This document shows positions 1 to 64,000 of a stretch of 64,000 bases of DNA, one piece after another (the first letter of the stretch is position 1; every line of letters begins with the position of its first letter). This DNA comes from Bdellovibrionales bacterium GWB1_55_8. GTDB lineage: Bacteria; Bdellovibrionota; UBA1018. The notes beneath the pieces are model-generated. The model worked only from the letters and a program-made list of their open reading frames with translations, was not told the DNA's origin and searched no databases. Where the stretch lies: positions 24,683 to 88,682 of the forward strand of contig MEPR01000035.1 in the NCBI GenBank assembly GCA_001769835.1. The letters run 5' to 3'. A program made the position numbers and the translations under genes.

Positions 1-389
1 TCGTTCTGATCAACGATCTTCACGACGCAAATCTGCCCGAACTCCGCCACCTGCGCTCCCTCTGCCTGGAGATTTTGCGGCTCGCCAGCCTCGCCAAGAG
101 ATCGATCGTTTTCCTTCCCATTCAAAACCTCGATGAGGTTCACCACAGAATGACGTTCCTGCAGGCCCAGTCTGTCATCGTGCCATTTGTCGAGGATGGA
201 ATTTTGCCGTTCCTTGAGTCATGGTTGATCTCCGAGCCGAAAGCCTCAGTCCGTATCCTGTTCAATTCGGCACAAGGGAAGTCTTCCGTGGAAACGGTCA
301 CCACAATTCTGCGCGCCCAAGACAGTTTGATAACCTACGACGACGACCTCTCCAACATCACCAGAGCAGCGGCGGGAGCACTCGCTTGA
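1..389 (+). CDS. hypothetical protein, 5' end lies outside the window; frame +3 is open from base 3 to the TGA at 387-389
   Basis: Read by eye: no stop codon in frame 3 from the window start to the TGA at 387-389. The track's ORF 75..389 is the internal TTG-started part of this frame. No recognisable family motif. Confidence 0.35.
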   Translation, partial: VLINDLHDANLPELRHLRSLCLEILRLASLAKRSIVFLPIQNLDEVHHRMTFLQAQSVIVPFVEDGILPFLESWLISEPKASVRILFNSAQGKSSVETVTTILRAQDSLITYDDDLSNITRAAAGALA

Positions 390-790
390 CTGAGCTGATC
401 GATTCCGCGCAATGCAACCGTGACGCTTTCAACGCCTATCGATCCATTCTCAAGAAAGCAGGACGCTTGTCCTGCCGCATTCTCAGCGATTCCATGCACC
501 CGCTCATCAGTGCCGGCGAAACAGTGAACATCGCCCCCGTTCCGGAACTTGGCGAACTGCGACGGTTCGATATCATCGTATTTCTGTACGGAGACCGGTT
601 GTATTGCCATTATGTCTGGTCGATGTGGGAAAATCCGGTACAGATCCAGACACGTTCCCTGAAGGAATGCCGGTCGGATGATTTGCCCACCTTGCCTGAC
701 TTCCTTCTTGGAAAAGTCATAGATCAGAAGATCGGGATCCGGACGCGTATCTGGATAATTCTGCTGAACTGGTTCAAAGGAACGGCGTGA
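386..790 (+). CDS. S24/S26-like (LexA/signal-peptidase fold) peptidase, about 134 aa from TTG 386
   Basis: Motif SDSMHPLISAGETVNI followed by FDIIVF...GDRLY resembles the GDSMxP...GDxVxV...GDIVVF pattern of S24/S26 peptidases. A TTG start at 386-388 overlaps the upstream TGA (TTGA coupling). The track ORF 221..790 starts further upstream, but that N-terminal part carries no motif. Confidence 0.4.
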   Translation: MTELIDSAQCNRDAFNAYRSILKKAGRLSCRILSDSMHPLISAGETVNIAPVPELGELRRFDIIVFLYGDRLYCHYVWSMWENPVQIQTRSLKECRSDDLPTLPDFLLGKVIDQKIGIRTRIWIILLNWFKGTA

Positions 791-1808
791 ACTCGTCCAG
801 CGCCCCCATCTTTGAAACAAGATGGTGGGCAAGCGATTCGACGGCGGGCGCGCAGTATCGGACCTGCCCGGAAAAGCACCTCTTCGTCCTGAAGCTTCTC
901 ACGTCGCGCAGGAAAAGCGGATCCATGGTGTAGCGGTCCCACTCAGACCTGACTTCCTGAAAAAGACCGGGACCATATTCACGTCCCGTCGCCGAAATCG
1001 AGTAATAATGGGTAAACGACAAAGGAAGGTTCAACACCGGCCGCTCAGGAGTTTGCTGACCGAAAGACTTTCCGCCTTTGCTCAAGAACTGGTGGGTCAC
1101 GAAACTGTCCGAATAAAAAAACCGTCGCGGGTTGAATTCAAAAAACGCGCTAGCCCCGAGTTTACGATTCTGAACTTCCGGCCAGGGCACATAATCGACA
1201 TCGTCACCGAAGACATCCAACGCGGCACGGGTCATCTCAAAGTGAAGACGACTTCTCGCGTCCCGTTCCGTCGAATTCTTGCCAAAGACATGCGCAGCCA
1301 GAAAAGTGACATGATATCTCACCGTCTCGTCCGCAAAGAACCGCTTCACAGCATGAAGTCGTGCCGAAAACTGACTTAACGAACATTGCTTGTCATCTAT
1401 AACACTCACCACTAAATAGACGTCGTTCACTTGTTTCGCATCAAGCGGGCTCACCGAATGCACGCGGTAATACGCAACTGACGCGTCCCATGCCGCTGGA
1501 ACCGTCCACGCCAGGTCAGCATGAAGAAAAACATGGCAATCGCGATCCGGAGGGGCTGGATACCGAAGAAAGAAGTCCAGAAGTCCGAGAGCCCCGTCCC
1601 GAACCAGGAGCGGGCGGTAGGCGCTTAGAACGTCCGCACTTTTTATCTGGTGAAGGAAAACGGGCTTCAGGACCGAGAAATACTCTTCGGAATGAGGGTA
1701 AAGGAACTTTGCGGTATTCCTTCCGGAACGGCTGTTGGCGCTCCACTCTGACCTGATCGCGAATCGACTCAGCTCCCCGACGGAGCGGCTCAGGCTGATC
1801 AGCTCCAT
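774..1808 (-). CDS. hypothetical protein (344 aa from internal Met; the track ORF extends to 1904 but would overlap the upstream GT gene by 74 nt)
   Basis: Long minus-strand ORF in series with the GT4 gene. An ATG at 1808-1806 leaves a 22-nt spacer after the GT4 stop. No confident family assignment; a possible IDD motif hints at a GT-A-like fold, but only weakly. Confidence 0.4.
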   Translation of the reverse strand: MELISLSRSVGELSRFAIRSEWSANSRSGRNTAKFLYPHSEEYFSVLKPVFLHQIKSADVLSAYRPLLVRDGALGLLDFFLRYPAPPDRDCHVFLHADLAWTVPAAWDASVAYYRVHSVSPLDAKQVNDVYLVVSVIDDKQCSLSQFSARLHAVKRFFADETVRYHVTFLAAHVFGKNSTERDARSRLHFEMTRAALDVFGDDVDYVPWPEVQNRKLGASAFFEFNPRRFFYSDSFVTHQFLSKGGKSFGQQTPERPVLNLPLSFTHYYSISATGREYGPGLFQEVRSEWDRYTMDPLFLRDVRSFRTKRCFSGQVRYCAPAVESLAHHLVSKMGALDEFTPFL

Positions 1809-1830
1809 GATCTCACGGGTTCGATCCCGC

Positions 1831-3120
1831 TCAGAAATACGAGTCATACAATTCCCGATAAAGGTTGGAGTATCCTTCGGCCGCCCGGAACGGAGCTTTC
1901 GCATTCAAGCGATACGCACGCGCCAGCTGTTCAAATGCCTGGGTGAAACCTGAAAACGGTTCCCTTGAATCGCTCCCATTCCGCACCATATCGCCGATTT
2001 TTCGCCCCACTGATTCACACGAGCAAAACTCCCGCGCGCCCTCAGAAACGTTCCGCCGATCAGCATCCGTGCGATTCCGAGAAGCCATTGACGCCATTCC
2101 TTTGATGCAGGCTTTCAGCTCGGGTTGAATGCGGCGCCCCGATATCTGTACAGGGATGTGATCCACCGATCCCGGCCTCTGGCCACCGAAGGAGGAATAC
2201 CCCCCCCAATCTGACAGCAGCAACTGTTGTCCACAGCACCATGCCTCCGCGGGAGCCATTCCGAAGTCCTCGTCATTATGAGTGCTGAAGCTTACGAAGA
2301 CATCGGCCATCGCATAAAGATCCGCCAGACGCGCAGCCTCAAGATCTCCCAAATATTGAACGCGTTCACGATCCGGATCGGCCACCAATGTGTCGCGCAG
2401 CTCAATCAAATCAGCGGCGAGCAAACCGGTTAAAGGAGTCTTCCCGATATACGGGATTCCAAGATCGTCTATCGGCCCCGCGAGCCAGAGTCGTGCTTGA
2501 GGGTTGAATCGAAGATAGGCCGCAAAGGCCCTCATCAGAAGCAGCACGTTTTTTTGTAAACTCAGCCTGCCTGAGTAAAGCAAAATGGTTTCCGAAGTGG
2601 AAATGCCCTGCTCCTTCCGTAACCCTGAATAGGCGCCTTCCCGAAACGAAAACAAGGAGGAGTCCACCGGGAACGGAACCCAGGCAACCCGTCCAGAGAT
2701 GAACGACCGGAGCAGCTTTTGCTGCTTTTCTGATGCACCGACAAACACCGGCTGAGCGCTGCGAAACAACTCCTCCATCCGAAGCCACTCATTCGGATTG
2801 ATTGTGAAATCACCAAAAGCATGGATCACGAGTCTTGGCCAGGATTTCAGCTTTCTCGCAAGTAATTCGAACAGAACGGCCGGATGCGGCTTGTGGTCGA
2901 CAATTGCGATCAGGTCGGGCTTGAACGAGACAATGCCCTCCGCAAGCTGGTCCAAATCCAAGAAAGAAGCGGACTCTTCCATGTAAAACTGCCGGATCTC
3001 CGCTGAGGGGAACTCCAGTGAATAACTGTTGATCAGGTTTTGAGTGATGGATCGACAGCTCACCCAGTCCGAAGGGCGCTGCCGGCAAATGAGAGCGATT
3101 TTGCGCATAAACTTGTGCAA
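1831..3120 (-). CDS. glycosyltransferase, GT4 (GT-B fold, RfaG/WcaL-like)
   Basis: C-terminal GT1/GT4 signature: ILLYSGRLSLQKNVLLLMRAF ... DVFVSFSTHNDEDFGMAPAEAWCCG (E-x7-E motif). Confidence 0.7.
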   Translation of the reverse strand: MHKFMRKIALICRQRPSDWVSCRSITQNLINSYSLEFPSAEIRQFYMEESASFLDLDQLAEGIVSFKPDLIAIVDHKPHPAVLFELLARKLKSWPRLVIHAFGDFTINPNEWLRMEELFRSAQPVFVGASEKQQKLLRSFISGRVAWVPFPVDSSLFSFREGAYSGLRKEQGISTSETILLYSGRLSLQKNVLLLMRAFAAYLRFNPQARLWLAGPIDDLGIPYIGKTPLTGLLAADLIELRDTLVADPDRERVQYLGDLEAARLADLYAMADVFVSFSTHNDEDFGMAPAEAWCCGQQLLLSDWGGYSSFGGQRPGSVDHIPVQISGRRIQPELKACIKGMASMASRNRTDADRRNVSEGAREFCSCESVGRKIGDMVRNGSDSREPFSGFTQAFEQLARAYRLNAKAPFRAAEGYSNLYRELYDSYF

Positions 3121-3143
3121 TCGTAGTCTAATTGCAAATACTT

Positions 3144-3171
3144 TGGCAATGAAGTAACTTTCGCTTAAAAT
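3144..3171 (+). promoter_or_regulatory. sigma70-like promoter for the PqqD-led operon: TTGGCA-16 nt-TAAAAT
   Basis: TTGGCA at 3144-3149 and TAAAAT at 3166-3171, then GAGGG SD at 3172-3176 and ATG at 3181. Sits in the 60-bp gap between divergent GT4 and pqqD-like genes. Confidence 0.4.
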
Positions 3172-3180
3172 GAGGGCTCT

Positions 3181-3504
3181 ATGAGCGATACCACGCCTTT
3201 GAAAACCGGTTCCATTGAATCTGCCATTATTCCGGGAGCACGCCTGGAAATGAGCAAGGACCTCGTTGCGCGGAAAAACCAGGATGGAACCGTGATCGTC
3301 ATGAAGCTGGATGACAGCGCCGTTTTTTACAAGATTGACGGCATCGCCGCAGCGGTCTGGACCGAACTGGGGAACAAGCCGACCTTATCTGAGCTAGTAT
3401 CCAAATTCTCGGAACAGCATCCGAACCATCGCGATGAGATCGGTCGCGATGTGACAAACCTGATTACAGCGCTGCTCGGAAAACAGCTGATTGAAAAAAC
3501 CTGA
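3181..3504 (+). CDS. PqqD-family protein (RiPP recognition element-type peptide chaperone)
   Basis: 107 aa. VARKNQDGTVIVMKLDDSAVFYKIDGIAAAVWTELGNKPTLSELVSKFSEQ...EIGRDVTNLITALLGKQLIE is the canonical PqqD/RRE pattern (beta-strands then a wH-like helix, ending in a protein-binding helix). Confidence 0.7.
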   Translation: MSDTTPLKTGSIESAIIPGARLEMSKDLVARKNQDGTVIVMKLDDSAVFYKIDGIAAAVWTELGNKPTLSELVSKFSEQHPNHRDEIGRDVTNLITALLGKQLIEKT

Positions 3505-3519
3505 CGGAATGGTGAAATT

Positions 3520-3975
3520 ATGAGCGATACCGACAAGACCAAGAAAACAGAACAAAAAGACTACTACTTCGGCGGCATCAAGGAATTCAACCTTGAGCAG
3601 ATCGAGACGGAAGTACTGAACGAAAGCATTTACCTCGACGTTTTTGCCGGATCGGATCTCCGTCTGAAGAAAAATGTTTTGCCGATCGAGGACGCATTGT
3701 CGAAGGTCCTGCAAATCGAGGGAGTTCGCTTTGAATGGAACCCTGAAGCGCCCGGGGCGCCGAAAAACGGAACGCCGCAAGCAGGGCTGATCGCGCAGGA
3801 CGTGGCTGCAGTGATGCCGGAACTTGTCCGGGCCGACCGCGATACCGGAATGCTCGCGGTTGAGTACAGCAAGCTCGTCAGCTATCTTGTCGAGGCGGTC
3901 AAAGATCTGAACGCCATCGTACTCAAACAGGAAGCCCGGATCCGGGCACTGGAAAAGCCTGATTCGCGCCACTGA
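3520..3975 (+). CDS. small protein made of a 44-aa N-terminal peptide plus a C-terminal intramolecular chaperone auto-processing domain (Peptidase S74 / tail-fibre CIMCD-like)
   Basis: Residues 45-150 read SDLRLKKNVLPIEDALSKVLQIEGVRFEWNP...AGLIAQDVAAVMPELV...LAVEYSKLVSYLVEAVKDLNAIVLKQEARIRALE. This matches the S74/CIMCD consensus (SDxRLK...Y.W...GfIAQEv..v.PE.V.......l.V.Y..L..lliEAiKeL...i..L) and includes the Ser-x4-Lys catalytic dyad (S45/K50). The gene sits 15 nt after pqqD and 8 nt before an rSAM gene. Confidence 0.7.
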   Translation: MSDTDKTKKTEQKDYYFGGIKEFNLEQIETEVLNESIYLDVFAGSDLRLKKNVLPIEDALSKVLQIEGVRFEWNPEAPGAPKNGTPQAGLIAQDVAAVMPELVRADRDTGMLAVEYSKLVSYLVEAVKDLNAIVLKQEARIRALEKPDSRH

Positions 3976-3983
3976 CGCAACCC

Positions 3984-5072
3984 ATGGAGTCGCGATCTGC
4001 CGAGTCGACTAGAAAAAAACTACTGGTAAAGGGTTTATCCCCGAATTTCTGCCTGGTCCCGTTCACGACCTTGACCATTGAACCCGACGGCCACCTCGGC
4101 TGCTGCAGGCAGAAAGGGTCTCAGTTTTCGATAGGCAATCTTCATACGCAATCGCTGGCGGAAGCATGGAATGGCGATCCACTGAGAAGGTGGAGACGCG
4201 AGTTCCTAGAAGGCTCCCCGCAGACGTGCCGTAGCGAGATACGCCACTCCTCCTGCAATCTGTGTCCTGATTACAACTCGCTCCTTGACGCGATCGATCC
4301 ACGGGAAATTCAGCCCGGACCACCGCTCCGGCTCGGACTCAATCTCAATGGCAAGTGCAACCTGCGCTGCCGAATGTGTGTAGTCTGGAAGCAACCCAAC
4401 GGCATCTTCGATCGGCTTGACCTTCAGAGTTCCCTGGAGCCCCACATAAAGACGCTTCGCGAAGTCGAACTTCACTCAGGCGAGCCCTTTATCCAAAAGG
4501 ATACCTATCGTCTGATCAGCTGGATCAGCGATCATAATCCCGAATGCCTCTGGACGATCACCACCAACGCCCACTGGCGGCTTTCTGGGAGAATCGAAGA
4601 ACATCTGGATAAGATCCGATTCAAGAACCTGATCATAAGCATCGACAGCCTGGATGCGGCCACTTACGCAAAAATACGACAAGGCGGACGCCTCGGAACG
4701 GTCATGAAGAACGTCAACCTCCTGCGGGACTACAACTCCAGGAGAGTCGCCCGCGGCCAAGGCACAATGAACATCAGGGCAAACTTCCTTATTCAACAGG
4801 ATAACTGGTCTGAGCTGCCGCAGATCTTCGACTTTGAGAGGAAAACAGGAATCGATTGCTTCCGCACGTTTCTTTACGAACCGAGGAGGTTTTCGCTCCT
4901 CGACCTTCCCTCATCCGAACGGGAGGCGATTCTTACGTTCTATGAAACGGCGCTATCGCCTCAGCAAATTCGAGGCTCATTTCGAATATTGCTGCCCCTG
5001 ATCGACAGTCTTCCCAGAATCGATCAAGTGCTTCACTGGGAAAGGATGCAGCAGTCACTCAAGGGGAATTGA
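3984..5072 (+). CDS. radical SAM protein with N-terminal SPASM/twitch-like Cys-rich domain (paralog 1)
   Basis: N-terminus NFCLVPFTTLTIEPDGHLGCC...SLAEAWNGDPLRRWRREFLEG...C...CNLC is SPASM-like. The core motif CNLRCRMC (CxxxCxxC) follows at about residue 125. Shares the SGEPFIQKDTYRLI block with paralog 2. Confidence 0.75.
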   Translation: MESRSAESTRKKLLVKGLSPNFCLVPFTTLTIEPDGHLGCCRQKGSQFSIGNLHTQSLAEAWNGDPLRRWRREFLEGSPQTCRSEIRHSSCNLCPDYNSLLDAIDPREIQPGPPLRLGLNLNGKCNLRCRMCVVWKQPNGIFDRLDLQSSLEPHIKTLREVELHSGEPFIQKDTYRLISWISDHNPECLWTITTNAHWRLSGRIEEHLDKIRFKNLIISIDSLDAATYAKIRQGGRLGTVMKNVNLLRDYNSRRVARGQGTMNIRANFLIQQDNWSELPQIFDFERKTGIDCFRTFLYEPRRFSLLDLPSSEREAILTFYETALSPQQIRGSFRILLPLIDSLPRIDQVLHWERMQQSLKGN

Positions 5073-5835
5073 ACAGCTCGTACGCGAGCAATGCCTTCGG
5101 AACCGCCCCGTCGAATACAATGCGATTCTGATGTAAAACGATCGCCCGATTGCAGTGTTGAAGAATCAGCTCTCTCGAGTGACTGACAAAAATAAGCGCT
5201 TTCGATGCATGAATCACCTGCTGCATGCGCGCCATCATTTTTGCCTGAAAGAATTGATCGGCGTTGTCGTACGCCTCATCGAGAATCAGGAGATCACCGC
5301 TCCTCGCGGTCAAGACGGCCAGACAGAGCCGGCTCTTCATTCCCTGGCTGTAAGTTTCGTAAGGAGCATCCAAGAACGCACCGAGCTCGGAAAAAGCGAT
5401 CGCCTCCTCAACAACCTGCTGAACGCCAGCGCCGATCTCGTTCGGGTAGAGGAGCCGAACCAGCAGCTCCGCATTTTCCCGCCCTGTAAGTTCCGGAACA
5501 ATGCCAGCGGTGGTATTGAATATCGCGCGACAGACCCCGTTCACCTGAATGCTCCCGGTATTCGGGCGATACATGCCTGCGATACAGCGGCACAACGTGG
5601 TTTTTCCGCTTCCGTTCACCCCCAGAATTCCCAGGCGGTCTCCTGATCGGATCTGAAGATTGATGTCATTCAGGACGTGAAGCATTCTTCGCGGCTTCAA
5701 GAGTAATCGCACTGGATCGCTCACCGCGTCCACGAAGAGCTGCCGAAGGGATCCGTTGGCATAATGCCGGAGCCGAAAAGCCAGATTTACGCCCGAAAGA
5801 GTCGCTATATTGTCAGAGCTGGTGATAGAATTCAT
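5059..5835 (-). CDS. ABC transporter ATP-binding protein (Wzt/TagH/KpsT-like, ABC-2 type exporter ATPase)
   Basis: Walker A GVNGSGKTTL, signature YSQGMKSRL, Walker B LLILDEA. Overall resemblance to polysaccharide/teichoic-acid exporter ATPases. Overlaps the permease gene by 23 nt. Confidence 0.8.
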   Translation of the reverse strand: MNSITSSDNIATLSGVNLAFRLRHYANGSLRQLFVDAVSDPVRLLLKPRRMLHVLNDINLQIRSGDRLGILGVNGSGKTTLCRCIAGMYRPNTGSIQVNGVCRAIFNTTAGIVPELTGRENAELLVRLLYPNEIGAGVQQVVEEAIAFSELGAFLDAPYETYSQGMKSRLCLAVLTARSGDLLILDEAYDNADQFFQAKMMARMQQVIHASKALIFVSHSRELILQHCNRAIVLHQNRIVFDGAVPKALLAYELFNSP

Positions 5836-6565
5836 TTTTCATTCGCTTCCAATACGTGACAGCGGCCACCCCAAAGAGCGCGGCGCAGACAGTCGCCTTT
5901 GCCAACGATCCGATGAAACCTTCCGAGCTGAAGCTGTAGATGCAGATTCTCACCGGCTCGATGAGAACATAGATCGGGTTAATGCCAATCAACCACTGAT
6001 ACTGATCAGGGACAAATTCCTTCGGGTAAAAGATCGGAGTCACGAAGAAAAGAACGCCGATCATGAAATGCACCACATACCGAACATCCCTGTAAAAAAC
6101 GTTCAACATGGATAAAAACCAGAGCAAACCTCCTGTTCCAGCAAGAAGAGGCAACAAGGCGAGCGGAAGGAACCAGAGCCCCGTTTTTTGCACATCCGTG
6201 ATCAGAACAGTCGGGACCAGAATGATCGAGAAGGCGGCCACAAAATTGACGGCATTATCCAGCAAGGACGAGAAAACAAGCAGATAGGGCTTCACCTTCA
6301 ACGCGAGAAACACCTCGCGTGCCCCGACGGGAACCGCGATCCCCATTTCGAGCGAGGAAACAACGAATACCCAGGGCAGCAAACCACCCAACAGAAACAG
6401 TCCGTAATTCGGGATTCCGATTCGCAGTATTTCCTTGAAGGCCAGTGCTTGAGCTGCGTAGAGCACGATGGGACTGAGAATCACCCATACAAAGCCCGCA
6501 AAGGTCCGCCGATAGCGGGCCCGCATCTGCGCTTTGGTCATGAAAACAAGCAGGCTCCAGTTCAT
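5813..6565 (-). CDS. ABC-2 type transporter permease (Wzm/TagG/KpsM-like)
   Basis: 250 aa, six predicted TM segments, typical ABC-2 N-terminus (KAQMRARYRRTFAGFVWVILSP). Confidence 0.75.
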   Translation of the reverse strand: MNWSLLVFMTKAQMRARYRRTFAGFVWVILSPIVLYAAQALAFKEILRIGIPNYGLFLLGGLLPWVFVVSSLEMGIAVPVGAREVFLALKVKPYLLVFSSLLDNAVNFVAAFSIILVPTVLITDVQKTGLWFLPLALLPLLAGTGGLLWFLSMLNVFYRDVRYVVHFMIGVLFFVTPIFYPKEFVPDQYQWLIGINPIYVLIEPVRICIYSFSSEGFIGSLAKATVCAALFGVAAVTYWKRMKNEFYHQL

Positions 6566-6590
6566 TTATCGAGCTCCTCCAATGAGCTTC

Positions 6591-7382
6591 TCAGGAAACC
6601 ACCAGTATGTAATCGCATTCACTGCAAACGGAATGAGCGGCCCTCTTGCCTTCTCTCAGCCGGTTACGAAAGTCGATGTACTTCTGCGATGCCCAGATAT
6701 CTCCAAAGTGCTGTTCCTGGACATTACCCATGACATTCCGCTGAAGGAAATCCTGAAAACAGGGAAGGACGTTCCCCTTGACCGTAATCACTGACGTGGA
6801 AATCGGAACAAAACACGGTCTGTCAAGCGGTGGCGTCACCTTGAAAGAACCGAAGCCCTGAACAAGCCCCCCCCTGTTCGTGAAAATCAGGTCTTGATGG
6901 GAGTAATAGATGATCTTGCCTTTATCGGATTCCGACAAGCGCGCATAAGCATCCTCAAATTCCGCCAAGTCCGAACCTATATGCCGCGTGACGGTGAACT
7001 TATGAACGCCGAGGTCCAGGAGTTCCCGGAGCTTCTCCTGGTTCAACAGAGTTCCATTCGTGAAAATCTCGATCCTGCTTCGCGGAAGAATATCACGCGT
7101 GAGCGCCACAAATCGGGACAGGGAAGGCGACAACAACGGTTCATTGAAGAAATGATACGAGATGCGGCCTTCGTAATTCAGGTCGGAAAGCTGCTTCAGG
7201 ATTCCAAGAAAGAGCGTGTCTTCCATCGCGCCGCGCTCCGGCCTCTCGAAACTGGAATTCGGGCAATAAGGGCACCTCCTATTGCAGTCACTTCCAATCT
7301 CGATCTCGACCGCGAGTGGCGGCTTGAGTCCTTTAGGGTTCATCTTCCTCGCATTATCCGACATTTTCCGTGATTTCGCCAT
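6591..7382 (-). CDS. radical SAM protein with C-terminal twitch/SPASM-like domain (conventional order)
   Basis: EIEIGSDCNRRCPYCPNS (CxxxCxxC) near the N-terminus. C-terminal Cys pattern RPC...LPC...GNVQEQHFGDIWASQKY...CSEC. The start is taken at ATG 7382 (ATG 7364 also possible); the track's extension to 7604 has no support and would run into the divergent gene. Confidence 0.7.
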   Translation of the reverse strand: MAKSRKMSDNARKMNPKGLKPPLAVEIEIGSDCNRRCPYCPNSSFERPERGAMEDTLFLGILKQLSDLNYEGRISYHFFNEPLLSPSLSRFVALTRDILPRSRIEIFTNGTLLNQEKLRELLDLGVHKFTVTRHIGSDLAEFEDAYARLSESDKGKIIYYSHQDLIFTNRGGLVQGFGSFKVTPPLDRPCFVPISTSVITVKGNVLPCFQDFLQRNVMGNVQEQHFGDIWASQKYIDFRNRLREGKRAAHSVCSECDYILVVS

Positions 7383-7453
7383 GGACTGCTCACAAATGGC
7401 ACCTTTACTGAATCGGACTGGACGGGCACCCGGCACACCCATAGAATCTCTGC

Positions 7454-8551
7454 GTGAAACCTCAGCTGACCCCGGGAGAAATCCTCGAAATCTACAGGAA
7501 GAAGGGACTTCCGGAAAACTTCTGCCCGGTGCCTTTTTCCACTCTGCTTTTTGAGGCGAACGGGAATGTCTGCATGTGCCGCAGAAAGGGTTCGGAGTTC
7601 GCAATCGGCAACATCCAGGAGCAGGACTACCTTGAAATCTGGAACGGGGAAAAGCTGAAGAACATACGCGCCGAGTTTTTGACCGGCAGGCTTCGCACCT
7701 GCGCCGTTGAAGTCGAGCGCGACCATTGTAATCTCGATGCCAACAATGCCGACTCCCTTCCTTTCATCGAACTGGCGGTCGAGCAGCAGAGGCATCCTCT
7801 CCGCATAAGTCCCAACTTCAACGGACACTGCAATGTTCAGTGTGAGATGTGTCACATCTGGCGCTATCCGGACGGCTTGTATGACAAAATCGGTTTCTGG
7901 CGAACACTCGAGAACGACATCCTGCCGCACTTGCGCGAAATCGACACATTCTCAGGAGAGCCGTTCATCCAGAAAGACACCTACCGCCTCATCGAAATGG
8001 CCGCGCACGCGAATCCAAACATTTTCTGGAGCTTCACCACAAACGCGAACTGGCGCCTGAATGACACTATTCGGCGCTATCTCGACATGATCCAGGTGAA
8101 AACATTCAACTTGAGCATTGATAGCGTCGATCCGGCCGTCTATGCCTCGATTCGCCGCGGAGGAAACCTGGACAAGGTCCTCATCAACTTCGACCTGCTC
8201 CAGCTTTACGAACAGGAAAGAATCGCGGCTGGAAAGAGCGCACTCGGACTTACCATCCATTCGGTTATTCAGCGATCGAACTGGAAAGGCATTCCGGCGC
8301 TCCTCACACTGAGAAAGCAGAGGAATGCGCGAATTCATCTGAAATGCCTTTTTGAGCCTCCGGAACTCTCGCTCATCGGGATGACGGCGGCGGAAAAGCG
8401 GCAAATTCTGGCATACCTGCTTGAATCGCTTGGCCGCGAGGAACTGATGATGACTGCTGCGCTCTGGAAAGTGCTGTTGAAGGATATTCCCAAATCAGAC
8501 AGGCTGGAATTAATTCTGGAGTTTCAGAAGAAGACGGGAATCTTTCGCTGA
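7454..8551 (+). CDS. radical SAM protein with N-terminal SPASM/twitch-like domain (paralog 2)
   Basis: GTG start. NFCPVPFSTLLFEANGNVCMC...IGNIQEQDYLEIWNGEKLKNIRAEFLTG...C...C, then CNVQCEMC (CxxxCxxC). The SGEPFIQKDTYRLI block is identical to paralog 1. Confidence 0.75.
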   Translation: MKPQLTPGEILEIYRKKGLPENFCPVPFSTLLFEANGNVCMCRRKGSEFAIGNIQEQDYLEIWNGEKLKNIRAEFLTGRLRTCAVEVERDHCNLDANNADSLPFIELAVEQQRHPLRISPNFNGHCNVQCEMCHIWRYPDGLYDKIGFWRTLENDILPHLREIDTFSGEPFIQKDTYRLIEMAAHANPNIFWSFTTNANWRLNDTIRRYLDMIQVKTFNLSIDSVDPAVYASIRRGGNLDKVLINFDLLQLYEQERIAAGKSALGLTIHSVIQRSNWKGIPALLTLRKQRNARIHLKCLFEPPELSLIGMTAAEKRQILAYLLESLGREELMMTAALWKVLLKDIPKSDRLELILEFQKKTGIFR

Positions 8552-8592
8552 TTGCAGATGTGCTCGCGTCGGCATTCTGATATTTTTTCCAC

Positions 8593-9957
8593 ATGCCACG
8601 ACAATTCCTCGAGCGCCGCACCCTCGCAATCGTGTCGGCCCTGGGTCTGCTCAGCGCTCTCTCACTCAGCCTGACTCTGCGCCCTCAGCCTGGCGGCGTG
8701 GGATCTTGCCACGAAATTCGTGCCGCGCGATATTTTGACAGCACAACCAAAAAGGTCCGCAGCCCTGCTAAAATTCTTGTCGAAGGCGGAAAAATTCAAC
8801 GCCACATCAGTACGCCACGATCTGAGCCTTGCAAAGTGATCGACCTACCGGACGCAACGCTATTGCCCGGCCTGATTGACACCCACACGCACTTATTCAT
8901 GCGCGATTCAGCCTATTACCGCGGTTTTTCAACGGAGCTTCTTTCCGTGGTCAAACACAGTGACGCCGAACGGTTGGCTTGGGGGAAGGAGAGCGCCCAA
9001 CAGCTTTTGTTTGCGGGAATCACGACGGTTCGCGATCTGGGTAATTCGGGATTATTCCTGGACGCGCAGTTCGAAAAATTCCTGAACAGCAATGGCGGGT
9101 TCGCGAGCCCCAGGATCATCTATTCGGGACCCGGTATCAGCGGAAGTGGCGGTCAGTTTCCGGAAAACACCCCCTTGGCCATCGTCCAGAAGGAGTACTT
9201 TCCCCTCCTGGAACCTGGCTTGGCCGCCGGAATAGTCGCCCGCTTAAACGAGAACGGCGCCACCTGGGTGAAAGTATTCGCTGACGGTGATCCAAATCCG
9301 GAAAAGATGGAACAAATCGTTCTCGAGTCAATTGTGCGCGAGGCGCGGAGGCTCGGAAAAAAAATCGCTGCGCACAGTACGGAAGACGCAACGGCCTTGC
9401 ATGCCGTTGCCGCGGGAGTCGACAGCATCGAGCATGGGTTTGGAATTTCGACCTCCACCCTGTCTCAAATGGCGAAAAAGGGTATTTTTCTGGTACCAAC
9501 CGATTTCAGTCGCAGGGTTTGTGACATCATTCGCATGAAAAATCCGGATCCTCAATACCAGGACCCCGGGCGGTACCTCCAAGAACGCGGAATACGCCTC
9601 AAGGAGGCGGTTCGACTGGGTGTTCCGGTTGCGTTCGGTTCCGATGCCTACTCTGATATGAGCGCCGAAGGCCTGAACATGGGCCAGGCAGCGAAAGAGG
9701 GCCTTTACGCTTACTGGGAAGAGGGCATGAATGCCCCGGACGTGCTTCACGCCGCAACATTGGGTTCCGCCGAACTTCTCGGGATGGCGGATCAACTCGG
9801 GACGCTGGAGGCCGGCTCGAGCGCGGACATCATCGCGATCAAAGGAGATCCATTGGAGGATCTCCGAAACCTTGATCAGGTGATCTTTGTCATGAAAGAA
9901 GGCACCGTGTTCACAAGTCCGGAAACAGTTTCAAGCGTGGCAAGCCATGGCCAATAA
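8593..9957 (+). CDS. amidohydrolase-family metal-dependent hydrolase, predicted secreted
   Basis: Hydrophobic N-terminus LAIVSALGLLSALSLS. Metal-binding start GLIDTHTHL, later HSTEDAT...AAGVDSIEHG and VAFGSDAYS motifs typical of the amidohydrolase TIM-barrel superfamily. The stop overlaps the next start (ATGGCCAATAA). Confidence 0.7.
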   Translation: MPRQFLERRTLAIVSALGLLSALSLSLTLRPQPGGVGSCHEIRAARYFDSTTKKVRSPAKILVEGGKIQRHISTPRSEPCKVIDLPDATLLPGLIDTHTHLFMRDSAYYRGFSTELLSVVKHSDAERLAWGKESAQQLLFAGITTVRDLGNSGLFLDAQFEKFLNSNGGFASPRIIYSGPGISGSGGQFPENTPLAIVQKEYFPLLEPGLAAGIVARLNENGATWVKVFADGDPNPEKMEQIVLESIVREARRLGKKIAAHSTEDATALHAVAAGVDSIEHGFGISTSTLSQMAKKGIFLVPTDFSRRVCDIIRMKNPDPQYQDPGRYLQERGIRLKEAVRLGVPVAFGSDAYSDMSAEGLNMGQAAKEGLYAYWEEGMNAPDVLHAATLGSAELLGMADQLGTLEAGSSADIIAIKGDPLEDLRNLDQVIFVMKEGTVFTSPETVSSVASHGQ

Positions 9958-11275
9958 CGACCGCCAGGACAATGTCACCCGGAAGCTCAGCCAGGTCTCT
10001 CCGTGCTTTTGCCTGGCCAAGTGGCTTCAGGTCACCATCGATATCGTCCATGGGACGACTCACAGCTGTCATCACCCTGCGCGCCACCCCATCCCGCTTC
10101 AGGAGCTCCAATCGAACTTGCATGCCCTTCACAATACGAACTTCAAAAAGCAGCAGCGAAAAGCCATGCTCGAGGGGCATCGCCCTGCCGAGTGCGTTTA
10201 TTGCTGGGACATTGAAGACGCAGGTTCTGCCTATTCCGATCGGATCGTGAAATCCTCCGACCCCTGGGCTCTGCCTTTTCTTGATGAAATAAAATCTCTT
10301 CCCTGGGATGCGGATGTCCTCCCAACCTACCTCGAAGTGATGCTCGACGATCGCTGCAATCTCTCATGCGCCTACTGCATGGCCGACATCAGCAGTTCCA
10401 TTGCCGCCGAGATGGCGAAATTCGGTCCTTACCCAGTCAGCGACAAGGGGCATCGGATGCCCACCCATCCCGTGCCGGACGACCCCAATCCCTACGTCGC
10501 CGCGTTTTGGAAATGGATCCCTGCGGTTTTACCGAATTTGAAAGTACTGAGGGTCACAGGGGGTGAGCCGCTTTTAAGCGGACGCCTTCAGGAATTGCTG
10601 ACGATCCTGCGTCAGGACAAGCACCCGGATCTCACGTTGATCATCAACTCCCATCTGAGCGTGGGTTCTCAAGCCCTCGAGTTATTTTTCGATCAGGTTG
10701 AAGACCTGTTGGAAACCCAAGCGATCGGCCACTTTGAACTCTACACCAGCCTGGATGCCGCTGGCCCCCCCGCTGAATACATTCGCTGCGGAATGGAGTA
10801 CCGAAAGGTCATGAACACCATTGCGACGGCAGCCAGACGTTTTCCAGAAGCAAAAGTGGTTGCCATGTGCGCCTTCAATCTGCTCTCTCTTTCCTCATTC
10901 GGATTGCTCCTTGCGGAAATATGCGCGCTGAAGCGGGAGCTACCGAACGTCTTTCTGGATACGGCATACCTGCGGAACCCACGGTACCTCTCCTCCAATC
11001 TGGCGACTGCCGGTCTGAAACGATCCGCGGCTGAAGCGATGGCCGGGTTCATCGGGAGCCCCCGGTCGTATACGAACCATGAGATCGCGAAAATCGAGAA
11101 CTCGCTGCGGTGGATGCAAAGCGAGCCCGGATCGACGGAGCTTGCGCGCGGAAGGCGGGATTTCCTGCTGTTCGTCTCCGAGTACGACCGCCGAAAGAAC
11201 AAGTCGTTCTTAGGTGTATTTCCGGAATACAGGGAGTTTTACCGGGAGTGCAAAAGGTCAGTTCTCACGACCTAA
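9947..11275 (+). CDS. radical SAM protein with N-terminal twitch/SPASM-like domain (paralog 3, 442 aa)
   Basis: N-terminal Cys cluster SPCFCLAKW...HSCHH...ECVYCWDIE. Core motif DDRCNLSCAYC (CxxxCxxC). Translationally coupled to the amidohydrolase gene. Confidence 0.75.
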   Translation: MANNDRQDNVTRKLSQVSPCFCLAKWLQVTIDIVHGTTHSCHHPARHPIPLQELQSNLHALHNTNFKKQQRKAMLEGHRPAECVYCWDIEDAGSAYSDRIVKSSDPWALPFLDEIKSLPWDADVLPTYLEVMLDDRCNLSCAYCMADISSSIAAEMAKFGPYPVSDKGHRMPTHPVPDDPNPYVAAFWKWIPAVLPNLKVLRVTGGEPLLSGRLQELLTILRQDKHPDLTLIINSHLSVGSQALELFFDQVEDLLETQAIGHFELYTSLDAAGPPAEYIRCGMEYRKVMNTIATAARRFPEAKVVAMCAFNLLSLSSFGLLLAEICALKRELPNVFLDTAYLRNPRYLSSNLATAGLKRSAAEAMAGFIGSPRSYTNHEIAKIENSLRWMQSEPGSTELARGRRDFLLFVSEYDRRKNKSFLGVFPEYREFYRECKRSVLTT

Positions 11276-11392
11276 TTTGGACAATGGGCAACTCAGGTTG
11301 ACAGTACTACGAGCTAATCAGTTGAGGCTTGATGGTCGCCTTGTGTAAGATGAGGGAACCGATTACAATTAAAGAAAAGAAACGACTATTTT

Positions 11393-12205
11393 ATGAAAAA
11401 GAAACTACCTGGACTTGTCAATAATGCGGGTTTTTCGCTCGTTGAAGTCATGGTCGCCGCCGGGGTTTTGGGCGTCGTGACGATGGGATCGATGCAGTTG
11501 ATGAACACCATGAGCGATGGTCAAAGACGAATGTGGCAGATGCTGAATCTCACTGACGCCATTGCCGAAGTCCAGAACGCTGTGCGCAATCAAGAGACCT
11601 GCCTAGCGACTCTGAACCCCGCTGGTCCTCCGATACTCATCTCTACAACTGGTGGAGCCAGCAACTTCACAGTCCTGCGAAGGGCGGACGGCACGGCTTT
11701 AGTCACGGCGCCTACCGAATACGGAACGGGCGCAGGGCGAATTCGCGTGGACGTTTTCCAACTTACGAGCACCGGTCCAAACAACGTCGGACAAGCAAAA
11801 ACCGCCTCTGTCGTACTCCGCTATAGAAAGCGAGAGGGCGCGGTTTGGGGCGCGCAGTTAGTGAGAGACATCCCAATTAAGGTGATTCCGACTGCCGCCA
11901 ATCGAGTATCGCGTTGCTACTTATCGGATATGTCGGGGCCGGCATGCGACGCTTTGGGCGGCGACTTCGATGAACTCACCGGCCGCTGCACCACCATCGA
12001 CCTCTCCTTGCAGGCAGGCGCAGACCTGAGACTTCCGGCCGACGGCGAGATTTGCCGAGGAGGCGTCTGCCAGACTGTCTTCAATTCAAATCAGACCTGC
12101 CCATGGGGCTCCATGAACGCAAGATGTGTTAACGTCGTGGGCATTTCCCCAGGAGGTACCCTCATGTGTGGAGCCGCGCCGGCAGGAACAGCGTGCACCC
12201 CCTGA
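11393..12205 (+). CDS. type IV pilin-like protein (prepilin-type N-terminal cleavage/methylation domain) with a Cys-rich C-terminal region
   Basis: MKKKLPGLVNNAG|FSLVEVMVAAGVLGVV is the class-III signal with G-1/F+1/E+5. The mature protein is about 257 aa. The last 95 aa contain 11 Cys together with many Asp/Glu/Gly. Confidence 0.7.
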   Translation: MKKKLPGLVNNAGFSLVEVMVAAGVLGVVTMGSMQLMNTMSDGQRRMWQMLNLTDAIAEVQNAVRNQETCLATLNPAGPPILISTTGGASNFTVLRRADGTALVTAPTEYGTGAGRIRVDVFQLTSTGPNNVGQAKTASVVLRYRKREGAVWGAQLVRDIPIKVIPTAANRVSRCYLSDMSGPACDALGGDFDELTGRCTTIDLSLQAGADLRLPADGEICRGGVCQTVFNSNQTCPWGSMNARCVNVVGISPGGTLMCGAAPAGTACTP

Positions 12206-13605
12206 TACGCCGCGGTTTGCCTCGCGGTCGACCGAGCTGGAACGTTTTTGTTTTGATTTTTCTGTCAGTGATCGGAGCACTCGTTTACGGGCAGTCGCTC
12301 GGCTTCGGGTTCTTCATCTTTGATGATGCGGTTCACATCACACTGAATCCGCGATTTCGACCGGTTTCGCCCGGTAACCTGTGGTGGATCTGGACACATT
12401 CACTGATGTCGGTGACGTATACCTTCTGGGCTTTCCTTGCGTCCCTCTTCGGGACGGCAAATCCTGTCCCTTACCGGGTCGCGAATCTCGGATTGCATAT
12501 CCTGAACTCTTATCTGGTCTTCAACTGGATCAGAACTGTCCTGGAGCAGCTTCATAAAACAGGTGAACAGAAGAAACTGACCCTGGCTGCCTTTCTAGCT
12601 GGTTTCATTTTCCTCGCTCATCCTGTTCACGTTGAAAACGTAGCCTGGATTTCATCGACCAAGGATCTCCTCAGCTTCTTTTTTGGGATGATTTCGTTTC
12701 ATTTTTATTTTCGCTCCAGAAAAGTCATTGGCGATACGTTCGAGTTAAAAAACGTTTTCTGGACTTACGTGTTTTTCCTGGCTGCAGTCCTTTCCAAACC
12801 AGCTGCCGCGATTCTGCCGCTCCTCTATATCTGGCTTGACCGGGTTCTTTTCGCGCGCCAGGTACAGAAGTCCATGCTCGAGTACTCCATCGCGGCAATC
12901 GCTTCCGCATTTGCCGTGCATGCCTATCTCCGCGTCGTTCCCATGAGTAATCTCGGATTCGTTCCAGATTTGGGCTGGCGCGCCCTGCTTTCACTGGACG
13001 CTCTCGGATTTTACCTCGCGAAGCTTTTGCTTCCATTCGAATACTACTTTGATTACGGTCGCACTCCGCTTGAAGTGATTCGTCAGTTCGCGCTGAACCC
13101 AGCGGCCCAGGCGCTGACAGTCATTGCGAGCTCGCTCGTGGTCGCCGGCTTCGTGTTGTCTTATTTTCGAAAAAATCTGCAAGGCGTCCATGTCGCACTG
13201 GGCGTGATCATTCTCGGACTGCTGCCTTACCTGGGGCTGATCCCCTTCGCCTTTCAAAATCTGTCCTCGGTCGCCGATCGTTATCTCTATTTTCCCTCGC
13301 TTGGGCTCTCACTGGCAGCATCGCTGGCCTATTTGCATGCGAGTCGCCCACGCGCCGCTCTGGTGATCGCAGGAACATTCGGGATTTTCCTGAGCATCCA
13401 AACAGTCCTGCAAACCTCTACCTGGAAATCCTCCATCAGCGTTCTGTCGCATTCTGTAGCGAGGAACCCATCCAGCCCCCATTCACGCAAAGCGCTTGCA
13501 CATGCATTGTTCGCAAGGGGACTTGTGGAGGAAGCCATGAACGAGATGAAGGTCTTGGAACTGTTGAAGGCTGAACGACTGAACGAGTCTTCGAATTCCG
13601 AATAA
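12166..13605 (+). CDS. GT-C-fold membrane glycosyltransferase-like protein (TMTC/PMT/DUF1736-like) with C-terminal TPR-like tail
   Basis: About 10 TM segments. The conserved first-loop motif FIFDDAVHI follows TM1, as in TMTC/PMT-type O-mannosyltransferases. The soluble C-terminus ARNPSSPHSRKALAHALFARGLVEEAMNEMKVLE is TPR-like. The track start at 12166 (GTG) overlaps the pilin gene by 40 nt, so the true start may lie downstream. Confidence 0.5.
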   Translation: MWSRAGRNSVHPLIRRGLPRGRPSWNVFVLIFLSVIGALVYGQSLGFGFFIFDDAVHITLNPRFRPVSPGNLWWIWTHSLMSVTYTFWAFLASLFGTANPVPYRVANLGLHILNSYLVFNWIRTVLEQLHKTGEQKKLTLAAFLAGFIFLAHPVHVENVAWISSTKDLLSFFFGMISFHFYFRSRKVIGDTFELKNVFWTYVFFLAAVLSKPAAAILPLLYIWLDRVLFARQVQKSMLEYSIAAIASAFAVHAYLRVVPMSNLGFVPDLGWRALLSLDALGFYLAKLLLPFEYYFDYGRTPLEVIRQFALNPAAQALTVIASSLVVAGFVLSYFRKNLQGVHVALGVIILGLLPYLGLIPFAFQNLSSVADRYLYFPSLGLSLAASLAYLHASRPRAALVIAGTFGIFLSIQTVLQTSTWKSSISVLSHSVARNPSSPHSRKALAHALFARGLVEEAMNEMKVLELLKAERLNESSNSE

Positions 13606-13650
13606 ACGAGTGGCCCAACCTCTCGGCTGAGCCACCTGAACTACTGCAAG

Positions 13651-14223
13651 TTACTGAGTAACGCTTTCGTCCGACTCTCCAGACTGACCCTGGCCCATGC
13701 CCGGCTCAGGGAACGTCGTATCACTCGGCTGTTGCGTCATTTCCTCCCCTGTCTCACCGGCCTGGTCATCACTCGGAACGCCACTCGTATCCGTACCCAT
13801 TTCCTCGCCCTCACCCAGCTCTCCTGCAGCTTGAGTCCCGGTATCAACTCCGAGTGCCGAGAGCGTCTTTTCGTCCAGCTTTCCGGTCGATTCCCAGCCC
13901 TGGGATTTCTGAAATTTCTCGACCGCGGAGCGGGTGTCTTTACTGAATTTTCCGTCGACCTTGCTGATCTTGTAACCCCGATCCTTTAATGACTGCTGAA
14001 CGTCTTTCACGATTTCAGGATCTTTCGAGTACTCCTTGCTCACACTCGCCTGATCAGGTGATTTCATTTCCTCGGATTGGCCCGGTTGATCGTAACTCTC
14101 GCCGTATGTCCCGCCCGCCTGGCCGGAGTGGTTTGTGCCGCCCGTAGCCTGCGCAAGCGTCGGCATTACAGCGAGCGCGAATGTCGCCGCCAACGCCGCC
14201 ATCCATGTCGATTGAGTTTTCAT
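13651..14223 (-). CDS. secreted protein with peptidoglycan-binding domain (PG_binding_1-like) and acidic low-complexity tail
   Basis: Signal peptide MKTQSTWMAALAATFALAVMPTLAQA. VKDVQQSLKDRGYKISKVDGKFSKDTRSAVEKFQKSQGWESTGKLDEKTLSALGV matches the PG-binding helical repeat. Confidence 0.55.
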   Translation of the reverse strand: MKTQSTWMAALAATFALAVMPTLAQATGGTNHSGQAGGTYGESYDQPGQSEEMKSPDQASVSKEYSKDPEIVKDVQQSLKDRGYKISKVDGKFSKDTRSAVEKFQKSQGWESTGKLDEKTLSALGVDTGTQAAGELGEGEEMGTDTSGVPSDDQAGETGEEMTQQPSDTTFPEPGMGQGQSGESDESVTQ

Positions 14224-14325
14224 GATTGTCTCCTTTTTTCGTAGTTCTTATTTGCGTCTGAAACTGCAATTTGCGGACAATTTCGTGGCGCCTGACGGCC
14301 GAGTCTGGCAAACAGAAAACTCAAG

Positions 14326-15123
14326 ATGGAACATATCTGGCTGCTTGTGATCATCGGGTTCCTGATTGGAACGCTCGGAACCATGCTTGGCATCGGAGGC
14401 GGCTTTATCCTGATGCCACTCCTCGCTTACCTTTATCCTGATTGGCCGCCGGAACAGCTGACGAGCATTTCTCTCGCCGTCATCTTTCTGAATTCGATGT
14501 CCGGTTCGATCGCCTACGCGAAAAAAAAACGGATCCATTACCGCAGCGGCGTTCTATTCCTGCTTGCTGCCATTCCAGGCACCATTGCTGGCGCGAATCT
14601 GACCGCGCTGATCTCGCGCGCCGCGTTTGACCCGATTTTTGGTTTATTTCTTCTGATATTCAGCAGCTTCCTGCTTAAAAAGTCCCTGTTCAGAAATCCA
14701 GCCACGCGCACGCCGGAGCCACAGCCGGTTGAAAAGCCACGCCACCTGAACATCACCTATAACATGCCGATGGGACTCCTCATCAGTATGATCGTGGGTT
14801 TGATCTCCTCGATTTTCGGAATCGGGGGCGGCATCGTTCATGTGCCCGCGATGGTTCACTTCCTCCAATTTCCCGTCCACGTGGCAACAGCCACTTCGCA
14901 TCTGATCCTTGCGGGAATGTCTTTTGCCGCGACTTTGGTGCACATCGCCCGTGGAGATCTCGATCACACTTATAAGATCGTTCTCCTCCTCGCGCCCAGT
15001 GTGATTCTGGGAGCCCAGATCGGCGCACGCATGTCTCATCGCGTGAACGGAACCTGGATCATGCGAATACTTTCGGTTCTCCTCGCCTTCCTTGGACTCA
15101 GACTGCTGCTAAGCAGCGGATAA
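14326..15123 (+). CDS. sulfite exporter TauE/SafE family membrane protein
   Basis: Two-fold repeat of 4-TM units with GIGGG motifs (LGIGGGFILMPLL and FGIGGGIVHVPAM). Confidence 0.75.
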   Translation: MEHIWLLVIIGFLIGTLGTMLGIGGGFILMPLLAYLYPDWPPEQLTSISLAVIFLNSMSGSIAYAKKKRIHYRSGVLFLLAAIPGTIAGANLTALISRAAFDPIFGLFLLIFSSFLLKKSLFRNPATRTPEPQPVEKPRHLNITYNMPMGLLISMIVGLISSIFGIGGGIVHVPAMVHFLQFPVHVATATSHLILAGMSFAATLVHIARGDLDHTYKIVLLLAPSVILGAQIGARMSHRVNGTWIMRILSVLLAFLGLRLLLSSG

Positions 15124-15153
15124 ACTATATAAATATTTGAAATTACACCAGGT

Positions 15154-15180
15154 TTGACAATTGATACTCAGGGATATAGG
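15154..15180 (+). promoter_or_regulatory. possible sigma70-like promoter (TTGACA-15 nt-TATAGG)
   Basis: TTGACA at 15154-15159, in the 70-bp gap after the tauE-like gene and 35 nt before the ATG at 15194. Confidence 0.3.
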
Positions 15181-15193
15181 TTGCGGCCAATTT

Positions 15194-16948
15194 ATGTCTT
15201 CACGATTTTTTTTAGTCCTGATCCTGTCGCTCCTCAGTTTCTCAAATGCGCGGGCGTTCACGCCGGCCCCAGCGCCAGAGCACACCGAACAGATCCCGAC
15301 TTCTCCTGATTATCGATCCGTAAACGGATACTACTACGGCCTTCAGTTCTCACCCGAATGGGGCGGTGGTCTGTTCCTGGGCCTGGACATCTCCAATCGG
15401 ATCATCAATCTGACCCCCACGGCACTGTCTCCGGGTCATGTCCCGGAACTCAGTTTGGATGACTTCAGAAACGGGCTTCGCTTCACGCGCACCCGCGGGT
15501 TCGATGCCGCGCTTGGGCCGAATGGCTTTCTGGAATCCGCCGAAGATTGGGGCAAATGGACCCCGTTCGTCGGCCTCATGCCCGTTTACGGACGAAGAAG
15601 CACCTCTTCTCAGTACGTCAGCGATCATCAGCAAATGTCCGATCTGCCGAAGCTGAAAGTTCCGGGCGCACCGACGGACCTGGAGCAATGGAACCTGAAT
15701 GACTGGCTGGTTTATGAAACAACCGGCGGCGTAATGTTCCATGGAGGATCCGGGAGCACGGTTCTGGCTGCTGCCGAGCTTCGATTCATGGCTGCGGGAG
15801 AGTGGAGCGTTGCGATTGAAAAAACAGGAATCCGGACCGTTTACGTTCGCATCGGGAAAAAGAATATTCAGTCCTTTACGCAGATCATCGGAGCGCTGAC
15901 GGTCGTCATTGATAACAACCTGTTCCAAAACAAGGACGAAAGCTTTTCGTATTCCTTTGATCTGGATGATCCTGAAGCCTTGGTCGCCTATCATTATATG
16001 CTGGGGGGCAATCTCCTTCCAGCCGAAGAACTCTCTGTTCGCGCTACTGGCGCGGTACGAGCCGTGGCATCAACAAAATCGAAGGGGGCTGGGCGCCTGA
16101 CCACTCTTCGGTTCGGATTTCCCTTCTTTTCTTACACCGGCAAAACGAAAGGAAGGATTCAAATCAGCCAATTGCGGGCCGAACATGCAGACGGATCGGA
16201 GTCCTCGGTGGAAAGCGGAATTCATCTGAATGAGCGCGCGACAGGCGGGGTTCTTCTGATTCAGAGACGAACGGTGAACGATTTCATCGCGACCTCCGCC
16301 GTGACCAAAAACAAGGAACAGGTGGTCACGCAGAATACGTATTCCGGAGAATTCGTCTGGGCCTATGAAAACGAAAAGGCAAGCTACAAGCGGGTAAGGA
16401 AGCAGCTCGATAAGATCGTGGCTCAGACCGGCCTTCGAGACGAACTGGCCGTCATTATCCCCAATGTCCCCCTGGGCTACTTCCAGACCTCGCTTCGCGT
16501 CTTGATCGACGAGAAAACGACGAACGAGCTGATTGAAGCGAGTCGTGACAGGCTCTCGGACGACGGCGGAGTACGAAGTCTCTCATCCAGCTTCGTACAG
16601 CAGTACTTCGCTGACGGTGATGACAAAGACAGGCTCTGCGGACGGATTCACCGGATCCGCGGGTCGCTGGCAAGGTGTGCGCGAAAGCTAGAGAAGGATA
16701 CGGGCGCCGCGTTGAAAGAAGCGGCCGTCTGGCTTCAAGAGATGGAAAACGCCAAGCGGGCATCGAACAGGCGTGCTTTCGTCGCGGCTTATGCTGCCGC
16801 TGGTAAATTCCTGTTCGCAAACCAATTCACGGTCAAAGCAACGCTCGCGCTGCTCCGCAACCGACCGCCCGCAATTCAGTTCGCGGTTGCAGGAGAACGC
16901 GTTTCCCTCCTGAAAAAGACTATTGAGCAGAAGATCACGATACCGTAG
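15194..16948 (+). CDS. hypothetical secreted protein (584 aa from ATG 15194)
   Basis: Signal peptide MSSRFFLVLILSLLSFSNARA. No family motif recognised. The track's TTG start at 15161 adds a non-signal N-terminus. Confidence 0.5.
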   Translation: MSSRFFLVLILSLLSFSNARAFTPAPAPEHTEQIPTSPDYRSVNGYYYGLQFSPEWGGGLFLGLDISNRIINLTPTALSPGHVPELSLDDFRNGLRFTRTRGFDAALGPNGFLESAEDWGKWTPFVGLMPVYGRRSTSSQYVSDHQQMSDLPKLKVPGAPTDLEQWNLNDWLVYETTGGVMFHGGSGSTVLAAAELRFMAAGEWSVAIEKTGIRTVYVRIGKKNIQSFTQIIGALTVVIDNNLFQNKDESFSYSFDLDDPEALVAYHYMLGGNLLPAEELSVRATGAVRAVASTKSKGAGRLTTLRFGFPFFSYTGKTKGRIQISQLRAEHADGSESSVESGIHLNERATGGVLLIQRRTVNDFIATSAVTKNKEQVVTQNTYSGEFVWAYENEKASYKRVRKQLDKIVAQTGLRDELAVIIPNVPLGYFQTSLRVLIDEKTTNELIEASRDRLSDDGGVRSLSSSFVQQYFADGDDKDRLCGRIHRIRGSLARCARKLEKDTGAALKEAAVWLQEMENAKRASNRRAFVAAYAAAGKFLFANQFTVKATLALLRNRPPAIQFAVAGERVSLLKKTIEQKITIP

Positions 16949-16957
16949 TTTGCGTCC

Positions 16958-18088
16958 ATGTTCAGCCCTGGTTCAGCTCGCTCGCTCTACGTGCATTTTC
17001 CTTTTTGCGAGAGCAAGTGCCATTACTGCGACTTCTATTCAATCGGTCGGGACGACCTGAACGGCACGCGTGAATTCACGGAAAAAACGCGATTCGAGGC
17101 AGCGCTTCAGATGGAAGCCAGCCGAATGACCTCGTTTCTGGCAAAACCTCTTCAGACGGTTTTTTTTGGAGGCGGAACGCCCTCGCTGACCACGGCGGAG
17201 TCCATGCGCCGCGCCCTTGAAGCCGTTCTCCCGACGGGAAGCCCCTCACTCGAGTGGACAATGGAGGCAAACCCCTCCTCTCTGACGCCGGGATCACTCC
17301 GTGAATATCGGAATCTGGGCGTCAATCGCCTGAGCCTGGGCATTCAGTCCCTGGATGCCGATCTCCTGCTCAAGTTGGGGCGGGTACATTCTCGAGAACG
17401 GGCGCTTACAGCGCTAGATGAGGTTTTTTCATCCGGTTTCACAAATGTGTCCGTCGATCTTCTTTGCGGGGTCCCGGGTCAGACCCGGGACCATCTCGAT
17501 AAAACCGTTTCCGAGCTGCTCCGTTTTCCCCTCACCCACCTGAGTTGTTACATCCTCACACTGGCACCCGGTAATCGTCTTTTCTCGCAGCTCCCCGGCG
17601 ATGAAGAACAGCTTGGGCAATATCTCTGGCTACATGAGCGCATGTGCCAGGATGGATTTGAGCATTATGAGATCTCGAACTTCTCGAGGCCAGGCTATCG
17701 GGCCCAGCACAATCTGAACTATTGGCGCGGTCGCTCTTATCTCGGGTTGGGACCCTCGGCTCATTCTTATGACGCCGAACGAAAAACCCGCTTCAAGAAT
17801 GCCTCATCCCTGGAGTCTTATTTTCAGCTCATCCAAAACAATGGGAATGCACGGGACTTCGAGGAGCAACTCACGGAAGAGCAGGAAAATCTGGAACGCT
17901 GGATGCTTGCCTTACGCCTTGAGGAAGGGATTCCGTCAGATTGGCTCAGCACTGCGGAACGGCAGGCCTGGGCAGCCGAGCTTGAAAGACAAAAGCTTCT
18001 TGAGCCGCACCCGGTCATCCCGGATCGCAAACGCCTGACCCCAAAAGGTTTTGCCCTGTCGGATCAAATCATTGCGGCTTTGGCTTAG
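16958..18088 (+). CDS. hemW: radical SAM family heme chaperone HemW (oxygen-independent coproporphyrinogen-III oxidase-like)
   Basis: LYVHFPFCESKCHYCDF (CxxxCxxC), GGGTPS, and HemN-like C-terminal domain. Sits immediately upstream of grpE, as in many bacteria. Confidence 0.85.
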   Translation: MFSPGSARSLYVHFPFCESKCHYCDFYSIGRDDLNGTREFTEKTRFEAALQMEASRMTSFLAKPLQTVFFGGGTPSLTTAESMRRALEAVLPTGSPSLEWTMEANPSSLTPGSLREYRNLGVNRLSLGIQSLDADLLLKLGRVHSRERALTALDEVFSSGFTNVSVDLLCGVPGQTRDHLDKTVSELLRFPLTHLSCYILTLAPGNRLFSQLPGDEEQLGQYLWLHERMCQDGFEHYEISNFSRPGYRAQHNLNYWRGRSYLGLGPSAHSYDAERKTRFKNASSLESYFQLIQNNGNARDFEEQLTEEQENLERWMLALRLEEGIPSDWLSTAERQAWAAELERQKLLEPHPVIPDRKRLTPKGFALSDQIIAALA

Positions 18089-18103
18089 AACGAAAATTCT
18101 GAT

Positions 18104-18132
18104 TTGACTCGCGATATTTCGTCCCCATAACT
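18104..18132 (+). promoter_or_regulatory. sigma32 (RpoH)-type heat-shock promoter upstream of grpE: TTGACT-13 nt-CCCCATAA
   Basis: TTGACT at 18104-18109 and CCCCATAA at 18123-18130 match the sigma32 consensus CTTGAAA-N13-15-CCCCATNT. The GGAGGG SD and the GTG start of grpE follow. Confidence 0.45.
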
Positions 18133-18162
18133 AGGGGCAAATCCAGTTCCTGGAGGGAACCC

Positions 18163-18771
18163 GTGTCTTTTTCATCTCCGCCGCCAGCAAGCAACGAACC
18201 CAAAAAAGAGCCGACTATCGATAAAAACGATAATGATAATGGCGTTGACCAACTGAACAAAGAGCCTGGCACACCCGAATCCGGCGTTGATGAATCGACC
18301 CTGGTCGCTCAGAAAAAAATCGAGGAGCTTGAAGGAAAACTCAAGGAGCAGGAATCCAAATACTCGTACCTTTATGCCGACTTCGACAATTACAAGAAAC
18401 GAGTCATTAAGGAACGCGCCGACCTGCTGAAATTCGGCTGGGAAGCGCCCGCCCGCGACCTGCTCCAGGTGCTCGATAACCTGGAAAGAGGGCTTGCGCA
18501 TGCTCCGGCAGGCACGGACAAAGCACTGACTCAAGGCTTGGAGATGGTGGTCAGCCAGTTCAAAGGAATCCTCGAGAAGCAAGGGATTCAGACGGTTACC
18601 TCTCTCGGGAAGCCCTTTGATCCGAACTACGGAGAAGCGGTGGCACAGGAACCTTCAGACCAGCCATCCGGCACGGTCATCCGGGAGCACAGCCCGGGTT
18701 ACACTCTCCACGGACGCCTTTTGCGACCGGCGCGTGTTGTGGTCAGCAGTGGAAAAGAAGGCGGCGGGTAG
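18163..18771 (+). CDS. grpE: nucleotide exchange factor GrpE
   Basis: GTG start. GrpE coiled-coil plus beta-domain: KYSYLYADFDNYKKRVIKERADLLKFGWEAPARDLLQVLDNLERGL ... FDPNYGEAV. Confidence 0.9.
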   Translation: MSFSSPPPASNEPKKEPTIDKNDNDNGVDQLNKEPGTPESGVDESTLVAQKKIEELEGKLKEQESKYSYLYADFDNYKKRVIKERADLLKFGWEAPARDLLQVLDNLERGLAHAPAGTDKALTQGLEMVVSQFKGILEKQGIQTVTSLGKPFDPNYGEAVAQEPSDQPSGTVIREHSPGYTLHGRLLRPARVVVSSGKEGGG

Positions 18772-18794
18772 GATCAATTTTTTGCGCGGCATCA

Positions 18795-18822
18795 TTGACT
18801 TAGGAATTTGAGAACCCATTTT
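18795..18822 (+). promoter_or_regulatory. second sigma32-type promoter upstream of dnaK: TTGACT-14 nt-CCCATTTT
   Basis: TTGACT at 18795-18800 and aCCCATTTT at 18814-18822. The AGGAAG SD and the dnaK ATG at 18842 follow. Confidence 0.4.
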
Positions 18823-18841
18823 CAGTTGAAACGAGGAAGTT

Positions 18842-20764
18842 ATGGCAAAAATTATCGGAATTGACCTTGGAACAACCAACTCATGCGTAGCGATCCTGGA
18901 AGGCGGCGATCCGAAAGTGATCCCGAACGCGGAAGGCGGGAATACAACCCCGTCTGTGGCGGCTTTCACGCCAAGCGGTGAGAAACTCGTCGGGCAGACC
19001 GCCAAAAGACAGGCCATAACCAACCCGGAAAAAACCGTTTTCGAAGCCAAGCGGCTGATCGGACGGAAATTCGACACCCGCGAAGTCCAGGAATTCAAGA
19101 AAGTTGCTCCTTTTAAAGTCGAATCGAAAAACGGCGATGCCTGGGTGAAAATCGGCGATCGCGAGTATTCTCCTCAAGAGATCTCGGCCCTGGTCCTACA
19201 GAAAATGAAGAAGACCGCTGAGGACTACCTCGGCGAACCCGTCACCGAAGCCGTCGTTACAGTACCGGCCTATTTCAACGACGCCCAGCGCCAGGCGACG
19301 AAAGACGCAGGCCGCATTGCGGGTCTGGAAGTGAAGCGCATCATCAATGAGCCCACTGCTGCGGCCCTCGCCTACGGGCTTGATAAAAAGGGCAAAGACG
19401 AAGTCGTCGCGGTGTTTGACCTGGGCGGCGGTACGTTCGACATCTCGATCCTCGAACTCGGCGATGGTGTTTTCGAGGTGAAGGCCACCAATGGCGACAC
19501 TTTTCTGGGTGGCGGCAACTTCGACCAACGGATCATCGACTGGCTTGCCGACGAATTCAAAAAGGAACATGGCATCGATCTGCGCTCAGACCGCATGGCC
19601 CTGCAGCGCCTGAAAGAAGCCGCTGAAAAAGCAAAACACGAACTCTCCAGCACGATGGAGACCGAGATCAATCTTCCTTTCATCACGGCGGACGCAACGG
19701 GCCCGAAACATCTGAACACCCGCCTCACACGCGGTAAACTCGAAGCACTCGTAAACGACCTCATCGAGGCGTTAGTTGCCCCTTGTGAAACCTGTATCCG
19801 CGATTCCGGAATCGCAAAAAACCGCATTAACGAGGTCATTCTCGTCGGCGGGATGACCCGCATGCCACGAGTTCAACAGAAGGTGAAGGACATCTTCGGG
19901 AAAGAACCGCACAAGGGTGTGAACCCCGACGAAGTCGTCGCGATCGGCGCTGCCATTCAGGGCGGCGTGCTTCGCGGTGAAGTCAAAGACGTTCTCCTCC
20001 TCGACGTGACCCCGCTTTCGCTCGGCATCGAAACCCTCGGCGGAGTCTTTACAAAACTGATCGAGAAAAACACGACGATTCCAACCAAAAAGTCACAGGT
20101 CTTCTCGACGGCCGCGGACAATCAGTCGGCAGTGACAATTCACTGTCTCCAAGGCGAGCGCGAATTCGCCGAATACAACAAATCGCTCGGGCGTTTTGAC
20201 CTGGTCGGAATTCCTCCCGCGCCACGCGGCGTACCGCAGGTGGAGGTCACCTTCGACATCGATGCGAACGGCATCGTCCACGTAGGAGCTAAAGACCTAG
20301 GCACCGGAAAAGAACAATCCATCCGGATCACCGCCTCGGGCGGTCTGACGGAAGACGAGATCAAGCGCATGACCAAGGAGGCCGAAGCTCACAAGGCGGA
20401 GGACGAAAAGCGCAAGGAACTTGTCAATGCCCGCAATACCTTGGATGGGCTCATCTACACGATCGAAAAGACCGTGAAAGAGAACGCCGACAAGATCGAG
20501 GCCGATACCAAGAAACAGGTCGAAGACGCCGTCACGGAAGCGCGCAAGCATCTGGACAGCAAAGATGTTTCGGAGCTTCAGAAAGCCACCGAGCAACTGA
20601 CGACCGCCTCGAATAAAATGGCTGAGCAGATTTACAAGACAGCCGGCGCTCAAGCCCAGCAGCAGCAGGCCGAAGGCCAGGCGCCCGGTGCAAATGCAAA
20701 AGGTCCTGAGCAGGACAGTAAAAAGCCCGACGATGTGATTGATGCCGACTTTAAAGAAGTCTAA
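18842..20764 (+). CDS. dnaK: molecular chaperone DnaK (Hsp70)
   Basis: [29 protein letters not shown] and the rest of the Hsp70 family signatures; 640 aa. Confidence 0.97.
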
Positions 20765-20816
20765 GATCTCTTTGCATCCCTTTCAGCATCTGTCTCGCTG
20801 ATGGGCGCGGAACCCT

Positions 20817-21971
20817 ATGGCGAATAAACGGGATTATTACGAAGTACTCGGACTTGGTCGGGACTCCTCAGCTGAGGAGATCAAACGGGCTTATCGTAAG
20901 CTCGCGGTCCAGCACCACCCGGACAAAAACCCGGGCGACAAGAGCTCCGAGGATAAGTTCAAGGAAGTGTCCGAAGCGTACGAGGTTCTCTCGGATCCGC
21001 AGAAGCGCCAAATGTACGACCAGTTCGGGCATGCTGCCGCGGGCGGCGGCGGACCGGGTGGCTTCGACTTCCAGGGCTTCGGGCAGCAAGGCTTCGGCTC
21101 GATGAACGATATCTTCGGTGATATTTTCGGCGACATTTTCGGAGCTTCGGCCGGCGCAGGGGCCGGGGGGCGCGCACGTGGCCGTCGTCGAGGCGGCCGT
21201 CCGGGGGCCGATCTCAGAACGACCGTGGATGTCACCTTCGAAGAAGCCGCGTTTGGCGCCGAAAAGGTGATCACGGTTCCGAAAGCCGTGCGCTGTGACA
21301 CCTGTGAAGGAAGTGGCGCGAAGCCGGGGACGTCCGCGCAGACCTGCGCCCAGTGCGGAGGCAGGGGCGAAGTCGCTTTTCAGCAGGGCTTTTTCGCAAT
21401 TTCACGTCCTTGCCCTCAATGTAACGGAAACGGGCAGATCATTCCGAACCCGTGTTCGAGTTGTCGAGGCAGCGGACAGGTCAAAAAACGCACCCAAATC
21501 GCTGTGAAAATCCCATCAGGAGTCGACAGCGGGCAGCGCCTGAAACTCACCGGCGAGGGCGAAGCGGGTGAACGGGGCGGCATGCCAGGCGATCTGTACG
21601 TGGTCATCAACATATTGCCTCACGACCTGTTCAGCCGGGACGGCTTTGATGTGATCTGTGATGTGCCGCTCACTTTCGCCCAGGCCGCAATCGGTGACGA
21701 GATCGAAGTTCCAACACTTGAAGGCAAAGTGAAGGTGAAGATTCCAGCCGGCACGCAGCCGCAAACCACGCTGCGGCTCAAGGGAAAAGGGATGAACCGA
21801 CTGGGCTCGTACGGTCGCGGCGATCAGCTGGTCAAAATCTCTCTTGAAGTCCCGATGAAGCTAAGCAGTGAGCAGAAAGAGCTCCTTAAGAAGTTTGACG
21901 AACTTGGGAGCAATTCCTCTCAACCCCTGCATCATAACTTTTTTGAAAAGGTGAAAAATTTCTTTGGCTGA
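20817..21971 (+). CDS. dnaJ: molecular chaperone DnaJ (Hsp40)
   Basis: J-domain with HPDKNP, G/F-rich linker, four CxxCxGxG zinc-finger repeats, C-terminal domain. Confidence 0.95.
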
Positions 21972-24000
21972 TAATCGCTCTGCGAAACCGCAGCATCGCC
22001 AGAACCTGGTATTTCTGTTTGCAGCGCTGATTGCTGTCGGTCTCCAAGGCTGTGCGACTGCCGGCGGTCCGCGCTCAGGCGATCCGGGCGCACGCGCAGC
22101 CCTCCCTCCGGGAGAGACGCCCGCGAACGAGGCAGCCGAACTTCGGGATATCCAGACGCTGTATGTGAAGGGAGCGCACGAAGCAGCCCTGCTCCGCCTC
22201 GACGCATTCGAAAGCCGATACCCGAAGAGCGCCTATCGTGGCTATTCAGATAATCTGCGCGGACTCGTTTATCTCGCGAAGAAAGATTACGCCAAAGCCG
22301 CGAATCTGTTCACCCGTGCCCTGGGGCGCAAGGGATCCGCGACCGGATTCGAAAATTACGTCCTGTATAATCTTGCCAGCACTCAGCTCGAGTTGAACGA
22401 TGTCGAAGCAGCCATAGGAACTCTTGGTCGGATCCGCGCCGAGCACCTCGATCCGGACAATCGGCTCAAATACCACCAGCTGAAATCGCAGATTCATCTT
22501 CGTCGTGAACTCTTTTACGAAGCGGCTAAAGAAGCCCTGCTGGCCGGAAAATATTTCTCAAAGGATCAGATCGCCGCGGCACACGAGGACAATTCGAACA
22601 TCGGTGGACCGCTGGCGAGGGCCCTTTCCCGCACGACGAATACTCTGGCGCTGGATCAGCTTTATCGAGAACTCGAGGAGAGCCCCTTGTCCGATATGGT
22701 TCTCATCGAGCTGATCTCGAAAGAACTCGTAGCCGGCAATTTCGGAAAGGCGCACGAGTATTACGACCTTCTCACGCGCAATCATCCCAAGAGCATGCTC
22801 CTGTCCCGCGCCCGGGATTTGGTCGATGATTCCCGTAAAGAGATGCCCGCCGATATGAAAGTCGTCGGACTCCTGCTGCCGATGACCGGAAAATTCGCGC
22901 GCTTCGGTGAACGTACCCTTCACGCAATTCAGCTCGGCTTTCGAATTTTCAACGAGCGGGAACCCAATTCAGGAATCACTCTTGTGATCGAAGACAGTGG
23001 CGAAGAGCCGGCGCAGGCCATTGCTGCACTGAACCGTCTGGTCCACGAACACCGTGCAGGCGCGGTGCTTGGTCCGATGACCAGCAAAGGACTGGATCAG
23101 GTCATGCGGCGCGCGGAAGAGCTGGGAGTTCCGCTGATCTCCATCGCCCGGTACGGGGGCGCGCCCGGCCAGCACGTGATCAACGGCGGCATCACCATGA
23201 AAAATCAGGCGCGGGAACTCGCGCGACACGCCATAGACCAGCTCGGCATAAAAAAATTCGCCATTCTCACTCCACAAGACAAAACCGGACAAGAGACCTC
23301 TCAGCACTTCTGGGACGCCGTCGAGGAATTCGGAGGCGAGATAACAGGTCATGAATCCTACCCGGTCGGTGAAACGGACTTCCGACAGGCGGTCGACAAG
23401 CTTTCGGGACTCCACTATACCGAAGCGAGACAGCGAGAGCTCGACGAGCTGGCGAAGCTCAGAGAAGAAAACGAGATCACGAAACGCAACCGCCGGACCG
23501 AGCAGTTCTTCGCACTTCCGCCGATCGTGGACTATGAAGCGGTCTTCATCCCTGACGAGCCCGGCGTGTCAGGGCAGATACTCCCGACCTTCGCCTATCG
23601 CGACGTCGACAAGGTGATTTTCCTGGGGACGTCCGCCTGGAACTCAGCCGAGCTGCCAAGGCGAGCAAAACAGGAAGCCTCCAAGGCTATTTTCGTCGAT
23701 GCTTTTTATCCAGACTCAAACGCGCCGGCCACTGTGAGATTCCTGGACCGCTACAGAGCGACTTTCAATCAGGAGCCCGGAGCCATGGAAGCGACGGCTT
23801 ACGACGCCGCACGCATCCTGGAGCAGGCTCTTTCCACGGGCTCGGGCTCAAGGGATGACCTCCTCGAAAATTTGAAATCGTTACGCGATTTTCCGGGCGC
23901 GACAGGAACTATTCGTTATGAAGACGGTACCTTACCCAGGACCATTCAATTTCTGACTTTTTCAGGCGAGAAGGTCGTCCCAGCCCCCGGCAAACGCTAG
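21964..24000 (+). CDS. LpoA/LppC-like lipoprotein (N-terminal TPR-like domain plus C-terminal type-I periplasmic-binding-protein fold), 678 aa
   Basis: Lipobox LQGC after a hydrophobic signal. TPR-like helices. C-terminal [27 protein letters not shown]...[12 protein letters not shown] resembles LivK/Peripla_BP_6, which is the LpoA architecture. The TTG start overlaps the dnaJ stop. Confidence 0.55.
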
Positions 24001-24009
24001 GAAATATCT

Positions 24010-24027
24010 GCCGCTTGCGGCTTTTTT
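24010..24027 (+). terminator. short GC stem-loop plus T6 tract (GCCG-CTTG-CGGC-TTTTTT), candidate intrinsic terminator after the lpoA-like gene
   Basis: Read directly at 24010-24027; the stem is only 4 bp. Confidence 0.4.
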
Positions 24028-24114
24028 CGCAAGTCTCCATACTAAGTGAAGGGGTGGGACATCACGGAGCAGGACGCTTCCGTGCACCTCGCGCTAGCCG
24101 CGTCAGGAGGACGG

Positions 24115-25512
24115 GTGGGGCTTCGATTTGACCCGATGGGTGGGGGTCAGTTTCAACAAGCCATCAAGCAGATTATGGAAGCCGAGAGCCAGCCCGTGCG
24201 CCAGCTCGAGGCCAGGAAATCGCGCGAAGAGTCGCGCCTCAAGCTTTTCCAGGAATTCAAAACCAAATTCGCCAGCCTCGAAAAGTCGATCGCCGATGTG
24301 TCGAGCTTTTCCAAGCTCCGCGAACTCAAGGTTGACCTGGGCGACGGGCAGAACAACGTTTCCGTAACAGTCGATAAGGAAAAAGCGCAGGCAGGCTCCT
24401 ACTCCATTCAGATCGACGACCTGGCCGCGCGAACCTCTGTCATATCCAATGGGTTTGAAGATCCGGACGAAAAGATCCTGGGTATCGGCTTCGTCGTGAT
24501 GAACCTCGAAAACGGCGATAGCGCCGAGATTTTCGTGGACGAGGAGCACGGAAGTCTTCGTGGTGTTGCCAATGCCATCAACTCAAGGGAAAACTCACCT
24601 GTACGCGCGTCCGTCATCAAGGATGCCACAGATGCGGATGAACCGTGGAAGCTGATCCTGACGGCAAAAAAGGAAGGACTTCAAAACCAGATTGATTTTC
24701 CGGAGTTCTACTTTCTCGACGGCAGCTCCGACCTGTACATCGACGATGAAAAAGAATCGAAGAACGCGATCGTAAGCATCGATGGATTTCCGATTGAACT
24801 GGAAAGCAATGACATCCCGGATTTTCTGCCCGGCATGAACATGCATTTAAAACAGGCGAAGCCCGGCCAGCCCTTCACCATCACGGTCAGCGAGGACCAC
24901 CAGAAGGTCGCCGGCAAGGTGAAGGCCCTTGTCGATCAAATGAACCAGGTTCTTCAATTCATCGTTCAGCAGAACACCATCGATGCGAAAAGCGATACCC
25001 GGAACACTTTTGCGGGGGACTCAGGTCTCCAGAACATTGAATTCCGCCTTCGTAACCTCATGCACGAGGGCTTTCCCGCTGGAAATCCGGAGACGGGTGA
25101 TTTTAGGCTCGTCCACATGAACCAGCTGGGCATCGAGTTCGATAAAACCGGCGTCCTCACGTTCAAAGAAGAGAAATTCACAAAGGCTCTCGAGAAGGAC
25201 TTCGAGGGCATCGCGCAGGGCATTTCCGGAGCCATGGGATTTGCCTTTCAGCTTCGAAATGTGGTCGGCAATTACACCCGTCCAGGCGACGGGCTTCTCT
25301 CGATGCGGGAGCAGGGACTGCGAAACCGCGTGACCGAAATAGATCGCCAGATCGAGAACAAAACCCGGCACCTCGAGAGAAGACAGCAGTCACTGACTGA
25401 GCAGTTTTCAAGGCTGCAATCGTCGCTTGCGGGGATGCAGCAACAGCAACAATACCTGAGCGCAGCCATGGGGGGCGGCGGCGGGAATGTGATTTCACAA
25501 CTGATGGGATAA
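24115..25512 (+). CDS. fliD: flagellar filament capping protein FliD (hook-associated protein 2)
   Basis: N-terminal GLRFDPMGGGQFQQAIKQIMEAESQPVRQLE and C-terminal LSMREQGLRNRVTEIDRQIENKTRHLERRQQSLTEQFSRLQSSLAGMQQQQQYLS are FliD N- and C-terminal coiled-coil regions. Start taken at GTG 24115, 4 nt after AGGAGG; the track start at 24046 is less likely. Confidence 0.8.
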   Translation: MGLRFDPMGGGQFQQAIKQIMEAESQPVRQLEARKSREESRLKLFQEFKTKFASLEKSIADVSSFSKLRELKVDLGDGQNNVSVTVDKEKAQAGSYSIQIDDLAARTSVISNGFEDPDEKILGIGFVVMNLENGDSAEIFVDEEHGSLRGVANAINSRENSPVRASVIKDATDADEPWKLILTAKKEGLQNQIDFPEFYFLDGSSDLYIDDEKESKNAIVSIDGFPIELESNDIPDFLPGMNMHLKQAKPGQPFTITVSEDHQKVAGKVKALVDQMNQVLQFIVQQNTIDAKSDTRNTFAGDSGLQNIEFRLRNLMHEGFPAGNPETGDFRLVHMNQLGIEFDKTGVLTFKEEKFTKALEKDFEGIAQGISGAMGFAFQLRNVVGNYTRPGDGLLSMREQGLRNRVTEIDRQIENKTRHLERRQQSLTEQFSRLQSSLAGMQQQQQYLSAAMGGGGGNVISQLMG

Positions 25513-25531
25513 ATTAGGGGAGAGATAAATC

Positions 25532-25918
25532 ATGTACGGTGCGAAGCAATACAGACAGACGCAGATCACAACGGCTAATCGGGGCCAGGTCCTGCTCATG
25601 CTCTATGAGGCGGCGATTCAGAACGTGAGGAAGGCGTCCATCGCCATAGACAAGAAGCATGTGGAGGCCAAAGGCATCGCCATTGGCAAGGCGCATGACA
25701 TCATTAACGAGCTGGTGAACACTTTGGACTTCGAGGTGGGCGGAAACATTGCCGTTGAGCTGGAGCGCCTGTATAATTTCATGATCGAACAGTTGATGAA
25801 GGCAAACCTCGAAAACTCGAAAGAGAAGCTGCTTGCGGTTGAGAAGCTGCTAGGAACCCTTCTCGAAGGCTGGCGCGGTGCAGTCGCTCAGGCGAATAAG
25901 GAAGGGATCACGAAATAG
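25532..25918 (+). CDS. fliS: flagellar export chaperone FliS
   Basis: YRQTQITTANRGQVLLMLYEAAIQNVRKA and helical-bundle size (128 aa). Confidence 0.85.
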   Translation: MYGAKQYRQTQITTANRGQVLLMLYEAAIQNVRKASIAIDKKHVEAKGIAIGKAHDIINELVNTLDFEVGGNIAVELERLYNFMIEQLMKANLENSKEKLLAVEKLLGTLLEGWRGAVAQANKEGITK

Positions 25919-25945
25919 ATCCCCTGTCCGTCACATAAGGAACAC

Positions 25946-26374
25946 ATGGAAGTGCTGAAACTGATCCGCTCCCAAATTCGCTGCCTCGAACGCTTCAAGG
26001 AGGCGTCTTCCTGCTTTCTTGCCGCGGCCGACGCAGGTGACTTCGGGGGGCTTGACCAGTTTGAGAGAAATCGCGCCTCCCTCCTCAAGGGATTTGACCT
26101 CTTCGACAGGAAAATAACTGAATCAGTCGCTCAGATGGGCCCAGGGGACCGCACACCGGCCCTCCTGGCCGAAGCTGAGGAACTGCTTTTCACGAAATCC
26201 TCGCTGATTCAGGAGATCATGGGCATTGATGACCGGATCATCGAAAGGATCTCTACGGAACAACTGCGGATCAGCACCGAAATATCCCGTACGCAGCGAA
26301 GCAATTCGCTGATGAAGCGCTTCAAAAGCGGCTGGGTCCCGGAATCCGGGGAACAGCTGGATGAAATCTTATGA
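25946..26374 (+). CDS. hypothetical helical protein in FliT position (possible FliT-like flagellar chaperone)
   Basis: 142 aa, helical. The position immediately after fliS matches the usual fliD-fliS-fliT order. No sequence-level proof. Confidence 0.35.
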   Translation: MEVLKLIRSQIRCLERFKEASSCFLAAADAGDFGGLDQFERNRASLLKGFDLFDRKITESVAQMGPGDRTPALLAEAEELLFTKSSLIQEIMGIDDRIIERISTEQLRISTEISRTQRSNSLMKRFKSGWVPESGEQLDEIL

Positions 26375-27588
26375 ACGACCAGACACACTCGATCGCACAC
26401 ACGATCCAGACATTGCTTGAACCCTCTCTGAAACGGGAGAACCTCGACGTGCTGGATATAGTTCCCATCCCGAAGCAGGGCGATCGAATGGTCCGTCTTC
26501 GCACCCTCGAGGAGGCCCTGGACGATTTTGATCGTTCGGATGATGCCGGCGAAGTCATGGGGTACCTCGTCCAGTTGAAGCGGGCCGCTCCGGGAAAGCC
26601 TGAAAAGGCGCAATCCCCCGCCCCCGCTCCCTACGCGATCACCAACGGAGAAGCACCGGAACCATCCGCTCAGAAATCCGGCATCGATTCCATTTATCTG
26701 CCGGATGGCAAACTGAACGTGCCGTTTCTGAAGCAAAACGCGGATCTGCTTTTCGAGGCGGGCGAATATACGCTCGCGCGTAATGTTTACAAGGCGATCG
26801 TCCAATCAGGAGAGAAGACCGCAGCGGCCCTGTTCGGGCTCGCCCGATGCTACGATATCGAGGGACGCATCGCGGAGGCGCAGGCGCATTACGAGGAATC
26901 CATCGCCTATCATCCGCAGGTCGAGGCTTACCAGAATCTGGCTCGACTTCTCATTCGACAACAGAAAGACCAGGAAGCCGCGGAAATGATCGCGCGCGCG
27001 CTCCTCTTGAAGGAGCTGGACGAGAAACAGCGCTTTGAACTGCACAAGGCGTGCGGCAACTGCTGGACACGCGTGAATCACGTGGTCAACGCGGAGAAAC
27101 ATTTCCAAAAAGCGCTGGAGCTCGAAACCGCTGCCGATGAGGTTCGCGCGAACCTTGGCGCGCTTTATCTTCAGAATAACCGGCATGTCGATGCCAAACG
27201 CCAGTTCCAGGATGCCGTAGCGTCCAATCCCAGGAACACCAAGGCGCTTCATGGCCTGGCCTCCTGCCATCTCGCGACCGGTGACAAGCGCCAGGCTCAC
27301 GATTTCTTTGCTAAATCACTGGATATTGAACTGAACAATCCGGCCGCCGTGTTCAACCTTGTGAAGTGCGCTTTCGAGATCAAGAGTTATGCCACGGCAG
27401 CACGAATCCTCGAAGAGTACGTTGAGACAGCTCCCATCAGCGCAAGCTTGCTTTACAGTCTGGCCGGGTTACAGTTCCACTTAGGGCGGTATCAAGACGC
27501 TAGGGCGACCACGGGAAGGATCCTGGAAATCGCCCCTCAGCATACCGCTACCATCGAGCTTCAAGCGATGATCGATCAAGTTCGTTAG
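26371..27588 (+). CDS. tetratricopeptide repeat protein
   Basis: Multiple 34-aa TPR units (for example AAALFGLARCYDIEGRIAEAQAHYEESIAYHPQ). The start overlaps the previous stop (ATGA). Confidence 0.6.
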   Translation: MNDQTHSIAHTIQTLLEPSLKRENLDVLDIVPIPKQGDRMVRLRTLEEALDDFDRSDDAGEVMGYLVQLKRAAPGKPEKAQSPAPAPYAITNGEAPEPSAQKSGIDSIYLPDGKLNVPFLKQNADLLFEAGEYTLARNVYKAIVQSGEKTAAALFGLARCYDIEGRIAEAQAHYEESIAYHPQVEAYQNLARLLIRQQKDQEAAEMIARALLLKELDEKQRFELHKACGNCWTRVNHVVNAEKHFQKALELETAADEVRANLGALYLQNNRHVDAKRQFQDAVASNPRNTKALHGLASCHLATGDKRQAHDFFAKSLDIELNNPAAVFNLVKCAFEIKSYATAARILEEYVETAPISASLLYSLAGLQFHLGRYQDARATTGRILEIAPQHTATIELQAMIDQVR

Positions 27589-27626
27589 CTGGAAGCTCGA
27601 TAGCTGGCAGTCTGTTAGGAGGACAG

Positions 27627-27776
27627 ATGGCAGTAAATCCCAATCTGCTCCAAGGCGAGCTGAACGACGGGACAAACGACGACTCGACACTGAAGGTTGA
27701 GCAACTCCTGGCTGGATTTTTGCGCACTCTATTGGAAGAGGCAAAGGATTCAGAGCCACAGGAGCGCTCTCCATGA
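27627..27776 (+). CDS. unannotated small ORF, 49 aa (MAVNPNLLQGELNDGTNDDSTLKVEQLLAGFLRTLLEEAKDSEPQERSP)
   Basis: AGGAGGA SD 5 nt upstream of ATG 27627. Its TGA overlaps ATG 27773 of the GT9 gene (ATGA coupling). It is below the size cutoff of the ORF track. Confidence 0.35.
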   Translation: MAVNPNLLQGELNDGTNDDSTLKVEQLLAGFLRTLLEEAKDSEPQERSP

Positions 27777-29611
27777 AACTTCGTTGTGTTGTGCTTCAAT
27801 TGGGTCCGCTGCGGTCCACGTTTCAGGCAATCGCGGCCTTGAAGTCAGCAAAGGAACTCTATCCCGGGCTGGAACTCCACGTGGTCACGACCGAGAGCTC
27901 CACGGAAGCGCTCCAGCGAGTGGCCTGGATTGACGAGGTCATCACACTTCCCGCGAAGGCCTTGGTCCGCGACATCACCTCCGGGGAGCTCCGGGAGAAA
28001 CACGCGTTGGGCAACCTGGCCCGCTGGATCGGGCCTCTCGTTCAATTCCGCTGGGACTTTCTGATCAACTGGACCTATTCAGGCTCGAGCAGTTATCTTG
28101 CGGCAATGATCCCGGCTCGCGTGAAGCTCGGACTGACCCGGCGAATGAACGACCTGACCGTCTCAGCGCCCGACGGCTGGAGCCGCTATTTTCAAGCAAT
28201 CGTTCAGGGCGATTTGCCACAGAACATCCATGTCACCGACATTCTGAGCACCCAACTGCTCACGGCGCTCCAGATCCATTGCGGCCCTCCGGCAACGGGC
28301 GCCAAGAGCCTTGGTATTTTCTCCGTGGATTTGGGGGCCGACGGCCGAAAACTCTCGAAAATCACGGACACCGTATGGGCTTCGCGCGATCGTGGCAAGA
28401 AATGGATCGCCTTCCAGCTGGAACCAACCGGCAAAAAACCAGGGTGGGGGACCGAAAACTGGGGCAAACTCGCGGCCAGGATTTTGCGCAGGCATCCGAG
28501 CCACGCGATTGTCCTGCTCGGAATGCACTCTGAATCCCGTGCTGCAACTCACCTGCTTTCGAATATTCGCGGCGAGGGACAGGATCCGGCAAGAGTTCTG
28601 AACCTGGTTGGAAAAACTGACTTCAATCTCTGGAGCACGATCGCGGGGAGCGTTTCCTGGGTCCTCAGCGGAAATGAAACCGCCATCCCGCTCGCGAGTC
28701 TGCTTGGCACTCGCGTCGTTCAGATATCCACGGGGTCCTCGCGGCTTGATTTCGGTCCCTACGGAAACGGGCACTACGTGATCAGCACAGCCGTTGATTG
28801 TGCCGCATGCCTTGGCGCAATCGGAGCTCCGCACGAATGTCGCCGATCCATCACACCGGACGCAGCCTACGCCATCTGGTCCTATGGCTCGAGCGAGTGG
28901 TCACATCTCCGAAAAAACAGCCTTGAGAAACACTTTTCACGCCTTGGACTGACTGACGACATCCGCGAACTCCGCGTCCACCGTTCCAGAATCCGGACAA
29001 TTGACCAGGGTGGAGGCATGGAATTTGAAGCCTTGACCAAACGTCCTACCCATATACGCGAATGGACAGCGATGGTGCTCGAACATCTTGCCCGCGAACT
29101 CTACTGCGGCTGGACACCTGAAATTCCGCAGCAACTGGCAAATGTTCGCCTCGGAACCGAACTGTTGCGCGAACTTCGGGCCATCAAGGAAAAGGGCGCA
29201 GCCCTGGCGAAAATCGGTGCCGAGGCGAATCGAATCTCGGCAAAGCTTTCCGGGCGATCCGCCGCACTCAAATCCGAGAACGTCATGAGCCTCGATGAGC
29301 GCGCGGAACTACAAAGTCTTTCGTCCGAGCTTCATCAGCTGGAAAACCTTTTAAAACGTCTCGCAGAGGGCCAGCCGGCCATTTCCGCGCTCGTGCGTCT
29401 TCACGCGGTCATGATGCACAACCTGACTGGTGCCCAGCTCGCGGAACTCAGCTCTGAGGCGAGCCTCTGGTACACGCAGCTTGCTGACTCAGCGGAGCGC
29501 TTGAGTGAATGGGCGAAGGAATCCCTTCTGCTTGCCCGGCCTGTGGCAATCGCTTCGTCTCAATCAACCCACGTGTCGGAGCGGACGTTCCCGGTCGATA
29601 CGCTCGAATAG
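27773..29611 (+). CDS. glycosyltransferase family 9 (heptosyltransferase-like) with about 250-aa C-terminal coiled-coil extension
   Basis: N-terminus LRCVVLQLGPLRSTFQAIAALKSAKELYPGLELHVVTTE is the GT9 N-terminal Rossmann-domain signature. Confidence 0.6.
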   Translation: MKLRCVVLQLGPLRSTFQAIAALKSAKELYPGLELHVVTTESSTEALQRVAWIDEVITLPAKALVRDITSGELREKHALGNLARWIGPLVQFRWDFLINWTYSGSSSYLAAMIPARVKLGLTRRMNDLTVSAPDGWSRYFQAIVQGDLPQNIHVTDILSTQLLTALQIHCGPPATGAKSLGIFSVDLGADGRKLSKITDTVWASRDRGKKWIAFQLEPTGKKPGWGTENWGKLAARILRRHPSHAIVLLGMHSESRAATHLLSNIRGEGQDPARVLNLVGKTDFNLWSTIAGSVSWVLSGNETAIPLASLLGTRVVQISTGSSRLDFGPYGNGHYVISTAVDCAACLGAIGAPHECRRSITPDAAYAIWSYGSSEWSHLRKNSLEKHFSRLGLTDDIRELRVHRSRIRTIDQGGGMEFEALTKRPTHIREWTAMVLEHLARELYCGWTPEIPQQLANVRLGTELLRELRAIKEKGAALAKIGAEANRISAKLSGRSAALKSENVMSLDERAELQSLSSELHQLENLLKRLAEGQPAISALVRLHAVMMHNLTGAQLAELSSEASLWYTQLADSAERLSEWAKESLLLARPVAIASSQSTHVSERTFPVDTLE

Positions 29612-30034
29612 GCTTCTTAGTTTCACGGGAAGTTCGTGCGGCTTCGCCCAAGCCAGATTTTTCGGCAAAACGTCCAACACCCGGTGAAGCGTCTGTTGCT
29701 CCAATGCGCCGCGGACCATCCCTAGCATCGGCGGGTCGGCGATCAAGACCAGATGGTCATAGGAATTATGAGTTCGTCCCTGATCCAGTTTTTTTGCGAT
29801 TTCCCGCGCAAATCCCAACGCGGCAGCCTGGTCTGGCGGCATCGACGCCATGTAGCCATGCCGACTCACGCTCGTCGGGCTGAATCCGCGTCCGGGCTTG
29901 TCTGAATTGATGTCGTGCTTCCTCAGTCGTCCCTTTGGATTTTCCAAGAGATCAACCAGCTCCAGCTCGTGAGCATAGGGCCTTCTTCTAAATATTCGTG
30001 CTCCTGTCTGACTCGCGATGACTATCCATTCCAT
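29564..30034 (-). CDS. host-attachment-protein family (baeRF12-like) protein
   Basis: MEWIVIASQTGARIF... and YDHLVLIADPPMLGMVRGAL fit the WxLVADgxrARIF / LVLVAPP pattern of this family. Start taken at ATG 30034; the track start at 30085 is also possible. Confidence 0.5.
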   Translation of the reverse strand: MEWIVIASQTGARIFRRRPYAHELELVDLLENPKGRLRKHDINSDKPGRGFSPTSVSRHGYMASMPPDQAAALGFAREIAKKLDQGRTHNSYDHLVLIADPPMLGMVRGALEQQTLHRVLDVLPKNLAWAKPHELPVKLRSLFERIDRERPLRHVG

Positions 30035-30106
30035 GGAGATCAGAAGTGCAAACATTCGACCCAAATTGCGCCGCCGGACGGGCATATGCGTTGCTACGTC
30101 CCGAGT

Positions 30107-30583
30107 ATGGCGAAGCTAGTTGAGGTTCGGAGCGGGCGCCCGTCGTTGGTCTTTATTTTTACCACGGGCGTTATCGCCGCTTTCATCGTCTCGCTTTTCA
30201 TCGCGACAGGAATCTGGATGCACTGGTTTCCCACGCCGGCAGGAGCTGGACCGATCACCTGGATTCTGGGCCTTTTTCTGCATCTTCTGATGGGTGGGGG
30301 TTTCGCTCTCATCTACTCAGCGCTTTTCCGTTCACTTGCGAAATCCGGCGCTGCCACAGGAGCGGTGATCGGGTTCTTCCACTGGGTTGTCGTAGGCATT
30401 CTGATCAGCTTGCTGCTCGGGCCCTCGAACAGGGCCTATTGGATCATGTATGGGCGGCCCACATTCTTCAGTTCGCTGACCCTGCACCTTTTATTCGGAG
30501 CAATCGTGGGTGGCTTCCATCGGTTTGCAATCCAGGCGAATCGAAAACAGCAGACCCTTCGAAGATCGGAGCGTGCAGCGTGA
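30107..30583 (+). CDS. hypothetical membrane protein (4 TM)
   Basis: Hydrophobic segments begin right after MAKLVEVRSGRPSLVFIFTTGVIAAFIV. The track's longer form from 29915 would overlap the convergent gene. Confidence 0.45.
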   Translation: MAKLVEVRSGRPSLVFIFTTGVIAAFIVSLFIATGIWMHWFPTPAGAGPITWILGLFLHLLMGGGFALIYSALFRSLAKSGAATGAVIGFFHWVVVGILISLLLGPSNRAYWIMYGRPTFFSSLTLHLLFGAIVGGFHRFAIQANRKQQTLRRSERAA

Positions 30584-30729
30584 AATGGATATTGATCTCC
30601 TTGCTAGGTGTTTTCGTGTTATCCGGGTCCGGTTGCAATCAACCCCGCGACACGGACGTCCCGGAGCCCATGGTGCAGGCCGAACCCGAACACACGCCGA
30701 TCCCTGTCACAAGTCCCGAGTTAGATTGA
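30580..30729 (+). CDS. possible small lipoprotein, 49 aa (MKWILISLLGVFVLSGSGC NQPRDTDVPEP...)
   Basis: GTG at 30580 overlaps the upstream TGA (GTGA). Signal peptide plus lipobox-like LSGSGC. It forms part of the track ORF 30439..30729. Confidence 0.3.
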   Translation: MKWILISLLGVFVLSGSGCNQPRDTDVPEPMVQAEPEHTPIPVTSPELD

Positions 30730-30772
30730 GTTAGTGCCCGGCTGCCGCTAGAATCCAAACCTGGAGCCATTT

Positions 30773-32050
30773 ATGAATCCTGGAACGATGGAGATTCTGG
30801 CCACGGTCATTTTTTCAATCGCCGTTGCCCACACTTTTCTCTGCAGCCGATTTCAGCACCTCGCCGGAAATTATCCGGAAGGGTCCATCGCTGAAAATGT
30901 CTTTCATCTTCTGGGTGAGGTCGAAATCGTCTTTGGCCTCTGGGCCGGCGTTCTGGTTATCGCGCTGTCCCTTTTCGTAGGCACCCACGAGGCCGTGAGA
31001 TACACCGACAGGCTGAATTTCACTGAACCGCTCTTTGTGTTTGCAATCATGGCTGCCGCTGCGACCCGCCCGGTGATTGATTTCGCCACGCGATCCGTCC
31101 TGCTGTTTGGGAGAATTCTTCCCCTGCCCCGTGAGTTCGCCGTCTATTTTTCAGCTCTGTCGATCGCACCGCTTTTCGGAAGCTTCATAACCGAACCGGC
31201 GGCTATGACCGTGACCGCCCTTATTCTGCGCAAGCGGTACTATGAAAAGAACATTTCGGCCTACTTCAAATACATCACGCTTGCCGTGCTCTTCGTGAAT
31301 GTTTCGATAGGTGGAGTCCTGACCCCCTATGCGGCTCCTCCTGTCCTGATGGTAGCGGGCAAATGGAACTTTGACTTGGCATTCATGCTGGGCCACTTCG
31401 GATGGAAGTCCGCCGTAGCCACCATGATCAACGCATTCGGGGCGGCGTTCCTGCTTCGAAAGGAACTTGGCTCGCTGAACGGTGCGCCCGAAAACTCCGT
31501 CCGGGCTTCCGTACCGATCTGGCTCACGGTCATCCATCTTCTATTTCTCGGTCTTATTGTCATCAGCGCTCATCATCCGGTCATTTTCCTGGGTATTTTC
31601 ATGTTCTTCCTGGGTGTGGCGACGATCACGCGCGAATACCAGGACGAACTCAAGATTCGCGAAAGCCTGCTGGTCGCGTTTTTTCTCGGGGGCCTGGTGG
31701 TGCTCGGCGGCCTGCAGGCCTGGTGGCTCGAGCCTCTGATCCGCGGCCTGGATACCCTGCCCCTTTTCCTGGGCGCCACCGCGCTCACTGCCTTCACCGA
31801 CAACGCCGCTCTGACGTACCTTGGGTCCCAGGTCCCCAATGTCTCTGACGCTTTCAAGTACGCCCTCGTGGGTGGGGCGATCGCGGGCGGAGGGCTCACG
31901 GTAATCGCAAACGCTCCGAATCCCGCGGGCTATTCCATTCTTCAGGACCGCTTTGGTCCTGACGGCATCAGCCCCGCAAAGCTCGCTCTTGCCGCACTCG
32001 TACCCACGCTGGTGGCAATGGCTTGCCTTTGGCTGCTTCCCTCGTTTTAA
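30773..32050 (+). CDS. polytopic integral membrane protein (transporter-like, family not assigned)
   Basis: 425 aa, about 11-12 TM segments. No signature recognised with certainty. Confidence 0.5.
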   Translation: MNPGTMEILATVIFSIAVAHTFLCSRFQHLAGNYPEGSIAENVFHLLGEVEIVFGLWAGVLVIALSLFVGTHEAVRYTDRLNFTEPLFVFAIMAAAATRPVIDFATRSVLLFGRILPLPREFAVYFSALSIAPLFGSFITEPAAMTVTALILRKRYYEKNISAYFKYITLAVLFVNVSIGGVLTPYAAPPVLMVAGKWNFDLAFMLGHFGWKSAVATMINAFGAAFLLRKELGSLNGAPENSVRASVPIWLTVIHLLFLGLIVISAHHPVIFLGIFMFFLGVATITREYQDELKIRESLLVAFFLGGLVVLGGLQAWWLEPLIRGLDTLPLFLGATALTAFTDNAALTYLGSQVPNVSDAFKYALVGGAIAGGGLTVIANAPNPAGYSILQDRFGPDGISPAKLALAALVPTLVAMACLWLLPSF

Positions 32051-32135
32051 AAGGAGACCGGCAGCACGTTATTGCGGCAGGTCAAATGCCTTTTTCCTTG
32101 AGTTCGCCTTCGCCGGCTCGTAACAAAGGGGGACC

Positions 32136-32492
32136 ATGATTTCCTATCCGATTTATAAAATTATTCACATCTCGGGCGTGCTGATGCTTTTCCTCGCGCT
32201 CGGTGGAATGCTCTTGAATCGAACCCGGCCTCATCCCGAAAAAAAATTGATCTCGATCACTCATGGGATTTCGCTGGTCTTTCTTCTGATCGGAGGTTTT
32301 GGCGCTCTTGCACGTCTTGGCTTCGTTGGAACGCTGCCGGGCTGGGCCATGGCGAAGCTTGCGATCTGGGTGGTTTTTGCCGCTGGCACCTTCTTCATGG
32401 CTCGACGCCCGACGCTTTCGCTATCTTTCTGGTGGATCACATTATCGCTTGGCGTGGTTGCTACGGTGTTAGCCACAACCAAGCCGTTTTGA
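32136..32492 (+). CDS. small 4-TM membrane protein
   Basis: 118 aa; hydrophobicity pattern only. Confidence 0.4.
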   Translation: MISYPIYKIIHISGVLMLFLALGGMLLNRTRPHPEKKLISITHGISLVFLLIGGFGALARLGFVGTLPGWAMAKLAIWVVFAAGTFFMARRPTLSLSFWWITLSLGVVATVLATTKPF

Positions 32493-32504
32493 CAGGAACA
32501 GACA

Positions 32505-33449
32505 ATGGAAACCGCACCACTCTCAGCATGGATTGGCTTCAACATTTTCGTGCTCTTGATGCTGGCTCTTGACCTTGGTATTTTCAACCGCAAGGCACAC
32601 GAGATCCGTTTCAAGGAGGCGATGGGCTGGACTGCCGTGTGGATCTCACTCGCCCTGATCTTCAACATCGGACTGGGGCATTGGTACGGCCACCAAAAAG
32701 CTCTCGAATTCCTGACCGGCTATCTGATCGAGAAGTCGCTGAGCGTGGACAATATTTTCATTTTCCTCGTCATCTTCTCATATTTTCGCGTGCCGCCGAA
32801 GTATCAGCACAAGGTCCTTTTCTGGGGCATTCTTGGCGCACTCCTGATGCGCGGCGCATTCATCTATGCGGGCGTTCAGATGATCCTGCGATTCCACTGG
32901 ATCATTTACGTGTTCGGCGGGTTCCTGATTTTCACCGGGATCAAGATGTTCTTTCACAAAGAGCAGGAATTGGACCCGGAGAAGAACCTCGCTGTACGAC
33001 TCGTCAGAAAGATTCTCCCCGTCACGATGTCAGGCGCCACTGATGGAAAATTCCTGATTCGTGAGAACGGAAAGTGGATGGCGACGCCTCTTCTGCTCGT
33101 TCTTGTTCTGGTTGAAACGACGGACCTGATTTTCGCGATGGACTCGATTCCGGCGATTCTTGCCATTTCACAGGATTCGTTCATCGTTTATACGTCGAAC
33201 GTTTTCGCAATCCTCGGGCTCCGGTCCCTCTATTTCGCGCTCGCGGGTCTGCTGCAGCTCTTCCACTACCTGCATTACGGGTTGAGTGCGGTCCTCATTT
33301 TCGTCGGTGCGAAGATGATCCTGGCCGACTGGGTCAAGATTCCAACGGGTATCGCGCTCTCCGTGGTGCTTGGAATTCTGCTCATCTCTGTTGCAGCTTC
33401 CTTCGCCTTTCCACCTAAGAAAGACGCGCCTGACTCCCATGAAACCTGA
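32505..33449 (+). CDS. TerC family membrane protein
   Basis: SVDNIFIFLVIF and repeated TerC motifs (DSIPAILAIS). Confidence 0.85.
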   Translation: METAPLSAWIGFNIFVLLMLALDLGIFNRKAHEIRFKEAMGWTAVWISLALIFNIGLGHWYGHQKALEFLTGYLIEKSLSVDNIFIFLVIFSYFRVPPKYQHKVLFWGILGALLMRGAFIYAGVQMILRFHWIIYVFGGFLIFTGIKMFFHKEQELDPEKNLAVRLVRKILPVTMSGATDGKFLIRENGKWMATPLLLVLVLVETTDLIFAMDSIPAILAISQDSFIVYTSNVFAILGLRSLYFALAGLLQLFHYLHYGLSAVLIFVGAKMILADWVKIPTGIALSVVLGILLISVAASFAFPPKKDAPDSHET

Positions 33450-33570
33450 CTCATTCAGTCCGCCTATCATTGTATAATTACTTCAGTTTTTATATTCAGT
33501 GTCCGAAGAGCCTAGCGACCCTTCCGGTCTCATTACCCAACCAGCAGTACCGAATTTAGAGGACGACAGG

Positions 33571-35400
33571 ATGAAATCGATTCTCGCACTTGCCCTCGGT
33601 CTCGCGTTTTTGGGTCTCTCAATCCCCCAGGCCAATGCTGAAGGAAGCACTCCTGAAAAAGATTGGACCCTGATGGTTTTTCTGAACGGTGACAACAATC
33701 TCGATTCGTTCGGAACCGCGGATATGAAAGAGATGGAAATGGTCGGCTCGAATGAACGAGTGAACGTCGTCGTTCTTCGGGACACAAACAAATTGAATGT
33801 CAGCTCCAAGATCTTTCACGTCGAAAAAGGAAGCTCCCGAATGGTGAAGGACTACGGGTCCAACATCGATATGGGAGACTGGCAGAACCTGGTCGAATTC
33901 TTCAGATATACGAAAGAGAACTTTCCCGCGAAAAATTATTTCGTGGATATCTGGAATCACGGTGGGGGCTGGAAGAAAAAACTGGAGGAGAACGACCCGC
34001 AGCGCGGGATCTCCTACGATGATCACAGCGGCAATCACATCACGACACCCCAGCTCGGAGAGGCTTTCCGGCAGATGCAGCAGCTGAACGGTGGGAAAAA
34101 AATCGGAATCCTCGGAATGGACGCCTGCGTGATGCAGATGGCGGAAGTTGCGTATGAAGTGAAGGATTCGGCGCGGATCGTGATCGGATCGGAAGATAAC
34201 GAACCGGCAGATGGCTGGGCTTATCAGCTCTTTCTGACGGAGCTGCTGAAAAAACCTGAAATGTCCGCCGAAGAGCTGGGTGTTATCGTCGAACGCGAAT
34301 ATGCCCGATCCTATGACGGAGGAGTGCAAGGCAGGAAGACGGTCCAGGGCAGCGCGGTCTCGACGGAAAAGCTGACGACGTCAGTTGAAAGCCTGAACGC
34401 ATTCCTCAGCCAGGCCATTGCGCTGGCGCCTATTTATCACAGCCAGTTCAAGGATGCGATGAAGCGTGTGCAACAGTTCGGAGAACCCGCCTTTAAGGAT
34501 CTTCAGCACTATTTGATGCTCCTCCGCGGAACCGTGGACCCGGGGCTTCAGCAGCTGATTGATGATGCTTTGAAAGCTCTCGGCGAGGCAGTTCTTGGGA
34601 ACTTCATCACGGGCAGCGGCCTCGGAAACTCTCATGGCATCGCAATCTGGATTCCAGATGCCACTTATCTTCAAGCCAAGCGTTCCCAATATGCCGAACT
34701 CAATTGGGCTCGCGACAGTCTCTGGGATGAGTTTCTCGACGCCATCCTGGTTCCAAAGTTCCCTCTGCTAAGCATTGGAAACATGAACGTGCGTGACCAG
34801 GACGGCGATGGTTTCCTCAAGCCTGGTGAAGCGTTCACCGTTGAAGTGGAGATGAAAAACGAATCCACCACTGCGGCACGAGACGTTCGACTCTCAATGA
34901 CAGGACCGTCCGGGGTCGCCGTGATAAGCCCGCCGATAGTGATCCCTGCCATTGAGAAAGGCAGCATGAAGTTTGATGGTCCCTCCGCGATTCTGGATGC
35001 GGGGGTTTCTCCCGGAAGTTACTCGTTTCGAATTCAGGCGGAAATCAACGGGATCGGTATGATCGAAAAAGATTTCCAGGTCCAGGTCGACAAGGAATAC
35101 ACACTCGAGGACTACGCTGTTTCCACTCCTCATCCATATCCCTCGAATATGAAACAGGAATGGGAGATTTCGAAGGCCGGAGCGGAAGGAATTCGTATTC
35201 ATTTCGCGCGTTTTGAGACCGAAACCCGTTTTGATACGGTGCAAGTCTTTGACAAGGCCGGCAATCTCGTCCTGACGCTGGATGGCATAAAAGACGCGTT
35301 CTGGACTCCCGTGATTCCCGGGGATCTGGTCCGCATTCGGATACAGACCGATGGTTCTGTTGCGCAGTACGGCTTCGACATCGATCGCATCGCTTACTAA
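33571..35400 (+). CDS. clostripain-family (C11) cysteine peptidase with C-terminal beta-rich extension, secreted
   Basis: Signal peptide MKSILALALGLAFLGLSIPQANA. WTLMVFLNGDNNLD, the His in DIWNHGGGW and the Cys in LGMDACVMQ form the C11 His/Cys dyad context. Confidence 0.75.
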   Translation: MKSILALALGLAFLGLSIPQANAEGSTPEKDWTLMVFLNGDNNLDSFGTADMKEMEMVGSNERVNVVVLRDTNKLNVSSKIFHVEKGSSRMVKDYGSNIDMGDWQNLVEFFRYTKENFPAKNYFVDIWNHGGGWKKKLEENDPQRGISYDDHSGNHITTPQLGEAFRQMQQLNGGKKIGILGMDACVMQMAEVAYEVKDSARIVIGSEDNEPADGWAYQLFLTELLKKPEMSAEELGVIVEREYARSYDGGVQGRKTVQGSAVSTEKLTTSVESLNAFLSQAIALAPIYHSQFKDAMKRVQQFGEPAFKDLQHYLMLLRGTVDPGLQQLIDDALKALGEAVLGNFITGSGLGNSHGIAIWIPDATYLQAKRSQYAELNWARDSLWDEFLDAILVPKFPLLSIGNMNVRDQDGDGFLKPGEAFTVEVEMKNESTTAARDVRLSMTGPSGVAVISPPIVIPAIEKGSMKFDGPSAILDAGVSPGSYSFRIQAEINGIGMIEKDFQVQVDKEYTLEDYAVSTPHPYPSNMKQEWEISKAGAEGIRIHFARFETETRFDTVQVFDKAGNLVLTLDGIKDAFWTPVIPGDLVRIRIQTDGSVAQYGFDIDRIAY

Positions 35401-35498
35401 AAAGAGCATCTGAAATTCCCTGAGCCAAGACTCTGCATGTCAGGGTCTTGGCTTTTGTTTTTCGTGCTTTTAGAGCCATGAATGGCTATGCTGGCCGC

Positions 35499-35885
35499 AT
35501 GAAATTCGATCACTCACTTGTTCAAAGATTCCTCTCGGCGGCTCTGATCACGTTTGCGTTGGCCACTGTCGCTCCGGTTGCACAAGCCGCTGACCTGAAC
35601 CCGCCCAGCACTCCGGTCAATGTACGCGCGTGGTGGGTCGAGCCTGATCACATTTACCTGAAATGGGATGCCGCGAACGATGATGTGGAAGTGTCGACTT
35701 ACCGGATCTATCGCAACGATGAACTCGTCGCGACCACGATCAAAACCTACTTCCTGGACATGGAATACGACCGGGAGATCTACAACAGCTACTCCATTAC
35801 GGCCGTCGATGCGGCTGGAAATGAATCTCCGGCTTCGGAAATCATCGACTCGCCGGCCGATCCGATTTTTGACATGGCAAATTGA
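35499..35885 (+). CDS. secreted fibronectin type III domain protein
   Basis: Signal peptide, then PSTPVNVRAWWVEPDHIYLKWDAANDDVEVSTYRIYRNDELVATT...YSITAVDAAGNESPAS (FN3 with W/Y/L core). Confidence 0.5.
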   Translation: MKFDHSLVQRFLSAALITFALATVAPVAQAADLNPPSTPVNVRAWWVEPDHIYLKWDAANDDVEVSTYRIYRNDELVATTIKTYFLDMEYDREIYNSYSITAVDAAGNESPASEIIDSPADPIFDMAN

Positions 35886-35950
35886 CCGCCGGCTAAACCA
35901 GCAAAGAGGGAAGCTTTTACGGAAGCTCTGTGCTAAGGTTTGCTGACGCA

Positions 35951-37231
35951 ATGAATAAAAACGAAAATACGACTTTAGATACTACTGCCGCGCCCAGCGC
36001 GCCGCGCTCTTCCTGGACCGACCTTGGACTTTCGAAACCCGCCCTGGATCTGATTCAGAAAGCCGGCTTTCTTGCCCCCACCCCCGTGCAGGCAGAAGCC
36101 ATTCCACTCGCGCTCGATAATTGGGACGTAATCGCCTCTGCTCAGACCGGAACTGGCAAAACCGCCAGCTTTGTTCTGCCCATGGTTGAAAAATTTGTCG
36201 GCCGCGAAGGTACATACGGCCTGATTCTTTGCCCCACCCGCGAAATCGCTCAGCAAACCCAAGCCACGATCGAACTGTTCGGCACTCCTCGCGGCGTTCG
36301 TTCCATCGTCCTTATCGGTGGCATTAACATGCGGTACGACACCCAGGCCTTGGCAACGTACCCGCAAATCATCGTGGCGACTCCCGGCCGCCTTTGCGAC
36401 CATCTTGACCGCGGAAACATCTGGCTCGATTTCATCCAGACAGTGGTTTTAGATGAAGCTGATCGCATGCTCGACATGGGATTCGCGGATCAACTTTCCC
36501 GGATCATGGCGGACGTTCCGACCAGTCGCCAGACACTGCTGTTTTCGGCGACCATGCCTCCGAACGTCGAGCGCTTCGCCCAGCGCATTCTGTATGAGCC
36601 CAAGCGTGTTGCTATTGGCAAACCGCTGGCGGCCGCCGCAACAGTCGAACAACACCTTCTGTGGATGAAAGAGGAGTCCAAGAACCGCGAACTCCGTCGC
36701 CTGATTCGCGAAGAGCCGGGCAGCATTATCGTTTTCACCCGGTCCAAGGACATGGCGTCCCGAGTCTGGCGCTCACTCCATAGCCGCTGTGTTTATGACG
36801 CCACTTTCATTCACTCGGACCGCCCGCAGGACCAGCGCGAACAGGCTCTTGCCGACTTCAAATCAGGAAAATTCCGCATCTTGATCGCCACCGACGTCGC
36901 GGGACGAGGCATTCATGTGGACGCGGTTGCACACGTCATCAATTACGACCTTCCGCTCGAGCCGGAAGATTACGTTCACCGCATCGGTCGCACCGGCCGT
37001 GCCGAAGCAAGCGGAAAGGCCACGAGTTTCGCCACGCCTCGTGACCGCCGACTTCTTCAACAGATCGAAACGCTCATCGGGAAACCGATTCCTGCGGACT
37101 TCGCTGATCAAATCGATCTCAACGCACGCTCCTCACATAGCCCTTCTCGTGGCCCATCACGAGGGGGTGACCGCGGCCGCAGCAGCGGCTCCCGCAGTGG
37201 CCCCTCAAGACGCGGCAAATCAACCCGTTAA
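35951..37231 (+). CDS. DEAD-box ATP-dependent RNA helicase (RhlE-like) with basic RG/S-rich tail
   Basis: Q motif TPVQAEAIP, AQTGTGKT, PTRELA, DEAD, SAT, HRIGRTGR. A GTG start at 35930 is also possible. Confidence 0.9.
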   Translation: MNKNENTTLDTTAAPSAPRSSWTDLGLSKPALDLIQKAGFLAPTPVQAEAIPLALDNWDVIASAQTGTGKTASFVLPMVEKFVGREGTYGLILCPTREIAQQTQATIELFGTPRGVRSIVLIGGINMRYDTQALATYPQIIVATPGRLCDHLDRGNIWLDFIQTVVLDEADRMLDMGFADQLSRIMADVPTSRQTLLFSATMPPNVERFAQRILYEPKRVAIGKPLAAAATVEQHLLWMKEESKNRELRRLIREEPGSIIVFTRSKDMASRVWRSLHSRCVYDATFIHSDRPQDQREQALADFKSGKFRILIATDVAGRGIHVDAVAHVINYDLPLEPEDYVHRIGRTGRAEASGKATSFATPRDRRLLQQIETLIGKPIPADFADQIDLNARSSHSPSRGPSRGGDRGRSSGSRSGPSRRGKSTR

Positions 37232-37246
37232 CAAGCAGTAAGAACC

Positions 37247-38875
37247 ATGATTCATCTCACCGGAATTACCAAACAATACGGCTCGCGCGTTCTATTTTCG
37301 AATGCCAGCTTTCAGGTCCGCCCGAACGATAAAATCGGACTTGTTGGTCCGAACGGCGCAGGAAAGTCCACCGTCTTTCGAATCATCATGCGACATGAAG
37401 GCATTGATTCCGGAACAGTTAACATCGCCGATAAACTGGTCGTCGGATACTTTTCCCAGGAAGTCGGTGAAATGCGCGGACGTTCCGCGCTAGAAGAAGT
37501 GAAAGCCGGCGCTGGAAAAGTCTCAGATCTGGCCGCGAAAATCGCCGAATACGAGGCACGCCTTCAAGACTCAGCCGAGCACCCGCTTTCCGATGACGAC
37601 ATGGCAACCCTGCTCGATCGATACGGTGAAGCCCAACTCGAATTCGAACAGCGTGGCGGCTATGACCTGGATTCCCGTGCGAAGGAAATCCTGACCGGCC
37701 TGGGAGTTCACCCCGAGGAACACAATAATCCGGTAGAGACCTTCAGCGGCGGCTGGAAAATGCGGATCGCCCTGGCCCGTATTTTGGCCCTGAACCCTGA
37801 TGTCCTCCTGATGGACGAACCCACCAATCACCTGGACCTCGAGTCGATTGTCTGGCTGGAACAGTGGCTCGTCGACTTCAAGGGCGCACTGGTGATGACG
37901 AGCCATGACCGGGATTTCATGAACCGCATTGTGAGCCGAATCGTGGAAGTGGCAAACAAGAGCATCACCACCTATAGCGGCAATTACGAGTTTTACGTAC
38001 GTGAACGCGACATCCGCAAAACCCAGCTTCTTGCTGCGCATCAGAAGCAGCAGGACATGTTGGCGAAGGAAGAGGAGTTCATCGCACGATTCGCGGCGCG
38101 CGCATCCCACGCCGCTCAGGTGCAATCGCGGGTGAAGAAGCTCGACAAAATCGACCGGATTGAGATCCCCGCCGAGGAGAAGACCATCCGCTTTGATTTT
38201 CCCATCCCACCTCGCAGTGGCAACGATGTCGTCAAGATGACGAACCTGGCCAAATCATGGAAACGGCCTGATGGCACCCTTAAACCTGTTTTCAACGGCG
38301 TGACGGGAATCGTGAAACGCCTCGATCGCATCGCCGTGGTCGGCGTGAACGGCGCCGGAAAGTCCACGCTCCTGAAAACAATCTGCGGCATGACTGAAGC
38401 CACCACGGGCGACGTGAATCTAGGCGCGAATGTTCGCCTCGGCTACTTCAGCCAGCACTCGCTGGATGTGCTCAATCCACAGAAATCCATGTTTGACGAA
38501 ATTCACGACCGAATCCCGGAAGCGACGATCGGATACGTCAGGAACCTGCTGGGCGCCTTTGCCTTCAGTGGCGACGATGTTTATAAAAAAATATCGGTAC
38601 TTTCAGGCGGGGAAAAGAGCAGGGTCGTTCTCGCAACGATCCTCGCGTCACCGGTGAATTTCCTGGTCCTCGACGAACCAACGAACCACCTCGACATTCG
38701 CTCTCGTGAAGTACTGCTGGACGCAATCCGCAACTTCGATGGAACGGTCATGCTTGTCAGTCATGATCGTCACTTCCTCCGTTCAATCGCGAACCGGGTG
38801 TTTGAAGTGGGCCACGGCGAACTTCGCGTCTACGAAGGCGGGTACGAATATTACCGCTCGCAGACGGTTCACTGA
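37247..38875 (+). CDS. ABC-F family ATPase (two ABC domains, no TMD; EttA/Uup/YheS-like)
   Basis: Two Walker A sites (GPNGAGKST and GVNGAGKST), two LSGG signatures, inter-domain linker. Confidence 0.9.
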   Translation: MIHLTGITKQYGSRVLFSNASFQVRPNDKIGLVGPNGAGKSTVFRIIMRHEGIDSGTVNIADKLVVGYFSQEVGEMRGRSALEEVKAGAGKVSDLAAKIAEYEARLQDSAEHPLSDDDMATLLDRYGEAQLEFEQRGGYDLDSRAKEILTGLGVHPEEHNNPVETFSGGWKMRIALARILALNPDVLLMDEPTNHLDLESIVWLEQWLVDFKGALVMTSHDRDFMNRIVSRIVEVANKSITTYSGNYEFYVRERDIRKTQLLAAHQKQQDMLAKEEEFIARFAARASHAAQVQSRVKKLDKIDRIEIPAEEKTIRFDFPIPPRSGNDVVKMTNLAKSWKRPDGTLKPVFNGVTGIVKRLDRIAVVGVNGAGKSTLLKTICGMTEATTGDVNLGANVRLGYFSQHSLDVLNPQKSMFDEIHDRIPEATIGYVRNLLGAFAFSGDDVYKKISVLSGGEKSRVVLATILASPVNFLVLDEPTNHLDIRSREVLLDAIRNFDGTVMLVSHDRHFLRSIANRVFEVGHGELRVYEGGYEYYRSQTVH

Positions 38876-38881
38876 GCGACT

Positions 38882-39937
38882 TCAGAATCTCCAGAACGCA
38901 AAGACGTGCGGAACGTAACCGTCCACCCCGAATTTCAGCTTTGTGACGTCATACACGTTCAAATTGAGCGACACGTTTAAGTGGTCCCACACGAAAACGT
39001 AGGCGATGTATCCACCCACCGTGCGCGTTTCGAACATGTATTGGGGACCGTAAAGTAGCCTGTCCCAGTTATCGAAGATGTGTTGCGATCCTGTCCGAAT
39101 GGAAGACGTCAAGGACGCCAGCACATCGCCCGGGCGGGTCACCTGTCGATAAAGGTCGGGCGGCGATGCGAGCGTGATAACGGTATGCGAAATCGATTTC
39201 GTATTCGACTTCACATCATAATAAAAGGATAGCCCGGCGCTATACAGATGCAGGCCCTCTTCCGCTGCGTAGCCGGTCCCGACAAGCGAAGTCCCGAGTG
39301 ACAGTGTCGACCACGGACGAGACCAGACCCGGTATTTGAGACCAACATTCGGGTACGCAACTGCGGCCACAAGCACGGTCGATAGCGTCACATCATCACT
39401 GACGCCGTAAAAGACCCGGCTCGCGATATCGAGAAGGACTTCATGCTTATCCAGCGTTTCCGCGGTTTCACCGGTGATACCAAGATACGTCAACGGCTTG
39501 TGACGCCCCTTTCGGCCCGGACCGGACATGAGCAAATCCGTCCGCCCGGGAAAGGCCTCAGCCCCTTTTTCCAGGATCAGGAGCCGATCGCCGGGACGTA
39601 TGAGACCCTGGCCCTCGTGAGCGATGAAACCGAGGGTTGCCTGCCAGGTGTCCAGTGTGGCGCAATTAGATCGAAGAACTTCTGTATAGCCGAGGATCGC
39701 CTTTGTTTCGCGCCCTTCGACTCGATAGCGCTCACCTCGGACCGGGCACGTTCCAGTTCCCTGAGCCTGAAGTTCTGTTTCAGAAAGAACCGCTGAGATA
39801 TGCGCATCCGCAATAGACATAGCATCGGCAAAAGCGAAAGAGCCAGAGGTCGCCGACAAGAGGAGCGCAGCAGTAATAATAGATTGAGCGATACAGATCT
39901 TCACCAGCTTCGCACCTGTCTCAGTCCACGGGGTCAC
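38882..39937 (-). CDS. hypothetical secreted protein, possible outer-membrane beta-barrel (C-terminal F)
   Basis: Signal-like N-terminus, alternating amphipathic strands, terminal ...FAFWRF. Confidence 0.45.
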   Translation of the reverse strand: MTPWTETGAKLVKICIAQSIITAALLLSATSGSFAFADAMSIADAHISAVLSETELQAQGTGTCPVRGERYRVEGRETKAILGYTEVLRSNCATLDTWQATLGFIAHEGQGLIRPGDRLLILEKGAEAFPGRTDLLMSGPGRKGRHKPLTYLGITGETAETLDKHEVLLDIASRVFYGVSDDVTLSTVLVAAVAYPNVGLKYRVWSRPWSTLSLGTSLVGTGYAAEEGLHLYSAGLSFYYDVKSNTKSISHTVITLASPPDLYRQVTRPGDVLASLTSSIRTGSQHIFDNWDRLLYGPQYMFETRTVGGYIAYVFVWDHLNVSLNLNVYDVTKLKFGVDGYVPHVFAFWRF

Positions 39938-39991
39938 AAGATACCATTAAACTACCTTGTGATCCCCGTGCCAAGCCATTCCAGTTCGGAC

Positions 39992-41284
39992 TTAGGCTTT
40001 TCGCTGATCAATGATCCGCTTCAGCTTCCCCGTACGCGGATTTGTAGTCAGGAGACGCGGATCCACCCATTCGATCTCCAGCGGATGGATCAGACCCTTG
40101 GCCACGGACTCTGCAAACATTGGACGCTCCGTACTGAACTCCGCGATGACCTTTTTCTCGAATGCCTTCAATTCATCGATCTGGGCCGATGCGCCGATCC
40201 GCACAACCAAGAGGTCCCGGCCCATTCTGTGCGCGATGACGAGTTGAAATTGATTGAAGTTCATGCCCAGAAGACGTGGAGCTAGAAACGCTCGCATGTC
40301 CTCGTAATAGATCGAAACCGGCCCAACCCTTGCGGCCTCTCCCGAGCGCCCGAGAATAACGTACTTCCGATCCCGAAAACCCGGGGACACTTCCTCGACC
40401 CACTGAGCGCGATCGCCGACCGGGTAACGAATGATCGGCATTAAAATACGCGTCCGGTTGGTGAGAAGAATCCTTCCAGGCCGTTTCGGCTCGAGAATGA
40501 CTTCACCTGTATCCTCATCCACGATTTCCAAATGTGTTGCGTCACCGAAAACACGGTGTTCATCCTGACCGCATTCCGGATCGGCATAGCCGATCGGTCC
40601 GGCATCCACGCTCGCATACCCGATTGAGCGGATATCCACGCCCGGGAAGATCTCCTGCAACCTCTCGCGCTGATCTGAATACATGGACTCTCCGCCAAAG
40701 AGAATCTTCCTTGGCGACACCTTCGGATATCGGGATTTGTTGCGTGAAAAGTACTCTGCCAGGACCAGCAGGGTGGTTGGCACTCCGGCGATCACATCAA
40801 CATCAAAATCGCCGACTATCTTAAGAACCTCTTCCGGGGAGGTAGTGCCCGCGATGGGAAAATGAAGAGCCGGCTCTACGGCTTGCTCGATCGATTTCAT
40901 GATGAAGATGAAAGAAGCGTACAGCTCACCCACGTAAAACAGATTGGCAATGCGTTGGCCCGACTTCAACCCGTTGGCAGACAAGCCACGAGAAAAGACC
41001 TCAGTAAAGCTGTCCCACTCCTCCTGCGAGAATACGGAAAATTTAGGACTGCCGGTGGTACCACCACTCTTGAAAACGATTCCATCAGCCATTGGACGTG
41101 TCAGGAGCTGATTGTGCTGAATTGTATTCGCCGCCCAGAATTCGGTCTGATCGACAATTGGAAGCTGAGATAGTTCCGGAACCCTACCGTCCGCGAACTC
41201 GGCCACACCCACGTATAACTTGCGATAGTAGGACGACTGCTCACGAGCTGTCCGCAGCAACTCTGCCAGTGAGTAGATTTTCAC
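39992..41284 (-). CDS. phenylacetate-CoA ligase-like (PaaK/F390-synthetase-like, ANL superfamily) adenylate-forming enzyme
   Basis: VFKSGGTTGSPKFSVFSQEEW (P-loop-like A3 motif) and PaaK-like size and order. The start overlaps the upstream stop. Confidence 0.7.
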   Translation of the reverse strand: MKIYSLAELLRTAREQSSYYRKLYVGVAEFADGRVPELSQLPIVDQTEFWAANTIQHNQLLTRPMADGIVFKSGGTTGSPKFSVFSQEEWDSFTEVFSRGLSANGLKSGQRIANLFYVGELYASFIFIMKSIEQAVEPALHFPIAGTTSPEEVLKIVGDFDVDVIAGVPTTLLVLAEYFSRNKSRYPKVSPRKILFGGESMYSDQRERLQEIFPGVDIRSIGYASVDAGPIGYADPECGQDEHRVFGDATHLEIVDEDTGEVILEPKRPGRILLTNRTRILMPIIRYPVGDRAQWVEEVSPGFRDRKYVILGRSGEAARVGPVSIYYEDMRAFLAPRLLGMNFNQFQLVIAHRMGRDLLVVRIGASAQIDELKAFEKKVIAEFSTERPMFAESVAKGLIHPLEIEWVDPRLLTTNPRTGKLKRIIDQRKA

Positions 41285-43833
41285 CCGCGGCTCCTGTCTT
41301 CCTCGTCGCGTTCATCGATGATATGCCTGAGCTTGCCGCTTCCAGCGGTCTTCTCGAACTGTTCCGGTGTTATCAACTTCACCTCAAACTCAAGAATACC
41401 GTCCTGCGATACCGATTCGTCCAGGTCCTTGTACTCCGCCAACAAAAGCCCCCTGACCATTTCAGCAGTGAGGCCTCGGTCGCGAAGCACCGATAGCTCC
41501 AGCTTTTCCAGGCCTCGGATACCCGATCCTTTCAAGCGAATCTGGAGTTCCTCCCCATAATCGCGATGATCGGCCAGGATTTTCAGGAATTTCTGGTAAC
41601 TATAGTAGGTCGCCCCGATACGGAAAACGTCTCCATGCCTTCCCAGCAGTTCAAAACGCGGGGATCGACGCCCGCAGGCACAGTCACCTGTGATCCATCT
41701 GCCCACATCACCGATTTCATAGCGCGTCAGGCTCTGCCCCTTTCGGACAAGGGAGGTGAAGATCAGCCTGCCTGCCGTGGCGCCTTCCACCGGCTGATCA
41801 TTATCGAGACCAAGAATCTCCAGTCGATGCAAGCGTCCATGAAGGTGGTGAACGCCTCCCTCCGAGTGCCGGCACTGATAACCCAGCGGGCCAGCGTCGA
41901 CACTGCCATAAGTCGCCGATTTGATCAGATTAATTCCGAACGCGTCCATGAAATAGCGTTTTTGAACTGCATTGAAATGCTCTCCACCATAAAATACTTT
42001 TTCGACTCCGCGGTACGTGCGAAAAAGCTCCTCGTTTTCACGGAAGAGCTGAATCAGGTAGGACGGCATTCCAAGAAGGACATTCACCCGATGCTCCACT
42101 ATCGTACGCGCGACCATCTTGAGGTCGACATGCGCTCCCATCGGAAACTGCACCGTCCCGAGGTGCTCCAGGATAGTGAAGAAACTCACAAAGCCGCCGT
42201 AGAGCCCGCCCGCGAAAAACAGGTTCATGCAACGATCGGCGGCCGGATCCAGCCCCGCTGCGTACAAACCTTCCGCTGCCAGCTGCATCTGGCGGTGATA
42301 ATCGTCATACGTGAACACCGAAAGTTTAGGATCTCCTGAGCTGCCTCCACTCTTGAAGAATAGCTCAGAGAAGCGCGGGTCCACGTCCGCGTTCTGAAAC
42401 ATCGCCTTTGTCAGTATCGGGCCGACGTTAGCCGTCTGGGGCTGCGCCCCTGTCTCCAGATCAGCAAAGTTCGAAATCCCTTTCAAGGACCCGTCTGATT
42501 GGAAGCTCACTCCGCGGCAATACCGTTGCAAGGCATACACACCGTCGTGGGGTTCGCCCGTATAGCCATCAAGCATTTTGCCGGACTCGGTAATGCGAAG
42601 GACGCCTGCACGCAAAAGCAGTCCACCCAGTTCGCTCGCTCGCGAGGCATCGCAAGACAATGCAGCAGTCTGCAGATAGGCGCGCAAAGGCCGCAGAGCG
42701 GAGATAATCTTGTTCTTAGGCAGCGGCTTCAGCCACACGGTCCGATAAAGCGGAGACGCCCTCAAGCCTGAGGCGAACTCAATCAGGATTCTCCAGGCCC
42801 CGTCCTTTGCCTCCATGACTTGCGTAAAATCCAGACAGGACTCCAGACGGCAGAGTTCAGTCACGGAAGTGATCTCAGCCTGTTCGGCGATGCTGGGCTC
42901 GACGGGCGCAACTTTCGGCGACTCAAGGTCCATCACGCGCGCCAGGCGCTCGCCAAAGCGCCTCAACTCACTCCTGTCTTCCGTTTCGACGTACACACAT
43001 TGCGGACTCGAACACGCCTGCTGCTCGATCGCGCAACACTCGCGAGCGATTTTCTCGATTAACTGCTGATCTTCCAGTCGCTCACGTGCAACATAGACGA
43101 AAGAGATTTTTGGCCCCCAGTCCACGAAGCGAGCGGATGAAGGCGTAAGCTTCCGAGCACCCTCGATGCCAGCCTCTCCACCCCACGCGGCAACACCATC
43201 CGCATTGGCCAGAATCTGTTTCAAAAGATCCCGGCCTTCCTCGGTTCGCGAGGAAATGCGCGCGCAATAGATATAATCCCTGAGCATTCCCGCTGAGTCG
43301 CTGTCCACGAGCATGCGAAGCAGGGTCGGCGTAAAAAGAGTATCGTCTCCGCCAATTTTTAGAAAATTCACGTTGCCGGCGAGCAGACCCTCAATGACGC
43401 TCAGAAACCCGACGCTCGGCGAATTCGTTGGCGCAAGGTGAACCAGACATCCCAGAGGAGCCCAGCACTCAAACAGATGTCTGGAGTATTCCACACGGGC
43501 AAGATGAAACGGATCCGCTGAGCCCAACTCCCTTCTTAGCTTCAACTCCAAATTCTCGCGGCGAAGAAAGTCAGCGATTCCGGAAATCGTCTCAGCGACC
43601 TCCGCCTCGGTTACCCCCCCGCCCGCCTGCAAGATATCCGTAAGCTTTCGCGTCTCTGTTCCAGAATCAAGCGTCTTCGACAACGCAGCACACGCATCTA
43701 TCAGCGCGCGGAGATCGAGAGGCGTACCGACAGTTTCTCCGATCAAACCGGAAAGCCCTGAAACGCGCGACTTAAGCTCGGACTCGGAAATCCATTCGCC
43801 TCGCCACAGATGGGGAGCTATCGACCCGTTCAT
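41281..43833 (-). CDS. fusion protein: LuxC-like acyl-CoA reductase domain plus PaaK-like adenylation domain (about 850 aa)
   Basis: The N-terminal half matches the LuxC/ALDH-like fold, with a candidate catalytic Cys in CCAIEQQACSSPQC. The C-terminal half carries FFKSGGSSGDPKLSVFTYDDY and is paralogous to the downstream PaaK-like protein. Start taken at ATG 43833, which overlaps the luxE-like stop (ATGA); the track start at 43935 would overlap by 106 nt. Confidence 0.6.
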   Translation of the reverse strand: MNGSIAPHLWRGEWISESELKSRVSGLSGLIGETVGTPLDLRALIDACAALSKTLDSGTETRKLTDILQAGGGVTEAEVAETISGIADFLRRENLELKLRRELGSADPFHLARVEYSRHLFECWAPLGCLVHLAPTNSPSVGFLSVIEGLLAGNVNFLKIGGDDTLFTPTLLRMLVDSDSAGMLRDYIYCARISSRTEEGRDLLKQILANADGVAAWGGEAGIEGARKLTPSSARFVDWGPKISFVYVARERLEDQQLIEKIARECCAIEQQACSSPQCVYVETEDRSELRRFGERLARVMDLESPKVAPVEPSIAEQAEITSVTELCRLESCLDFTQVMEAKDGAWRILIEFASGLRASPLYRTVWLKPLPKNKIISALRPLRAYLQTAALSCDASRASELGGLLLRAGVLRITESGKMLDGYTGEPHDGVYALQRYCRGVSFQSDGSLKGISNFADLETGAQPQTANVGPILTKAMFQNADVDPRFSELFFKSGGSSGDPKLSVFTYDDYHRQMQLAAEGLYAAGLDPAADRCMNLFFAGGLYGGFVSFFTILEHLGTVQFPMGAHVDLKMVARTIVEHRVNVLLGMPSYLIQLFRENEELFRTYRGVEKVFYGGEHFNAVQKRYFMDAFGINLIKSATYGSVDAGPLGYQCRHSEGGVHHLHGRLHRLEILGLDNDQPVEGATAGRLIFTSLVRKGQSLTRYEIGDVGRWITGDCACGRRSPRFELLGRHGDVFRIGATYYSYQKFLKILADHRDYGEELQIRLKGSGIRGLEKLELSVLRDRGLTAEMVRGLLLAEYKDLDESVSQDGILEFEVKLITPEQFEKTAGSGKLRHIIDERDEEDRSRG

Positions 43834-45014
43834 CGTGACCCCTGGATGAGCTCTGCAGCCGCTACCGCACAGCTCTTGTTCTTGGATGTGCCCGCACGAC
43901 CATGGACCGCAAAATACGGCGTTCCGGTTCCACAAGAACAGCTGCTGCCCTCATGCAGGGAAGCGAGATCGCCCATCAGCACGCTTTGCGCCGGCATGGA
44001 AGTGATATAGGGCGAAACAAAATGAAGGAAGCCACGCTCTCCATACGGCAGAACCTTGAGCGTTCTCACATCCCTGATAAATACCCGCGACCAGACGGGA
44101 ATATGGAACTGATGGGCCCGGCACTCAACGTAAGGAATGCAGTGCTCCACCGAACCAAAGCCGTCGCGCAGCCGTGCATTCGGAATTCCCAGCTGCTCTT
44201 CCACTTGCGCATAGAGCTGGGTCTTGTTGATTGCCTGATCGGCGTGTCCCTTCCAACCGCCACCCAGAAATACCAGGGAATCCGGCGAGAGCCTCAAAGG
44301 CGGAATTCCAAGATCCTTCATCCGCTGCACGGTGAAATACAGGAACGCCGGAAAACCGAAAATTCTGACCGGCAATCCCTCCTCGGCATAGCGCTGAAGC
44401 GCCCCAATGCAGCCGAAGACATCAAAATCGTGCGTCCCGGTTCCAGTCATCCGGAGCGCGTAGAAGCCATTCTTCACGGGAGCATATTTGCACAGGAAAT
44501 TATCCGTGTACGCCGTACCCAGCTTTGATCCCGTCTCGGTTTCGTAGCTGTAAAGAAGGTAATTGGCGCTTTGGCCAGGAGTGACCCAGCCGTACTTATC
44601 AAAGATAAAATCCACCATTCGCTGTGCGCTTCGGATCGACCATTCATCAAAAAAAACCTGCGACTTCTGGCCGGTTGTCCCGGAAGACGTAAGGTGAAGA
44701 AATACCTCGTCGCGCCCGACCGAAAGAGCTTCATGCGCCTTGAAAAAGCTGGCCAGAACGAATGGTACGCGCGCGCAATCCTCAATTTTGTGAATCGATT
44801 CCGGATCAAACGCCCTCTGGTCCAGCAAACGACGATAAAAGGGACTTTTCTCCGCATGCCACCGGATATTTTCCCGCATCGCCCGGACAAAGAGTCGATC
44901 AATCTCGCCTGTTCCGTAACCGGCATACGGATCAGAAAGCGAACAAAGCTTTTCGACAGCGGCCAAACGGCGGCTGTCGGGCACGCATGGTATGCGCGGC
45001 TCATTTTCGCTCAT
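43830..45014 (-). CDS. LuxE-like acyl-protein synthetase family protein
   Basis: 394 aa. HLTSSGTTGQKSQVFFDEWS plus the general LuxE-family pattern (PF04443-like). Confidence 0.65.
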   Translation of the reverse strand: MSENEPRIPCVPDSRRLAAVEKLCSLSDPYAGYGTGEIDRLFVRAMRENIRWHAEKSPFYRRLLDQRAFDPESIHKIEDCARVPFVLASFFKAHEALSVGRDEVFLHLTSSGTTGQKSQVFFDEWSIRSAQRMVDFIFDKYGWVTPGQSANYLLYSYETETGSKLGTAYTDNFLCKYAPVKNGFYALRMTGTGTHDFDVFGCIGALQRYAEEGLPVRIFGFPAFLYFTVQRMKDLGIPPLRLSPDSLVFLGGGWKGHADQAINKTQLYAQVEEQLGIPNARLRDGFGSVEHCIPYVECRAHQFHIPVWSRVFIRDVRTLKVLPYGERGFLHFVSPYITSMPAQSVLMGDLASLHEGSSCSCGTGTPYFAVHGRAGTSKNKSCAVAAAELIQGSR

Positions 45015-46149
45015 TGAATATCTCCAGGGTGTTCAGATACATGTCTTTCCAAAGTTCGATGTACTGCGCGACATAGGGTTTGAACCTCTTCTCGATTTCC
45101 ATTCCACGGAAATTCAAAGGCTCCATCGTGCGGCTCAAGACCACAAAATCGTGCATAGCCCCATCGACTTCGCGCATGGCCGGATAAATCGCGACGGGCA
45201 GGAACTGTGACTGCAGGAGAGTTTCCAGAGAACGGGTGTGTTCGACGCCCATGAGTACCTCGAGATAGGAAACACCAAAGCCTCTGAGTAAACGCAGCAG
45301 CCCCCTGAGCCGACCTTCCAGCGTGTAAACCGGCTGATCGAGCGCAACGATCGCGCAATAACCATCCACCTTTGAAAAATAGGCATAAATCTCCACCTCG
45401 CCGTTTTTCGATGCCATCAGGAGATTAGGGAGATGGAACGGGTAAAATCGATCATAAGGATCCTTGAACGCCTCATTGAAACGACGGAGCACATAATCGG
45501 GCGCGAAGACCAGCTCAAACTCGAGTTCAGGAGCCGCGGGCGCCGGAGTCCATTCATCGCGATCCGTCAGCTCCTGACTCTCTGTTACTCCCAATTGCGC
45601 ATGCAGGACTTCGTAGATCTTTGCCAGTTTGCGCGGAATCCTCTCAGGCCTTCGTCGCCGTTCGAGCACACCCGGCTTGAACTTGGCCAAAAGGGTCGTC
45701 GTTTCGAACTCGCGCAACCGATGTGCGTTGGGGAATATTCCAAGAGGGAGGTAACCATCCCTGAGGAAGGTCAGCTGCGGACCGACGGAAAGCGTGCGAG
45801 TCGTTGTGTATAACGTGTTGAGCGGCCCCGCCTCACTGATCAGGTCCCGACCACCCACGGAGACGAGAGTAGAGCCAACACTTTGCTTGCGGTAATCAGG
45901 GTGGACAACAAGAGCGGCTACTTTGCCCACTTTATTGATGGGATCGAGATCGAAAACAACGGATCCGGCAATCGCACCGGTTGCCTTGTCTCTCGCCACC
46001 AGCCAGTTGTGATCCACCGACGAGATCGTGTCAGCCATTACTTTGGGATCATTGTAAGAGAGCGGATAGCTGTTACCGTAAACGACAAAATACAGCTTCA
46101 GGAGTTCGTTGATATCCGCTAGATAGGCGCTTTCGATCGAGAAAGGCAT
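45001..46149 (-). CDS. two-domain protein with N-terminal GNAT-like acyltransferase domain
   Basis: HNWLVARDKATGAIAGSVVFDLDPINKVGKVAALVVHPDYRKQSVGSTLV resembles GNAT motifs A/B. Start at ATG 46149 with a GGGAG SD; the track start at 46218 would overlap the MFS gene. Confidence 0.45.
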   Translation of the reverse strand: MPFSIESAYLADINELLKLYFVVYGNSYPLSYNDPKVMADTISSVDHNWLVARDKATGAIAGSVVFDLDPINKVGKVAALVVHPDYRKQSVGSTLVSVGGRDLISEAGPLNTLYTTTRTLSVGPQLTFLRDGYLPLGIFPNAHRLREFETTTLLAKFKPGVLERRRRPERIPRKLAKIYEVLHAQLGVTESQELTDRDEWTPAPAAPELEFELVFAPDYVLRRFNEAFKDPYDRFYPFHLPNLLMASKNGEVEIYAYFSKVDGYCAIVALDQPVYTLEGRLRGLLRLLRGFGVSYLEVLMGVEHTRSLETLLQSQFLPVAIYPAMREVDGAMHDFVVLSRTMEPLNFRGMEIEKRFKPYVAQYIELWKDMYLNTLEIFNERK

Positions 46150-46151
46150 GA

Positions 46152-47375
46152 TTAGATCTCCCGAATCCCGGGAATCGCCCGGGTTCCTGCGGCCAGAGCC
46201 ATAAGAATCAATGCGCAAACTACGGCAAATACCTCGACCTGAATCGATTCAATGAAAAATCCGATTAACCCCATTGAAACGGGCAGCGAGGCAACGCTGA
46301 TCAGATTCACCAAACCCATGACTACGGGAACATCTTTCTCTTCGGGACGAGTCTGGAAAAAGTTCAGTATAAAGATGTTCGCAAGCGCCAGGAAAAGGCC
46401 AAGAAATCCTATAGCTATGCAACCAAACATCAACTGCGGCGCTAGAGTGAACCCCAAGTAACTGGCAGCCATCAAGACCAGACTTGCCAAGATCCTGATT
46501 CCCAATCCTCCGGGCACTCGACCAAACGAAAGCCACAGGCTGCCAAGCACGCTGCCCAGCCCCATGAAGAACTCCAGCGTGGCGAGAGTTGAGATCTGGC
46601 CGCCAAAGACATTCTTCGCGTACCACGGCAGGAACACCATCACAGGAGCCAACACAAGATTCATCAGAAGAAAACTCATCAGCATGCCGCGGATCACGCT
46701 TTCCTTTTTAAGAATTCGGAAAATACGCGCGGGTGGCTCCGCCTTCTGTTGAGTGGACGATTCGGGTCGCGGCGGCCGGATACCCATCTCCAAAATGCCG
46801 GAATAAATATAGCTCAGTCCGTTTACCACGAGCAGCCCCGGAAGCCCGACCCATTGGTAAACGAGCACGGAAAACAACGGGCCGAGCACATTTCCCAAAG
46901 AGAAACAGGAGTCGACCATGGCGGTCAGTTCCTGCAGAGATCCAGCAGGAGCAAGTTTCACGGGTAGAGTGAGAATCGCGGGATTAAAAAGGCTGCCCGC
47001 CATGCTGGAAACGAAGGAAACGAAGAACAACAGGGCAAGGACGCCGGAAAATGGCAGGGACTCTGCGCCTGACACAATCGGCAGAGCGGCGGCCGCAAGA
47101 AGGAAGAGCGCGCCCCGGAAAAAGTCAGTCAGGATCACGGTTCTGAGCGGCCCGATCCGCGCGACGATGCGGCCGGAATACGGTGCCAGCAGCAGATGAG
47201 GCAACGTGCTCACTGCGATAAACCAGGGTATCCACTTGGCCGCGAACTGATCCGAAATGATCCAGATCAGCCCGAGTGACATGACTTTATCGCAGACCTG
47301 TGAAATCAGCTGTCCTGCGACAAGCTTTCTGGAATTCGCATCACGAATCACGTCAAACCGGAAATGGGATTTCAT
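46152..47375 (-). CDS. MFS transporter
   Basis: 12 TM segments. GRIVARIGPLRTVILTD contains the MFS loop 2-3 motif. Confidence 0.75.
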   Translation of the reverse strand: MKSHFRFDVIRDANSRKLVAGQLISQVCDKVMSLGLIWIISDQFAAKWIPWFIAVSTLPHLLLAPYSGRIVARIGPLRTVILTDFFRGALFLLAAAALPIVSGAESLPFSGVLALLFFVSFVSSMAGSLFNPAILTLPVKLAPAGSLQELTAMVDSCFSLGNVLGPLFSVLVYQWVGLPGLLVVNGLSYIYSGILEMGIRPPRPESSTQQKAEPPARIFRILKKESVIRGMLMSFLLMNLVLAPVMVFLPWYAKNVFGGQISTLATLEFFMGLGSVLGSLWLSFGRVPGGLGIRILASLVLMAASYLGFTLAPQLMFGCIAIGFLGLFLALANIFILNFFQTRPEEKDVPVVMGLVNLISVASLPVSMGLIGFFIESIQVEVFAVVCALILMALAAGTRAIPGIREI

Positions 47376-48778
47376 TTTTTCGGCTCAGCCACTCGAATCA
47401 CGCGAACCCGGTCTTGTGAGTAGCCGCCCGTAAGCGCGGAGATAAGAATACCGGGTTCGGTGCCGGAACGGACAAAGTCGATGGGAACCTCGACAAAGTG
47501 TTCGAGCAACATACCCATCACATCGTTGTTGCCGATTCTTGCCAGATCGCTCTCGGATTCGCGGGTTGTATAGGGATCGGCCAGCACGGACCTCGGCGAA
47601 GCAATGAAGGTTCCGCCGTTCTGAAGGACAAGACCGGCAAGGTTCTTTACGAAGAGAGTACCTTTTTCACTCTTGGCCACCTGGCAGGAGACAAGATTGA
47701 TTCTTGCGTCTTCCGCAAACAGATCTTTGGGCCATTCTTCGACGAAGGGACGCAAACGTCCAAGGGCTTTCTGGTTCACCTCTCCCCGGCTGTCGAACCA
47801 TTTCCAAGGCTGAACGATGTCCTCTATACCACCCGAACGAAGATCAAAGTTGCCCTTGGATCCATGCGAGGTCAGAACCACCTCCTTGATTCGGCCTCTC
47901 TTTTGTAACTGTCCAAGTTTTTGAAGCATCTCCTCGGGCGTGGAGACTGTCATCGTGACGACTTGAGAGTCATCGAGTTGATTATACCTGGTCCTTTGAT
48001 TCACAAAAAAGTCTGAGCCCTTTTTTGCGAGCTCCGCCGCGCCGGCCGGCAAAACGACAACCATGAGTTCGTCTTTTTTAAATGGTTCACCGGGAGGCAC
48101 AGCCTGATCCAACTCATTGATGAATGTCGTCCCGCGATCTCGCAAAATGGAGGGCACGTTGTATCCAGCGACGGTCATCGCTGAATAGCCCACGGCGTAC
48201 GGTACATTCTTGTAGATGAGCTCGGCCGGCATGATCAGGATTTCCTTCACCTTCTCCACGGACCGATTGGATTTCCTGGCCAACATCAAAGTCTTCCCGA
48301 GCATCACAGGAGGAATGCGAACACCGTCCCAGAGAACGAAGGCAGGCGCGAAACTCGTGCGGATTCCCTTTTCCGCCAGACAATACGCGAAGTCAAAACA
48401 ACGATAGCTCTTCTTGAGAGCCTGCTTCGCCGGAACCGGGAGTCGGTTCAGCATCTTGTTATTCAAAACAGCTTCGGCATCGGACCGATCACTTTTCAGA
48501 AACTCAACGATGGGTGCGATTTCTCTTTTCCAGTGCTCGGAGGCACGGCTTTTCATGCTCGGTATGATTTGCTGAAAAAGCGGTTTCACGCACCCGGATT
48601 GTTTCGCGGCAAGATCCTGGTCCGCAAACGAAGGCACGCCGTGAGGCAGGACCAGGAGCGCCAGGAACACTATGATGCCAATGGAGCGACGGAGCTTCAC
48701 AGTGACTCTTCGGACATTGGTGAATAAAAACTCAGGAAATATCGAATAGCATCGCCTGGTTCCATCCAGTTCGGTCAA
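47372..48778 (-). CDS. hypothetical secreted protein with possible clan-CD (caspase/CHAT-like) His-Gly...Cys dyad in C-terminal domain
   Basis: Signal peptide (from GTG 48700: MKLRRSIGIIVFLALLVLPHGVPSFA). EVVLTSHGSKGNFDL and ARINLVSCQVAKS each follow a hydrophobic block, as in clan CD peptidases. Confidence 0.4.
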   Translation of the reverse strand: MTELDGTRRCYSIFPEFLFTNVRRVTVKLRRSIGIIVFLALLVLPHGVPSFADQDLAAKQSGCVKPLFQQIIPSMKSRASEHWKREIAPIVEFLKSDRSDAEAVLNNKMLNRLPVPAKQALKKSYRCFDFAYCLAEKGIRTSFAPAFVLWDGVRIPPVMLGKTLMLARKSNRSVEKVKEILIMPAELIYKNVPYAVGYSAMTVAGYNVPSILRDRGTTFINELDQAVPPGEPFKKDELMVVVLPAGAAELAKKGSDFFVNQRTRYNQLDDSQVVTMTVSTPEEMLQKLGQLQKRGRIKEVVLTSHGSKGNFDLRSGGIEDIVQPWKWFDSRGEVNQKALGRLRPFVEEWPKDLFAEDARINLVSCQVAKSEKGTLFVKNLAGLVLQNGGTFIASPRSVLADPYTTRESESDLARIGNNDVMGMLLEHFVEVPIDFVRSGTEPGILISALTGGYSQDRVRVIRVAEPKK

Positions 48779-48853
48779 AGAACTGACGCTGCCCGTAATT
48801 TGTCAAGCAGCCGGTCAGATATTCCGAAAGGAAATCGGAGCAAGGAGATCACC

Positions 48854-49552
48854 ATGGGAGAACTGAGAACTGCAATCATTTGGACCGCCGTTTGCGCCGG
48901 GCTCTTTGGCGCTTTTCCGACAGCCGGCGAAGCGGCGGAAGTCGATTCCGCGACACCCGAAGCAGCTGCTTCGCCGAGCGTACCGGAAACTGCAGCAATA
49001 CCGGCCCTTGCCCCTGCGCCAACGGATACGCCGCCATCTTCGCCGGTAACACAGGAAACGAGAGACGGCCTTGCGCTCGGCGGACAGATTTTTCTTTCCA
49101 TTCAGAACTGGTCCAAAGTCGGCATGGCCGGTGATGCGAAGCTCGGAATCGGGGTGGGCGGCTCGCTTGGACTCGGCTTTCGGCTGGGTGACATGAAGGT
49201 CACCGTTGGTCCGGCGCTTTGGACCAACTCCTGGTCAGCCGACTATTCGTCAAAGGCCCAGAGCGCCACAAGTCGCGTCTATGTGACAATGAACGACGCC
49301 GGGATTTCACTCGTCTCTTACCTGGATGACATGTTCATTGAGCTCGGAACGGGGAACTCAACCATCAAATCGGGGATGATGGTCAGCGGAGAAGATATTC
49401 CCTACCCCTATGACGGGACCAGCTATTCCTATAAGTGCTTCGGAATTGGCTTCAAGAATGAGTCGTTTTTGGTCGGTCTCGGAATCAAGAATTACGACGG
49501 TTACGCCAAGGCCGCGAACCACGCGAATTTCATGATCGGACTGGGATTCTAA
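48854..49552 (+). CDS. putative outer-membrane beta-barrel protein (porin-like), 232 aa
   Basis: AGGAG SD 6 nt before ATG 48854. Signal peptide, Pro/Ala-rich linker, alternating beta-strand pattern, C-terminal ...MIGLGF. Confidence 0.5.
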
Positions 49553-49558
49553 AAATAG

Positions 49559-49648
49559 TGGCGGAGAGAAAGGGATTCGAACCCTTGTTACGGTTGCCCG
49601 TAAACACGCTTTCCAAGCGTGCTCCTTCAACCACTCGGACATCTCTCC
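49559..49648 (-). tRNA. tRNA-Ser (anticodon GGA), CCA encoded
   Basis: Reverse complement reads GGAGAGATGTCCGAGTGGTTGAAGGAGCACGCTTGGAAAGCGTGTTTACGGGCAACCGTAACAAGGGTTCGAATCCCTTTCTCTCCGCCA. It has a 7-bp acceptor stem, a D-loop GTGGTTGAA, an anticodon loop TTGGAAA (GGA), a long variable arm and a T-loop GGTTCGAATCC. Confidence 0.85.
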
Positions 49649-49852
49649 GCATTTGAAAAGGGTTGAATATTAGCTGGTTAGCATATTGGAAATCTGCGGT
49701 CCACTACTTCTGAACCGTTGGTAAAGATTCCGGTTTTTTTCTTTTGGCGTCATGCCGGCGCACATGGCAGCCTGCTCTAAAATCGCCTGTCCTCAAAATA
49801 TTATGACATCGGAACGGTTTTCCGAAGTTCAACACCGTGTAAACTGAAATAT

Positions 49853-51253
49853 GTGCCGAAACTAAGTAACTATGGCGACTATCTATCAAAGTCGCCGCTT
49901 CTGGTTTTCCTCATCTCTGTTTTCGGAGTGTTTACGTTCGAGTTGCTGATCATGCTAATGATCGACGACTGGAATCTTTCTGTATTTCAAATCGCGGCGC
50001 TTGATTCCACCCTTCTCAGTCTGGTCACTGTGGCGCTCTTCTGGTTCGTCATATTCTCTCCAATGAAGGCATCTCTGGTGCGACGCCTGGACGCGGAAAA
50101 GCAGAAGGAAACACTTCAAAGTCAGCTCTTCCATTCGGCCAAGCTGGCAACTATCGGGACAATGGCCGCGGGAATCGCGCACGAAATCAACAATCCCCTG
50201 GCGATCATGCTTGGGAATGAGGAGTTACTCAGGGAGCGGATTAGAAAACTGGAACACCTGGACCCGCAGCTCCTGCGGCATCTCGATCGCCAAAAGGAAG
50301 CCGGGGAGAGAATCGCGCGGATCGTGAAGGGACTGAGGGCAGCGGCTAGAGCAGAAACTGATTCCTCCGAATCCGTCGACTTGCGGGAACTCTGGCCAAA
50401 GCTGACCGAAATTGCCGAGGTACTGCTGAGTTCCACTCCGATCCAACTCGTGCTTGAGGAGTGGGAGGGGGAACGATTTGTTCAGGCAAATCAGGATGAG
50501 CTGATGCAGGTGATTGCCAATCTTCTGTCGAACGCGAAAGACGCCTTGAAAGAGCAAACATCCGGATCGATCAGGGTCAGCGCGCGGGAGCTGGACGATA
50601 AAATCGACATTCTTGTCTCGGATACTGGCTCAGGTATTTCAAAAGAGAATCTTGCAAGAATATTTGATCCTTTCTACACGACGAAGGCACCAGGAGAGGG
50701 GACCGGTCTCGGGCTTTCGATATCCCACAGAATCGTAACCAACTTTGGCGGCACTATTACAGTTGAGTCGACACAAGGAGTTGGTACGACCTTCCTGATC
50801 CGTCTTCCTCGCGCGGCTGATCGGCCTAAACCAAAACTCCCGCCTGAGCAGCTTCCGCAGGGCCAATTCTTGAAAAAGAGTCGCGTCCTGGTGGCCGACG
50901 ACGAACCTGCGGTACGGGAAATTCTTTCGAAATGGCTTTCGAACAGCGGATATATCGTTGAGCTGGCCAGCGACGGCCACGACGCGCTTCGCAAACTTCA
51001 AAGCCAATCTTGCGACATTCTGATCACGGATCTGTGCATGCCTGGAATGTCCGGCGAAAAGCTGATTCAGACTATCAGAAACTCAAGCCTCTATCCCGAA
51101 ATGAAAATCGCTGTAATCACGGGCGGGATTTTTCCCGACAGCTCAAACTCCGAAGGCACTTCTCAACCACCTCTTGCCGATGGATATCTCGAAAAGCCAT
51201 TCACCCGCGACGCTCTTTCAAAGCTCCTGCTGTCTCTCCAAGCCCCTGTTTAG
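49853..51253 (+). CDS. hybrid sensor histidine kinase/response regulator
   Basis: Two TM segments. HisKA box GIAHEINNPL. HATPase motifs SDTGSGISKENLARIFDPFYTTK and GTGLGLSIS. C-terminal REC domain VLVADDEP...DILITDLCMPGMSG. Confidence 0.8.
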   Translation: MPKLSNYGDYLSKSPLLVFLISVFGVFTFELLIMLMIDDWNLSVFQIAALDSTLLSLVTVALFWFVIFSPMKASLVRRLDAEKQKETLQSQLFHSAKLATIGTMAAGIAHEINNPLAIMLGNEELLRERIRKLEHLDPQLLRHLDRQKEAGERIARIVKGLRAAARAETDSSESVDLRELWPKLTEIAEVLLSSTPIQLVLEEWEGERFVQANQDELMQVIANLLSNAKDALKEQTSGSIRVSARELDDKIDILVSDTGSGISKENLARIFDPFYTTKAPGEGTGLGLSISHRIVTNFGGTITVESTQGVGTTFLIRLPRAADRPKPKLPPEQLPQGQFLKKSRVLVADDEPAVREILSKWLSNSGYIVELASDGHDALRKLQSQSCDILITDLCMPGMSGEKLIQTIRNSSLYPEMKIAVITGGIFPDSSNSEGTSQPPLADGYLEKPFTRDALSKLLLSLQAPV

Positions 51254-51831
51254 GGAAACCGAATGCGCATACCGAGCGTGGACTGATATTCGTTCTGGCT
51301 CATGTCCGGAAACTTGTTGAAAACGACAGTCACCCCCCCGGAGAGCTCAAAACCAGGGATCATCTTGGAACTCAGGCCCAGACCCGCATAAGGACGGTAA
51401 GTGATATCGCCCACCGTTTGGGTCGTGACTCCGCTCGCTGTCTCCTCATGCGTGTTGCGTTTGGCCTGGCCACCCGCACGCGCCTGAAATGACAGTAGTG
51501 AACTCACGTTCATAGAGCTGCGCAGGCCGACTTTCAGTTTGTCATCCATGTCCTTGGTCGTCAGCGCTTGTGCGGGAAAATCCTCTGTATCAGTGCCGCG
51601 CGTGTATTCCGCCTCCCCGGACACGAGGGGAATTCCGGCAGTCACGCGTGCCCCGTAGGTCAGGCGGTCTTTCGTATGCCGCTCAGGAACGAACTTCTGC
51701 ACGCGTTCGTAGCCGATAATCGGTTCAACGCCGATCGTGACCGGCGAACCCACCGCGTGAGCAGAACGCGCGGACACGAAGCCAAAAGAGAGCAGCGCCA
51801 CCAGTACGTAAATTGTTTTCATACGCCTCAT
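51250..51831 (-). CDS. putative outer-membrane beta-barrel protein (OmpW/OmpA-barrel-like)
   Basis: Signal peptide MRRMKTIYVLVALLSFGFVSARSAHA (ATG 51831), then alternating strands to the C-terminus. Confidence 0.45.
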   Translation of the reverse strand: MRRMKTIYVLVALLSFGFVSARSAHAVGSPVTIGVEPIIGYERVQKFVPERHTKDRLTYGARVTAGIPLVSGEAEYTRGTDTEDFPAQALTTKDMDDKLKVGLRSSMNVSSLLSFQARAGGQAKRNTHEETASGVTTQTVGDITYRPYAGLGLSSKMIPGFELSGGVTVVFNKFPDMSQNEYQSTLGMRIRFP

Positions 51832-51894
51832 TGTAGTAGAAGCATGTCTGTGGCTGCGCAAATTATCGATCAGCCGCCCGCGAATGCCGAGCAC

Positions 51895-52917
51895 TCACCC
51901 TTCTCCGGCAATTTGTTGACGCCAGAGACGCTTGAAATCCGATCGCCGCTGCTGTCCAAGCAGAAGTGAAGCCTTCACAAAGCAACTCTCCAGCGTCATT
52001 CCCCCCGCCCAAAGGCAACCCTCCTCCAGAAGTATCTGACCGGCTTCATACGTCGAAGGGTCCGCGCCGGAACCGCCTTCGGATACGACAATCACGGGAG
52101 TGCTCGTGCGCTTTGCCGCACGCAGCATTTTACGAAACTCCGGATCGTGCGTGGGCGCAGTGCCGGATGCGAAGACGTTCAAAACGATTCCATCCAATTG
52201 CGGAAGCAGATGTTCTGAAATCACACGCGCAGGGAAGCCGGGCGTCGCATGAACCAGAGCCACTTTTGAACTGAAGGAGGGCCGCAGGCGACTTCGGCTC
52301 ACTTGCCGTTTGCCAGTCGTGGATTTCCGGTAACGGATATCCGTTCCGACAGTAGCGATGGGTTCCACGAAAGGACTGTCAAAAGCGTGATAGTCCGTCG
52401 CGCTCTTCTTGTGCACCCGATTGCCCTGAAAAAGTCGATCATCGAAGAACACGGAGACCTGATTCACAAGCGGCCTCGGACCGGACGCCGCGATCTCGAC
52501 GGCCGACACAAGATTCCTCCGAGCATCACTTCTCAGCGCCGCGAAAGGTCTTTGCGCTCCCGTGAGAATCACCGGCCGCGGGCAGGGCAATAGAAGAAAC
52601 GACAGCGCGCTTGCCGTATAGGCCAGAGTATCCGTCCCATGAAGCACAATGATGCCATCGTATTTCATCCATCGGGATCGGATGTGATCGGCGATCTCAC
52701 ACCACTCTTTCGGTCCGATGTGCGCGCTATCACAGTTCATGAGCACATCGACGTCACATTTCGCAAGTTCCTGCAGTTCCGGAGCGCGCGTCAGAAAGTT
52801 CTTTCGCAATATCGCGGAGGAAAGCCTCGGGACTGAGAGGCGATCACCCTTACCCGAGCGGGTGAGCTTCATACCGAAAGTGCCACCGGTGTAAACGATC
52901 AGAATACGGGGAAGCAT
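51895..52917 (-). CDS. ansA: L-asparaginase (type I/II family)
   Basis: ILIVYTGGTFGM (Thr nucleophile) and HGTDTLAYTA motifs. Confidence 0.85.
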   Translation of the reverse strand: MLPRILIVYTGGTFGMKLTRSGKGDRLSVPRLSSAILRKNFLTRAPELQELAKCDVDVLMNCDSAHIGPKEWCEIADHIRSRWMKYDGIIVLHGTDTLAYTASALSFLLLPCPRPVILTGAQRPFAALRSDARRNLVSAVEIAASGPRPLVNQVSVFFDDRLFQGNRVHKKSATDYHAFDSPFVEPIATVGTDIRYRKSTTGKRQVSRSRLRPSFSSKVALVHATPGFPARVISEHLLPQLDGIVLNVFASGTAPTHDPEFRKMLRAAKRTSTPVIVVSEGGSGADPSTYEAGQILLEEGCLWAGGMTLESCFVKASLLLGQQRRSDFKRLWRQQIAGEG

Positions 52918-52936
52918 TCATTCTCCCAATGGGTTC

Positions 52937-54181
52937 TCAAGGAGCCGCGATGTACTCATCCAGAACTTTGCCATCCATGCCGATTGCGCGGTAGGAATTT
53001 CGGCTCTGAGCCCCCTCATTCACATCAACGACCCAGAAATGCCGAGTGGCCGATGAGGACGCAACGTACCAGGGCCGAGCGGCGGAGAGCACCCTGGGAT
53101 GAATACCCCAGGCTCCGTCACCGAAATAGACGGTGCCACCGGCGCTCACCTCACGACCCTGTTGAAGCATTTTCGTGCGCTTCAGCGCGTGATCATGACT
53201 TTCAAAGCCCGCAGTAAGCCCGAAGAGATCAAAAAGAGGAAGCCACTGATCCCGACCCTTGCGGGAACCCATCGAGTTGAAGTCTCGATGACTCGGATAC
53301 AGAGGGATATGATAAAGCGCGAAGCGGTTTTTTGTTGAAACGTGTTTTGTCAGCTGCCCGAACAGCCAATCCCGCTGCTTGCCGCCATGACTGAAGATGT
53401 GACCCGTATCCAGAACATGAACAACCGTGTCGGCTCCGAAGGTGCGGGTAAAGTAAGTCTTTTCGCCGTTCTGCTTGAAAAGTCCGATGAAGAACGGCGC
53501 CTGGGCGAAAGCACGCGTCCCGAACAGCCCGTCCACTTCATGGTTTCCGACCGCGAGCACCATGGGAACCGTGAAGCCCTGCGGGGTAAGCATTTTTTCG
53601 CCCCAGTATTTCAGCCACATATCCCATTTCGGAAAATTGCTGATCTTTCCATTGTCACGGGCGATGTCTCCCCCGATCAGCGCGAACTGCGGCTCGAGGG
53701 CTGCTGCGTGCTGAAGTAGCTGAGGAACACTCTCATTCACGTCCATATCCCCCCCGACCACAAACCTGAGAGGGCTGGAATCGTTGGGGATCGTACGAAA
53801 CTTCCGCTCGGCACTAAAGCCCACGTCCGCGTCACCGGCGGCAAAGAAGTAGGTCGCGCCGGGGGTGAGGTCTTTCAGCTCTGCGGAATGAACGTGGACG
53901 CCGGTCTTTTCAAAATCCCAGGACTCCGCTTTCACCTCATGGCGGTAGAGCGCAGGCTCGGTACCCCGCGCTTCAGTGTCGTAGCGTACGACCGGCGTGT
54001 TCATAGTCCGGCCGGCATCGATAAAGAGTACGGTCATCGTCCTGCTTGTGTCTTCACTCTTCCAGGTCAGATAGACATGAAAGCCGCCCTGGATGGAATC
54101 ACGCGGATCGCAAGAGCCGGTCCCGAAGCCCAGACCGAGCAATCCGATCAGAATGGTGAATGAGGTCATTGTCTTTTTCAT
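52937..54181 (-). CDS. metallophosphoesterase (purple acid phosphatase-like), secreted
   Basis: Signal peptide from ATG 54181 with an AGGAG SD. Motifs GGDMDV, GGDIARDNG and VGNHE. N-terminal FN3-like region. Confidence 0.75.
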   Translation of the reverse strand: MKKTMTSFTILIGLLGLGFGTGSCDPRDSIQGGFHVYLTWKSEDTSRTMTVLFIDAGRTMNTPVVRYDTEARGTEPALYRHEVKAESWDFEKTGVHVHSAELKDLTPGATYFFAAGDADVGFSAERKFRTIPNDSSPLRFVVGGDMDVNESVPQLLQHAAALEPQFALIGGDIARDNGKISNFPKWDMWLKYWGEKMLTPQGFTVPMVLAVGNHEVDGLFGTRAFAQAPFFIGLFKQNGEKTYFTRTFGADTVVHVLDTGHIFSHGGKQRDWLFGQLTKHVSTKNRFALYHIPLYPSHRDFNSMGSRKGRDQWLPLFDLFGLTAGFESHDHALKRTKMLQQGREVSAGGTVYFGDGAWGIHPRVLSAARPWYVASSSATRHFWVVDVNEGAQSRNSYRAIGMDGKVLDEYIAAP

Positions 54182-54286
54182 CGAGCTGCTCCTGAGCGGA
54201 AAGATCAAACACGTCCGGGTGCGAAAAACCAGTCGCAATTGGCGCGTTATGAACCGTAACGCAGAGCGCCGGTGCACTGTTAATTT

Positions 54287-54312
54287 TATCAAATTTATTG
54301 ATATATTTATCA
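54287..54312. promoter_or_regulatory. overlapping inverted repeats TATCAA-N5-TTGATA and TGATA-N4-TATCA, candidate TetR operator
   Basis: Read directly. Located in the AT-rich divergent region 22-47 nt upstream of the TetR start. Confidence 0.4.
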
Positions 54313-54333
54313 GTCAGACATTAAGATGCCGAT

Positions 54334-54966
54334 ATGTCTCAACAATCTTACGCCCGCACTTTCTCCGAAACCGAAGTTCAGATCCTGGAAGCCTTCCTGA
54401 GATGCTGCAGCCGAACGGGAGTCGAGAGCGTCACTCTGGCGGAAATTTCGAAAGAAGCGGAACTCGCGTTCGGCACTGTTCACTATTATTTCGGAGGAAA
54501 AAAGAGACGGGACCTCCCCCTTTCGGCCGCGGTGCATGTCGCACGGAAGGCACAGGAGTTCACATCCCGGCTTGTGGACCAAGCCTCCCACCAGGAACAC
54601 TATGACCCTATTGCCAGCTACATCCGGTCCACCTTTGCCTGGGCGCGAAGCCACGAGGTGCACGCGAGCTATTGGATTCACCATCTCTATTTGACCTCCA
54701 TCCGATCGAAGCTTCGCGAGATCAACGGGACTGTGATTTCCAAAAGTAGAAAGAAGGTGGAAGGCCTACTGTTTGAGTCAACCGGCAGAGGCCGGGCGAC
54801 TACATCCAAGAACCCGGCACTTCAAGCGTCCCAGATTCATTCACTTCTCATGGGCTGCCTCACTCTTGGGCTCACCGATCCCACTCCCGGCGCACTGGAC
54901 CGGGAAGAACGGAGCGCACTCTCTGGAGTGAACGCCATGATGTCCGAGGCCGGCCGAGCGCTTTGA
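54334..54966 (+). CDS. TetR/AcrR family transcriptional regulator
   Basis: N-terminal HTH TLAEISKEAELAFGTVHYYF. Confidence 0.8.
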   Translation: MSQQSYARTFSETEVQILEAFLRCCSRTGVESVTLAEISKEAELAFGTVHYYFGGKKRRDLPLSAAVHVARKAQEFTSRLVDQASHQEHYDPIASYIRSTFAWARSHEVHASYWIHHLYLTSIRSKLREINGTVISKSRKKVEGLLFESTGRGRATTSKNPALQASQIHSLLMGCLTLGLTDPTPGALDREERSALSGVNAMMSEAGRAL

Positions 54967-55078
54967 TTTTATCTCTCTACTGAATCGGTTTCAGAGATCT
55001 TTTTTCAGCCAGAAATCAGGCAGTTTCTTTGGGCCTTTTTCGTTAGACTTTTTCAACATAATCCGAGAGTTTTGACCC

Positions 55079-57307
55079 ATGACGATCCTCCGAAAAGAGG
55101 GGCGAGAGAAGGCCCGGGGTGCGGCCTTTTACGTCGACGATATCGCCTTTTCCAACCTCTTGCATGGCACGACCGTGAGAAGCTCGATTGCGCGTGGGTG
55201 CATCAGCGGAATTTCATACCTTCCGGGTGTGCCCTGGGACGAATTCACGATCGTCACGTCCAAAGACATTCCTGGAAAGAATTGCATCGCCCACATCCTT
55301 CACGATCAGCCCTGCCTTGCAGACGGTCTGATTAATCACCCTGAAGAACCCGTGGTGCTCCTGGCTCATCCCGACCGCCACGTTCTTGAGAAGGCAAGAA
55401 GGCTCGTCCAGATCGAAACAAAAGAACTCCCTGCGGTCTTCACGATCGAAGACTCGCTGGCGAGGAAGCAGGTCATCTGGGGAGCGGACAACCTTTTTAA
55501 GTCCCTGCTCATCGAAAAAGGCAATGTAGATTCCGTCTGGGCTGGTGCGGACCGGATCATCGAGGGAGAGTATTCAACCGGAGCTCAGGAGCAGCTTTAT
55601 CTTGAGCCCAACGGAATGGTGGCCAAGGCGGACAACTTAAGCGGCGTCACCGTCTGGGGTTCGATGCAATGCCCCTTTTATGTGCACCATGCCCTGGTAA
55701 CCGCACTGGGATTGCAGGCGGACAAAGTCCGGGTGATTCAGACTGAAACTGGCGGCGGCTTCGGTGGCAAAGAGGATTACCCTTCCGTGATCGCCACCCA
55801 TGCGGCCCTGCTCTCCCTGAAAGCAGGAAAACCGGTCAAAATGATTTACGATCGGGCAGAGGACCTCGCCGCGACAACCAAGCGCCATCCTTCGCGCACG
55901 CGCCACAAGACAGCCGTGAGCAAATCCGGGAAACTTCTGGGAATGGAAGTGGACTTCGCTATCGATGGCGGAGCCTACGCGACGATTTCATCGGTGGTGC
56001 TCTCACGTGGCGCCATTCACGCCGCCGGCCCTTACCTCTGCCCAAACGTTCGCATTCGCGGACATGCGGTCGCAACGAACTCGCCCCCGAATGGGGCTTT
56101 TCGCGGCTTCGGAGCGCCCCAAAGCATCTTTGCGCTCGAGCGCCACATGGACACGATTGCGGCCGAGCTTGGGATCCCTCCCGAGGAACTCCGCAGAAGA
56201 AACTTCCTGCACCAGGGTGACCAGACAGCGACCGGGCAGGTCCTGCGCGAAAAGCCGGATATGGAAGGACTGCTTGAGAAAGCGCTGAATGCCGCTGGCT
56301 ATCACGAAAAACGAAAGGCGTTCGCCGAAGCGAACGCCAATCCTGAAACTCGCGTGAAAAAAGGGATCGGGTTTTCCGCCTTCATGCATGGAGCGGGATT
56401 CACGGGCTCCGGAGAAAAGATGCTTGCATCAGTTGCGGCCGTGCAAGCCACCGCCGCAGGTCGTATCGAAGTGCTGGCATCCAGCACTGAAATCGGGCAG
56501 GGCGCGAACACGGTATTCGCCCAGATCGTATCTCATGCGCTTGGAATTCCTTCGGACTGGGTGGACGTCGTCAGGCCTGACACTTCCATTGTACCGAACA
56601 GTGGCCCGACAGTCGCATCGCGGACGACCATGATCGTTGGGAAGCTGGTTGAAAACGCCGCACTTGGGCTCAGGGAGGTCCTTCGACAAAGCGGTCGCCT
56701 TGGGCTGAGTCATACCCCGAGCGATTTCCAGCAGGCGCTGAGTACCTATGTCCGCGAAGTGGGCCCACTTCGCTCGGACTCGACCTACAAACAACCCTCT
56801 CACATCGAGTGGGATGACATGAACTATCGGGGCGACGCGTACGGGACTTTTGCCTGGGCGGTTTACGTGGCCGAGGTGAGCGTCGATACCGTGACCTACG
56901 AGACGAAGGTGGATCACTTCGTCGCCGCGCAGGAGGTTGGAAAGGTCATTCACCCCATGCTCGCGGCCGGACAGATTGAGGGTGGCGTCACCCAGGGTAT
57001 CGGCTTCGCCATTTACGAGGAAGTGGTCAATCGGTCGGGCAGGATGGCCAACAATCGTTTGACGAATTACATCATCCCCACGTCGATGGATACGCCTAGA
57101 ATTCAGGTCATATTCGCGGAGAATCCGTATGCGCACGGGCCGCAGGGCGCCAAGGGAATCGGAGAACTCCCCTTGGACGGAGCGGCTCCCGCCATACTGA
57201 ACGCCGTCTCGTTTGCGACAGGAGCCCCCATCCACCAGATTCCGATGACTCCGGAACACCTGCTTCGCGCCCTGCACGGCGCGAAACCGGAGGGCCAACA
57301 GTTATGA
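55079..57307 (+). CDS. xanthine dehydrogenase/aldehyde oxidase family molybdopterin-binding subunit
   Basis: a/b-hammerhead N-terminus and MoCo-binding domains (GGGFGGKE, active-site region ...FRGFGAPQ..., C-terminal EVG...HP). Confidence 0.85.
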   Translation: MTILRKEGREKARGAAFYVDDIAFSNLLHGTTVRSSIARGCISGISYLPGVPWDEFTIVTSKDIPGKNCIAHILHDQPCLADGLINHPEEPVVLLAHPDRHVLEKARRLVQIETKELPAVFTIEDSLARKQVIWGADNLFKSLLIEKGNVDSVWAGADRIIEGEYSTGAQEQLYLEPNGMVAKADNLSGVTVWGSMQCPFYVHHALVTALGLQADKVRVIQTETGGGFGGKEDYPSVIATHAALLSLKAGKPVKMIYDRAEDLAATTKRHPSRTRHKTAVSKSGKLLGMEVDFAIDGGAYATISSVVLSRGAIHAAGPYLCPNVRIRGHAVATNSPPNGAFRGFGAPQSIFALERHMDTIAAELGIPPEELRRRNFLHQGDQTATGQVLREKPDMEGLLEKALNAAGYHEKRKAFAEANANPETRVKKGIGFSAFMHGAGFTGSGEKMLASVAAVQATAAGRIEVLASSTEIGQGANTVFAQIVSHALGIPSDWVDVVRPDTSIVPNSGPTVASRTTMIVGKLVENAALGLREVLRQSGRLGLSHTPSDFQQALSTYVREVGPLRSDSTYKQPSHIEWDDMNYRGDAYGTFAWAVYVAEVSVDTVTYETKVDHFVAAQEVGKVIHPMLAAGQIEGGVTQGIGFAIYEEVVNRSGRMANNRLTNYIIPTSMDTPRIQVIFAENPYAHGPQGAKGIGELPLDGAAPAILNAVSFATGAPIHQIPMTPEHLLRALHGAKPEGQQL

Positions 57308-57795
57308 GCGCTCCCAAGAAAATAAGCCTTCACTGCACGGTGAACGGGGAGCCACGCGAGCTGAACGCTTATCCGATGGCAAGACTTCTGGATGTTCTGC
57401 GCGAAGATCTTCGACTGACCGGCACGAAGGAAGGCTGCGGAGAAGGTGAATGCGGAGCCTGCGCCGTTATCCTGAACGGGGAACTGGTGAACAGCTGCCT
57501 GGTCCCGGCGATTCAGGTTCAGGGCGCTGAGATTCTGACGATCGAGGGTGCGGCAAACCATCCGATCGCGGCGCAGGTGCAAGAGGCATTTCTCAGGCAT
57601 GGAGGAGTCCAATGCGGCATCTGCAGCCCTGGAGTCATTCTTGCGGCGGCCAATCTTCTATCTCACGACAAAGCACCCTCCGAAGCAGACATTCGCGAAT
57701 CGCTCGCAGGAAACCTCTGCCGCTGCACCGGTTACTCGAAAATCGTTGATTCGGTGGCGTATGCCGCGTCAGATCTGAAGGGAACGCGGTCATGA
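57304..57795 (+). CDS. (2Fe-2S)-binding subunit of the molybdenum hydroxylase
   Basis: CGEGECGAC plant-type cluster and CRCTGY second cluster. The start overlaps the previous stop (ATGA). Confidence 0.85.
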   Translation: MSAPKKISLHCTVNGEPRELNAYPMARLLDVLREDLRLTGTKEGCGEGECGACAVILNGELVNSCLVPAIQVQGAEILTIEGAANHPIAAQVQEAFLRHGGVQCGICSPGVILAAANLLSHDKAPSEADIRESLAGNLCRCTGYSKIVDSVAYAASDLKGTRS

Positions 57796-58670
57796 GGGGT
57801 GACCCTGGAAATTTCGAAGTACTGACCCCGACCTCTTTACCCGAAGCGCTTCGGCTGATGTCGGAAGCGGCTCTCGATCAAGACAGTCCATTACTGAAGC
57901 CGCTGGCAGGCGGGACCGATCTCATGGTGCTCATGGAAATGGGCGCACTCCAGTGTGAAAGGTTTCTGAGCCTGCACGCCATAGACGAGTTGCGATCATT
58001 TCGCCCGGAAGAGGACAGCGTGGCGATCGGGGCCGCGATGACTTTCAGTCGCATTCGAACAGAGGCCATTCTCCGCGAGGAGTTTCCATTGCTTTGCGAA
58101 GCCGCAGGTCAGGTTGGTGCGCTCGCGATTCAGAACCGCGGCACTCTCGGTGGTAACATCGCGAATGCATCCCCGGCCGCGGACTCCGCTCCGGCGCTCC
58201 TGGCTTACGATGCGGAGCTTGAAATCGTCTCCCAGTCAGGTACACGACGCATCCCCTACTCCGCTTTTCATACGGGCTACAAGGAGATGCAACTCCGGCC
58301 CGATGAACTGATCAGATCCATCCTCCTTCCACGAAAGTGGAAAGGCTGCCATCAGTCTTTCAGAAAAGTGGGCGCCCGTGCGGCTCAGGCGATTTCGAAG
58401 GTTTCTTTTGCCGGCGTCCTCCGCATTTCCGACGGACTCATTCAGGAGGCGCGCATCGCGATGGGCAGTGTCGCTCCGACGCCGCTTCGATGCGTACATA
58501 CGGAAAGAGCGTTACAGGGGAAGAAACTGGACTTTTCTGCCATCGGACGTGCGAAAGAGGCGCTCTTCAAGGAAATATCTCCAGTAGATGACATTCGGTC
58601 CAATCGGGAATATCGCCTTCGTGTGTCGCTGAATCTGATCGAGGATTTCCTGCTCTCGGCCAGAAAATGA
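57792..58670 (+). CDS. FAD-binding subunit (CoxM/XdhA FAD_binding_5 plus CO-dehydrogenase flavoprotein C-terminal domain)
   Basis: LAGGTDLMVLM and GTLGGNIANASPAADS motifs. Confidence 0.8.
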   Translation: MRGDPGNFEVLTPTSLPEALRLMSEAALDQDSPLLKPLAGGTDLMVLMEMGALQCERFLSLHAIDELRSFRPEEDSVAIGAAMTFSRIRTEAILREEFPLLCEAAGQVGALAIQNRGTLGGNIANASPAADSAPALLAYDAELEIVSQSGTRRIPYSAFHTGYKEMQLRPDELIRSILLPRKWKGCHQSFRKVGARAAQAISKVSFAGVLRISDGLIQEARIAMGSVAPTPLRCVHTERALQGKKLDFSAIGRAKEALFKEISPVDDIRSNREYRLRVSLNLIEDFLLSARK

Positions 58671-58671
58671 T

Positions 58672-59472
58672 GTGACGATGATGTGGAACTGGATTACCCG
58701 AATTCACGACCTGACGAGAAAAGGCGATTCTTTCGTGATCGTCACGGTCACTCGTTGCAACGGGTCCACTCCGCGCGAGACCGGCGCGAAGATGCTGGTA
58801 TTATCCAATGAGCGAATTATCGGCACGATCGGCGGAGGCCAGCTCGAACAACAGGCTACCCGTGATGCTCTGGAGTGCCTGCGGCTGGGAACGACCAAAA
58901 CGATTACTTATCCGCTTTATGCCAGCGTCGGGCAATGCTGCGGCGGAGTCGTGGAGCTTCTGATGGAAACAGTGAATCGCAACCCGGTCCTTTATCTTTT
59001 CGGCGCAGGGCATGTCGGCCAGGCGCTTTGCAGGTCTCTTCATGGAACCTCGTTTGAGGTTCACGTGATTGACGAGCGTCAGGAGTGGATCGAATCCGAT
59101 GCGCTTCCCGCCGATGTGGTGAGACATTCAGGACCCTGGCAAAGCGTGCTCAACGAAATCACGTGGGATGAGGAACGGGCTTACGTCGCGATCATGACCC
59201 ACGACCATGGGCTGGACCTTCAGGTTCTCCAGGCTGTGATTGCAAAACCATCGCGGTACCTGGGAATGATCGGCAGCCAATCGAAATGGAAGTCATTCCA
59301 GAATCAGCTGCAGACGGCTGGCATAACCGAAAACCAGCTGGCACGCGTGCGATGCCCGATCGGAATTGAGATCGGCGGCAAGTCCCCGCAGGAAGTCGCC
59401 ATCAGCATCGCTGCCGAACTCATTGGCGTGCATCATCGCCAGATTCAACCCGGAGCGAGTGTTGGAAAATAG
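58672..59472 (+). CDS. XdhC/CoxI family molybdenum-cofactor insertion accessory protein
   Basis: N-terminal XdhC_CoxI region (FVIVTVTRCNGSTPRETGAKMLV) and C-terminal Rossmann-like LYLFGAGHVGQAL. Confidence 0.75.
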   Translation: MTMMWNWITRIHDLTRKGDSFVIVTVTRCNGSTPRETGAKMLVLSNERIIGTIGGGQLEQQATRDALECLRLGTTKTITYPLYASVGQCCGGVVELLMETVNRNPVLYLFGAGHVGQALCRSLHGTSFEVHVIDERQEWIESDALPADVVRHSGPWQSVLNEITWDEERAYVAIMTHDHGLDLQVLQAVIAKPSRYLGMIGSQSKWKSFQNQLQTAGITENQLARVRCPIGIEIGGKSPQEVAISIAAELIGVHHRQIQPGASVGK

Positions 59473-60142
59473 AATCATCCAAACTCCGCTGGTTCTGCTC
59501 GCGGGAGGTCAGTCCTCCCGGATGGGTGAACCCAAGGGATTGCTTCGGTTCGGGAAGCGCCGCTGGATCGAGGAGCAGCTCCATCGTTTCTCCTTTTGCG
59601 GCAACAAGGCCGTCGTGGTGCTGGGCTACGACCATGAAAAATACCTGGATGCGATTCCTGCGTTTCAAGACGCACTCCAGCTTTGGGCCCCCTGGCCCCT
59701 GCCTCACCGTGAGGAGCTTCAGCTTTCCGTTACCGTGAACCAGAAGCCGGAAAACGGCCCGTTTTCATCCCTTGGCCGCGGTCTGAATCGCCTTCTTCCG
59801 GATTCGGACGCTTTCATTTTGCCAGTGGACGTTCCCGTTGCAGTACCGGAAGTCTGGCGCCTTCTCGAGACGAGGGGGCGCCAGCGAAAACTCAGCGCCT
59901 GCATTCCGGAGCACCAGGGTAAGCGCGGGCACCCCGTCTGGCTTTCATCCCGATTTGCAGCTCACCTGAGGACGCTGGCGCCTGAATCGCCCGACAGCCG
60001 GCTCGACCAGCAGATCGCTGCCCTGGCCCAGCCACTAAGGGACACGATTGAGGTCACCGATCCCAAGGTGACCTGGAACATGAACACTCCGCAGGAATTC
60101 GCGGACATTAAGCAGAGACTTTCAAAGGAGTTCGTGCCGTGA
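59459..60142 (+). CDS. MobA-like NTP transferase (molybdenum cofactor cytidylyl/guanylyltransferase MocA/MobA-like)
   Basis: LVLLAGGQSSRMGEPKGLL glycine-rich motif. The start is a GTG/TTG at 59459/59462, just before the XdhC stop; the track's ATG at 59366 overlaps xdhC by about 100 nt. Confidence 0.65.
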   Translation: MLENRIIQTPLVLLAGGQSSRMGEPKGLLRFGKRRWIEEQLHRFSFCGNKAVVVLGYDHEKYLDAIPAFQDALQLWAPWPLPHREELQLSVTVNQKPENGPFSSLGRGLNRLLPDSDAFILPVDVPVAVPEVWRLLETRGRQRKLSACIPEHQGKRGHPVWLSSRFAAHLRTLAPESPDSRLDQQIAALAQPLRDTIEVTDPKVTWNMNTPQEFADIKQRLSKEFVP

Positions 60143-61479
60143 CAAAAACAATCGAACCGCTTCTCGTCCGGAATGGCCTGGTGCTCACGCTTGGAAAGAC
60201 AAACCAGGTCCTTCCCGGACACTCTGTATTGATCGAGGCCGCAAAGATTTCTCGAATTGCTCCTGACGCTGAGTTTCGGACGTATAAGGGCGCTGAAATT
60301 CAGGCCCGGGGCAAAGCCGTGCTTCCAGGATTCATCAACACCCACATGCATTTTTACTCCACCTTCGCGCGGGGCCTGATCAAGGCTGACCCTTCGCGCG
60401 ACTTCAATGAGATTCTCCGGAATCTCTGGTGGCGCCTGGATCGAAAACTCACCCTTGAAGACAGTTACATGAGCGCCATGATCCCGCTCATCGACTGCAT
60501 CCGAAAAGGCACTACAACCGTCATCGACCATCACGCCAGTCCAGGGGCGATTCGCGGATCGCTGCAGGCGATAGCGAACGCCGTTCAGGAATCCGGTCTT
60601 CGCGCTGCGCTTTGTTACGAGGTATCGGATCGGGACGGGGCCGAAATCACTGAACAGGGCCTTCTCGAAAACGTGGAATTCATCAAAGAGTGTCACAGAA
60701 ACCCGAGCGACAAGCTGAAGGGCCTGTTCGGGCTTCACGCATCCTTCACCGTTTCAGATCAAACGCTGAAGCGCGCGGTGGAACTCGCGTTCCCGCTGAA
60801 CGCAGGATTTCACGTCCACACGGCCGAAGCACTGAGCGATCAGGAAGAGTGCCTGCGCAACCATGGCATTCGCGTGGTGGAACGTTTCCGGAAGTTCGGA
60901 ATCCTTGGACCGAATACCATCTGCGCACATTGCGTTCACGTCGACGAAAACGAAATGGACCTCCTCGCGCGCACCGGAACCAGCGTGGTCCACAATCCTC
61001 AATCCAACATGAATAACGCGGTTGGCGTCGCGAACGTCCCGCGCATGGTCGAGAAAGGAATTTGTGTTGGGCTGGGAACCGACGCCATGACGGTGGACAT
61101 GCTGGAAGAGGCAAGGAGCGCTGTGTGGGCCCAGCGCCTGGGCCAACGCAATCCATCGGTGGGCTTCGTGGAAGCCATGCAAGCACTCACATTGAACAAC
61201 GGGCGGATTGCGGACCGCCATTGGAATCTTGGTCTTGGCGAACTGAAAGCGGGCGGCGCCGCTGATATTGCCATCCTGGACTATATTCCTCCAACTCCGA
61301 TCGGGCCAGAAAACGTGCTCGGACATATCTGCTTTGGGTTGGCCGAATCCCAGGTGGATACCACCATTTGTGGCGGCACCGTCCTGATGCAGGCAAAAGA
61401 ACTTAAAATTCCGATCGATGAGGAAAGAATTTCCGCTCGGTCGCGCGAACTGGCTTCCTCACTCTGGGCGCGGTTCTGA
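60139..61479 (+). CDS. SsnA-like chlorohydrolase/aminohydrolase (amidohydrolase superfamily)
   Basis: PGFINTHMHFYSTFARG, HTAE and further SsnA/guanine-deaminase-like metal-ligand motifs. Confidence 0.8.
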   Translation: MTKTIEPLLVRNGLVLTLGKTNQVLPGHSVLIEAAKISRIAPDAEFRTYKGAEIQARGKAVLPGFINTHMHFYSTFARGLIKADPSRDFNEILRNLWWRLDRKLTLEDSYMSAMIPLIDCIRKGTTTVIDHHASPGAIRGSLQAIANAVQESGLRAALCYEVSDRDGAEITEQGLLENVEFIKECHRNPSDKLKGLFGLHASFTVSDQTLKRAVELAFPLNAGFHVHTAEALSDQEECLRNHGIRVVERFRKFGILGPNTICAHCVHVDENEMDLLARTGTSVVHNPQSNMNNAVGVANVPRMVEKGICVGLGTDAMTVDMLEEARSAVWAQRLGQRNPSVGFVEAMQALTLNNGRIADRHWNLGLGELKAGGAADIAILDYIPPTPIGPENVLGHICFGLAESQVDTTICGGTVLMQAKELKIPIDEERISARSRELASSLWARF

Positions 61480-61544
61480 GGCAAGTTGCGGGAAATGCCC
61501 CTTTCAGCTATGTTTTTCAGACTTTCCGTTTATAGGAGTTCCCT

Positions 61545-64000
61545 TTGAAATACGTTCATCTGAGTGACGCCCAACTTCGGGCGGAGATCGAGAAATGTCT
61601 CTACTGCGCGGACAAGCCTTGCCTTGAGGCCTGCCCCTCGCACTGCTCCCCCGCTGACTTCATCATGGCGGCGAGGCGCGGAAAGGAGACGGACTTCGGA
61701 AGAGCGGCCGAGCTGATTCTGAGCAAGAACCCGATGGGCCATACCTGCGGAGTTGTTTGTCCTGACACTCTCTGCATGGACGCCTGCTCGCGAAAACATT
61801 TCGACGCACCGGTGAACATCCCCGCCATTCAGGCAGCGCTCATCGAGCGCGCACGCGGATCAGGGAGAATCAGAACACCGGAGCCAGCGGCTTTGAATGG
61901 AAAAAGGGTCGCCGTTATCGGCGCGGGCCCCGCGGGCCTGGCCGCAACAGCGAGCCTGGCAAGGAAAGGGTATTCAGTGGATCTCTTTGATTCACAGAAG
62001 AACCCGGGTGGCGCATGCCTCATGATTCCGGAAGACCGGCTTCCACGTACCGCATTGAAAGGCGACACGGACTACATCCTCAAGCTTGGGGCGATTCAGA
62101 CCCAGCTCGGAAAACCCGCGCCCGATCCTGCAAAGCTCTTGAAAGATGGCTTTGATGCCGTGCTCGTCGCGATCGGACAGCCTGAATCGGTCGGACTCGG
62201 AATTCCAGGCGAATCCCTTGCTGTTTCCTCGATCGAGTACCTCAGGAATCCATCAAAGTACCGCGGACGAAAACAAGTGGCGATTTTCGGAGGCGGAGCG
62301 GTAGCGACAGACTGTGCGATCATCGCGAGGAAAAACGGCGCTGCCTCGGTTGAACTCTTCGTCAGACGAACGATCGGTGAAATGCCTTTGACGGCACACG
62401 AGCGGCAGCAACTGCTCGATCTGCAGGTGGACATCACCACACGCACACGCGTACTCGGCATACGGCCCGCCGGAAAGAAGTTCACTTTGCGAACGGCAAA
62501 GCTTGAGCCCATTCCAGGGAAAGCAGATGCCAGAGCGCTGCGCGAAATCCCGGGCACAACGGTGAAACGACCCGGATTTGACCTGGTTGTGCTTGCGATC
62601 GGAAGCACCTGGAGCGGAGCAGACAAGAACAAGAAGATCATCCCGCTGGTTTTTTATGCAGGCGATTGCGTCGAAGGCGCCTCGACGGTGGTCGAAGCGG
62701 CAGCCTCAGGAAAAAACGCGGCGAACGAAATCGATCTCGCGCTGTCGAAGGCTACCACTGCCGAAAAGGCCGAACTCAAGAAGAGCAAGACACCCGGCTC
62801 GAAAAGCCGGATAAAAAGCCGCAGCTCCCTGGCCGGAATCGCCGGTAATCCGGTGGATCCGAAAGCGGATTTCTTCGGAATCCCGATTCGAAGTCCTTTT
62901 CTGCTCTCAGCCGCGCCTTCGACGGATGGTTTTGACCAGATGGTGAAGGCGTACGAAGCCGGCTGGGCGGGGGCCGTGATGAAAACCGCTTTTGACGGTC
63001 TTCATGTGCACATTCCGGGCGGCTACATGTTCACCTTCGGTGAAGGGGAAAAGACCCACGGCAATTGTGACAATGTTTCTGATCACCCGCTCGATCGGGT
63101 TTGCAGCGAACTGAAACAGATCAGGAAATTGTATCCCGACCGGCTGACCATGGCGTCGACGGGCGGTCCGGTCACCGGAAACGACGCGTCCGATGCACGT
63201 GTCTGGCAGGCAAACACGCTGAAGCTCGAGCAAGCCGGCGCGATGGGTGTCGAATACAGCCTTTCCTGCCCACAAGGAGGTGATGGCACCGAAGGTGACA
63301 TCGTTTCCCAGAACGCGGCCATCACAGCCAAGGTCATAGACTGGGTGATGCAGGTCAGCGATCCAGCGGTACCGAAGCTCTTCAAACTGACCGCCGCAGT
63401 CACCTCGATCAAACCGATTCTTTCGGCGATTCGCGAAGTGTTTGCCCGCTACCCCGGGAAAAAGGCGGGAGTGACTCTGGCTAACTCCTTCCCGGTCCTC
63501 GGGTTCCGTGAAGCCCCCGGAAGAAAGTGGCAGGAAGGCGTCGTTGTGGGAATGAGCGGCGAAGGCGTCGTTCCGATCAGCTATCTGACGCTGGCGAACG
63601 TCGCGAATTCCGGCGTGACCGTCTCCGGAAACGGCGGCGTCATGAATTATGAGGCGGCTGCAAACTTTCTCGCACTCGGGGCGCGTACGGTTCAGATGTG
63701 CACGATCGCGACTCACTACGGGCTCGGCATTATCAATGAACTGGAATCGGGCCTGAGCCATCTTTTGAAAGCCAAAGGCCTCAGCTCGGTGAAGGAACTG
63801 ATCGGGATCGCGCTTCCAAATCCCGTTACCGGGTTCATGGACCTTCCTGCGACAAAACAGGTCTCCGACGTTCAACCCGATATTTGCGAGAGCTGCGGCA
63901 ACTGCACCCGCTGCCCCTACCTTGCCATCACGCTCGACAAGAAAGGTCACCCGGTCACGGATGCCTCGCGCTGTGTGGGCTGCACCATCTGCGTGAAATC
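61545..64000 (+). CDS. YgfK/dihydropyrimidine-dehydrogenase-like Fe-S flavoprotein (GltD-like NAD/FAD domain plus DHODH/PreA-like TIM barrel plus 4Fe-4S ferredoxin), 3' end outside the window
   Basis: Hand translation from TTG 61545 (AGGAG SD at 61535) is open to the window end. CLYCADKPCLEACP, VAVIGAGPAGLA, GGDCVEGASTVVEAAASGKNAA, FGIPIRSPFLLSAAP, and near the end ICESCGNCTRCPY...CVGCTIC. It is not in the ORF track because there is no stop codon in the window. Confidence 0.7.
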   Translation, partial: MKYVHLSDAQLRAEIEKCLYCADKPCLEACPSHCSPADFIMAARRGKETDFGRAAELILSKNPMGHTCGVVCPDTLCMDACSRKHFDAPVNIPAIQAALIERARGSGRIRTPEPAALNGKRVAVIGAGPAGLAATASLARKGYSVDLFDSQKNPGGACLMIPEDRLPRTALKGDTDYILKLGAIQTQLGKPAPDPAKLLKDGFDAVLVAIGQPESVGLGIPGESLAVSSIEYLRNPSKYRGRKQVAIFGGGAVATDCAIIARKNGAASVELFVRRTIGEMPLTAHERQQLLDLQVDITTRTRVLGIRPAGKKFTLRTAKLEPIPGKADARALREIPGTTVKRPGFDLVVLAIGSTWSGADKNKKIIPLVFYAGDCVEGASTVVEAAASGKNAANEIDLALSKATTAEKAELKKSKTPGSKSRIKSRSSLAGIAGNPVDPKADFFGIPIRSPFLLSAAPSTDGFDQMVKAYEAGWAGAVMKTAFDGLHVHIPGGYMFTFGEGEKTHGNCDNVSDHPLDRVCSELKQIRKLYPDRLTMASTGGPVTGNDASDARVWQANTLKLEQAGAMGVEYSLSCPQGGDGTEGDIVSQNAAITAKVIDWVMQVSDPAVPKLFKLTAAVTSIKPILSAIREVFARYPGKKAGVTLANSFPVLGFREAPGRKWQEGVVVGMSGEGVVPISYLTLANVANSGVTVSGNGGVMNYEAAANFLALGARTVQMCTIATHYGLGIINELESGLSHLLKAKGLSSVKELIGIALPNPVTGFMDLPATKQVSDVQPDICESCGNCTRCPYLAITLDKKGHPVTDASRCVGCTICVK

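What the first reader, a model, noticed from the sequence alone, without database searches (positions are those of the whole stretch)
3144..5072. PqqD-RRE, self-cleaving S74-domain protein and permuted radical SAM in one operon: candidate undescribed RiPP-like system
Three tightly spaced genes follow the classic RiPP layout of recognition element, precursor, and maturase. They are pqqD-like, a 151-aa ORF 15 nt downstream, and an rSAM 8 nt after that, behind a plausible sigma70 promoter. The ORF in the precursor position is not a short leader/core peptide. It carries a complete phage-tail-fibre-type intramolecular chaperone auto-processing domain (Peptidase S74). I know of no RiPP class whose precursor has a C-terminal autoproteolytic follower domain, so if this is real it is a new precursor architecture. 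GC content of pqqD and the S74 gene looks a few points lower than neighbouring housekeeping genes (about 50 vs 58 percent by eye).
Basis: partly seen in the sequence, partly recalled or inferred. Interest (0 to 1): 0.85.

Follow-up and report, generated by a model that had tools for sequence, protein, structure and literature searches.

The report
Self-cleaving mini-protein with peptide-maturation genes
Predatory bacteria of the phylum Bdellovibrionota carry a conserved, undescribed gene set in which a small cytoplasmic protein, made of a nearly invariant 30-residue peptide fused to a phage-tail-fibre self-cleaving domain, is linked and often physically fused to a peptide-recognition protein, next to radical SAM enzymes, sugar-building enzymes and an exporter; it looks like a new way of making a modified peptide, but no step has been shown experimentally.

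Summary
Window 3181-3504 encodes a PqqD/RRE protein, 3520-3975 a 151-aa protein with a complete Peptidase_S74 intramolecular chaperone domain, and 3984-5072 a radical SAM (rSAM) enzyme with its SPASM/twitch domain at the N-terminus.

It is not a prophage remnant. The source is a Bdellovibrionales MAG. The S74 mini-protein has 136 detected homologs and 58 genome loci, all from Bdellovibrionota. None with the N-terminal peptide was found in 2.9 million viral contigs.

Most homologs are natural PqqD-S74 fusions. The 30 residues before the cleavage Ser are more conserved than the S74 domain itself. The S-D-x-x-x-K catalytic motif is invariant in 120 of 120 sequences. No other conserved small ORF exists in the loci.

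AlphaFold orders the conserved GIKEFN segment into a strand only when PqqD is present in cis.

The trio sits in a larger shuffled set: three or four rSAMs, GT4 glycosyltransferases, sugar-nucleotide enzymes, an ABC-2 exporter and a Ser/His peptidase-like protein. One rSAM type (NF033640) is common in viral glycan clusters that lack PqqD, so it may tailor sugars.

Best reading (about 0.5): an RRE-recognised, self-cleaving precursor or carrier peptide that is modified or glycosylated and then exported. I found no description of it in the searchable literature.

The parts
3143..3171 (+). Sigma-70-like promoter candidate, TTGGCA-17 nt-TAAAAT, ahead of pqqD
   Evidence: 10 of 12 consensus positions match. 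The region holds 2 such sites against 1.2 expected by chance, so this is only plausible.
3181..3504 (+). PqqD-family RiPP recognition element (RRE), 107 aa, as a free-standing gene
   Evidence: PF05402, 35 bits (cut-off 23.4); below the cut-offs of all curated PqqD subfamilies (lasso, PQQ, SCM, Wgk); residues 24-107 align with residues 12-104 of the natural fusion P0024 (44% identity); that domain superposes on leader-bound lasso RRE TbiB1 (TM 0.84).
3520..3975 (+). S74 mini-protein, 151 aa, no signal peptide: variable tail, conserved peptide, then self-cleaving intramolecular chaperone domain
   Evidence: The N-terminus MSDTDKTKKTEQKD is charged and lacks a hydrophobic stretch (direct reading).
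3520..3561 (+). Residues 1-14: variable K/E/T-rich N-terminal tail. In the fusions this position is the variable linker after PqqD.
   Evidence: mean top-residue frequency 0.37, entropy 2.75 bits.
3562..3651 (+). Residues 15-44: nearly invariant peptide YYFGGIKEFNLEQIETEVLNESIYLDVFAG, the candidate recognition and core region. It contains an N34-E-S36 sequon.
   Evidence: top-residue frequency 0.82 and entropy 0.81 bits, against 0.55 and 1.86 bits for the ICD. L25, E29, Y38 and V41 are kept in 119 of 120 sequences; F42 and G44 in 120 of 120; the segment I20-N24 is a strand with pLDDT about 80 in the PqqD fusion model, but is disordered (pLDDT about 50) without PqqD; residues 37-44 resemble the strand before the Ser in other ICD proteins, so residues 15-36 are the family-specific part.
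3652..3972 (+). Residues 45-151: Peptidase_S74 intramolecular chaperone domain. The Ser45-Lys50 dyad lies in S-D-L-R-L-K (3652-3669). Cleavage is predicted at G44|S45.
   Evidence: PF13884. (6f45, 7dc3, 8jov, 3gud). (MyRF ICA, TM 0.64, rmsd 1.9). S45, D46 and K50 are invariant in 120 of 120 sequences. Caulton 2024 showed that the SDxxxK motif is catalytic in the Bdellovibrio fibre Bd3182.
3984..5072 (+). rSAM1: radical SAM enzyme with an N-terminal SPASM/twitch domain (Cys 23, 40, 41, 82, 91, 94) and CxxxCxxC at residues 125-132
   Evidence: NF033640 scores 104 bits, below its 170 cut-off; it is the immediate same-strand downstream neighbour of the S74 gene in 19 loci; no relatives in viral contigs; no PDB relative by sequence.
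5059..6565 (-). ABC-2 exporter pair: Wzt-like ATPase (5059-5835) and Wzm-like permease (5813-6565)
   Evidence: present in 20-21 of 28 full loci; in L060 the fusion gene overlaps the Wzm start by 10 nt. P0129 is an rSAM3-Wzm fusion.
6591..7442 (-). Classical radical SAM/SPASM enzyme (283 aa by the public gene call; the ORF extends to 7604)
   Evidence: present in 17 of 28 full loci.
7454..8551 (+). rSAM2: paralog of rSAM1 with the N-terminal twitch architecture
   Evidence: 39% identity to rSAM1..
9947..11275 (+). rSAM3: true member of NCBIfam NF033640, the N-terminal twitch radical SAM family
   Evidence: 255.6 bits against a 170 cut-off; next to PqqD in 12 loci; at least 600 relatives in viral contigs, embedded in sugar-nucleotide and glycosyltransferase clusters without PqqD.
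1831..3108 (-). GT4 glycosyltransferase, divergently transcribed from pqqD
   Evidence: PF00534; the GT4 family is present in 26 of 28 full loci.
774..1847 (-). Conserved protein of unknown fold (357 aa), always adjacent to the GT4 gene
   Evidence: present in 19 of 28 full loci. No Pfam, NCBIfam, PHROG, PADLOC or PDB match; invariant residues D84, G85, F93, P99, P117, W120, G258.
371..790 (+). Small S24/S26-like peptidase candidate of the Ser/His type; start codon uncertain
   Evidence: invariant S-M-x-P and His; 11 of 24 family members weakly hit Peptidase_S24 or S26. SPase I 4nv4 at E=0.0057 and human SEC11C at E=0.023, with the invariant His aligned to the His in SEC11C's PIVHRV motif; present in 17 of 28 full loci.
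8593..9957 (+). Amidohydrolase with a signal-peptide-like N-terminus; accessory member
   Evidence: PF01979; present in 10 of 28 full loci.

Best explanation
The three genes are the peptide module of a conserved Bdellovibrionota locus that also encodes glycan-building enzymes and an exporter.

Proposed mechanism:
1. The 151-aa protein is made in the cytoplasm. It has no signal peptide.
2. Its C-terminal intramolecular chaperone domain (ICD) trimerises, as all known S74 domains do.
3. The PqqD-type RRE binds the conserved Y-x-F-G-G-I-K-E-F-N segment as an added beta-strand. The RRE is free in this genome and fused to the same polypeptide in most relatives. This binding presents the following residues (L25 to G44) to locus enzymes.
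4. The first candidate enzyme is the adjacent N-terminal-SPASM/twitch rSAM1.
5. The GT4 glycosyltransferases may then add sugars tailored by the NF033640-type rSAMs, aminotransferase, carbamoyltransferase and epimerase.
6. The Ser45-Lys50 dyad cuts at G44|S45. This releases the N-terminal peptide, or PqqD plus peptide in the fusions, with a defined C-terminal Gly.
7. The ABC-2 transporter exports the product, and the Ser/His peptidase-like protein may trim it.

Shown here: the domain identities, the invariant catalytic motif, the conserved co-location, the fusions, and the absence of any other candidate peptide.

Inferred: RRE binding, which enzyme acts on the peptide, the chemistry, the cleavage, and the export.
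For: 1. The domains are genuine.
2. One search found 136 homologs. Most are proteins of about 250 aa that carry PF05402 and PF13884 together. The window's two genes align collinearly with the two halves of the fusion P0024. This is a Rosetta-stone link.
3. One search found 58 genome loci, all from Bdellovibrionota. In the 28 loci with a full 10 kb on each side, an N-twitch rSAM is present in 26, GT4 in 26, PqqD (free or fused) in 24 and Wzm in 21. Gene order is shuffled, which argues for selection on co-location. L022 has Wzm-Wzt-rSAM1-peptidase-GT4-unk357-S74-PqqD on one strand.
4. rSAM1 is the immediate downstream neighbour of the S74 gene in 19 loci, and PqqD touches S74 in 17. In the reverse test, 22 of 73 metagenome loci found with rSAM1 hold an S74 homolog, and most of the rest hold other members of the set.
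5. Residues 15-44 are the most conserved part of the protein, and S45, D46 and K50 are invariant in 120 of 120 sequences.
6. No other conserved ORF of 18-110 aa exists in the loci, yet an RRE needs a peptide partner.
7. In AlphaFold models the I-K-E-F-N segment is a beta-strand with pLDDT about 80 when PqqD is in cis. It is unstructured with pLDDT about 50 in the window protein alone. The PqqD half superposes on leader-bound RREs.
8. The family is absent from viral contigs, and no phage genes flank it.
Against: - No experiment exists for any member, and no modified residue can be named.
The two models also used different alignments.
- NF033640-type rSAMs occur at least 600 times in viral contigs, next to UDP-glucose/GDP-mannose-dehydrogenase-family genes, glycosyltransferases and methyltransferases, with no PqqD in any of 79 loci. 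Distant rSAM1 relatives sit in rSAM arrays without PqqD or S74. The enzyme family as a whole is therefore not tied to peptides.
- Residues 37-44 resemble the strand before the Ser in ordinary fibre ICDs, so part of the conservation is structural.
- Four of 28 full loci show no PqqD within 10 kb.
- An RRE fused to its own substrate is unusual.
- The loci were annotated with six-frame ORFs and single-query phmmer. Many come from fragmented MAGs.
Confidence: 0.5

Rival explanations
1. Glycan pathway with a protein adaptor. The locus makes and exports a surface polysaccharide of the O-antigen, capsule or teichoic-acid kind. All the rSAMs tailor sugars. The PqqD-ICD protein is not a substrate. It would be a trimeric scaffold, chaperone or ruler that organises the enzymes or the exporter.
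For: - The locus holds DegT aminotransferase, carbamoyltransferase, NAD-epimerase/dehydratase, several GT4 and GT2 genes, and a Wzm/Wzt-like ABC-2 exporter whose best NCBIfam matches are galactan and teichoic-acid exporters.
- NF033640 rSAMs in viruses sit in sugar-nucleotide and glycosyltransferase clusters without PqqD.
- An rSAM3-Wzm fusion exists (P0129).
- ICDs are trimerisation modules (established knowledge).
Against: - To my knowledge, every characterised PqqD/RRE domain binds a peptide, and the fold here matches leader-bound RREs.
- A mere scaffold would not need an invariant Ser-Lys cleavage dyad in 120 of 120 sequences, nor a 30-residue segment more conserved than the domain itself.
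- The Wzt and Wzm matches are far below the equivalog cut-offs (159 against 400 bits, and 44 against 380 bits).
- rSAM1, the tightest neighbour of S74, has no viral relatives.
Confidence: 0.25
2. Peptide-glycan conjugate made by transfer. Ser45 forms an ester intermediate during self-cleavage. A sugar or lipid-linked glycan nucleophile resolves it instead of water. The conserved peptide thus becomes covalently joined through Gly44 to the glycan built by the locus, in the manner of hedgehog autoprocessing, or it acts as a protein primer for the glycan.
For: - The peptide module and the glycan module are tightly and persistently co-located, including in single-strand operon-like arrays.
- Gly44 and the dyad are invariant.
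- The exporter is of the type that moves glycans.
Against: This is pure inference. To my knowledge, known S74 domains hydrolyse, and one search shows simple two-band processing. No ligase-like or acceptor-binding feature was identified.
Confidence: 0.07
3. Remnant or chance neighbour. The 151-aa gene is a truncated leftover of a prophage tail-fibre gene or of a Bdellovibrio MAT fibre gene, and it merely lies beside unrelated rSAM and PqqD genes.
For: - PHROG profiles of tail fibres match its last 100 or so residues.
- Bdellovibrio encodes many S74-terminated fibres.
- Small secreted S74 mini-fibres exist.
Against: - The gene is conserved as a protein of about 140-170 aa, or as a PqqD fusion, across three classes of the phylum, with the same neighbours.
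- Its N-terminal peptide occurs only in these small proteins and in none of the long fibres among the best 150 of 189,706 S74 representatives.
- No phage genes are nearby.
- The one viral hit covers the ICD only.
Confidence: 0.02
4. MyRF-like regulator. The PqqD domain has a winged-helix fold. Trimerisation and self-cleavage by the ICD would release it as a signalling or regulatory factor, as the ICA domain releases the MyRF transcription factor.
For: The closest solved structure to the ICD half is the MyRF ICA domain. The domain order, N-terminal effector then ICD, is the same.
Against: - There is no membrane anchor or sensor domain.
- PqqD is a separate gene in about half of the lineages, including this window.
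- The fold matches peptide-binding RREs rather than DNA-binding domains.
- The constant neighbours are enzymes and an exporter.
Confidence: 0.03

Closest known systems
Peptidase S74 / C-terminal intramolecular chaperone domain (phage K1F endosialidase, T5 and S16 tail fibres, GA-1 neck appendage, Bdellovibrio MAT fibres, eukaryotic MyRF)
   Same: The full domain is present, including the C-terminal helix. The Ser-x4-Lys dyad lies in S-D-x-R-x-K. The predicted fold superposes on the MyRF ICA domain.
   Different: Known members sit at the end of long, mostly secreted trimeric fibres or of a membrane-bound transcription factor. Here the 'cargo' is only 44 residues, or a PqqD domain plus linker. 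The protein has no signal peptide, the cargo is more conserved than the chaperone, and the gene is tied to rSAM, RRE and exporter genes.
RRE-dependent radical SAM peptide pathways with conserved precursors: PQQ (PqqA/PqqD/PqqE) and mycofactocin (MftA/MftB/MftC, peptidase MftE, glycosyltransferase MftF)
   Same: It has a discrete PqqD-family RRE, SPASM/twitch-type rSAM enzymes and a precursor that is conserved rather than hypervariable. As in mycofactocin, there is a peptidase-like gene, there are glycosyltransferases, and chemistry would need a defined free C-terminus. The comparison rests on established knowledge of these pathways.
   Different: The PqqD is below the cut-off of every curated subfamily. 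The rSAMs carry the auxiliary-cluster domain at the N-terminus. The candidate precursor carries a 107-residue self-cleaving follower domain and is often fused to its own RRE. The locus contains three to five rSAMs, an ABC-2 exporter and a large glycan gene set.
RiPP precursors fused to a biosynthetic protein (borosins such as OphMA) and precursors with follower peptides (bottromycin); from my own knowledge
   Same: The core peptide is part of a larger polypeptide that contributes to its own maturation. A C-terminal extension is removed after modification.
   Different: Here the fused partner is the recognition element, not the enzyme. The follower is predicted to remove itself through an S74 Ser-Lys dyad.
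Wzm/Wzt (ABC-2) dependent glycan assembly loci, and viral glycan clusters with arrays of N-terminal-twitch rSAMs
   Same: It has an ABC-2 permease and ATPase, several GT4 and GT2 genes, sugar-nucleotide aminotransferase, epimerase and carbamoyltransferase, and an NF033640 rSAM. The same rSAM family sits beside sugar dehydrogenase and glycosyltransferase genes in at least 79 viral loci.
   Different: The viral loci examined here contain no PqqD (0 of 79) and no S74 protein carrying the N-peptide. To my knowledge, ordinary polysaccharide loci contain neither an RRE nor an S74 mini-protein.

Membership tests
Peptidase S74 / intramolecular chaperone domain | Match to PF13884 above the curated cut-off | tested here: met
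   61.8 bits against 22, profile positions 1-58 of 58 at residues 45-104.
Peptidase S74 / intramolecular chaperone domain | Catalytic Ser-Lys dyad in the S-D-x-x-x-K motif | tested here: met
   Sequence GS45DLRLK50. S45, D46 and K50 are invariant in 120 of 120 homologs. The motif is defined as catalytic in Caulton 2024.
Peptidase S74 / intramolecular chaperone domain | Complete domain fold including the C-terminal trimerising helix | tested here: met
   the profile aligns to 6f45, 7dc3 and 8jov over positions 43-152; model pLDDT above 87 for residues 50-145, with helix 116-145. MyRF ICA, TM 0.64, rmsd 1.9 (measured on the fusion homolog).
Peptidase S74 / intramolecular chaperone domain | Sits at the C-terminus of a long trimeric fibre, spike or other large cargo | tested here: not met
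   Only 44 residues precede the Ser, or PqqD plus linker in the fusions. None of the long S74 proteins matches profile positions 1-40.
Peptidase S74 / intramolecular chaperone domain | Trimerisation-dependent autoproteolysis | not testable with these tools
   Needs expression of wild type against S45A or K50A variants, with SDS-PAGE or MS.
PqqD / RiPP recognition element | Match to PF05402 above the curated cut-off | tested here: met
   35 bits against 23.4.
PqqD / RiPP recognition element | Winged-helix RRE fold like leader-bound RREs | tested here: met
   on the fusion homolog P0024 (44% identical to the window PqqD): TbiB1 5v1v TM 0.84, lasso B1 6jx3 TM 0.80, PqqD 5sxy TM 0.68.
PqqD / RiPP recognition element | Membership of a curated functional subfamily (PQQ PqqD, lasso B1, ScmD, WgkC) | tested here: not met
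   best score 20.3 bits against cut-offs of 46-110.
PqqD / RiPP recognition element | Binds a precursor peptide | tested here: inconclusive
   The evidence is indirect. The IKEFN segment becomes a strand (pLDDT about 80) only when PqqD is in cis.
RiPP biosynthetic gene cluster | Gene-encoded precursor with a recognition region and a modified core | tested here: inconclusive
   The S74 mini-protein is the only conserved small product in the loci, and it is fused to the RRE in most homologs. Modification is not shown.
RiPP biosynthetic gene cluster | Maturase co-located with the precursor and RRE across genomes | tested here: met
   an N-twitch rSAM is present in 26 of 28 full loci, and rSAM1 lies directly downstream of S74 in 19 loci.
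RiPP biosynthetic gene cluster | Post-translational modification of the core peptide | not testable with these tools
   Needs MS of the expressed product.
NCBIfam NF033640 (N-terminal twitch radical SAM) | Score above the curated cut-off of 170 bits | tested here: not met
   For the rSAM of the finding (3984-5072) the score is 104.2 bits, and for its paralog 7454-8551 it is 93.2 bits. The cut-off is met only by 9947-11275, at 255.6 bits. The N-terminal Cys-rich domain followed by the CxxxCxxC core is shared by all three.
Wzm/Wzt polysaccharide ABC exporter | ABC-2 permease plus ATPase, scoring above the equivalog cut-offs | tested here: inconclusive
   The Pfam domains are met. The NCBIfam galactan Wzt and Wzm models score 159 against 400 bits and 44 against 380 bits. 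The substrate class is therefore open.
Prophage tail-fibre remnant | Flanking phage structural or lysogeny genes, and presence in viral sequence collections | tested here: not met
   Searches show no phage genes nearby. One search found one hit in 2.9 million viral contigs, covering the ICD only.
Bdellovibrio MAT fibre family (Caulton 2024) | Signal peptide, conserved beta-rich domain of about 130 aa, fibre of about 1000 aa | tested here: not met
   The protein is 151 aa with a charged N-terminus and no hydrophobic signal (direct reading).
Known anti-phage defence systems | Match to PADLOC models beyond the generic rSAM core | tested here: not met
   only weak viperin-core similarity for the rSAMs, and nothing for PqqD, S74, unk357 or the peptidase.

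The most novel reading that the evidence does not exclude
This would be a new class of ribosomal peptide maturation. The precursor carries its own trimerising, self-cleaving follower domain, taken from the tail-fibre chaperone family, and often its own recognition element. The released, nearly invariant peptide of about 30-44 residues is tailored by N-terminal-twitch radical SAM enzymes, decorated with an unusual glycan, and exported. The result would be a phylum-wide glycopeptide of predatory bacteria, serving as a cofactor, a signal or a surface element.
Probability: 0.3. Interest if true: 0.9.

Novelty: new variant of a known kind. Interest (0 to 1): 0.72.

Why it matters
If the reading is right, it adds a new precursor architecture to RiPP biology: a peptide that brings its own recognition element and its own C-terminal protease.

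It would also give a first functional handle on the uncharacterised radical SAM enzymes that carry an N-terminal SPASM/twitch domain. One type of these, NF033640, is widespread in viruses (at least 600 matches in viral contigs).

It would further show that the tail-fibre chaperone domain has been recruited for a cytoplasmic role. Bdellovibrio is already known to use this domain in predation fibres.

The peptide is nearly invariant across Bdellovibrio-, Bacteriovorax- and Halobacteriovorax-type predators. The product is therefore likely to matter for their physiology or their cell surface.

The hypothesis is directly testable with three or four genes expressed in E. coli.

Tried and rejected
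- **Prophage or fibre remnant:** rejected on conservation, the specific N-peptide and the absence of phage genes.
- **Horizontal transfer inferred from GC:** rejected. Only the K/E/N-rich first 132 nt of the S74 gene are low in GC.
- **Another, conventional precursor peptide in the loci:** I searched for one. The only conserved small ORFs were PqqD, its antisense shadows, an unrelated cold-shock-like gene and two members of the peptidase-like family.
- **Known defence system:** no.
- **Literature:** six searches combining PqqD/RRE, S74, intramolecular chaperone, Bdellovibrio(nota), RiPP, N-terminal twitch rSAM and BMS_3129-3133 found no description.
- **Solved-structure relatives of rSAM1 and rSAM3 by sequence:** none at E<=1e-3.
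- **Function of the conserved 357-aa protein:** no Pfam, NCBIfam, PHROG, PADLOC or PDB-profile match, and the word-indexed homology search found only 2 proteins.
- **Homology search with rSAM3:** it was saturated by close relatives and gave no out-of-phylum context. The viral and metagenome scans served instead.
- **Direct check that the peptide strand docks on the RRE sheet:** not possible, because model coordinates are not exposed.
- **The one isolated phage with an NF033640 homolog** (Ralstonia phage RsoM2USA) is annotated entirely as hypothetical proteins.

Full report
**What is in the window**

Window positions 3181-3504, 3520-3975 and 3984-5072 hold three same-strand ORFs separated by 15 and 8 nt.
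- The first is a PqqD-family protein (PF05402, 35 bits, E=1.8e-8).
- The second has a full-length Peptidase_S74 match at residues 45-104 (61.8 bits, E=7.6e-17).
- The third has a SPASM domain at residues 23-92, ahead of the radical SAM core at residues 122-254.
- NCBIfam finds no family for the S74 protein.
- NCBIfam places the rSAM nearest the 'N-terminal twitch' family NF033640, but below its cut-off (104 against 170 bits).
- The CxxxCxxC motif is C125/C129/C132. Six further Cys residues lie in the N-terminal domain (direct reading).

The GC dip is minor. pqqD is 51.5% GC and the S74 gene 54.4%, against a window mean of 55.1% with SD 3.1%. Only the Lys/Glu/Asn-rich first 132 nt of the S74 gene are low, at 45.5%.

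**Source and surroundings**

The exact protein is found on a 95-kb scaffold of the MAG Bdellovibrionales bacterium GWB1_55_8. The neighbours are listed below.
- Upstream: a DegT aminotransferase, a carbamoyltransferase, GT4 glycosyltransferases, a small peptidase-like gene and a conserved 357-aa protein of unknown function.
- Downstream: a Wzt/Wzm-like ABC-2 exporter, a classical rSAM/SPASM enzyme, a paralog of the first rSAM (39% identity), an amidohydrolase and a true NF033640 rSAM (255.6 bits).

The rest of the window is ordinary chromosome: GrpE-DnaK-DnaJ, FliD, an antiporter, a clostripain-family protease, a molybdenum hydroxylase and one tRNA-Ser. No phage genes are present. PHROG profiles match only the last 100 or so residues of the S74 protein and the rSAM.

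**The S74 mini-protein is a distinct, conserved family**

A homology search returned 136 proteins. Every one that carries a taxon name comes from Bdellovibrio, Pseudobdellovibrio, Bacteriovoracaceae or Halobacteriovorax, including H. marinus SJ BMS_3130.

Most are about 250 aa long and carry PqqD and S74 in a single polypeptide. NCBI already labels some 'PqqD family peptide modification chaperone' and others 'tail fiber domain-containing protein'. The window's two genes align collinearly with the two halves of such a fusion:
- PqqD residues 24-107 match P0024 residues 12-104.
- S74 residues 15-145 match P0024 residues 117-243.

Alignment of 120 members shows three zones:
- A variable N-terminal tail or linker (entropy 2.75 bits).
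- A nearly invariant 30-residue segment, Y-x-FGGIKEFNLEQIExEVLNESIYLDVFAG (0.81 bits).
- The chaperone domain (1.86 bits).

S45, D46 and K50 are invariant in 120 of 120 sequences. Caulton et al. 2024 define the S-D-x-x-x-K motif as catalytic for S74 domains. They showed that mutating the Ser blocks self-cleavage of the Bdellovibrio fibre Bd3182.

A family profile matches solved ICDs over positions 43-152. Nothing in the PDB matches positions 1-42.

In an exhaustive search, 189,706 representatives share the S74 domain. Among the best 150, only the small proteins of 137-293 aa match the N-terminal peptide, and the long fibres match from position 42-47 onward. Other small S74 proteins exist, but they are secreted mini-fibres without this peptide.

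Residues 37-44 resemble the aromatic and hydrophobic strand that precedes the Ser in ordinary fibres. The family-specific part is therefore residues 15-36.

**Genomic linkage**

A scan of one genome per species found 58 loci, all in Bdellovibrionota. I labelled six-frame ORFs with the window's proteins. The result is a recurring but shuffled gene set.

| Component | Present in the 28 loci with a full 10 kb each side |
|---|---|
| N-twitch rSAM | 26 |
| GT4 | 26 |
| PqqD, free or fused | 24 |
| Wzm | 21 |
| 357-aa protein | 19 |
| Peptidase-like protein | 17 |
| SPASM rSAM | 17 |
| Amidohydrolase | 10 |

- A PqqD HMM did not rescue the four loci without PqqD.
- rSAM1 is the immediate same-strand downstream gene of S74 in 19 loci. 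PqqD touches S74 in 17 loci and rSAM3 in 12.
- In L022, eight of the genes form one same-strand array.
- In the sister MAG GWA1_52_35, the fusion gene overlaps the Wzm start by 10 nt and is followed by Wzt and rSAM3.
- The H. marinus-type locus has rSAM3-PqqD-S74, with five rSAMs, two DegT genes, an epimerase, and GT2 and GT4 genes.
- No other conserved ORF of 18-110 aa exists in the intergenic space of these loci.
- In the reverse direction, 73 metagenome loci found with an rSAM1 profile mostly carry the same set. Twenty-two include the S74 gene. Several pairs of loci come from the same contig, so the locus can exceed 30 kb.

**Structure predictions**

The natural fusion P0024 was modelled with 63 sequences and gave pLDDT 85.9. 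It has a confident PqqD domain, a disordered linker, a beta-strand at I-K-E-F-N followed by a short helix (pLDDT about 80), a disordered stretch, and a confident ICD.

Foldseek places the C-terminal half on the MyRF ICA domain (TM 0.64). It places the N-terminal half on leader-bound lasso RRE TbiB1 (TM 0.84), lasso B1 6jx3 (TM 0.80) and PqqD 5sxy (TM 0.68), and also hits TigE 8vpo.

The window protein was modelled alone with 120 sequences. It keeps the ICD but loses the strand. Residues 11-40 have pLDDT about 50, and only the short helix at residues 25-31 remains.

So the conserved segment is ordered only when PqqD is present in cis. That is what docking of a leader-like strand onto an RRE sheet would produce. 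I could not see coordinates, and the two alignments differ, so this is suggestive and not proof.

**The glycan side**

The NF033640-type rSAM is not tied to peptides in general.
- At least 600 stretches in IMG/VR encode full-length relatives at 36-41% identity, often as arrays of two to six paralogs.
- In the 79 loci fetched, the neighbours are a UDP-glucose/GDP-mannose-dehydrogenase-family gene (55 loci), a GT7-like glycosyltransferase (30), a GT2 (26) and a methyltransferase (24).
- PqqD occurs in none of them. S74 appears only as ordinary tail-fibre C-termini.
- By contrast, the rSAM1 type has no detectable relative in viral contigs.
- Other families recurring in the Bdellovibrionota loci include a GT2, a B12-rSAM, an NAD-epimerase/dehydratase and an acyltransferase.

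I therefore read the locus as two coupled modules. The peptide module is PqqD, the S74 mini-protein and rSAM1-type enzymes. The glycan module is NF033640 rSAMs, GTs, sugar-nucleotide enzymes and the ABC-2 exporter. One protein cluster even fuses an rSAM3-type enzyme to the Wzm permease (P0129).

**The peptidase-like protein**

The small protein encoded upstream belongs to a family with an invariant S-M-x-P motif and an invariant His. Eleven of 24 members weakly hit Peptidase_S24 or S26. The family profile weakly matches signal peptidase I (E=0.0057) and human SEC11C (E=0.023). The His aligns with the His in SEC11C's PIVHRV motif, which I recall as the catalytic His of SEC11. A Ser/His trimming peptidase is plausible but not established.

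**Interpretation**

The most economical reading is that the S74 mini-protein is the peptide partner of the RRE. Under that reading:
- The ICD trimerises the protein and later cuts at G44|S45, releasing the conserved peptide.
- Locus enzymes modify that peptide. rSAM1 is the first candidate. Glycosylation is possible, for instance at the conserved N34-E-S36.
- The ABC-2 system exports the product.

I put this at about 0.5.

The main rival, at about 0.25, is that the locus builds a polysaccharide and the PqqD-ICD protein is a non-substrate trimeric adaptor. This rival explains the viral data for NF033640. It does not explain the invariant cleavage dyad, the extreme conservation of the 30-residue segment, or the presence of an RRE.

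Minor rivals are transfer of the peptide onto the glycan through the cleavage intermediate, a MyRF-like regulator, and a fibre remnant. The last of these is contradicted by the comparative data.

**Comparison with known systems**

The system works like RRE-dependent rSAM pathways with conserved precursors, namely PQQ and above all mycofactocin. Mycofactocin also combines an RRE, a SPASM rSAM, a peptidase and a glycosyltransferase.

It is not a member of any curated PqqD subfamily. Its rSAMs have the auxiliary domain at the N-terminus. No described RiPP precursor that I know of, or that the literature searches found, has an S74 follower domain or is fused to its RRE.

The S74 domain meets every sequence and fold criterion of its family. 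It fails the contextual one, a long fibre cargo.

I rate the finding a new variant of a known kind, with interest 0.72. It is well supported as a real, conserved and undescribed system. It is directly testable, but its chemistry is unknown.

Noticed in passing
window 3499-3522: pqqD and the S74 gene are in the same reading frame, separated only by one TGA (3502-3504) and 12 nt (T-stop-R-N-G-E-I-M). Read-through of this single stop would give a 263-aa PqqD-S74 fusion of the same architecture as the natural fusions. The arrangement is not conserved in L002, where the two genes are in different frames.
   Followed up: partly
window 371-790 (public gene): The public gene call for the S24/S26-like protein starts at the Met of the invariant S-M-x-P motif. 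That is one codon after the candidate catalytic Ser (codon 491-493), so the start is almost certainly called too far downstream.
   Followed up: partly
P0129; compare window 9947-11275 and 5813-6565: A 699-aa protein from a metagenome is an in-frame fusion of an rSAM3-type N-twitch radical SAM enzyme and a Wzm-type ABC-2 permease. It hints at a membrane-bound tailoring and export complex.
   Followed up: no
L063-L141 (IMG/VR viral contigs), e.g. L073:7091-15554: NF033640-type radical SAM genes are very common in viral contigs (at least 600 matches). They often form arrays of up to six paralogs beside UDP-glucose/GDP-mannose-dehydrogenase-family, GT7-like, GT2 and methyltransferase genes, and in 14 loci lie several kb downstream of S74-terminated tail-fibre genes. 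This looks like an uncharacterised viral glycan-tailoring cassette.
   Followed up: partly
window 3619-3627 (residues N34-E35-S36): The conserved peptide contains an N-x-S/T sequon. N is present in 102 of 120 sequences and S or T in 115 of 120. It is a possible glycosylation site given the many glycosyltransferases in the locus.
   Followed up: no
window 774-1847 (-): The 357-aa protein is always adjacent to the GT4 gene. It has no match in Pfam, NCBIfam, PHROGs, PADLOC or PDB profiles. Its invariant residues are D84, G85, F93, P99, P117, W120 and G258, with R83, F92, N239, D247 and H280 nearly invariant. It may be a partner subunit of the glycosyltransferase.
   Followed up: partly
window 11393-13605 (+): A type IV pilin-like protein with an N-terminal methylation motif (PF07963) and a 479-aa protein of unknown function follow the cluster. 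They recur next to the S74, PqqD and rSAM3 genes in about 8-10 other loci, for example the Halobacteriovorax-type loci, where the pilin-like gene encodes 650-800 aa.
   Followed up: partly
P0304: A 176-aa homolog joins the first helix of PqqD directly to 'YLDVFAGSD', deleting the rest of the PqqD domain, the linker and most of the conserved peptide. It is either an assembly artefact or a natural deletion variant.
   Followed up: no
window 41281-43935 (-): An 884-aa fusion of a LuxC-type acyl-CoA reductase with an AMP-binding domain. It is unrelated to the finding.
   Followed up: no
window 16958-18088 (+) and 15161-16948 (+): A further radical SAM protein (PF04055, 88 bits) lies just upstream of grpE-dnaK-dnaJ. 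It is preceded by a 595-aa protein with no Pfam match. Both are probably housekeeping genes outside the cluster.
   Followed up: no

What the first reader, a model, noticed from the sequence alone, without database searches (positions are those of the whole stretch)
3520..3975. Predicted autocleavage at Ser45 (Ser-x4-Lys dyad) would release a 44-aa aromatic/acidic N-terminal peptide
In tail-spike CIMCDs the serine of the SDxRxK motif cleaves its own N-terminal peptide bond after trimerisation. Here the motif is GSDLRLK (S45, K50). The product would be MSDTDKTKKTEQKDYYFGGIKEFNLEQIETEVLNESIYLDVFAG, with the S45 codon at 3652-3654. This peptide has no Cys but carries an aromatic cluster (YYF ... 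F ... Y ... F) and a GG pair. Those are candidate sites for rSAM-catalysed C-C/C-O crosslinks of the cyclophane or streptide type rather than thioethers. A trimerising follower domain would also present three copies of the peptide to the maturases.
Basis: inference. Interest (0 to 1): 0.8.

Follow-up and report, generated by a model that had tools for sequence, protein, structure and literature searches.

The report
Self-cleaving peptide precursor in predatory bacteria
A small protein of predatory bacteria joins a very conserved 30-residue peptide to a phage-type self-cutting domain, and sits beside (in relatives is fused to) a peptide-binding chaperone and radical-SAM enzymes, which suggests an undescribed way of making a modified peptide.

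Summary
ORF 3520-3975 (+) encodes 151 aa. Residues 45-104 match Peptidase_S74 (E 7.6e-17), starting exactly at Ser45. Ser45, Asp46 and Lys50 are invariant in 86 homologues, and the modelled fold matches the MyRF and phage autocleavage domains.

The RiPP interpretation is partly supported.
- The family occurs only in Bdellovibrionota (58 genome loci).
- It stays with a PqqD chaperone (24/28 complete loci), radical-SAM genes (27/28) and a GT4 glycosyltransferase (26/28), although gene order is shuffled.
- In 10 loci PqqD is fused in frame to the protein.
- An AlphaFold model of a natural fusion gives residues equivalent to 20-24 as a β-strand at pLDDT about 80. The stand-alone model gives about 50 and no strand there. 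This fits leader-like docking.

Residues 15-44 are the most conserved part of the protein, whereas 1-14 are a variable linker. So the released peptide is not a hypervariable core. It looks more like a cofactor or signal precursor.

The proposed cyclophane or streptide chemistry has no support, because the enzymes belong to an uncharacterised N-terminal-twitch family. Related clusters carry sugar-tailoring genes. I found no literature on this architecture. Cleavage and modification remain untested.

The parts
3520..3975 (+). Gene for the 151-aa peptide-S74 protein (stop codon included). It is the candidate self-cleaving precursor.
   Evidence: ORF listing and sequence. It is 100% identical to P0001 from Bdellovibrionales bacterium GWB1_55_8.
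3520..3561 (+). Residues 1-14: variable, Lys/Asp-rich N-terminus. It corresponds to the end of the linker in PqqD-fused relatives.
   Evidence: Mean column entropy 3.05 bits. It aligns with the variable linker of the fusion proteins.
3562..3606 (+). Residues 15-29 (YYFGGIKEFNLEQIE): conserved segment proposed to bind PqqD, i.e. leader-like.
   Evidence: Y15, F17, G18, L25, I28 and E29 are 87-100% conserved. In the model of fusion P0024 the equivalent segment reaches pLDDT 77-83 with a β-strand at IKEFN. In the stand-alone model it is coil at about 46-53.
3607..3651 (+). Residues 30-44 (TEVLNESIYLDVFAG): nearly invariant segment just before the cut site, proposed as the core. It would end in a free Gly44 carboxylate after cleavage.
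   Evidence: Y38, V41, F42 and G44 are invariant; L33, S36, L39, D40 and A43 are at least 95% conserved. Synonymous codons are saturated at these positions. pLDDT is below 55 in both models.
3652..3669 (+). SDLRLK motif: Ser45 (TCG 3652-3654) and Lys50 (AAG 3667-3669), the predicted Ser-Lys catalytic dyad. The scissile bond is G44|S45.
   Evidence: S45, D46 and K50 are invariant in 86 sequences and R48 is 78/86. The motif aligns with the cleavage motif of T5 pb1, MyRF (S587/K592) and GA-1 (PMC8326128).
3652..3831 (+). Residues 45-104: the Pfam Peptidase_S74 (intramolecular chaperone autocleavage) match.
   Evidence: PF13884, 61.8 bits, E 7.6e-17. AF2 pLDDT is 85-98 from residue 51 onward (block means; the block 41-50 is 70). 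Foldseek finds 7dc3 at TM 0.61-0.66, plus 3gud and 3gw6.
3865..3954 (+). Residues 116-145: long C-terminal helix, the predicted trimerising coiled coil of the ICA domain.
   Evidence: Helix 116-145 in the AF2 model at block-mean pLDDT 91-98, falling to 82 for residues 141-150. It aligns with the MyRF C-terminal helix. In MyRF this coiled coil drives trimerisation (PMC8326128).
3181..3504 (+). PqqD-family peptide chaperone (RRE), 107 aa. It lies in the same reading frame as the S74 gene, separated by TGA 3502-3504 and four codons.
   Evidence: PF05402, 35 bits. The frame relationship is shown. The homologous domain in fusion P0024 matches the lasso B1 RRE 5v1v (TM 0.84) and PqqD 5sxy.
3984..5072 (+). 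Radical-SAM enzyme A with an N-terminal SPASM/twitch domain, starting 9 nt after the S74 gene.
   Evidence: PF13186 at residues 23-92 and PF04055, with the motif CNLRCRMC. NF033640 scores 104 bits, below its cut-off of 170. An orthologue is present in 35 of 58 loci and usually lies directly downstream of S74.
5059..5835 (-). ABC transporter ATPase.
   Evidence: PF00005. An ABC transporter gene is present in 21/28 complete loci.
5813..6565 (-). ABC-2 type permease.
   Evidence: PF01061. It is conserved alongside the ATPase.
6591..7382 (-). Short radical-SAM/SPASM enzyme B. The likely start is ATG 7382; the listed ORF runs on to 7604.
   Evidence: PF04055 and a C-terminal PF13186. Start candidates are listed. 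An orthologue is present in 20 loci.
7454..8551 (+). Radical-SAM enzyme C, an N-terminal-twitch paralogue of A.
   Evidence: PF13186 at the N-terminus and PF04055. NF033640 scores 93 bits, below its cut-off.
8593..9957 (+). Amidohydrolase-family metallohydrolase.
   Evidence: PF01979, E 1.6e-32. It is present in 10/28 complete loci.
9947..11275 (+). Radical-SAM enzyme D, a true member of N_Twi_rSAM.
   Evidence: NF033640 scores 255.6 bits against a cut-off of 170. It has no relative in the PDB by sequence.
1831..3120 (-). GT4 glycosyltransferase.
   Evidence: PF00534 and PF13692. It is present in 26/28 complete loci.
774..1904 (-). Conserved protein of unknown family, next to the GT4 gene.
   Evidence: No Pfam or PDB match, either alone or as a profile. 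It is present in 17/28 complete loci.
386..790 (+). Small SipW/ER-type signal-peptidase-like serine peptidase. The likely start is TTG 386; the longest ORF starts at 221.
   Evidence: All 17 aligned members hit TIGR02228 (best E 4.6e-10), with invariant Ser (SDSMxP) and His. It is present in 16/28 complete loci.

Best explanation
The 151-aa protein is the ribosomal precursor of a lineage-specific modified peptide of Bdellovibrionota. Its C-terminal 'follower' is a phage-type S74/ICA self-cleaving domain.

Proposed order of events:
1. Residues 15-29 bind the PqqD chaperone. PqqD is a separate gene here and is fused in cis in many relatives. This step is predicted.
2. PqqD hands the nearly invariant segment 30-44 to one or more of the cluster's radical-SAM enzymes, and probably to the GT4 glycosyltransferase. 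This step is inferred.
3. The S74 domain trimerises through its C-terminal helix. The Ser45/Lys50 dyad then cuts the G44-S45 bond without any external protease, freeing the peptide with a Gly44 carboxylate. This step is inferred from homology.
4. The small SipW-like peptidase may trim the leader, or the PqqD-linker part in fused relatives, and the ABC-2 transporter may export the product. This step is inferred.

What is shown: domain identity, an invariant dyad, conserved gene neighbourhood, natural PqqD fusions, protein-level selection on the peptide, and the absence of any other candidate substrate gene in the cluster. What is not shown: cleavage, binding, any modification, and the chemistry.

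The strong conservation of the peptide points to a cofactor, signal or structural product rather than a fast-evolving antibiotic.
For: - S74 domain at residues 45-104, E 7.6e-17, starting at Ser45. The profile aligns the dyad with T5 pb1, MyRF and GA-1. The AF2 model matches the MyRF ICA domain 7dc3 at TM 0.61-0.66, and also 3gud and 3gw6.
- S45, D46 and K50 are invariant in 86 homologues.
- S74 self-cleavage works in this phylum (Bd3182, S782A mutant; PMC10769870). In MyRF it needs only ICA trimerisation, not a folded upstream stalk (PMC8326128).
- Residues 15-44 are the best-conserved part of the protein: 0.74 bits against 1.86 for the S74 domain. Synonymous codons are saturated there.
- The motif occurs in only 41 clusters among 1.84 billion representative proteins, all 67-293 aa long.
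- All 58 genome loci are in Bdellovibrionota. In 28 complete loci PqqD is present in 24, a radical-SAM gene in 27, GT4 in 26 and ABC genes in 21. Across all 58 loci PqqD is fused in 10 and adjacent in 16. Gene order is shuffled.
- In the fusion model, IKEFN is a β-strand with pLDDT 77-83, while the segment 131-150 stays at 46-51. The PqqD part resembles the leader-bound lasso B1 RRE 5v1v at TM 0.84.
- S74 proteins reached independently through radical-SAM A orthologues carry the same motif.
- No intergenic gap in the window cluster exceeds about 120 bp, so there is no room for another precursor gene.
Against: - Nothing biochemical is known: cleavage, PqqD binding and modification are all untested.
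- The docking claim rests on pLDDT and secondary-structure summaries only. No coordinates were available, and no multimer model could be run.
- Two of five neighbourhoods of radical-SAM A orthologues have no S74 or PqqD gene within 10 kb.
- Related clusters are rich in sugar-pathway genes: DegT aminotransferase, carbamoyltransferase, Zn-dependent alcohol dehydrogenase, and a rSAM-DegT fusion. Twitch-type radical-SAM enzymes often act on small molecules (background knowledge). Some or all of these enzymes may therefore never touch the peptide.
- An invariant 'core' is unusual for RiPPs.
- In phage endosialidase, cleavage depends on a folded triple β-helix upstream (PMC8326128), and that is absent here.
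- Part of the apparent invariance of YLDVFAGSD among the genome loci comes from using that pattern in the scan.
Confidence: 0.5

Rival explanations
1. The protein is an adaptor or hub, not a substrate. It is a trimeric organiser in which residues 15-29 are a docking tag that holds three PqqD domains (in trans here, in cis in the fusions) on an S74 trimer. The radical-SAM, DegT, carbamoyltransferase and GT enzymes build a sugar-derived product or glycan, which the ABC-2 transporter exports. The peptide itself is not modified. Cleavage, if it occurs, only releases or regulates PqqD.
For: - Related clusters carry typical sugar-tailoring genes, including a radical-SAM-DegT fusion.
- GT4 and ABC-2 transporter genes are conserved.
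- Radical-SAM A orthologues occur without S74 or PqqD within 10 kb in 2 of 5 cases.
- The extreme conservation of residues 15-44 fits a protein-protein interface.
Against: - By established knowledge, PqqD/RRE domains bind precursor peptides and deliver them to maturases. The fold of the fused PqqD is closest to leader-bound lasso B1.
- This model does not explain why residues 30-44 are nearly invariant yet stay disordered in both models.
- It does not explain why a self-cleaving domain with an invariant dyad is kept.
- No other peptide gene is present in the cluster.
Confidence: 0.22
2. The S74 domain does not cleave. It serves only as a trimerisation module, the protein stays full-length, and the dyad is conserved for structural reasons or for very slow, regulated cleavage.
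For: - In phage endosialidase, cleavage needs a correctly folded triple β-helix upstream, including Arg897 (PMC8326128). Nothing of that kind precedes Ser45 here.
- The upstream region has low model confidence.
Against: - Ser45, Asp46 and Lys50 are invariant, and Arg48 is 91% conserved, across deep divergence with saturated synonymous sites.
- The model is closest to the MyRF ICA domain. MyRF cleavage is independent of upstream folding.
- A Bdellovibrio S74 domain has been shown to self-cleave.
Confidence: 0.2
3. The gene is a phage or fibre remnant: a truncated leftover of a tail-fibre or MAT-fibre gene (C-terminal chaperone only) that lies near radical-SAM genes by chance.
For: - The S74 domain is otherwise typical of phage fibres. 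It matches 1103 phage records at under 60% identity, and every hit examined is the C-terminus of a long fibre protein.
- Bdellovibrio genomes carry many S74-ended fibres.
Against: - The family is conserved as a 140-170-aa protein, or as a PqqD fusion, in 58 species with the same neighbours.
- The N-terminal 30-mer is unique to this family and is under strong purifying selection.
- No phage genes are nearby.
Confidence: 0.02

Closest known systems
[quoted passage not shown]
   Same: It is the best structural match (TM 0.61-0.66, rmsd 2.8 Å over 116 columns; 27% identity). Both have the S-D-x-R-x-K dyad motif and a C-terminal coiled-coil helix. In MyRF, trimerisation-gated self-cleavage releases a non-fibre N-terminal cargo and does not depend on the upstream fold.
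   Different: MyRF is a eukaryotic membrane transcription factor of more than 1000 aa, with a β-helical stalk upstream and a transmembrane segment downstream. Here only 44 residues precede the cut, and the protein is cytoplasmic and bacterial.
Phage tail-spike and tail-fibre C-terminal intramolecular chaperone domains (endosialidase K1F 3GW6, GA-1 3GUD, T5 pb1 6F45) and the Bdellovibrio MAT fibres (Bd3182)
   Same: They share the Pfam family PF13884 and the catalytic Ser/Lys positions. The domain lies at the C-terminus and is discarded after cutting.
   Different: Those domains fold and release long trimeric β-helical fibres (hundreds to about 1800 aa), which are secreted or part of the virion. 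Here there is no fibre, no signal peptide, and a unique conserved 30-mer in its place.
RRE-dependent radical-SAM peptide pathways with conserved precursors (PQQ: PqqA/PqqD/PqqE; mycofactocin: MftA/MftB/MftC plus peptidase MftE and glycosyltransferase MftF)
   Same: They combine a stand-alone PqqD-type chaperone, radical-SAM enzyme(s), a peptidase and a glycosyltransferase. Their precursor sequence is strongly conserved rather than hypervariable. The window facts are; the PQQ and mycofactocin facts are background knowledge.
   Different: Those precursors are 20-30-aa free peptides processed by separate proteases. Their maturases have C-terminal SPASM domains. None has a self-cleaving domain or an RRE fused to the precursor.
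RiPP precursors with follower peptides, or fused to pathway proteins (bottromycin follower; borosin OphMA-type enzyme-core fusions)
   Same: The core lies upstream of a C-terminal extension that must be removed. A pathway protein (here PqqD, in relatives) is joined to the substrate on one chain (background knowledge).
   Different: In those systems the follower is removed by separate hydrolases, and no S74/ICA domain is involved. Searches of the held library for S74 or intramolecular chaperone together with RiPP, radical SAM or PqqD returned no paper.

Membership tests
Peptidase S74 / intramolecular chaperone autocleavage (CIMCD, ICA) domain | Sequence match to PF13884 above the curated threshold | tested here: met
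   61.8 bits against a cut-off of 22, E 7.6e-17, residues 45-104 covering model positions 1-58 of 58.
Peptidase S74 / intramolecular chaperone autocleavage (CIMCD, ICA) domain | Catalytic Ser-x4-Lys dyad (S-D-x-x-x-K) at the start of the domain | tested here: met
   S45, D46 and K50 are invariant in 86 homologues. They align with the cleavage motifs of T5 pb1, MyRF and GA-1.
Peptidase S74 / intramolecular chaperone autocleavage (CIMCD, ICA) domain | ICA fold with a long C-terminal helix that forms the trimeric coiled coil | tested here: met
   AF2 block-mean pLDDT is 85-98 from residue 51 onward, with helix 116-145. Foldseek finds 7dc3 (E 3e-6, TM 0.61-0.66), 3gud and 3gw6. The trimer itself was not modelled.
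Peptidase S74 / intramolecular chaperone autocleavage (CIMCD, ICA) domain | Sits at the C-terminus of a long trimeric β-helical fibre or spike that it helps to fold | tested here: not met
   Only 44 residues precede Ser45. They have low model confidence and no β-helix. The 30-mer is never found in long proteins.
Peptidase S74 / intramolecular chaperone autocleavage (CIMCD, ICA) domain | Trimerisation-dependent self-cleavage at the Ser | not testable with these tools
   This needs SDS-PAGE/MS of wild type against S45A and K50A.
RRE-dependent RiPP precursor peptide | Small gene next to an RRE (PqqD) and a maturase, co-conserved with them | tested here: met
   The operon PqqD-S74-rSAM A has 15-nt and 8-nt gaps. 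PqqD is fused in 10 and adjacent in 16 of 58 loci, and a radical-SAM gene is adjacent in 28.
RRE-dependent RiPP precursor peptide | A recognition sequence that binds the RRE as an added β-strand | tested here: inconclusive
   In the fusion model IKEFN becomes a strand at pLDDT 77-83, against coil at about 50 without PqqD. No coordinates were available to confirm the contact.
RRE-dependent RiPP precursor peptide | The core peptide is post-translationally modified | not testable with these tools
   This requires co-expression and mass spectrometry.
   The WgkB model NF050035 scores 29.9 and 34.3 bits against a cut-off of 650. All peptide-maturase models are far below threshold. The SPASM/twitch domain is N-terminal in rSAM A, C and D.
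N_Twi_rSAM (NF033640), radical SAM with an N-terminal twitch domain | Score above the NCBIfam cut-off of 170 bits | tested here: met
   rSAM D (9947-11275) scores 255.6 bits. rSAM A (104 bits) and rSAM C (93 bits) are related but below the cut-off. I found no functional description of the family.
PqqD / RRE peptide chaperone (for ORF 3181-3504) | PF05402 match and a winged-helix RRE fold | tested here: met
   35 bits against a cut-off of 23.4. The homologous domain of fusion P0024 matches TbiB1 5v1v (TM 0.84), 6jx3 and PqqD 5sxy.

The most novel reading that the evidence does not exclude
This would be a new class of ribosomal peptide pathway in which a phage-derived S74/ICA domain acts as a built-in, trimerisation-gated 'self-removing follower'. 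The RRE can be fused to its own substrate. A family of uncharacterised N-terminal-twitch radical-SAM enzymes and sugar-tailoring enzymes would convert a nearly invariant 15-30-residue core (…EVLNESIYLDVFAG-COOH) into a glycosylated, radical-modified cofactor, signal or predation factor specific to predatory Bdellovibrionota.
Probability: 0.35. Interest if true: 0.85.

Novelty: new variant of a known kind. Interest (0 to 1): 0.7.

Why it matters
If this reading is right, it adds a third use for the S74/ICA self-cleaving domain, after phage and bacterial fibres and the eukaryotic transcription factor MyRF. It would also give RiPP biology a protease-free, oligomerisation-gated way to release a peptide, plus the first case of a recognition element fused to its own substrate.

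It would provide a defined substrate for an uncharacterised radical-SAM family (NF033640 relatives). It would also point to a conserved, so far unnoticed metabolite of predatory bacteria.

The system is small (151 aa plus 107 aa plus the enzymes) and can be tested directly by heterologous expression.

Tried and rejected
- **Other copies in the window.** A six-frame phmmer search found no second copy of the peptide or of an S74 domain.
- **Literature.** Searches for S74 or intramolecular chaperone with radical SAM, RiPP or PqqD, for BMS_3130, for N-terminal twitch radical SAM, for PqqD in Bdellovibrionota, and for an autoproteolytic follower found nothing relevant.
- **Curated families.** NCBIfam has no model for the S74 protein.
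- **Radical-SAM D and the unknown 376-aa protein.** Neither has a PDB relative by sequence. The 376-aa protein also has no Pfam match, even as a profile.
- **Phage origin.** All phage hits are below 60% identity and lie at the C-termini of long fibres. Rejected.
- **Generic stalk module.** The conserved 30-mer occurs only in this family. Rejected.
- **DNA-level conservation.** Synonymous sites are saturated. Rejected.
- **Thioether (sactipeptide or ranthipeptide) chemistry.** No Cys is conserved in the peptide. Rejected.
- **Programmed read-through of the in-frame TGA between PqqD and S74.** Noted, but there is no evidence for it. The closest unfused relative has the two genes in different frames.
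- **Technical limits.** Foldseek against AFDB was unavailable. The Ser-Lys geometry could not be measured because model coordinates are not returned.
Full report
**1. The observation**

The window carries an ORF at 3520..3975 (+) of 151 aa. Ser45 is TCG at 3652-3654 and Lys50 is AAG at 3667-3669. The 44-mer has no Cys, six aromatic and ten acidic residues.

Pfam places a Peptidase_S74 domain on residues 45-104 (61.8 bits against a cut-off of 22, E 7.6e-17), with model position 1 on Ser45. A profile of the family hits solved S74/ICA domains: phage T5 pb1 6f45 (E 1.6e-15), MyRF 7dc3 (5e-13), a tail fibre 8jov and GA-1 3gud. Ser45 and Lys50 fall on the catalytic positions.

An AlphaFold2 model built on 86 homologues is confident for the domain, with block-mean pLDDT of 85-98 from residue 51 onward. 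It has a long C-terminal helix at 116-145. Foldseek returns the MyRF ICA domain (TM 0.61-0.66, rmsd 2.8 Å) and then 3gud and 3gw6.

**2. The family**

The protein is identical to a hypothetical protein of Bdellovibrionales bacterium GWB1_55_8. It has 136 detectable homologues.

These come in two architectures. One is short (about 140-170 aa), as here. The other is about 240-265 aa with a PqqD domain (PF05402) fused to the N-terminus. Ten genome loci show PqqD and S74 in one uninterrupted reading frame, so the fusions are real.

Conservation is uneven in an informative way.
- Residues 1-14 are variable (3.05 bits mean column entropy) and align with the end of the linker in the fusions.
- Residues 15-44 are the most conserved stretch of the whole protein (0.74 bits).
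- The S74 domain is less conserved (1.86 bits).

L25, E29, Y38, V41, F42, G44, S45, D46 and K50 are invariant in 86 sequences. At the DNA level these invariant residues use all synonymous codons: six for L25, four for G44 and five for S45. Selection therefore acts on the protein.

Part of this invariance among the genome loci is circular, because the scan used YLDVFAGSD as one of its patterns. However, three S74 proteins reached independently through radical-SAM orthologues carry the same motif.

An index-free HMMER search of 1.84 billion representative proteins with residues 13-54 found only 41 clusters. All were 67-293 aa long, which means only these two architectures. The 30-mer is therefore not a generic fibre stalk.

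**3. Genomic context**

In the window the gene lies 15 nt after a PqqD gene (3181-3504) and 8 nt before a radical-SAM gene (3984-5072) whose SPASM/twitch domain is N-terminal.

The surrounding cluster runs from about 386 to 11275. It also holds:
- a small SipW/ER-type signal-peptidase-like protein;
- a conserved unknown protein of 376 aa;
- a GT4 glycosyltransferase;
- an ABC-2 transporter pair;
- a short radical-SAM/SPASM enzyme;
- a second N-twitch radical-SAM enzyme;
- an amidohydrolase;
- a true member of NCBIfam NF033640, N_Twi_rSAM (255.6 bits).

No intergenic gap in the cluster is longer than about 120 bp, so there is no room for another precursor gene.

A scan of one genome per species found 58 loci, all in Bdellovibrionota: Bdellovibrionales, Pseudobdellovibrionaceae, Bacteriovoracaceae and Halobacteriovorax. 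Gene order is heavily shuffled, yet the gene set is kept. In the 28 loci with at least 8 kb on both sides the counts are:

| Gene | Loci (of 28) |
|---|---|
| any radical-SAM gene | 27 |
| GT4 | 26 |
| PqqD | 24 |
| ABC genes | 21 |
| unknown 376-aa protein | 17 |
| SipW-like peptidase | 16 |
| amidohydrolase | 10 |

Across all 58 loci PqqD is fused in 10 and immediately adjacent in 16, and a radical-SAM gene is adjacent in 28. The tightest partner of the S74 protein is therefore PqqD.

**4. Does the peptide meet PqqD?**

I could not run a multimer model, so I modelled a natural fusion instead (P0024, 63-sequence alignment). The PqqD part and the S74 part are both confident.

The segment equivalent to window residues 9-28 has pLDDT 77-83, and IKEFN (window 20-24) is a β-strand followed by a short helix. 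The segment equivalent to residues 29-48 stays at 46-51.

In the stand-alone model the same IKEFN segment is coil at about 46-53. A DSSP strand needs a partner, and none formed without PqqD. I infer that the partner is the PqqD sheet. I could not verify this from coordinates.

The PqqD part of the model matches leader-bound lasso-peptide B1 RREs (5v1v TM 0.84; 6jx3), TigE and PqqD itself. This is the pattern expected for a leader-like recognition sequence (residues 15-29) followed by a flexible core (residues 30-44).

**5. Will it cut?**

By homology, yes.
- The dyad and the accompanying Asp and Arg are conserved.
- The fold is closest to MyRF. There, S587 and K592 are essential, cleavage occurs only in the trimer, the C-terminal coiled coil drives trimerisation, and cleavage does not depend on the upstream stalk (PMC8326128).
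- S74 self-cleavage has been shown in this phylum for the fibre Bd3182 and is blocked by S782A (PMC10769870).

The caveat is that in phage endosialidase an upstream triple β-helix residue takes part in the reaction. No such structure exists here.

**6.

- The chemistry is unsupported. The WgkB-type model scores about 30 bits against a cut-off of 650, and no peptide-maturase family is reached. Three of the four enzymes have a permuted, N-terminal auxiliary-cluster domain with no characterised relative.
- The 'GG pair' and 'YYF' are only partly conserved.
- In the fused relatives, cleavage releases PqqD, linker and peptide together. A further protease is then needed, and the SipW-like peptidase is a candidate.
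- Clusters reached through orthologues of radical-SAM A add several sugar-pathway genes: a DegT aminotransferase, a NodU/CmcH carbamoyltransferase, a Zn-dependent dehydrogenase, B12- and MiaB-type radical-SAM enzymes, and even a radical-SAM-DegT fusion. Two of those five neighbourhoods lack S74 and PqqD within 10 kb. Sugar tailoring, or sugar chemistry unrelated to the peptide, must therefore be considered. The core contains a conserved N-E-S sequon, which I record only as a lead.

**7. Explanation and rivals**

The best explanation (confidence about 0.5) is that this is the precursor of a conserved, RRE- and radical-SAM-dependent, probably glycosylated peptide product, released by its own S74 follower.

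The rivals are:
- a trimeric adaptor that merely organises PqqD for a sugar-centred pathway (about 0.22);
- a non-cleaving trimerisation module (about 0.2, which overlaps with the others);
- a fibre remnant (about 0.02, contradicted by synteny, uniqueness and selection).

**8. Novelty**

S74/ICA domains, PqqD chaperones and radical-SAM peptide maturation are each known. Their combination is not in the searchable literature and has no NCBIfam model. That combination is a self-cleaving phage-type domain acting as the follower of a 30-residue conserved peptide, with the RRE sometimes fused to the substrate.

I rate it a new variant of a known kind. Interest is 0.7, and would be higher if cleavage and modification are confirmed.

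Noticed in passing
window 3181-3975: PqqD and the S74 gene are in the same reading frame, separated only by TGA (3502-3504) and four sense codons before the ATG at 3520. Read-through would recreate the fused architecture seen in relatives. The nearest unfused relative (L001) has the two genes in different frames, so this is probably a simple gene split.
   Followed up: partly
window 774-1904 (-): A conserved 376-aa protein always lies beside the GT4 gene (17/28 complete loci). It has no Pfam or PDB sequence match, even as an 18-sequence profile. In related loci the gene in this position has a weak Glycos_transf_1 hit, so it may be a very divergent glycosyltransferase partner.
   Followed up: partly
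window 386-790 (+) (longest ORF from 221): A miniature (~125-135 aa) SipW/ER-type signal-peptidase-like protein with an invariant Ser (SDSMxP), an invariant His (CHY) and a TRSLK motif, ending in a hydrophobic tail. It is co-conserved with the cluster in 16/28 complete loci. The annotated ATG start at 221 is probably too far upstream.
   Followed up: partly
L064 6340-8289; L061 and L062 7172-10011 and 13909-21104; L063 4441-6192 and 12962-14098: Related clusters add a DegT/EryC1 aminotransferase, a NodU/CmcH carbamoyltransferase, a Zn-dependent alcohol dehydrogenase, three B12-binding and two MiaB-like radical-SAM genes, and a GT2. L064 encodes a radical-SAM/SPASM domain fused to a DegT aminotransferase (649 aa). 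This gene set recalls amino-sugar or aminocyclitol pathways.
   Followed up: no
L059 and L065: Orthologues of radical-SAM A (46-48% identity) sit with GT4, carbamoyltransferase and other radical-SAM genes, but no S74 or PqqD gene lies within 10 kb. Either the cluster is larger than 20 kb or the enzymes can work without the S74 protein.
   Followed up: partly
window 3619-3627 (residues N34-E35-S36): The nearly invariant core contains an N-x-S sequon (N in 74/86, S in 82/86 sequences), next to the conserved Y38 and D40. These are possible glycosylation sites, given the conserved GT4.
   Followed up: no
window 11393-13605 (+): A type IV pilin-like gene with an N-terminal methylation motif (PF07963), followed by a 479-aa protein without a Pfam match, lies directly after the cluster. 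Pilin-like genes are near the S74 gene in only 8 of 58 loci.
   Followed up: no
window 6591-7604 (-) and 7454-8551 (+): The listed ORF of radical-SAM B starts at a TTG that overlaps the divergently transcribed radical-SAM C gene. The likely true start is ATG 7382, which leaves a divergent promoter region of about 70 bp.
   Followed up: partly

What the first reader, a model, noticed from the sequence alone, without database searches (positions are those of the whole stretch)
3984..11275. Four radical SAM genes within 7.3 kb: three paralogs with the SPASM/twitch-like domain moved to the N-terminus, plus one conventional rSAM-twitch
Paralogs 3984..5072, 7454..8551 and 9947..11275 all start with a Cys-rich SPASM-like module (C..PF..L.I...G...CC ... 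IW.G ... C ... C) and place the CxxxCxxC core only at about residue 125-135. This is the reverse of the usual rSAM-SPASM order. Paralogs 1 and 2 share an identical 14-aa block, SGEPFIQKDTYRLI. The underlying DNA differs at most synonymous positions, so the duplication is old and the block is under purifying selection. A fourth enzyme at 6591..7382 has the usual C-terminal twitch. Multiple auxiliary-cluster rSAMs concentrated around one RRE points to a multi-step crosslinking pathway.
Basis: partly seen in the sequence, partly recalled or inferred. Interest (0 to 1): 0.7.

Follow-up and report, generated by a model that had tools for sequence, protein, structure and literature searches.

The report
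Radical SAM cluster with reversed domains
Three of four neighbouring radical SAM enzyme genes do carry their extra iron-sulfur domain at the front instead of the back, a layout already catalogued but never studied, and they lie in a gene cluster found so far only in predatory Bdellovibrio-like bacteria that probably makes a sugar-decorated, enzyme-modified peptide cut from a small self-cleaving protein.

Summary
R1 (3984-5072), R2 (7454-8551) and R3 (9947-11275) have an N-terminal SPASM/twitch Cys domain and place CX3CX2C at residues 125, 126 and 137. R4 (6591-7382, minus strand) has the usual C-terminal twitch.

The architecture is already catalogued as NCBIfam NF033640 (N_Twi_rSAM). R3 passes its cut-off; R1 and R2 fall below it and belong to a sister clade. 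I found no paper on the family. R4 is 43% identical to BtrN, a sugar/aminocyclitol dehydrogenase, not a peptide cross-linker.

The genes belong to a larger cluster that recurs in Bdellovibrionota genomes. It holds PqqD, a 151-aa protein with a self-cleaving S74 domain, an S26-like peptidase, a Wzm/Wzt-type ABC exporter, several GT4 glycosyltransferases and an amidohydrolase. An aminotransferase and a carbamoyltransferase lie just left of the window.

The S74 protein sits directly upstream of R1-type genes in 18 of 33 cases. Its most conserved part is the 30 residues before the cleavage site. PqqD is often fused to it.

Best reading (about 0.45): the peptide released by self-cleavage is the PqqD-presented substrate of the N-twitch enzymes and is then glycosylated and exported. 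Main rival (about 0.3): a purely carbohydrate pathway.

The parts
494..790 (+). Small S26 (SipW/archaeal-type) signal-peptidase-like protein
   Evidence: Database hits are weak: TIGR02228 E 0.003 and Pfam Peptidase_S26 E 0.086. Fifteen homologues share S-D-S-M-x-P (the second Ser, Met and Pro invariant), an invariant His, and a T-R-S-x-K motif (Thr invariant). It lies next to Wzm, co-directional, in 16 of 24 loci. The gene start is taken from the public call in L084.
774..1904 (-). Conserved protein of unknown function (357-376 aa)
   Evidence: No Pfam or NCBIfam hit. Homologues occur in 26 of the 83 loci held, usually beside the cluster-specific GT4.
1831..3120 (-). GT4-family glycosyltransferase (cluster-specific orthologue)
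   Evidence: Pfam Glycos_transf_1, E 7e-14. Orthologues score 230-400 bits in many loci.
3181..3504 (+). PqqD-family peptide chaperone (RRE)
   Evidence: PF05402 at 35 bits, cut-off 23.4. Weak hits to lasso-peptide PqqD families. The equivalent domain in the fusion homologue P0264 matches TbiB1-leader complexes 5v1u/5v1v with TM 0.8-0.85. It is adjacent to R3-type genes in 17 of 30 cases.
3520..3975 (+). 151-aa protein made of a conserved 44-aa N-terminal peptide (nt 3520-3651) plus a self-cleaving S74/ICA domain. This is the candidate substrate or precursor. The predicted cut is between G44 and S45.
   Evidence: PF13884 at 61.8 bits, cut-off 22. The fold of the fusion homologue's C-domain matches the MyRF ICA domain 7dc3. 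The segment Y.FG......LE.IE.EVL..S.YLDVFAG|SD...K is the best-conserved part of the protein, and the Ser and Lys positions are kept. It lies directly upstream of and co-directional with R1-type genes in 18 of 33 cases. PqqD is fused to its N-terminus in at least 6 distinct loci and in about a quarter of the listed database homologues.
3984..5072 (+). R1: radical SAM enzyme with an N-terminal twitch domain (362 aa)
   Evidence: SPASM at residues 23-92, then Radical_SAM at 122-254. NF033640 scores 104 bits, below the cut-off of 170. Invariant Cys are C23, C41, C82 and C91 (C94 nearly invariant), plus C125, C129 and C132. The AF2 model has pLDDT 89.7 and pTM 0.88.
5059..5835 (-). Wzt/TagH-like ABC transporter ATPase
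   Evidence: Best NCBIfam hits are galactan and teichoic-acid exporters, at 159 and 130 bits, both below their cut-offs. PF00005.
5813..6565 (-). ABC-2 (Wzm-like) permease
   Evidence: PF01061, E 5e-13. Weak hits to Wzm and KpsM.
6591..7382 (-). R4: BtrN-like radical SAM dehydrogenase with the usual C-terminal twitch
   Evidence: PDB 4m7t BtrN, E 5.4e-69, 43% identity over 238 residues. Its Cys spacing C190-x17-C208-x44-C253-x2-C256 aligns with Cys residues of BtrN.
7454..8551 (+). R2: second N-terminal-twitch radical SAM enzyme (365 aa)
   Evidence: SPASM at 24-75, then Radical_SAM at 124-249. NF033640 scores 93 bits, below the cut-off. It is 38% identical to R1. It falls in a separate part of the tree from R1-type genes, and none of the neighbouring R2-type genes is preceded by S74.
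8593..9957 (+). Amidohydrolase-superfamily hydrolase with a signal-peptide-like N-terminus
   Evidence: PF01979, E 1.6e-32. The best NCBIfam hit is Xaa-Pro dipeptidase NF051886 at 185 bits, below its cut-off of 500. The N-terminus MPRQFLERRTLAIVSALGLLSALSLSLTL is read from the sequence.
9947..11275 (+). R3: bona fide N_Twi_rSAM family member (442 aa)
   Evidence: NF033640 at 255.6 bits, above the cut-off of 170, full length. Invariant Cys are C22, C41, C83 and C86 plus C137, C141 and C144 in 21 homologues.
11393..12205 (+). Type IV pilin-like protein with a Cys-rich C-terminal half
   Evidence: N_methyl motif PF07963, E 2e-5. TIGR02532. It pairs with the next gene in 6 of 8 loci.
12166..13605 (+). 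Hydrophobic 479-aa protein (probably multi-pass membrane) with a weak TPR-like C-terminus, function unknown
   Evidence: No significant Pfam or NCBIfam hit. Homologues occur in 11 loci. The multi-pass membrane character is my reading of the translated sequence. My idea that it is a GT-C-type glycosyltransferase comes from memory and was not tested.

Best explanation
Shown: R1, R2 and R3 are radical SAM enzymes whose single auxiliary-cluster (twitch) domain lies N-terminal to the SAM-cleaving core. R3 belongs to NCBIfam NF033640. R1 and R2 belong to a sister clade whose labelled members are all Bdellovibrionota. R4 is a BtrN-type twitch dehydrogenase.

Shown: all four genes are part of a cluster of roughly 19-20 kb that recurs in Bdellovibrionota genomes. 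It contains a PqqD/RRE chaperone, a small protein with a self-cleaving S74/ICA domain, an S26-like peptidase, a Wzm/Wzt-type ABC-2 exporter, several GT4 glycosyltransferases and a probably secreted amidohydrolase. A DegT aminotransferase and a carbamoyltransferase lie just left of the window.

Inferred mechanism:
1. The S74 protein trimerises and cuts itself at G44|S45. This frees a conserved peptide of about 44 residues ending in ...S-I-Y-L-D-V-F-A-G. In genomes where PqqD is fused, the released piece is a PqqD-peptide fusion.
2. PqqD binds the front half of that peptide (Y-x-F-G-G-I-K-E-F-N-L-E-x-I-E) as a leader. It presents the flexible rear half to the N-twitch enzymes. These have no RRE of their own, because the twitch domain occupies their N-terminus.
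3. R1, R2 and R3 each carry out a radical modification of the peptide.
4. R4 with the aminotransferase (alcohol to ketone to amine), the carbamoyltransferase and the GT4s build and tailor an attached sugar moiety.
5. The product is exported by the ABC-2 transporter and trimmed by the S26-like peptidase and/or the amidohydrolase.

Because the proposed core is nearly invariant, the product would resemble a conserved cofactor or surface molecule (as with PQQ or mycofactocin) more than a variable antibiotic.
For: Architecture and family. AF2 gives one confident compact model for R1 (pTM 0.88).

R4 as a BtrN homologue.

Cluster conservation: phmmer of the window's proteins against 83 loci held (78 of them genome loci) recovers the same gene set. 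Every taxonomically labelled locus is Bdellovibrionota, unclassified 'bacterium', or one old 'Deltaproteobacteria' label.

Linkage: S74 lies immediately upstream of and co-directional with an R1-type gene in 18 of 33 cases. PqqD lies next to an R3-type gene in 17 of 30 cases. The S26-like peptidase lies next to Wzm in 16 of 24 cases. Of 36 loci with full 10-kb flanks, 25 carry PqqD and/or S74. The order peptidase-Wzm-Wzt-S74-R1, all on one strand, recurs in Bacteriovoracaceae loci. Halobacteriovorax marinus SJ has R3 (BMS_3132), PqqD and S74 (BMS_3130) in a row on one strand.

Gene fusion: PqqD is fused to the N-terminus of the S74 protein in at least 6 distinct loci (phmmer E 1e-15 to 1e-23). 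About a quarter of the listed database homologues carry both Pfam domains, and more have the fusion length of 240-264 aa.

Substrate-like features: the roughly 30 residues before the cut site are the best-conserved part of the protein. The Ser and Lys positions of the S-D-x-x-x-K motif are kept. In the AF2 model of a fusion, the front half of the motif is ordered (pLDDT about 80, a strand followed by a helix) and the rear half is not (pLDDT about 50). The PqqD domain matches a leader-bound lasso RRE and the C-domain matches the MyRF ICA domain.

No other candidate: no other ORF of 20 aa or more fits any intergenic gap in the cluster.

Peptide-side enzymes: the amidohydrolase's best hit is a dipeptidase.

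Sugar-side genes.
Against: No modification, binding or cleavage has been shown. Every link between enzyme and substrate rests on gene neighbourhood and fusion.

Eleven of the 36 full-flank loci have an R1/R2-type gene but no PqqD or S74 within 10 kb. One recurrent minimal arrangement is GT, BtrN-like, carbamoyltransferase and R1-type only (L001-L003 and L077).

N-twitch relatives occur in phages (RsoM2USA, KVP40) with no detectable PqqD. The architecture is therefore not tied to peptide substrates.

R4's closest characterised relative acts on a small aminocyclitol. The exporter's best matches are glycan exporters.

The proposed core has no Cys and is nearly invariant, which is unusual for RiPP cores.

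I could not inspect model coordinates. It is therefore not shown that the motif strand docks on PqqD, or that the N-terminal twitch occupies the position of BtrN's twitch.
Confidence: 0.45

Rival explanations
1. Purely carbohydrate pathway. All four radical SAM enzymes tailor sugars or cyclitols of a surface glycan or an aminoglycoside-like glycoside. The glycan is built by the GT4s, aminated (R4 plus the DegT aminotransferase), carbamoylated, deacylated and exported by Wzm/Wzt. The PqqD-S74 protein is an accessory scaffold or the acceptor of the glycan, not a radical SAM substrate.
For: R4 is 43% identical to BtrN, with Cys residues aligned to BtrN's. A DegT aminotransferase and a carbamoyltransferase lie in the same cluster, and further DegT, epimerase and GT2 genes occur in H. 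marinus. The ABC pair's best matches are galactan and teichoic-acid exporters. Minimal clusters hold GT, BtrN-like, carbamoyltransferase and R1-type genes with no PqqD or S74 within 10 kb. Phage relatives of R1 and R3 lack a detectable PqqD.
Against: It does not explain the tight S74-to-R1 and PqqD-R3 adjacencies. It does not explain the PqqD-S74 fusions, the extreme conservation of the pre-cleavage peptide, or the peptidase at the head of the exporter-S74-R1 gene run. PqqD-family proteins are known only as peptide chaperones (established knowledge). No DOI synthase was seen within 10 kb.
Confidence: 0.3
2. Protein maturation. The N-twitch enzymes modify a folded protein of the cluster, such as the Cys-rich pilin-like protein (11393-12205) or the secreted amidohydrolase. 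This would parallel anaerobic sulfatase-maturating enzymes or the 'metalloenzyme maturase' SPASM families.
For: After NF033640, the next-best NCBIfam hits of R1 and R2 (and the top hits of R4) are TIGR04311 'putative metalloenzyme maturase' and TIGR04317 'tungsten cofactor oxidoreductase maturase', all far below their cut-offs. The pilin-like gene follows R3 after a 117-nt gap on the same strand. It recurs with its membrane partner downstream of R2-type genes in 8 loci.
Against: Those hits score 50-74 bits against cut-offs of 380-400 and reflect only the generic core. The pilin-like match between loci rests mainly on the N-terminal methylation motif (44-87 bits). Pilin-like genes are seen in 8 loci and the amidohydrolase in 14, against 35 loci for S74.
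Confidence: 0.1
3. Classical RiPP. A short, unannotated precursor peptide is cross-linked stepwise by all four radical SAM enzymes, guided by the one RRE.
For: PqqD plus several SPASM/twitch enzymes in one cluster.
Against: No ORF of 20 aa or more fits any intergenic gap between 3121 and 11392. R4 is BtrN-like. The cluster is rich in sugar genes.
Confidence: 0.05

Closest known systems
NCBIfam NF033640 'N_Twi_rSAM' (twitch domain-containing radical SAM protein)
   Same: The domain order is the same: an N-terminal four-Cys twitch followed by the CX3CX2C core. R3 matches the model full length above its cut-off. The source databases' own annotation names close relatives of R3 this way.
   Different: R1 and R2 score 104 and 93 bits against a cut-off of 170. 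They form a separate clade whose labelled members are all Bdellovibrionota. The family has a name but, as far as I could find, no described substrate or publication.
BtrN, the 2-deoxy-scyllo-inosamine dehydrogenase of butirosin biosynthesis (PDB 4m7t/4m7s)
   Same: R4 is 43% identical over 238 residues, of similar size, with a C-terminal twitch whose four Cys align with Cys of BtrN. R4 lies in the same cluster as a DegT-type aminotransferase, as BtrN does with BtrS (the BtrS pairing is from established knowledge).
   Different: No DOI synthase was seen within 10 kb, and the host is not an aminoglycoside producer. The substrate is unknown. R1, R2 and R3 share only the twitch and core modules with BtrN, in the opposite order.
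PqqE/PqqD/PqqA and MftC/MftB/MftA(+MftF glycosyltransferase): cofactors derived from conserved peptides
   Same: A discrete PqqD-family chaperone sits beside auxiliary-cluster radical SAM enzymes. The candidate substrate is a highly conserved peptide. As in mycofactocin, glycosyltransferases lie in the same cluster (the pathway comparison is from established knowledge).
   Different: The auxiliary domain is N-terminal rather than C-terminal. The candidate peptide carries a self-cleaving S74 domain and is sometimes fused to PqqD. An ABC-2 exporter is present. None of the NCBIfam models for PqqE, MftC or PqqD is met at its cut-off.
Peptidase S74 / intramolecular chaperone auto-processing (ICA) domains of phage tail spikes, MyRF and Bdellovibrio MAT fibres (PMC10769870)
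   Same: The Pfam S74 match is above threshold. The predicted fold of the fusion relative matches the MyRF ICA domain. The Ser and Lys positions of the S-D-x-x-x-K motif are conserved.
   Different: The cargo is not a long trimeric fibre. It is only a 44-residue peptide, or a PqqD domain plus that peptide. The gene is embedded among radical SAM and sugar genes rather than fibre or tail genes.

Membership tests
NCBIfam NF033640 N_Twi_rSAM | Whole-protein score at or above the curated cut-off (170 bits) | tested here: met
   This row is for R3 only: 255.6 bits, model positions 2-398 of 398.
NCBIfam NF033640 N_Twi_rSAM (R1 and R2) | Whole-protein score at or above the curated cut-off (170 bits) | tested here: not met
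   R1 scores 104.2 bits and R2 93.2 bits. They are homologous and share the architecture (hhalign probability 97.6%), but I file them as a sister clade, not as members.
NCBIfam NF033640 N_Twi_rSAM | Cys-rich twitch module N-terminal to the CX3CX2C motif | tested here: met
   CX3CX2C lies at residues 125, 126 and 137. Four N-terminal Cys are invariant in each clade. The N-terminal module of R1 aligns to the C-terminal twitch of R4.
SPASM/twitch radical SAM subfamily (PF13186 / TIGR04085) | SPASM-domain profile match above the gathering score | tested here: met
   R1 43.2, R2 44.4 and R4 57.6 bits against 21.5. R3 has no Pfam SPASM hit and is assigned only through NF033640.
SPASM/twitch radical SAM subfamily | Auxiliary domain C-terminal to the radical SAM core | tested here: not met
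   It is N-terminal in R1, R2 and R3, and C-terminal only in R4.
SPASM/twitch radical SAM subfamily | Auxiliary [4Fe-4S] cluster actually bound (one for twitch, two for SPASM) | not testable with these tools
   Four or five conserved Cys suggest one cluster. Confirmation needs Fe/S analysis, EPR or Mossbauer spectroscopy.
BtrN-type radical SAM dehydrogenase (R4) | Full-length similarity to BtrN with the four auxiliary-cluster Cys in register | tested here: met
   E 5.4e-69, 43% identity, and C190, C208, C253 and C256 align with Cys of BtrN.
BtrN-type radical SAM dehydrogenase (R4) | Acts on 2-deoxy-scyllo-inosamine within a 2-deoxystreptamine pathway (DOI synthase nearby) | tested here: not met
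   No DHQS-like or DOI-synthase Pfam family is listed within 10 kb in L084 or L004. An aminotransferase is present. The substrate itself is untestable here.
RRE-dependent RiPP pathway | A PqqD-like RRE is present | tested here: met
   PF05402 at 35 bits against 23.4. The fold of the fusion relative's PqqD domain matches leader-bound TbiB1.
RRE-dependent RiPP pathway | A precursor peptide gene next to the maturase, with a leader bound by the RRE | tested here: inconclusive
   The candidate is the S74 protein's N-terminal 44 residues, supported by adjacency (18 of 33), fusion to PqqD and an ordered/disordered split in AF2.
RRE-dependent RiPP pathway | The modified peptide product is demonstrated | not testable with these tools
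   Needs co-expression and mass spectrometry.
Peptidase S74 / ICA domain | Profile match, fold, and the Ser and Lys positions at the cleavage site | tested here: met
   PF13884 at 61.8 bits against 22. MyRF ICA 7dc3, E 8e-5, probability 1.0. S and K are invariant in 53 fusion homologues and kept in at least 80% of 32 locus-derived sequences.
Peptidase S74 / ICA domain | Serves a long trimeric fibre or spike N-terminal to the cleavage site | tested here: not met
   Only 44 residues, or PqqD plus a linker plus the motif, precede the site.

The most novel reading that the evidence does not exclude
A new kind of ribosomal-peptide precursor. A conserved peptide of about 30-44 residues is fused at its C-terminus to an S74/ICA auto-protease that acts as a built-in, self-removing 'follower'. 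In many genomes it is also fused at its N-terminus to its own PqqD recognition domain. The peptide is modified by three ancient paralogues of N-terminal-twitch radical SAM enzymes, giving that uncharacterised family its first substrate. It is then glycosylated with a radical-SAM-tailored amino sugar and exported. The system has so far been found only in predatory Bdellovibrionota.
Probability: 0.3. Interest if true: 0.8.

Novelty: new variant of a known kind. Interest (0 to 1): 0.6.

Why it matters
The reversed twitch-then-core layout already has a database family name, but I could find no known substrate, structure or paper for it. This cluster offers a concrete, testable substrate candidate and partner proteins for three distinct clades of that family at once.

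If the S74 protein is the substrate, the work would add a self-cleaving precursor type, and a precursor fused to its own recognition domain, to peptide natural-product biology. It would also link peptide and sugar radical chemistry in one pathway.

Every labelled relative of the cluster is from Bdellovibrionota, including cultured Halobacteriovorax marinus. The product may therefore matter for the predatory lifestyle or for the cell surface. Its absence from other phyla was not tested exhaustively.

If the carbohydrate rival is right, these would instead be new sugar-modifying radical SAM enzymes related to BtrN chemistry, which would still be useful to know.

Tried and rejected

2. The afdb50 fold library was not available.

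3. BtrN substrate-binding residues. The BtrN structure paper is not held, so R4's active-site residues were not compared.

4. Literature. No open-access paper mentions an N-terminal SPASM or twitch domain, NF033640, or an S74 domain in a RiPP context.

5. A phage parallel. KVP40 has a weakly GT-like gene, then a 97-aa ORF, then an N-twitch radical SAM gene. The 97-aa ORF shows no similarity to PqqD. The neighbours of the RsoM2USA homologue have no Pfam hits. I rejected this as support for a PqqD partnership.

6. A hidden small precursor. No ORF of 20 aa or more fits the intergenic gaps in the window's cluster. The 290-480-nt R3-R2 gap in Bacteriovoracaceae holds an S24/S26-like ORF of about 130 aa on the opposite strand, not a small peptide gene.

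7. Promoter and terminator scans were no better than shuffled sequence.

8. The 479-aa membrane protein and the 376-aa protein gave no family assignment even at E up to 5.

Full report
SOURCE AND GENE MAP. R1, R3 and the S74 protein are each 100% identical to proteins of the groundwater MAG 'Bdellovibrionales bacterium GWB1_55_8'.

The region reads as follows:
- S26-like peptidase, about 494-790, plus strand
- conserved protein of unknown function, 774-1904, minus strand
- GT4 glycosyltransferase, 1831-3120, minus strand
- PqqD, 3181-3504, plus strand
- 151-aa S74-domain protein, 3520-3975, plus strand
- R1, 3984-5072, plus strand
- Wzt-like ATPase, 5059-5835, minus strand
- Wzm-like permease, 5813-6565, minus strand
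- R4, 6591-7382, minus strand
- R2, 7454-8551, plus strand
- amidohydrolase, 8593-9957, plus strand
- R3, 9947-11275, plus strand
- pilin-like protein, 11393-12205, plus strand
- 479-aa membrane protein, 12166-13605, plus strand

The parent contig shows that the cluster continues about 6 kb to the left of the window. There it holds a DegT-type aminotransferase, a carbamoyltransferase of the Carbam_trans_N/C type, and two more GT1-family glycosyltransferases.

THE OBSERVATION. It holds. CX3CX2C lies at residue 125 (R1), 126 (R2), 137 (R3) and 33 (R4). Pfam places SPASM before Radical_SAM in R1 and R2 and after it in R4.

A pairwise BLASTP shows the swap directly. The C-terminal twitch of R4 (190-258) aligns with R1 23-97 (E 2e-5). 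The N-terminal core of R4 (21-123) aligns with R1 113-209.

R3 is much more distant, at 19% identity to R1, and has no Pfam SPASM hit. The R1-family and R3-family profiles nevertheless align collinearly across both modules (hhalign probability 97.6%, E 3.6e-12).

Each clade keeps four invariant N-terminal Cys. In R1 these are C23, C41, C82 and C91, with C94 nearly invariant; R2 has Asp at that fifth position. In R3 they are C22, C41, C83 and C86. The R3 spacing, x18-x41-x2, is close to R4's x17-x44-x2, and R4's four Cys align with Cys of BtrN. Four or five Cys argue for a one-cluster twitch rather than a two-cluster SPASM domain. That is an inference.

The AF2 model of R1 is confident and compact (pLDDT 89.7, pTM 0.88). 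Its N-terminal region has short beta-strands followed by helices, as expected for a twitch.

THE 14-RESIDUE BLOCK. It is identical in R1 and R2, with 9 of 42 nucleotides changed, all at third positions. Seven of its residues are invariant across 21 family members. It is therefore a functional motif that contains the G-E-P element. From general radical SAM knowledge this element contacts SAM.

Across the whole R1/R2 alignment, 48 of 127 identical residues use the same codon, against 50.2 expected by chance. Synonymous sites are saturated. R1-type and R2-type genes also fall in different parts of a tree of 83 sequences from many genomes. The paralogues are ancient.

FAMILY STATUS. The reversed order is the defining trait of NCBIfam NF033640, whose short name is N_Twi_rSAM. 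R3 is a member at 255.6 bits against a cut-off of 170. R1 (104 bits) and R2 (93 bits) are not. The source databases' own annotation names close relatives of R3 'twitch domain-containing radical SAM protein'.

I found no open-access paper on the family and no close solved structure.

The architecture is not confined to this phylum. Ralstonia jumbo phage RsoM2USA encodes a protein 36% identical to R3 over 98% of its length. KVP40-like vibriophages encode one that aligns to R1 from residue 22, the first twitch Cys. Many predicted phage structures match the R1 model along most of its length.

R4. It is 43% identical to BtrN over 238 residues (E 5.4e-69), with all four auxiliary-cluster Cys aligned to Cys of BtrN. 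BtrN oxidises a secondary alcohol of an aminocyclitol to a ketone, which an aminotransferase then aminates (established knowledge). A DegT aminotransferase lies in the same cluster here. In a relative it sits directly beside the R4 orthologue. R4 is therefore most likely a sugar or cyclitol dehydrogenase, not a peptide cross-linker.

CONSERVATION OF THE CLUSTER. R1 has hundreds of homologues at 43-62% identity. Every taxonomically labelled one is from Bdellovibrionota: Bdellovibrionales, Bacteriovoracaceae, Halobacteriovorax or Oligoflexia.

I searched the window's proteins against the 83 loci held, of which 78 are genome loci. The same set recurs:
- GT4: 52 loci
- R3-type: 36
- S74: 35
- PqqD: 30
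- R4-type: 30
- Wzt: 27
- Wzm: 26
- the unknown 376-aa protein: 26
- the S26-like peptidase: 24
- R2-type: 18
- amidohydrolase: 14
- the membrane protein: 11
- the pilin-like protein: 8

Many of these loci are truncated contigs, so the counts are lower bounds.

Adjacency is specific:
- S74 is immediately upstream of and co-directional with an R1-type gene in 18 of 33 cases. No R2-type gene in the tree is preceded by S74.
- PqqD is next to an R3-type gene in 17 of 30 cases.
- The peptidase is next to Wzm in 16 of 24 cases.

In Bacteriovoracaceae loci the order peptidase-Wzm-Wzt-S74-R1, all on one strand, recurs. In Halobacteriovorax marinus SJ, R3 (BMS_3132), PqqD and S74 (BMS_3130) follow one another on one strand. 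They are surrounded by four further radical SAM genes, two DegT genes, GT1 and GT2 genes and an epimerase.

THE S74 PROTEIN AS CANDIDATE SUBSTRATE. Its C-terminal two thirds are an S74/ICA auto-processing domain. The evidence is Pfam at 61.8 bits and the match of the fusion relative's predicted fold to the MyRF ICA domain (27% identity, probability 1.0).

The best-conserved part of the protein is not that domain. It is the 30 residues before the cleavage serine: Y.FG......LE.IE.EVL..S.YLDVFAG|SD...K. In 53 fusion homologues, Y, L, D, F, A, G, S, D and K are invariant. The Ser and Lys positions, known from endosialidase and MyRF as the catalytic dyad (established knowledge), are kept.

Self-cleavage would release residues 1-44 ending in ...YLDVFAG.

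In at least 6 distinct loci, PqqD is fused to the N-terminus of this protein. About a quarter of the listed database homologues carry both Pfam domains, and more have the fusion length of 240-264 aa. In the window the two are adjacent separate genes.

In an AF2 model of one fusion, the PqqD and S74 domains are confident. The front half of the motif is ordered (pLDDT about 80, a strand I-K-E-F-N followed by a helix). The rear half, V-L-S-E-S-L-Y-L-D-V-F-A-G, has pLDDT about 50. This pattern is what a bound leader plus a flexible core would give. I could not see which strand the motif pairs with.

The PqqD domain's nearest solved fold is TbiB1, a lasso-peptide RRE crystallised with its leader (TM 0.8-0.85). 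From memory, the K-E-F-N-L-E stretch also resembles the F-N-L-D leader box of nisin. That is a lead, not a test.

No other small ORF fits anywhere in the cluster.

PUTTING IT TOGETHER. The cluster has two halves.

The peptide half consists of PqqD, the self-cleaving conserved peptide, three radical SAM enzymes that lack an RRE of their own, an S26-like peptidase with S-D-S-M-x-P and an invariant His, and a signal-peptide-bearing amidohydrolase whose best hit is a dipeptidase.

The sugar half consists of three or four GT4-type enzymes, BtrN-like R4, an aminotransferase, a carbamoyltransferase, and an exporter most similar to glycan exporters.

The explanation that uses all parts is a glycosylated, radical-SAM-modified peptide that is exported. 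I give it about 0.45.

The main rival, at about 0.3, is that all the radical SAM enzymes act on sugars and that PqqD-S74 is an accessory or acceptor. Several findings support it:
- R4's identity as a BtrN homologue.
- 11 of 36 full-flank loci have neither PqqD nor S74.
- A recurrent minimal cluster holds only GT, BtrN-like, carbamoyltransferase and R1-type genes.
- Phage homologues have no detectable PqqD.

Protein maturation of the pilin-like protein or the amidohydrolase (about 0.1) and a classical small-precursor RiPP (about 0.05) are less likely.

NOVELTY AND VERDICT. Three things appear to be undescribed. The first is the setting: a cluster seen so far only in Bdellovibrionota. The second is the pairing of N-twitch radical SAM enzymes with a PqqD chaperone. 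The third is an S74 self-cleaving mini-protein that is often fused to PqqD.

I rate it a new variant of a known kind, with interest 0.6. The value lies in a concrete experimental handle on an uncharacterised radical SAM family and a possible new precursor type.

Noticed in passing
window 16958-18088: A fifth radical SAM gene (PF04055, E 1e-24) lies directly upstream of grpE-dnaK-dnaJ (18163-21971). From memory this is the usual housekeeping position of HemW-like genes. It has no auxiliary domain hit and is unrelated to the cluster.
   Followed up: partly
L084 1-6400 (the parent contig, left of window position 1): The cluster continues beyond the window's left edge. It holds a DegT aminotransferase, a Carbam_trans_N/C carbamoyltransferase and two GT1-family glycosyltransferases of about 500 aa. 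The same genes flank the orthologous cluster in L004.
   Followed up: partly
L087 6950-8371 (Ralstonia phage RsoM2USA gp349); L088 4965-6017 (Vibrio phage KVP40.0272): N-terminal-twitch radical SAM homologues occur in a jumbo phage (36% identity to R3 over 98% of its length) and in KVP40-like phages (25% identity to R1 from residue 22). Their neighbours are unannotated, and the 97-aa ORF upstream in KVP40 is not detectably PqqD.
   Followed up: partly
L048, L049, L054, L055, L057, L059, L060, L068, L071: the gap between R3-type and R2-type genes, opposite strand: A conserved ORF of about 130 aa carries the motif V-H-D-[S/H/R]-M-[Y/F]-P-L. It looks like a second paralogue of the S24/S26-like peptidase, and it often lacks the catalytic Ser. 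It is absent from the window.
   Followed up: no
L004 18509-19102; L086 3944-4438: DUF6016 proteins recur beside related clusters in two distant genomes. In L004 the gene lies next to split transketolase-like genes. In L086 it lies next to an NAD-dependent epimerase and another radical SAM gene.
   Followed up: no
window 3520-3651 (residues 20-30 of the S74 protein): The stretch I-K-E-F-N-L-E-Q-I-E resembles, from memory, the F-N-L-D leader box that the nisin dehydratase RRE recognises. I did not test this.
   Followed up: no
window 11393-12205: The pilin-like protein has a prepilin N-terminal methylation motif and a C-terminal half with about ten Cys. It follows R3 after 117 nt and overlaps the start of the 479-aa membrane protein.
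   Followed up: partly
window 24046-25512, 27773-29611, 33499-35400, 49559-49648: Unrelated neighbours: FliD flagellar cap protein, a GT9-like protein, a clostripain-family C11 peptidase, and tRNA-Ser(GGA).
   Followed up: no
window 3143-3171: The best sigma-70-like match in the region (10 of 12 positions) lies just before PqqD, which would fit a PqqD-S74-R1 transcript. The number of such sites is no higher than in shuffled sequence, so this is not evidence.
   Followed up: no
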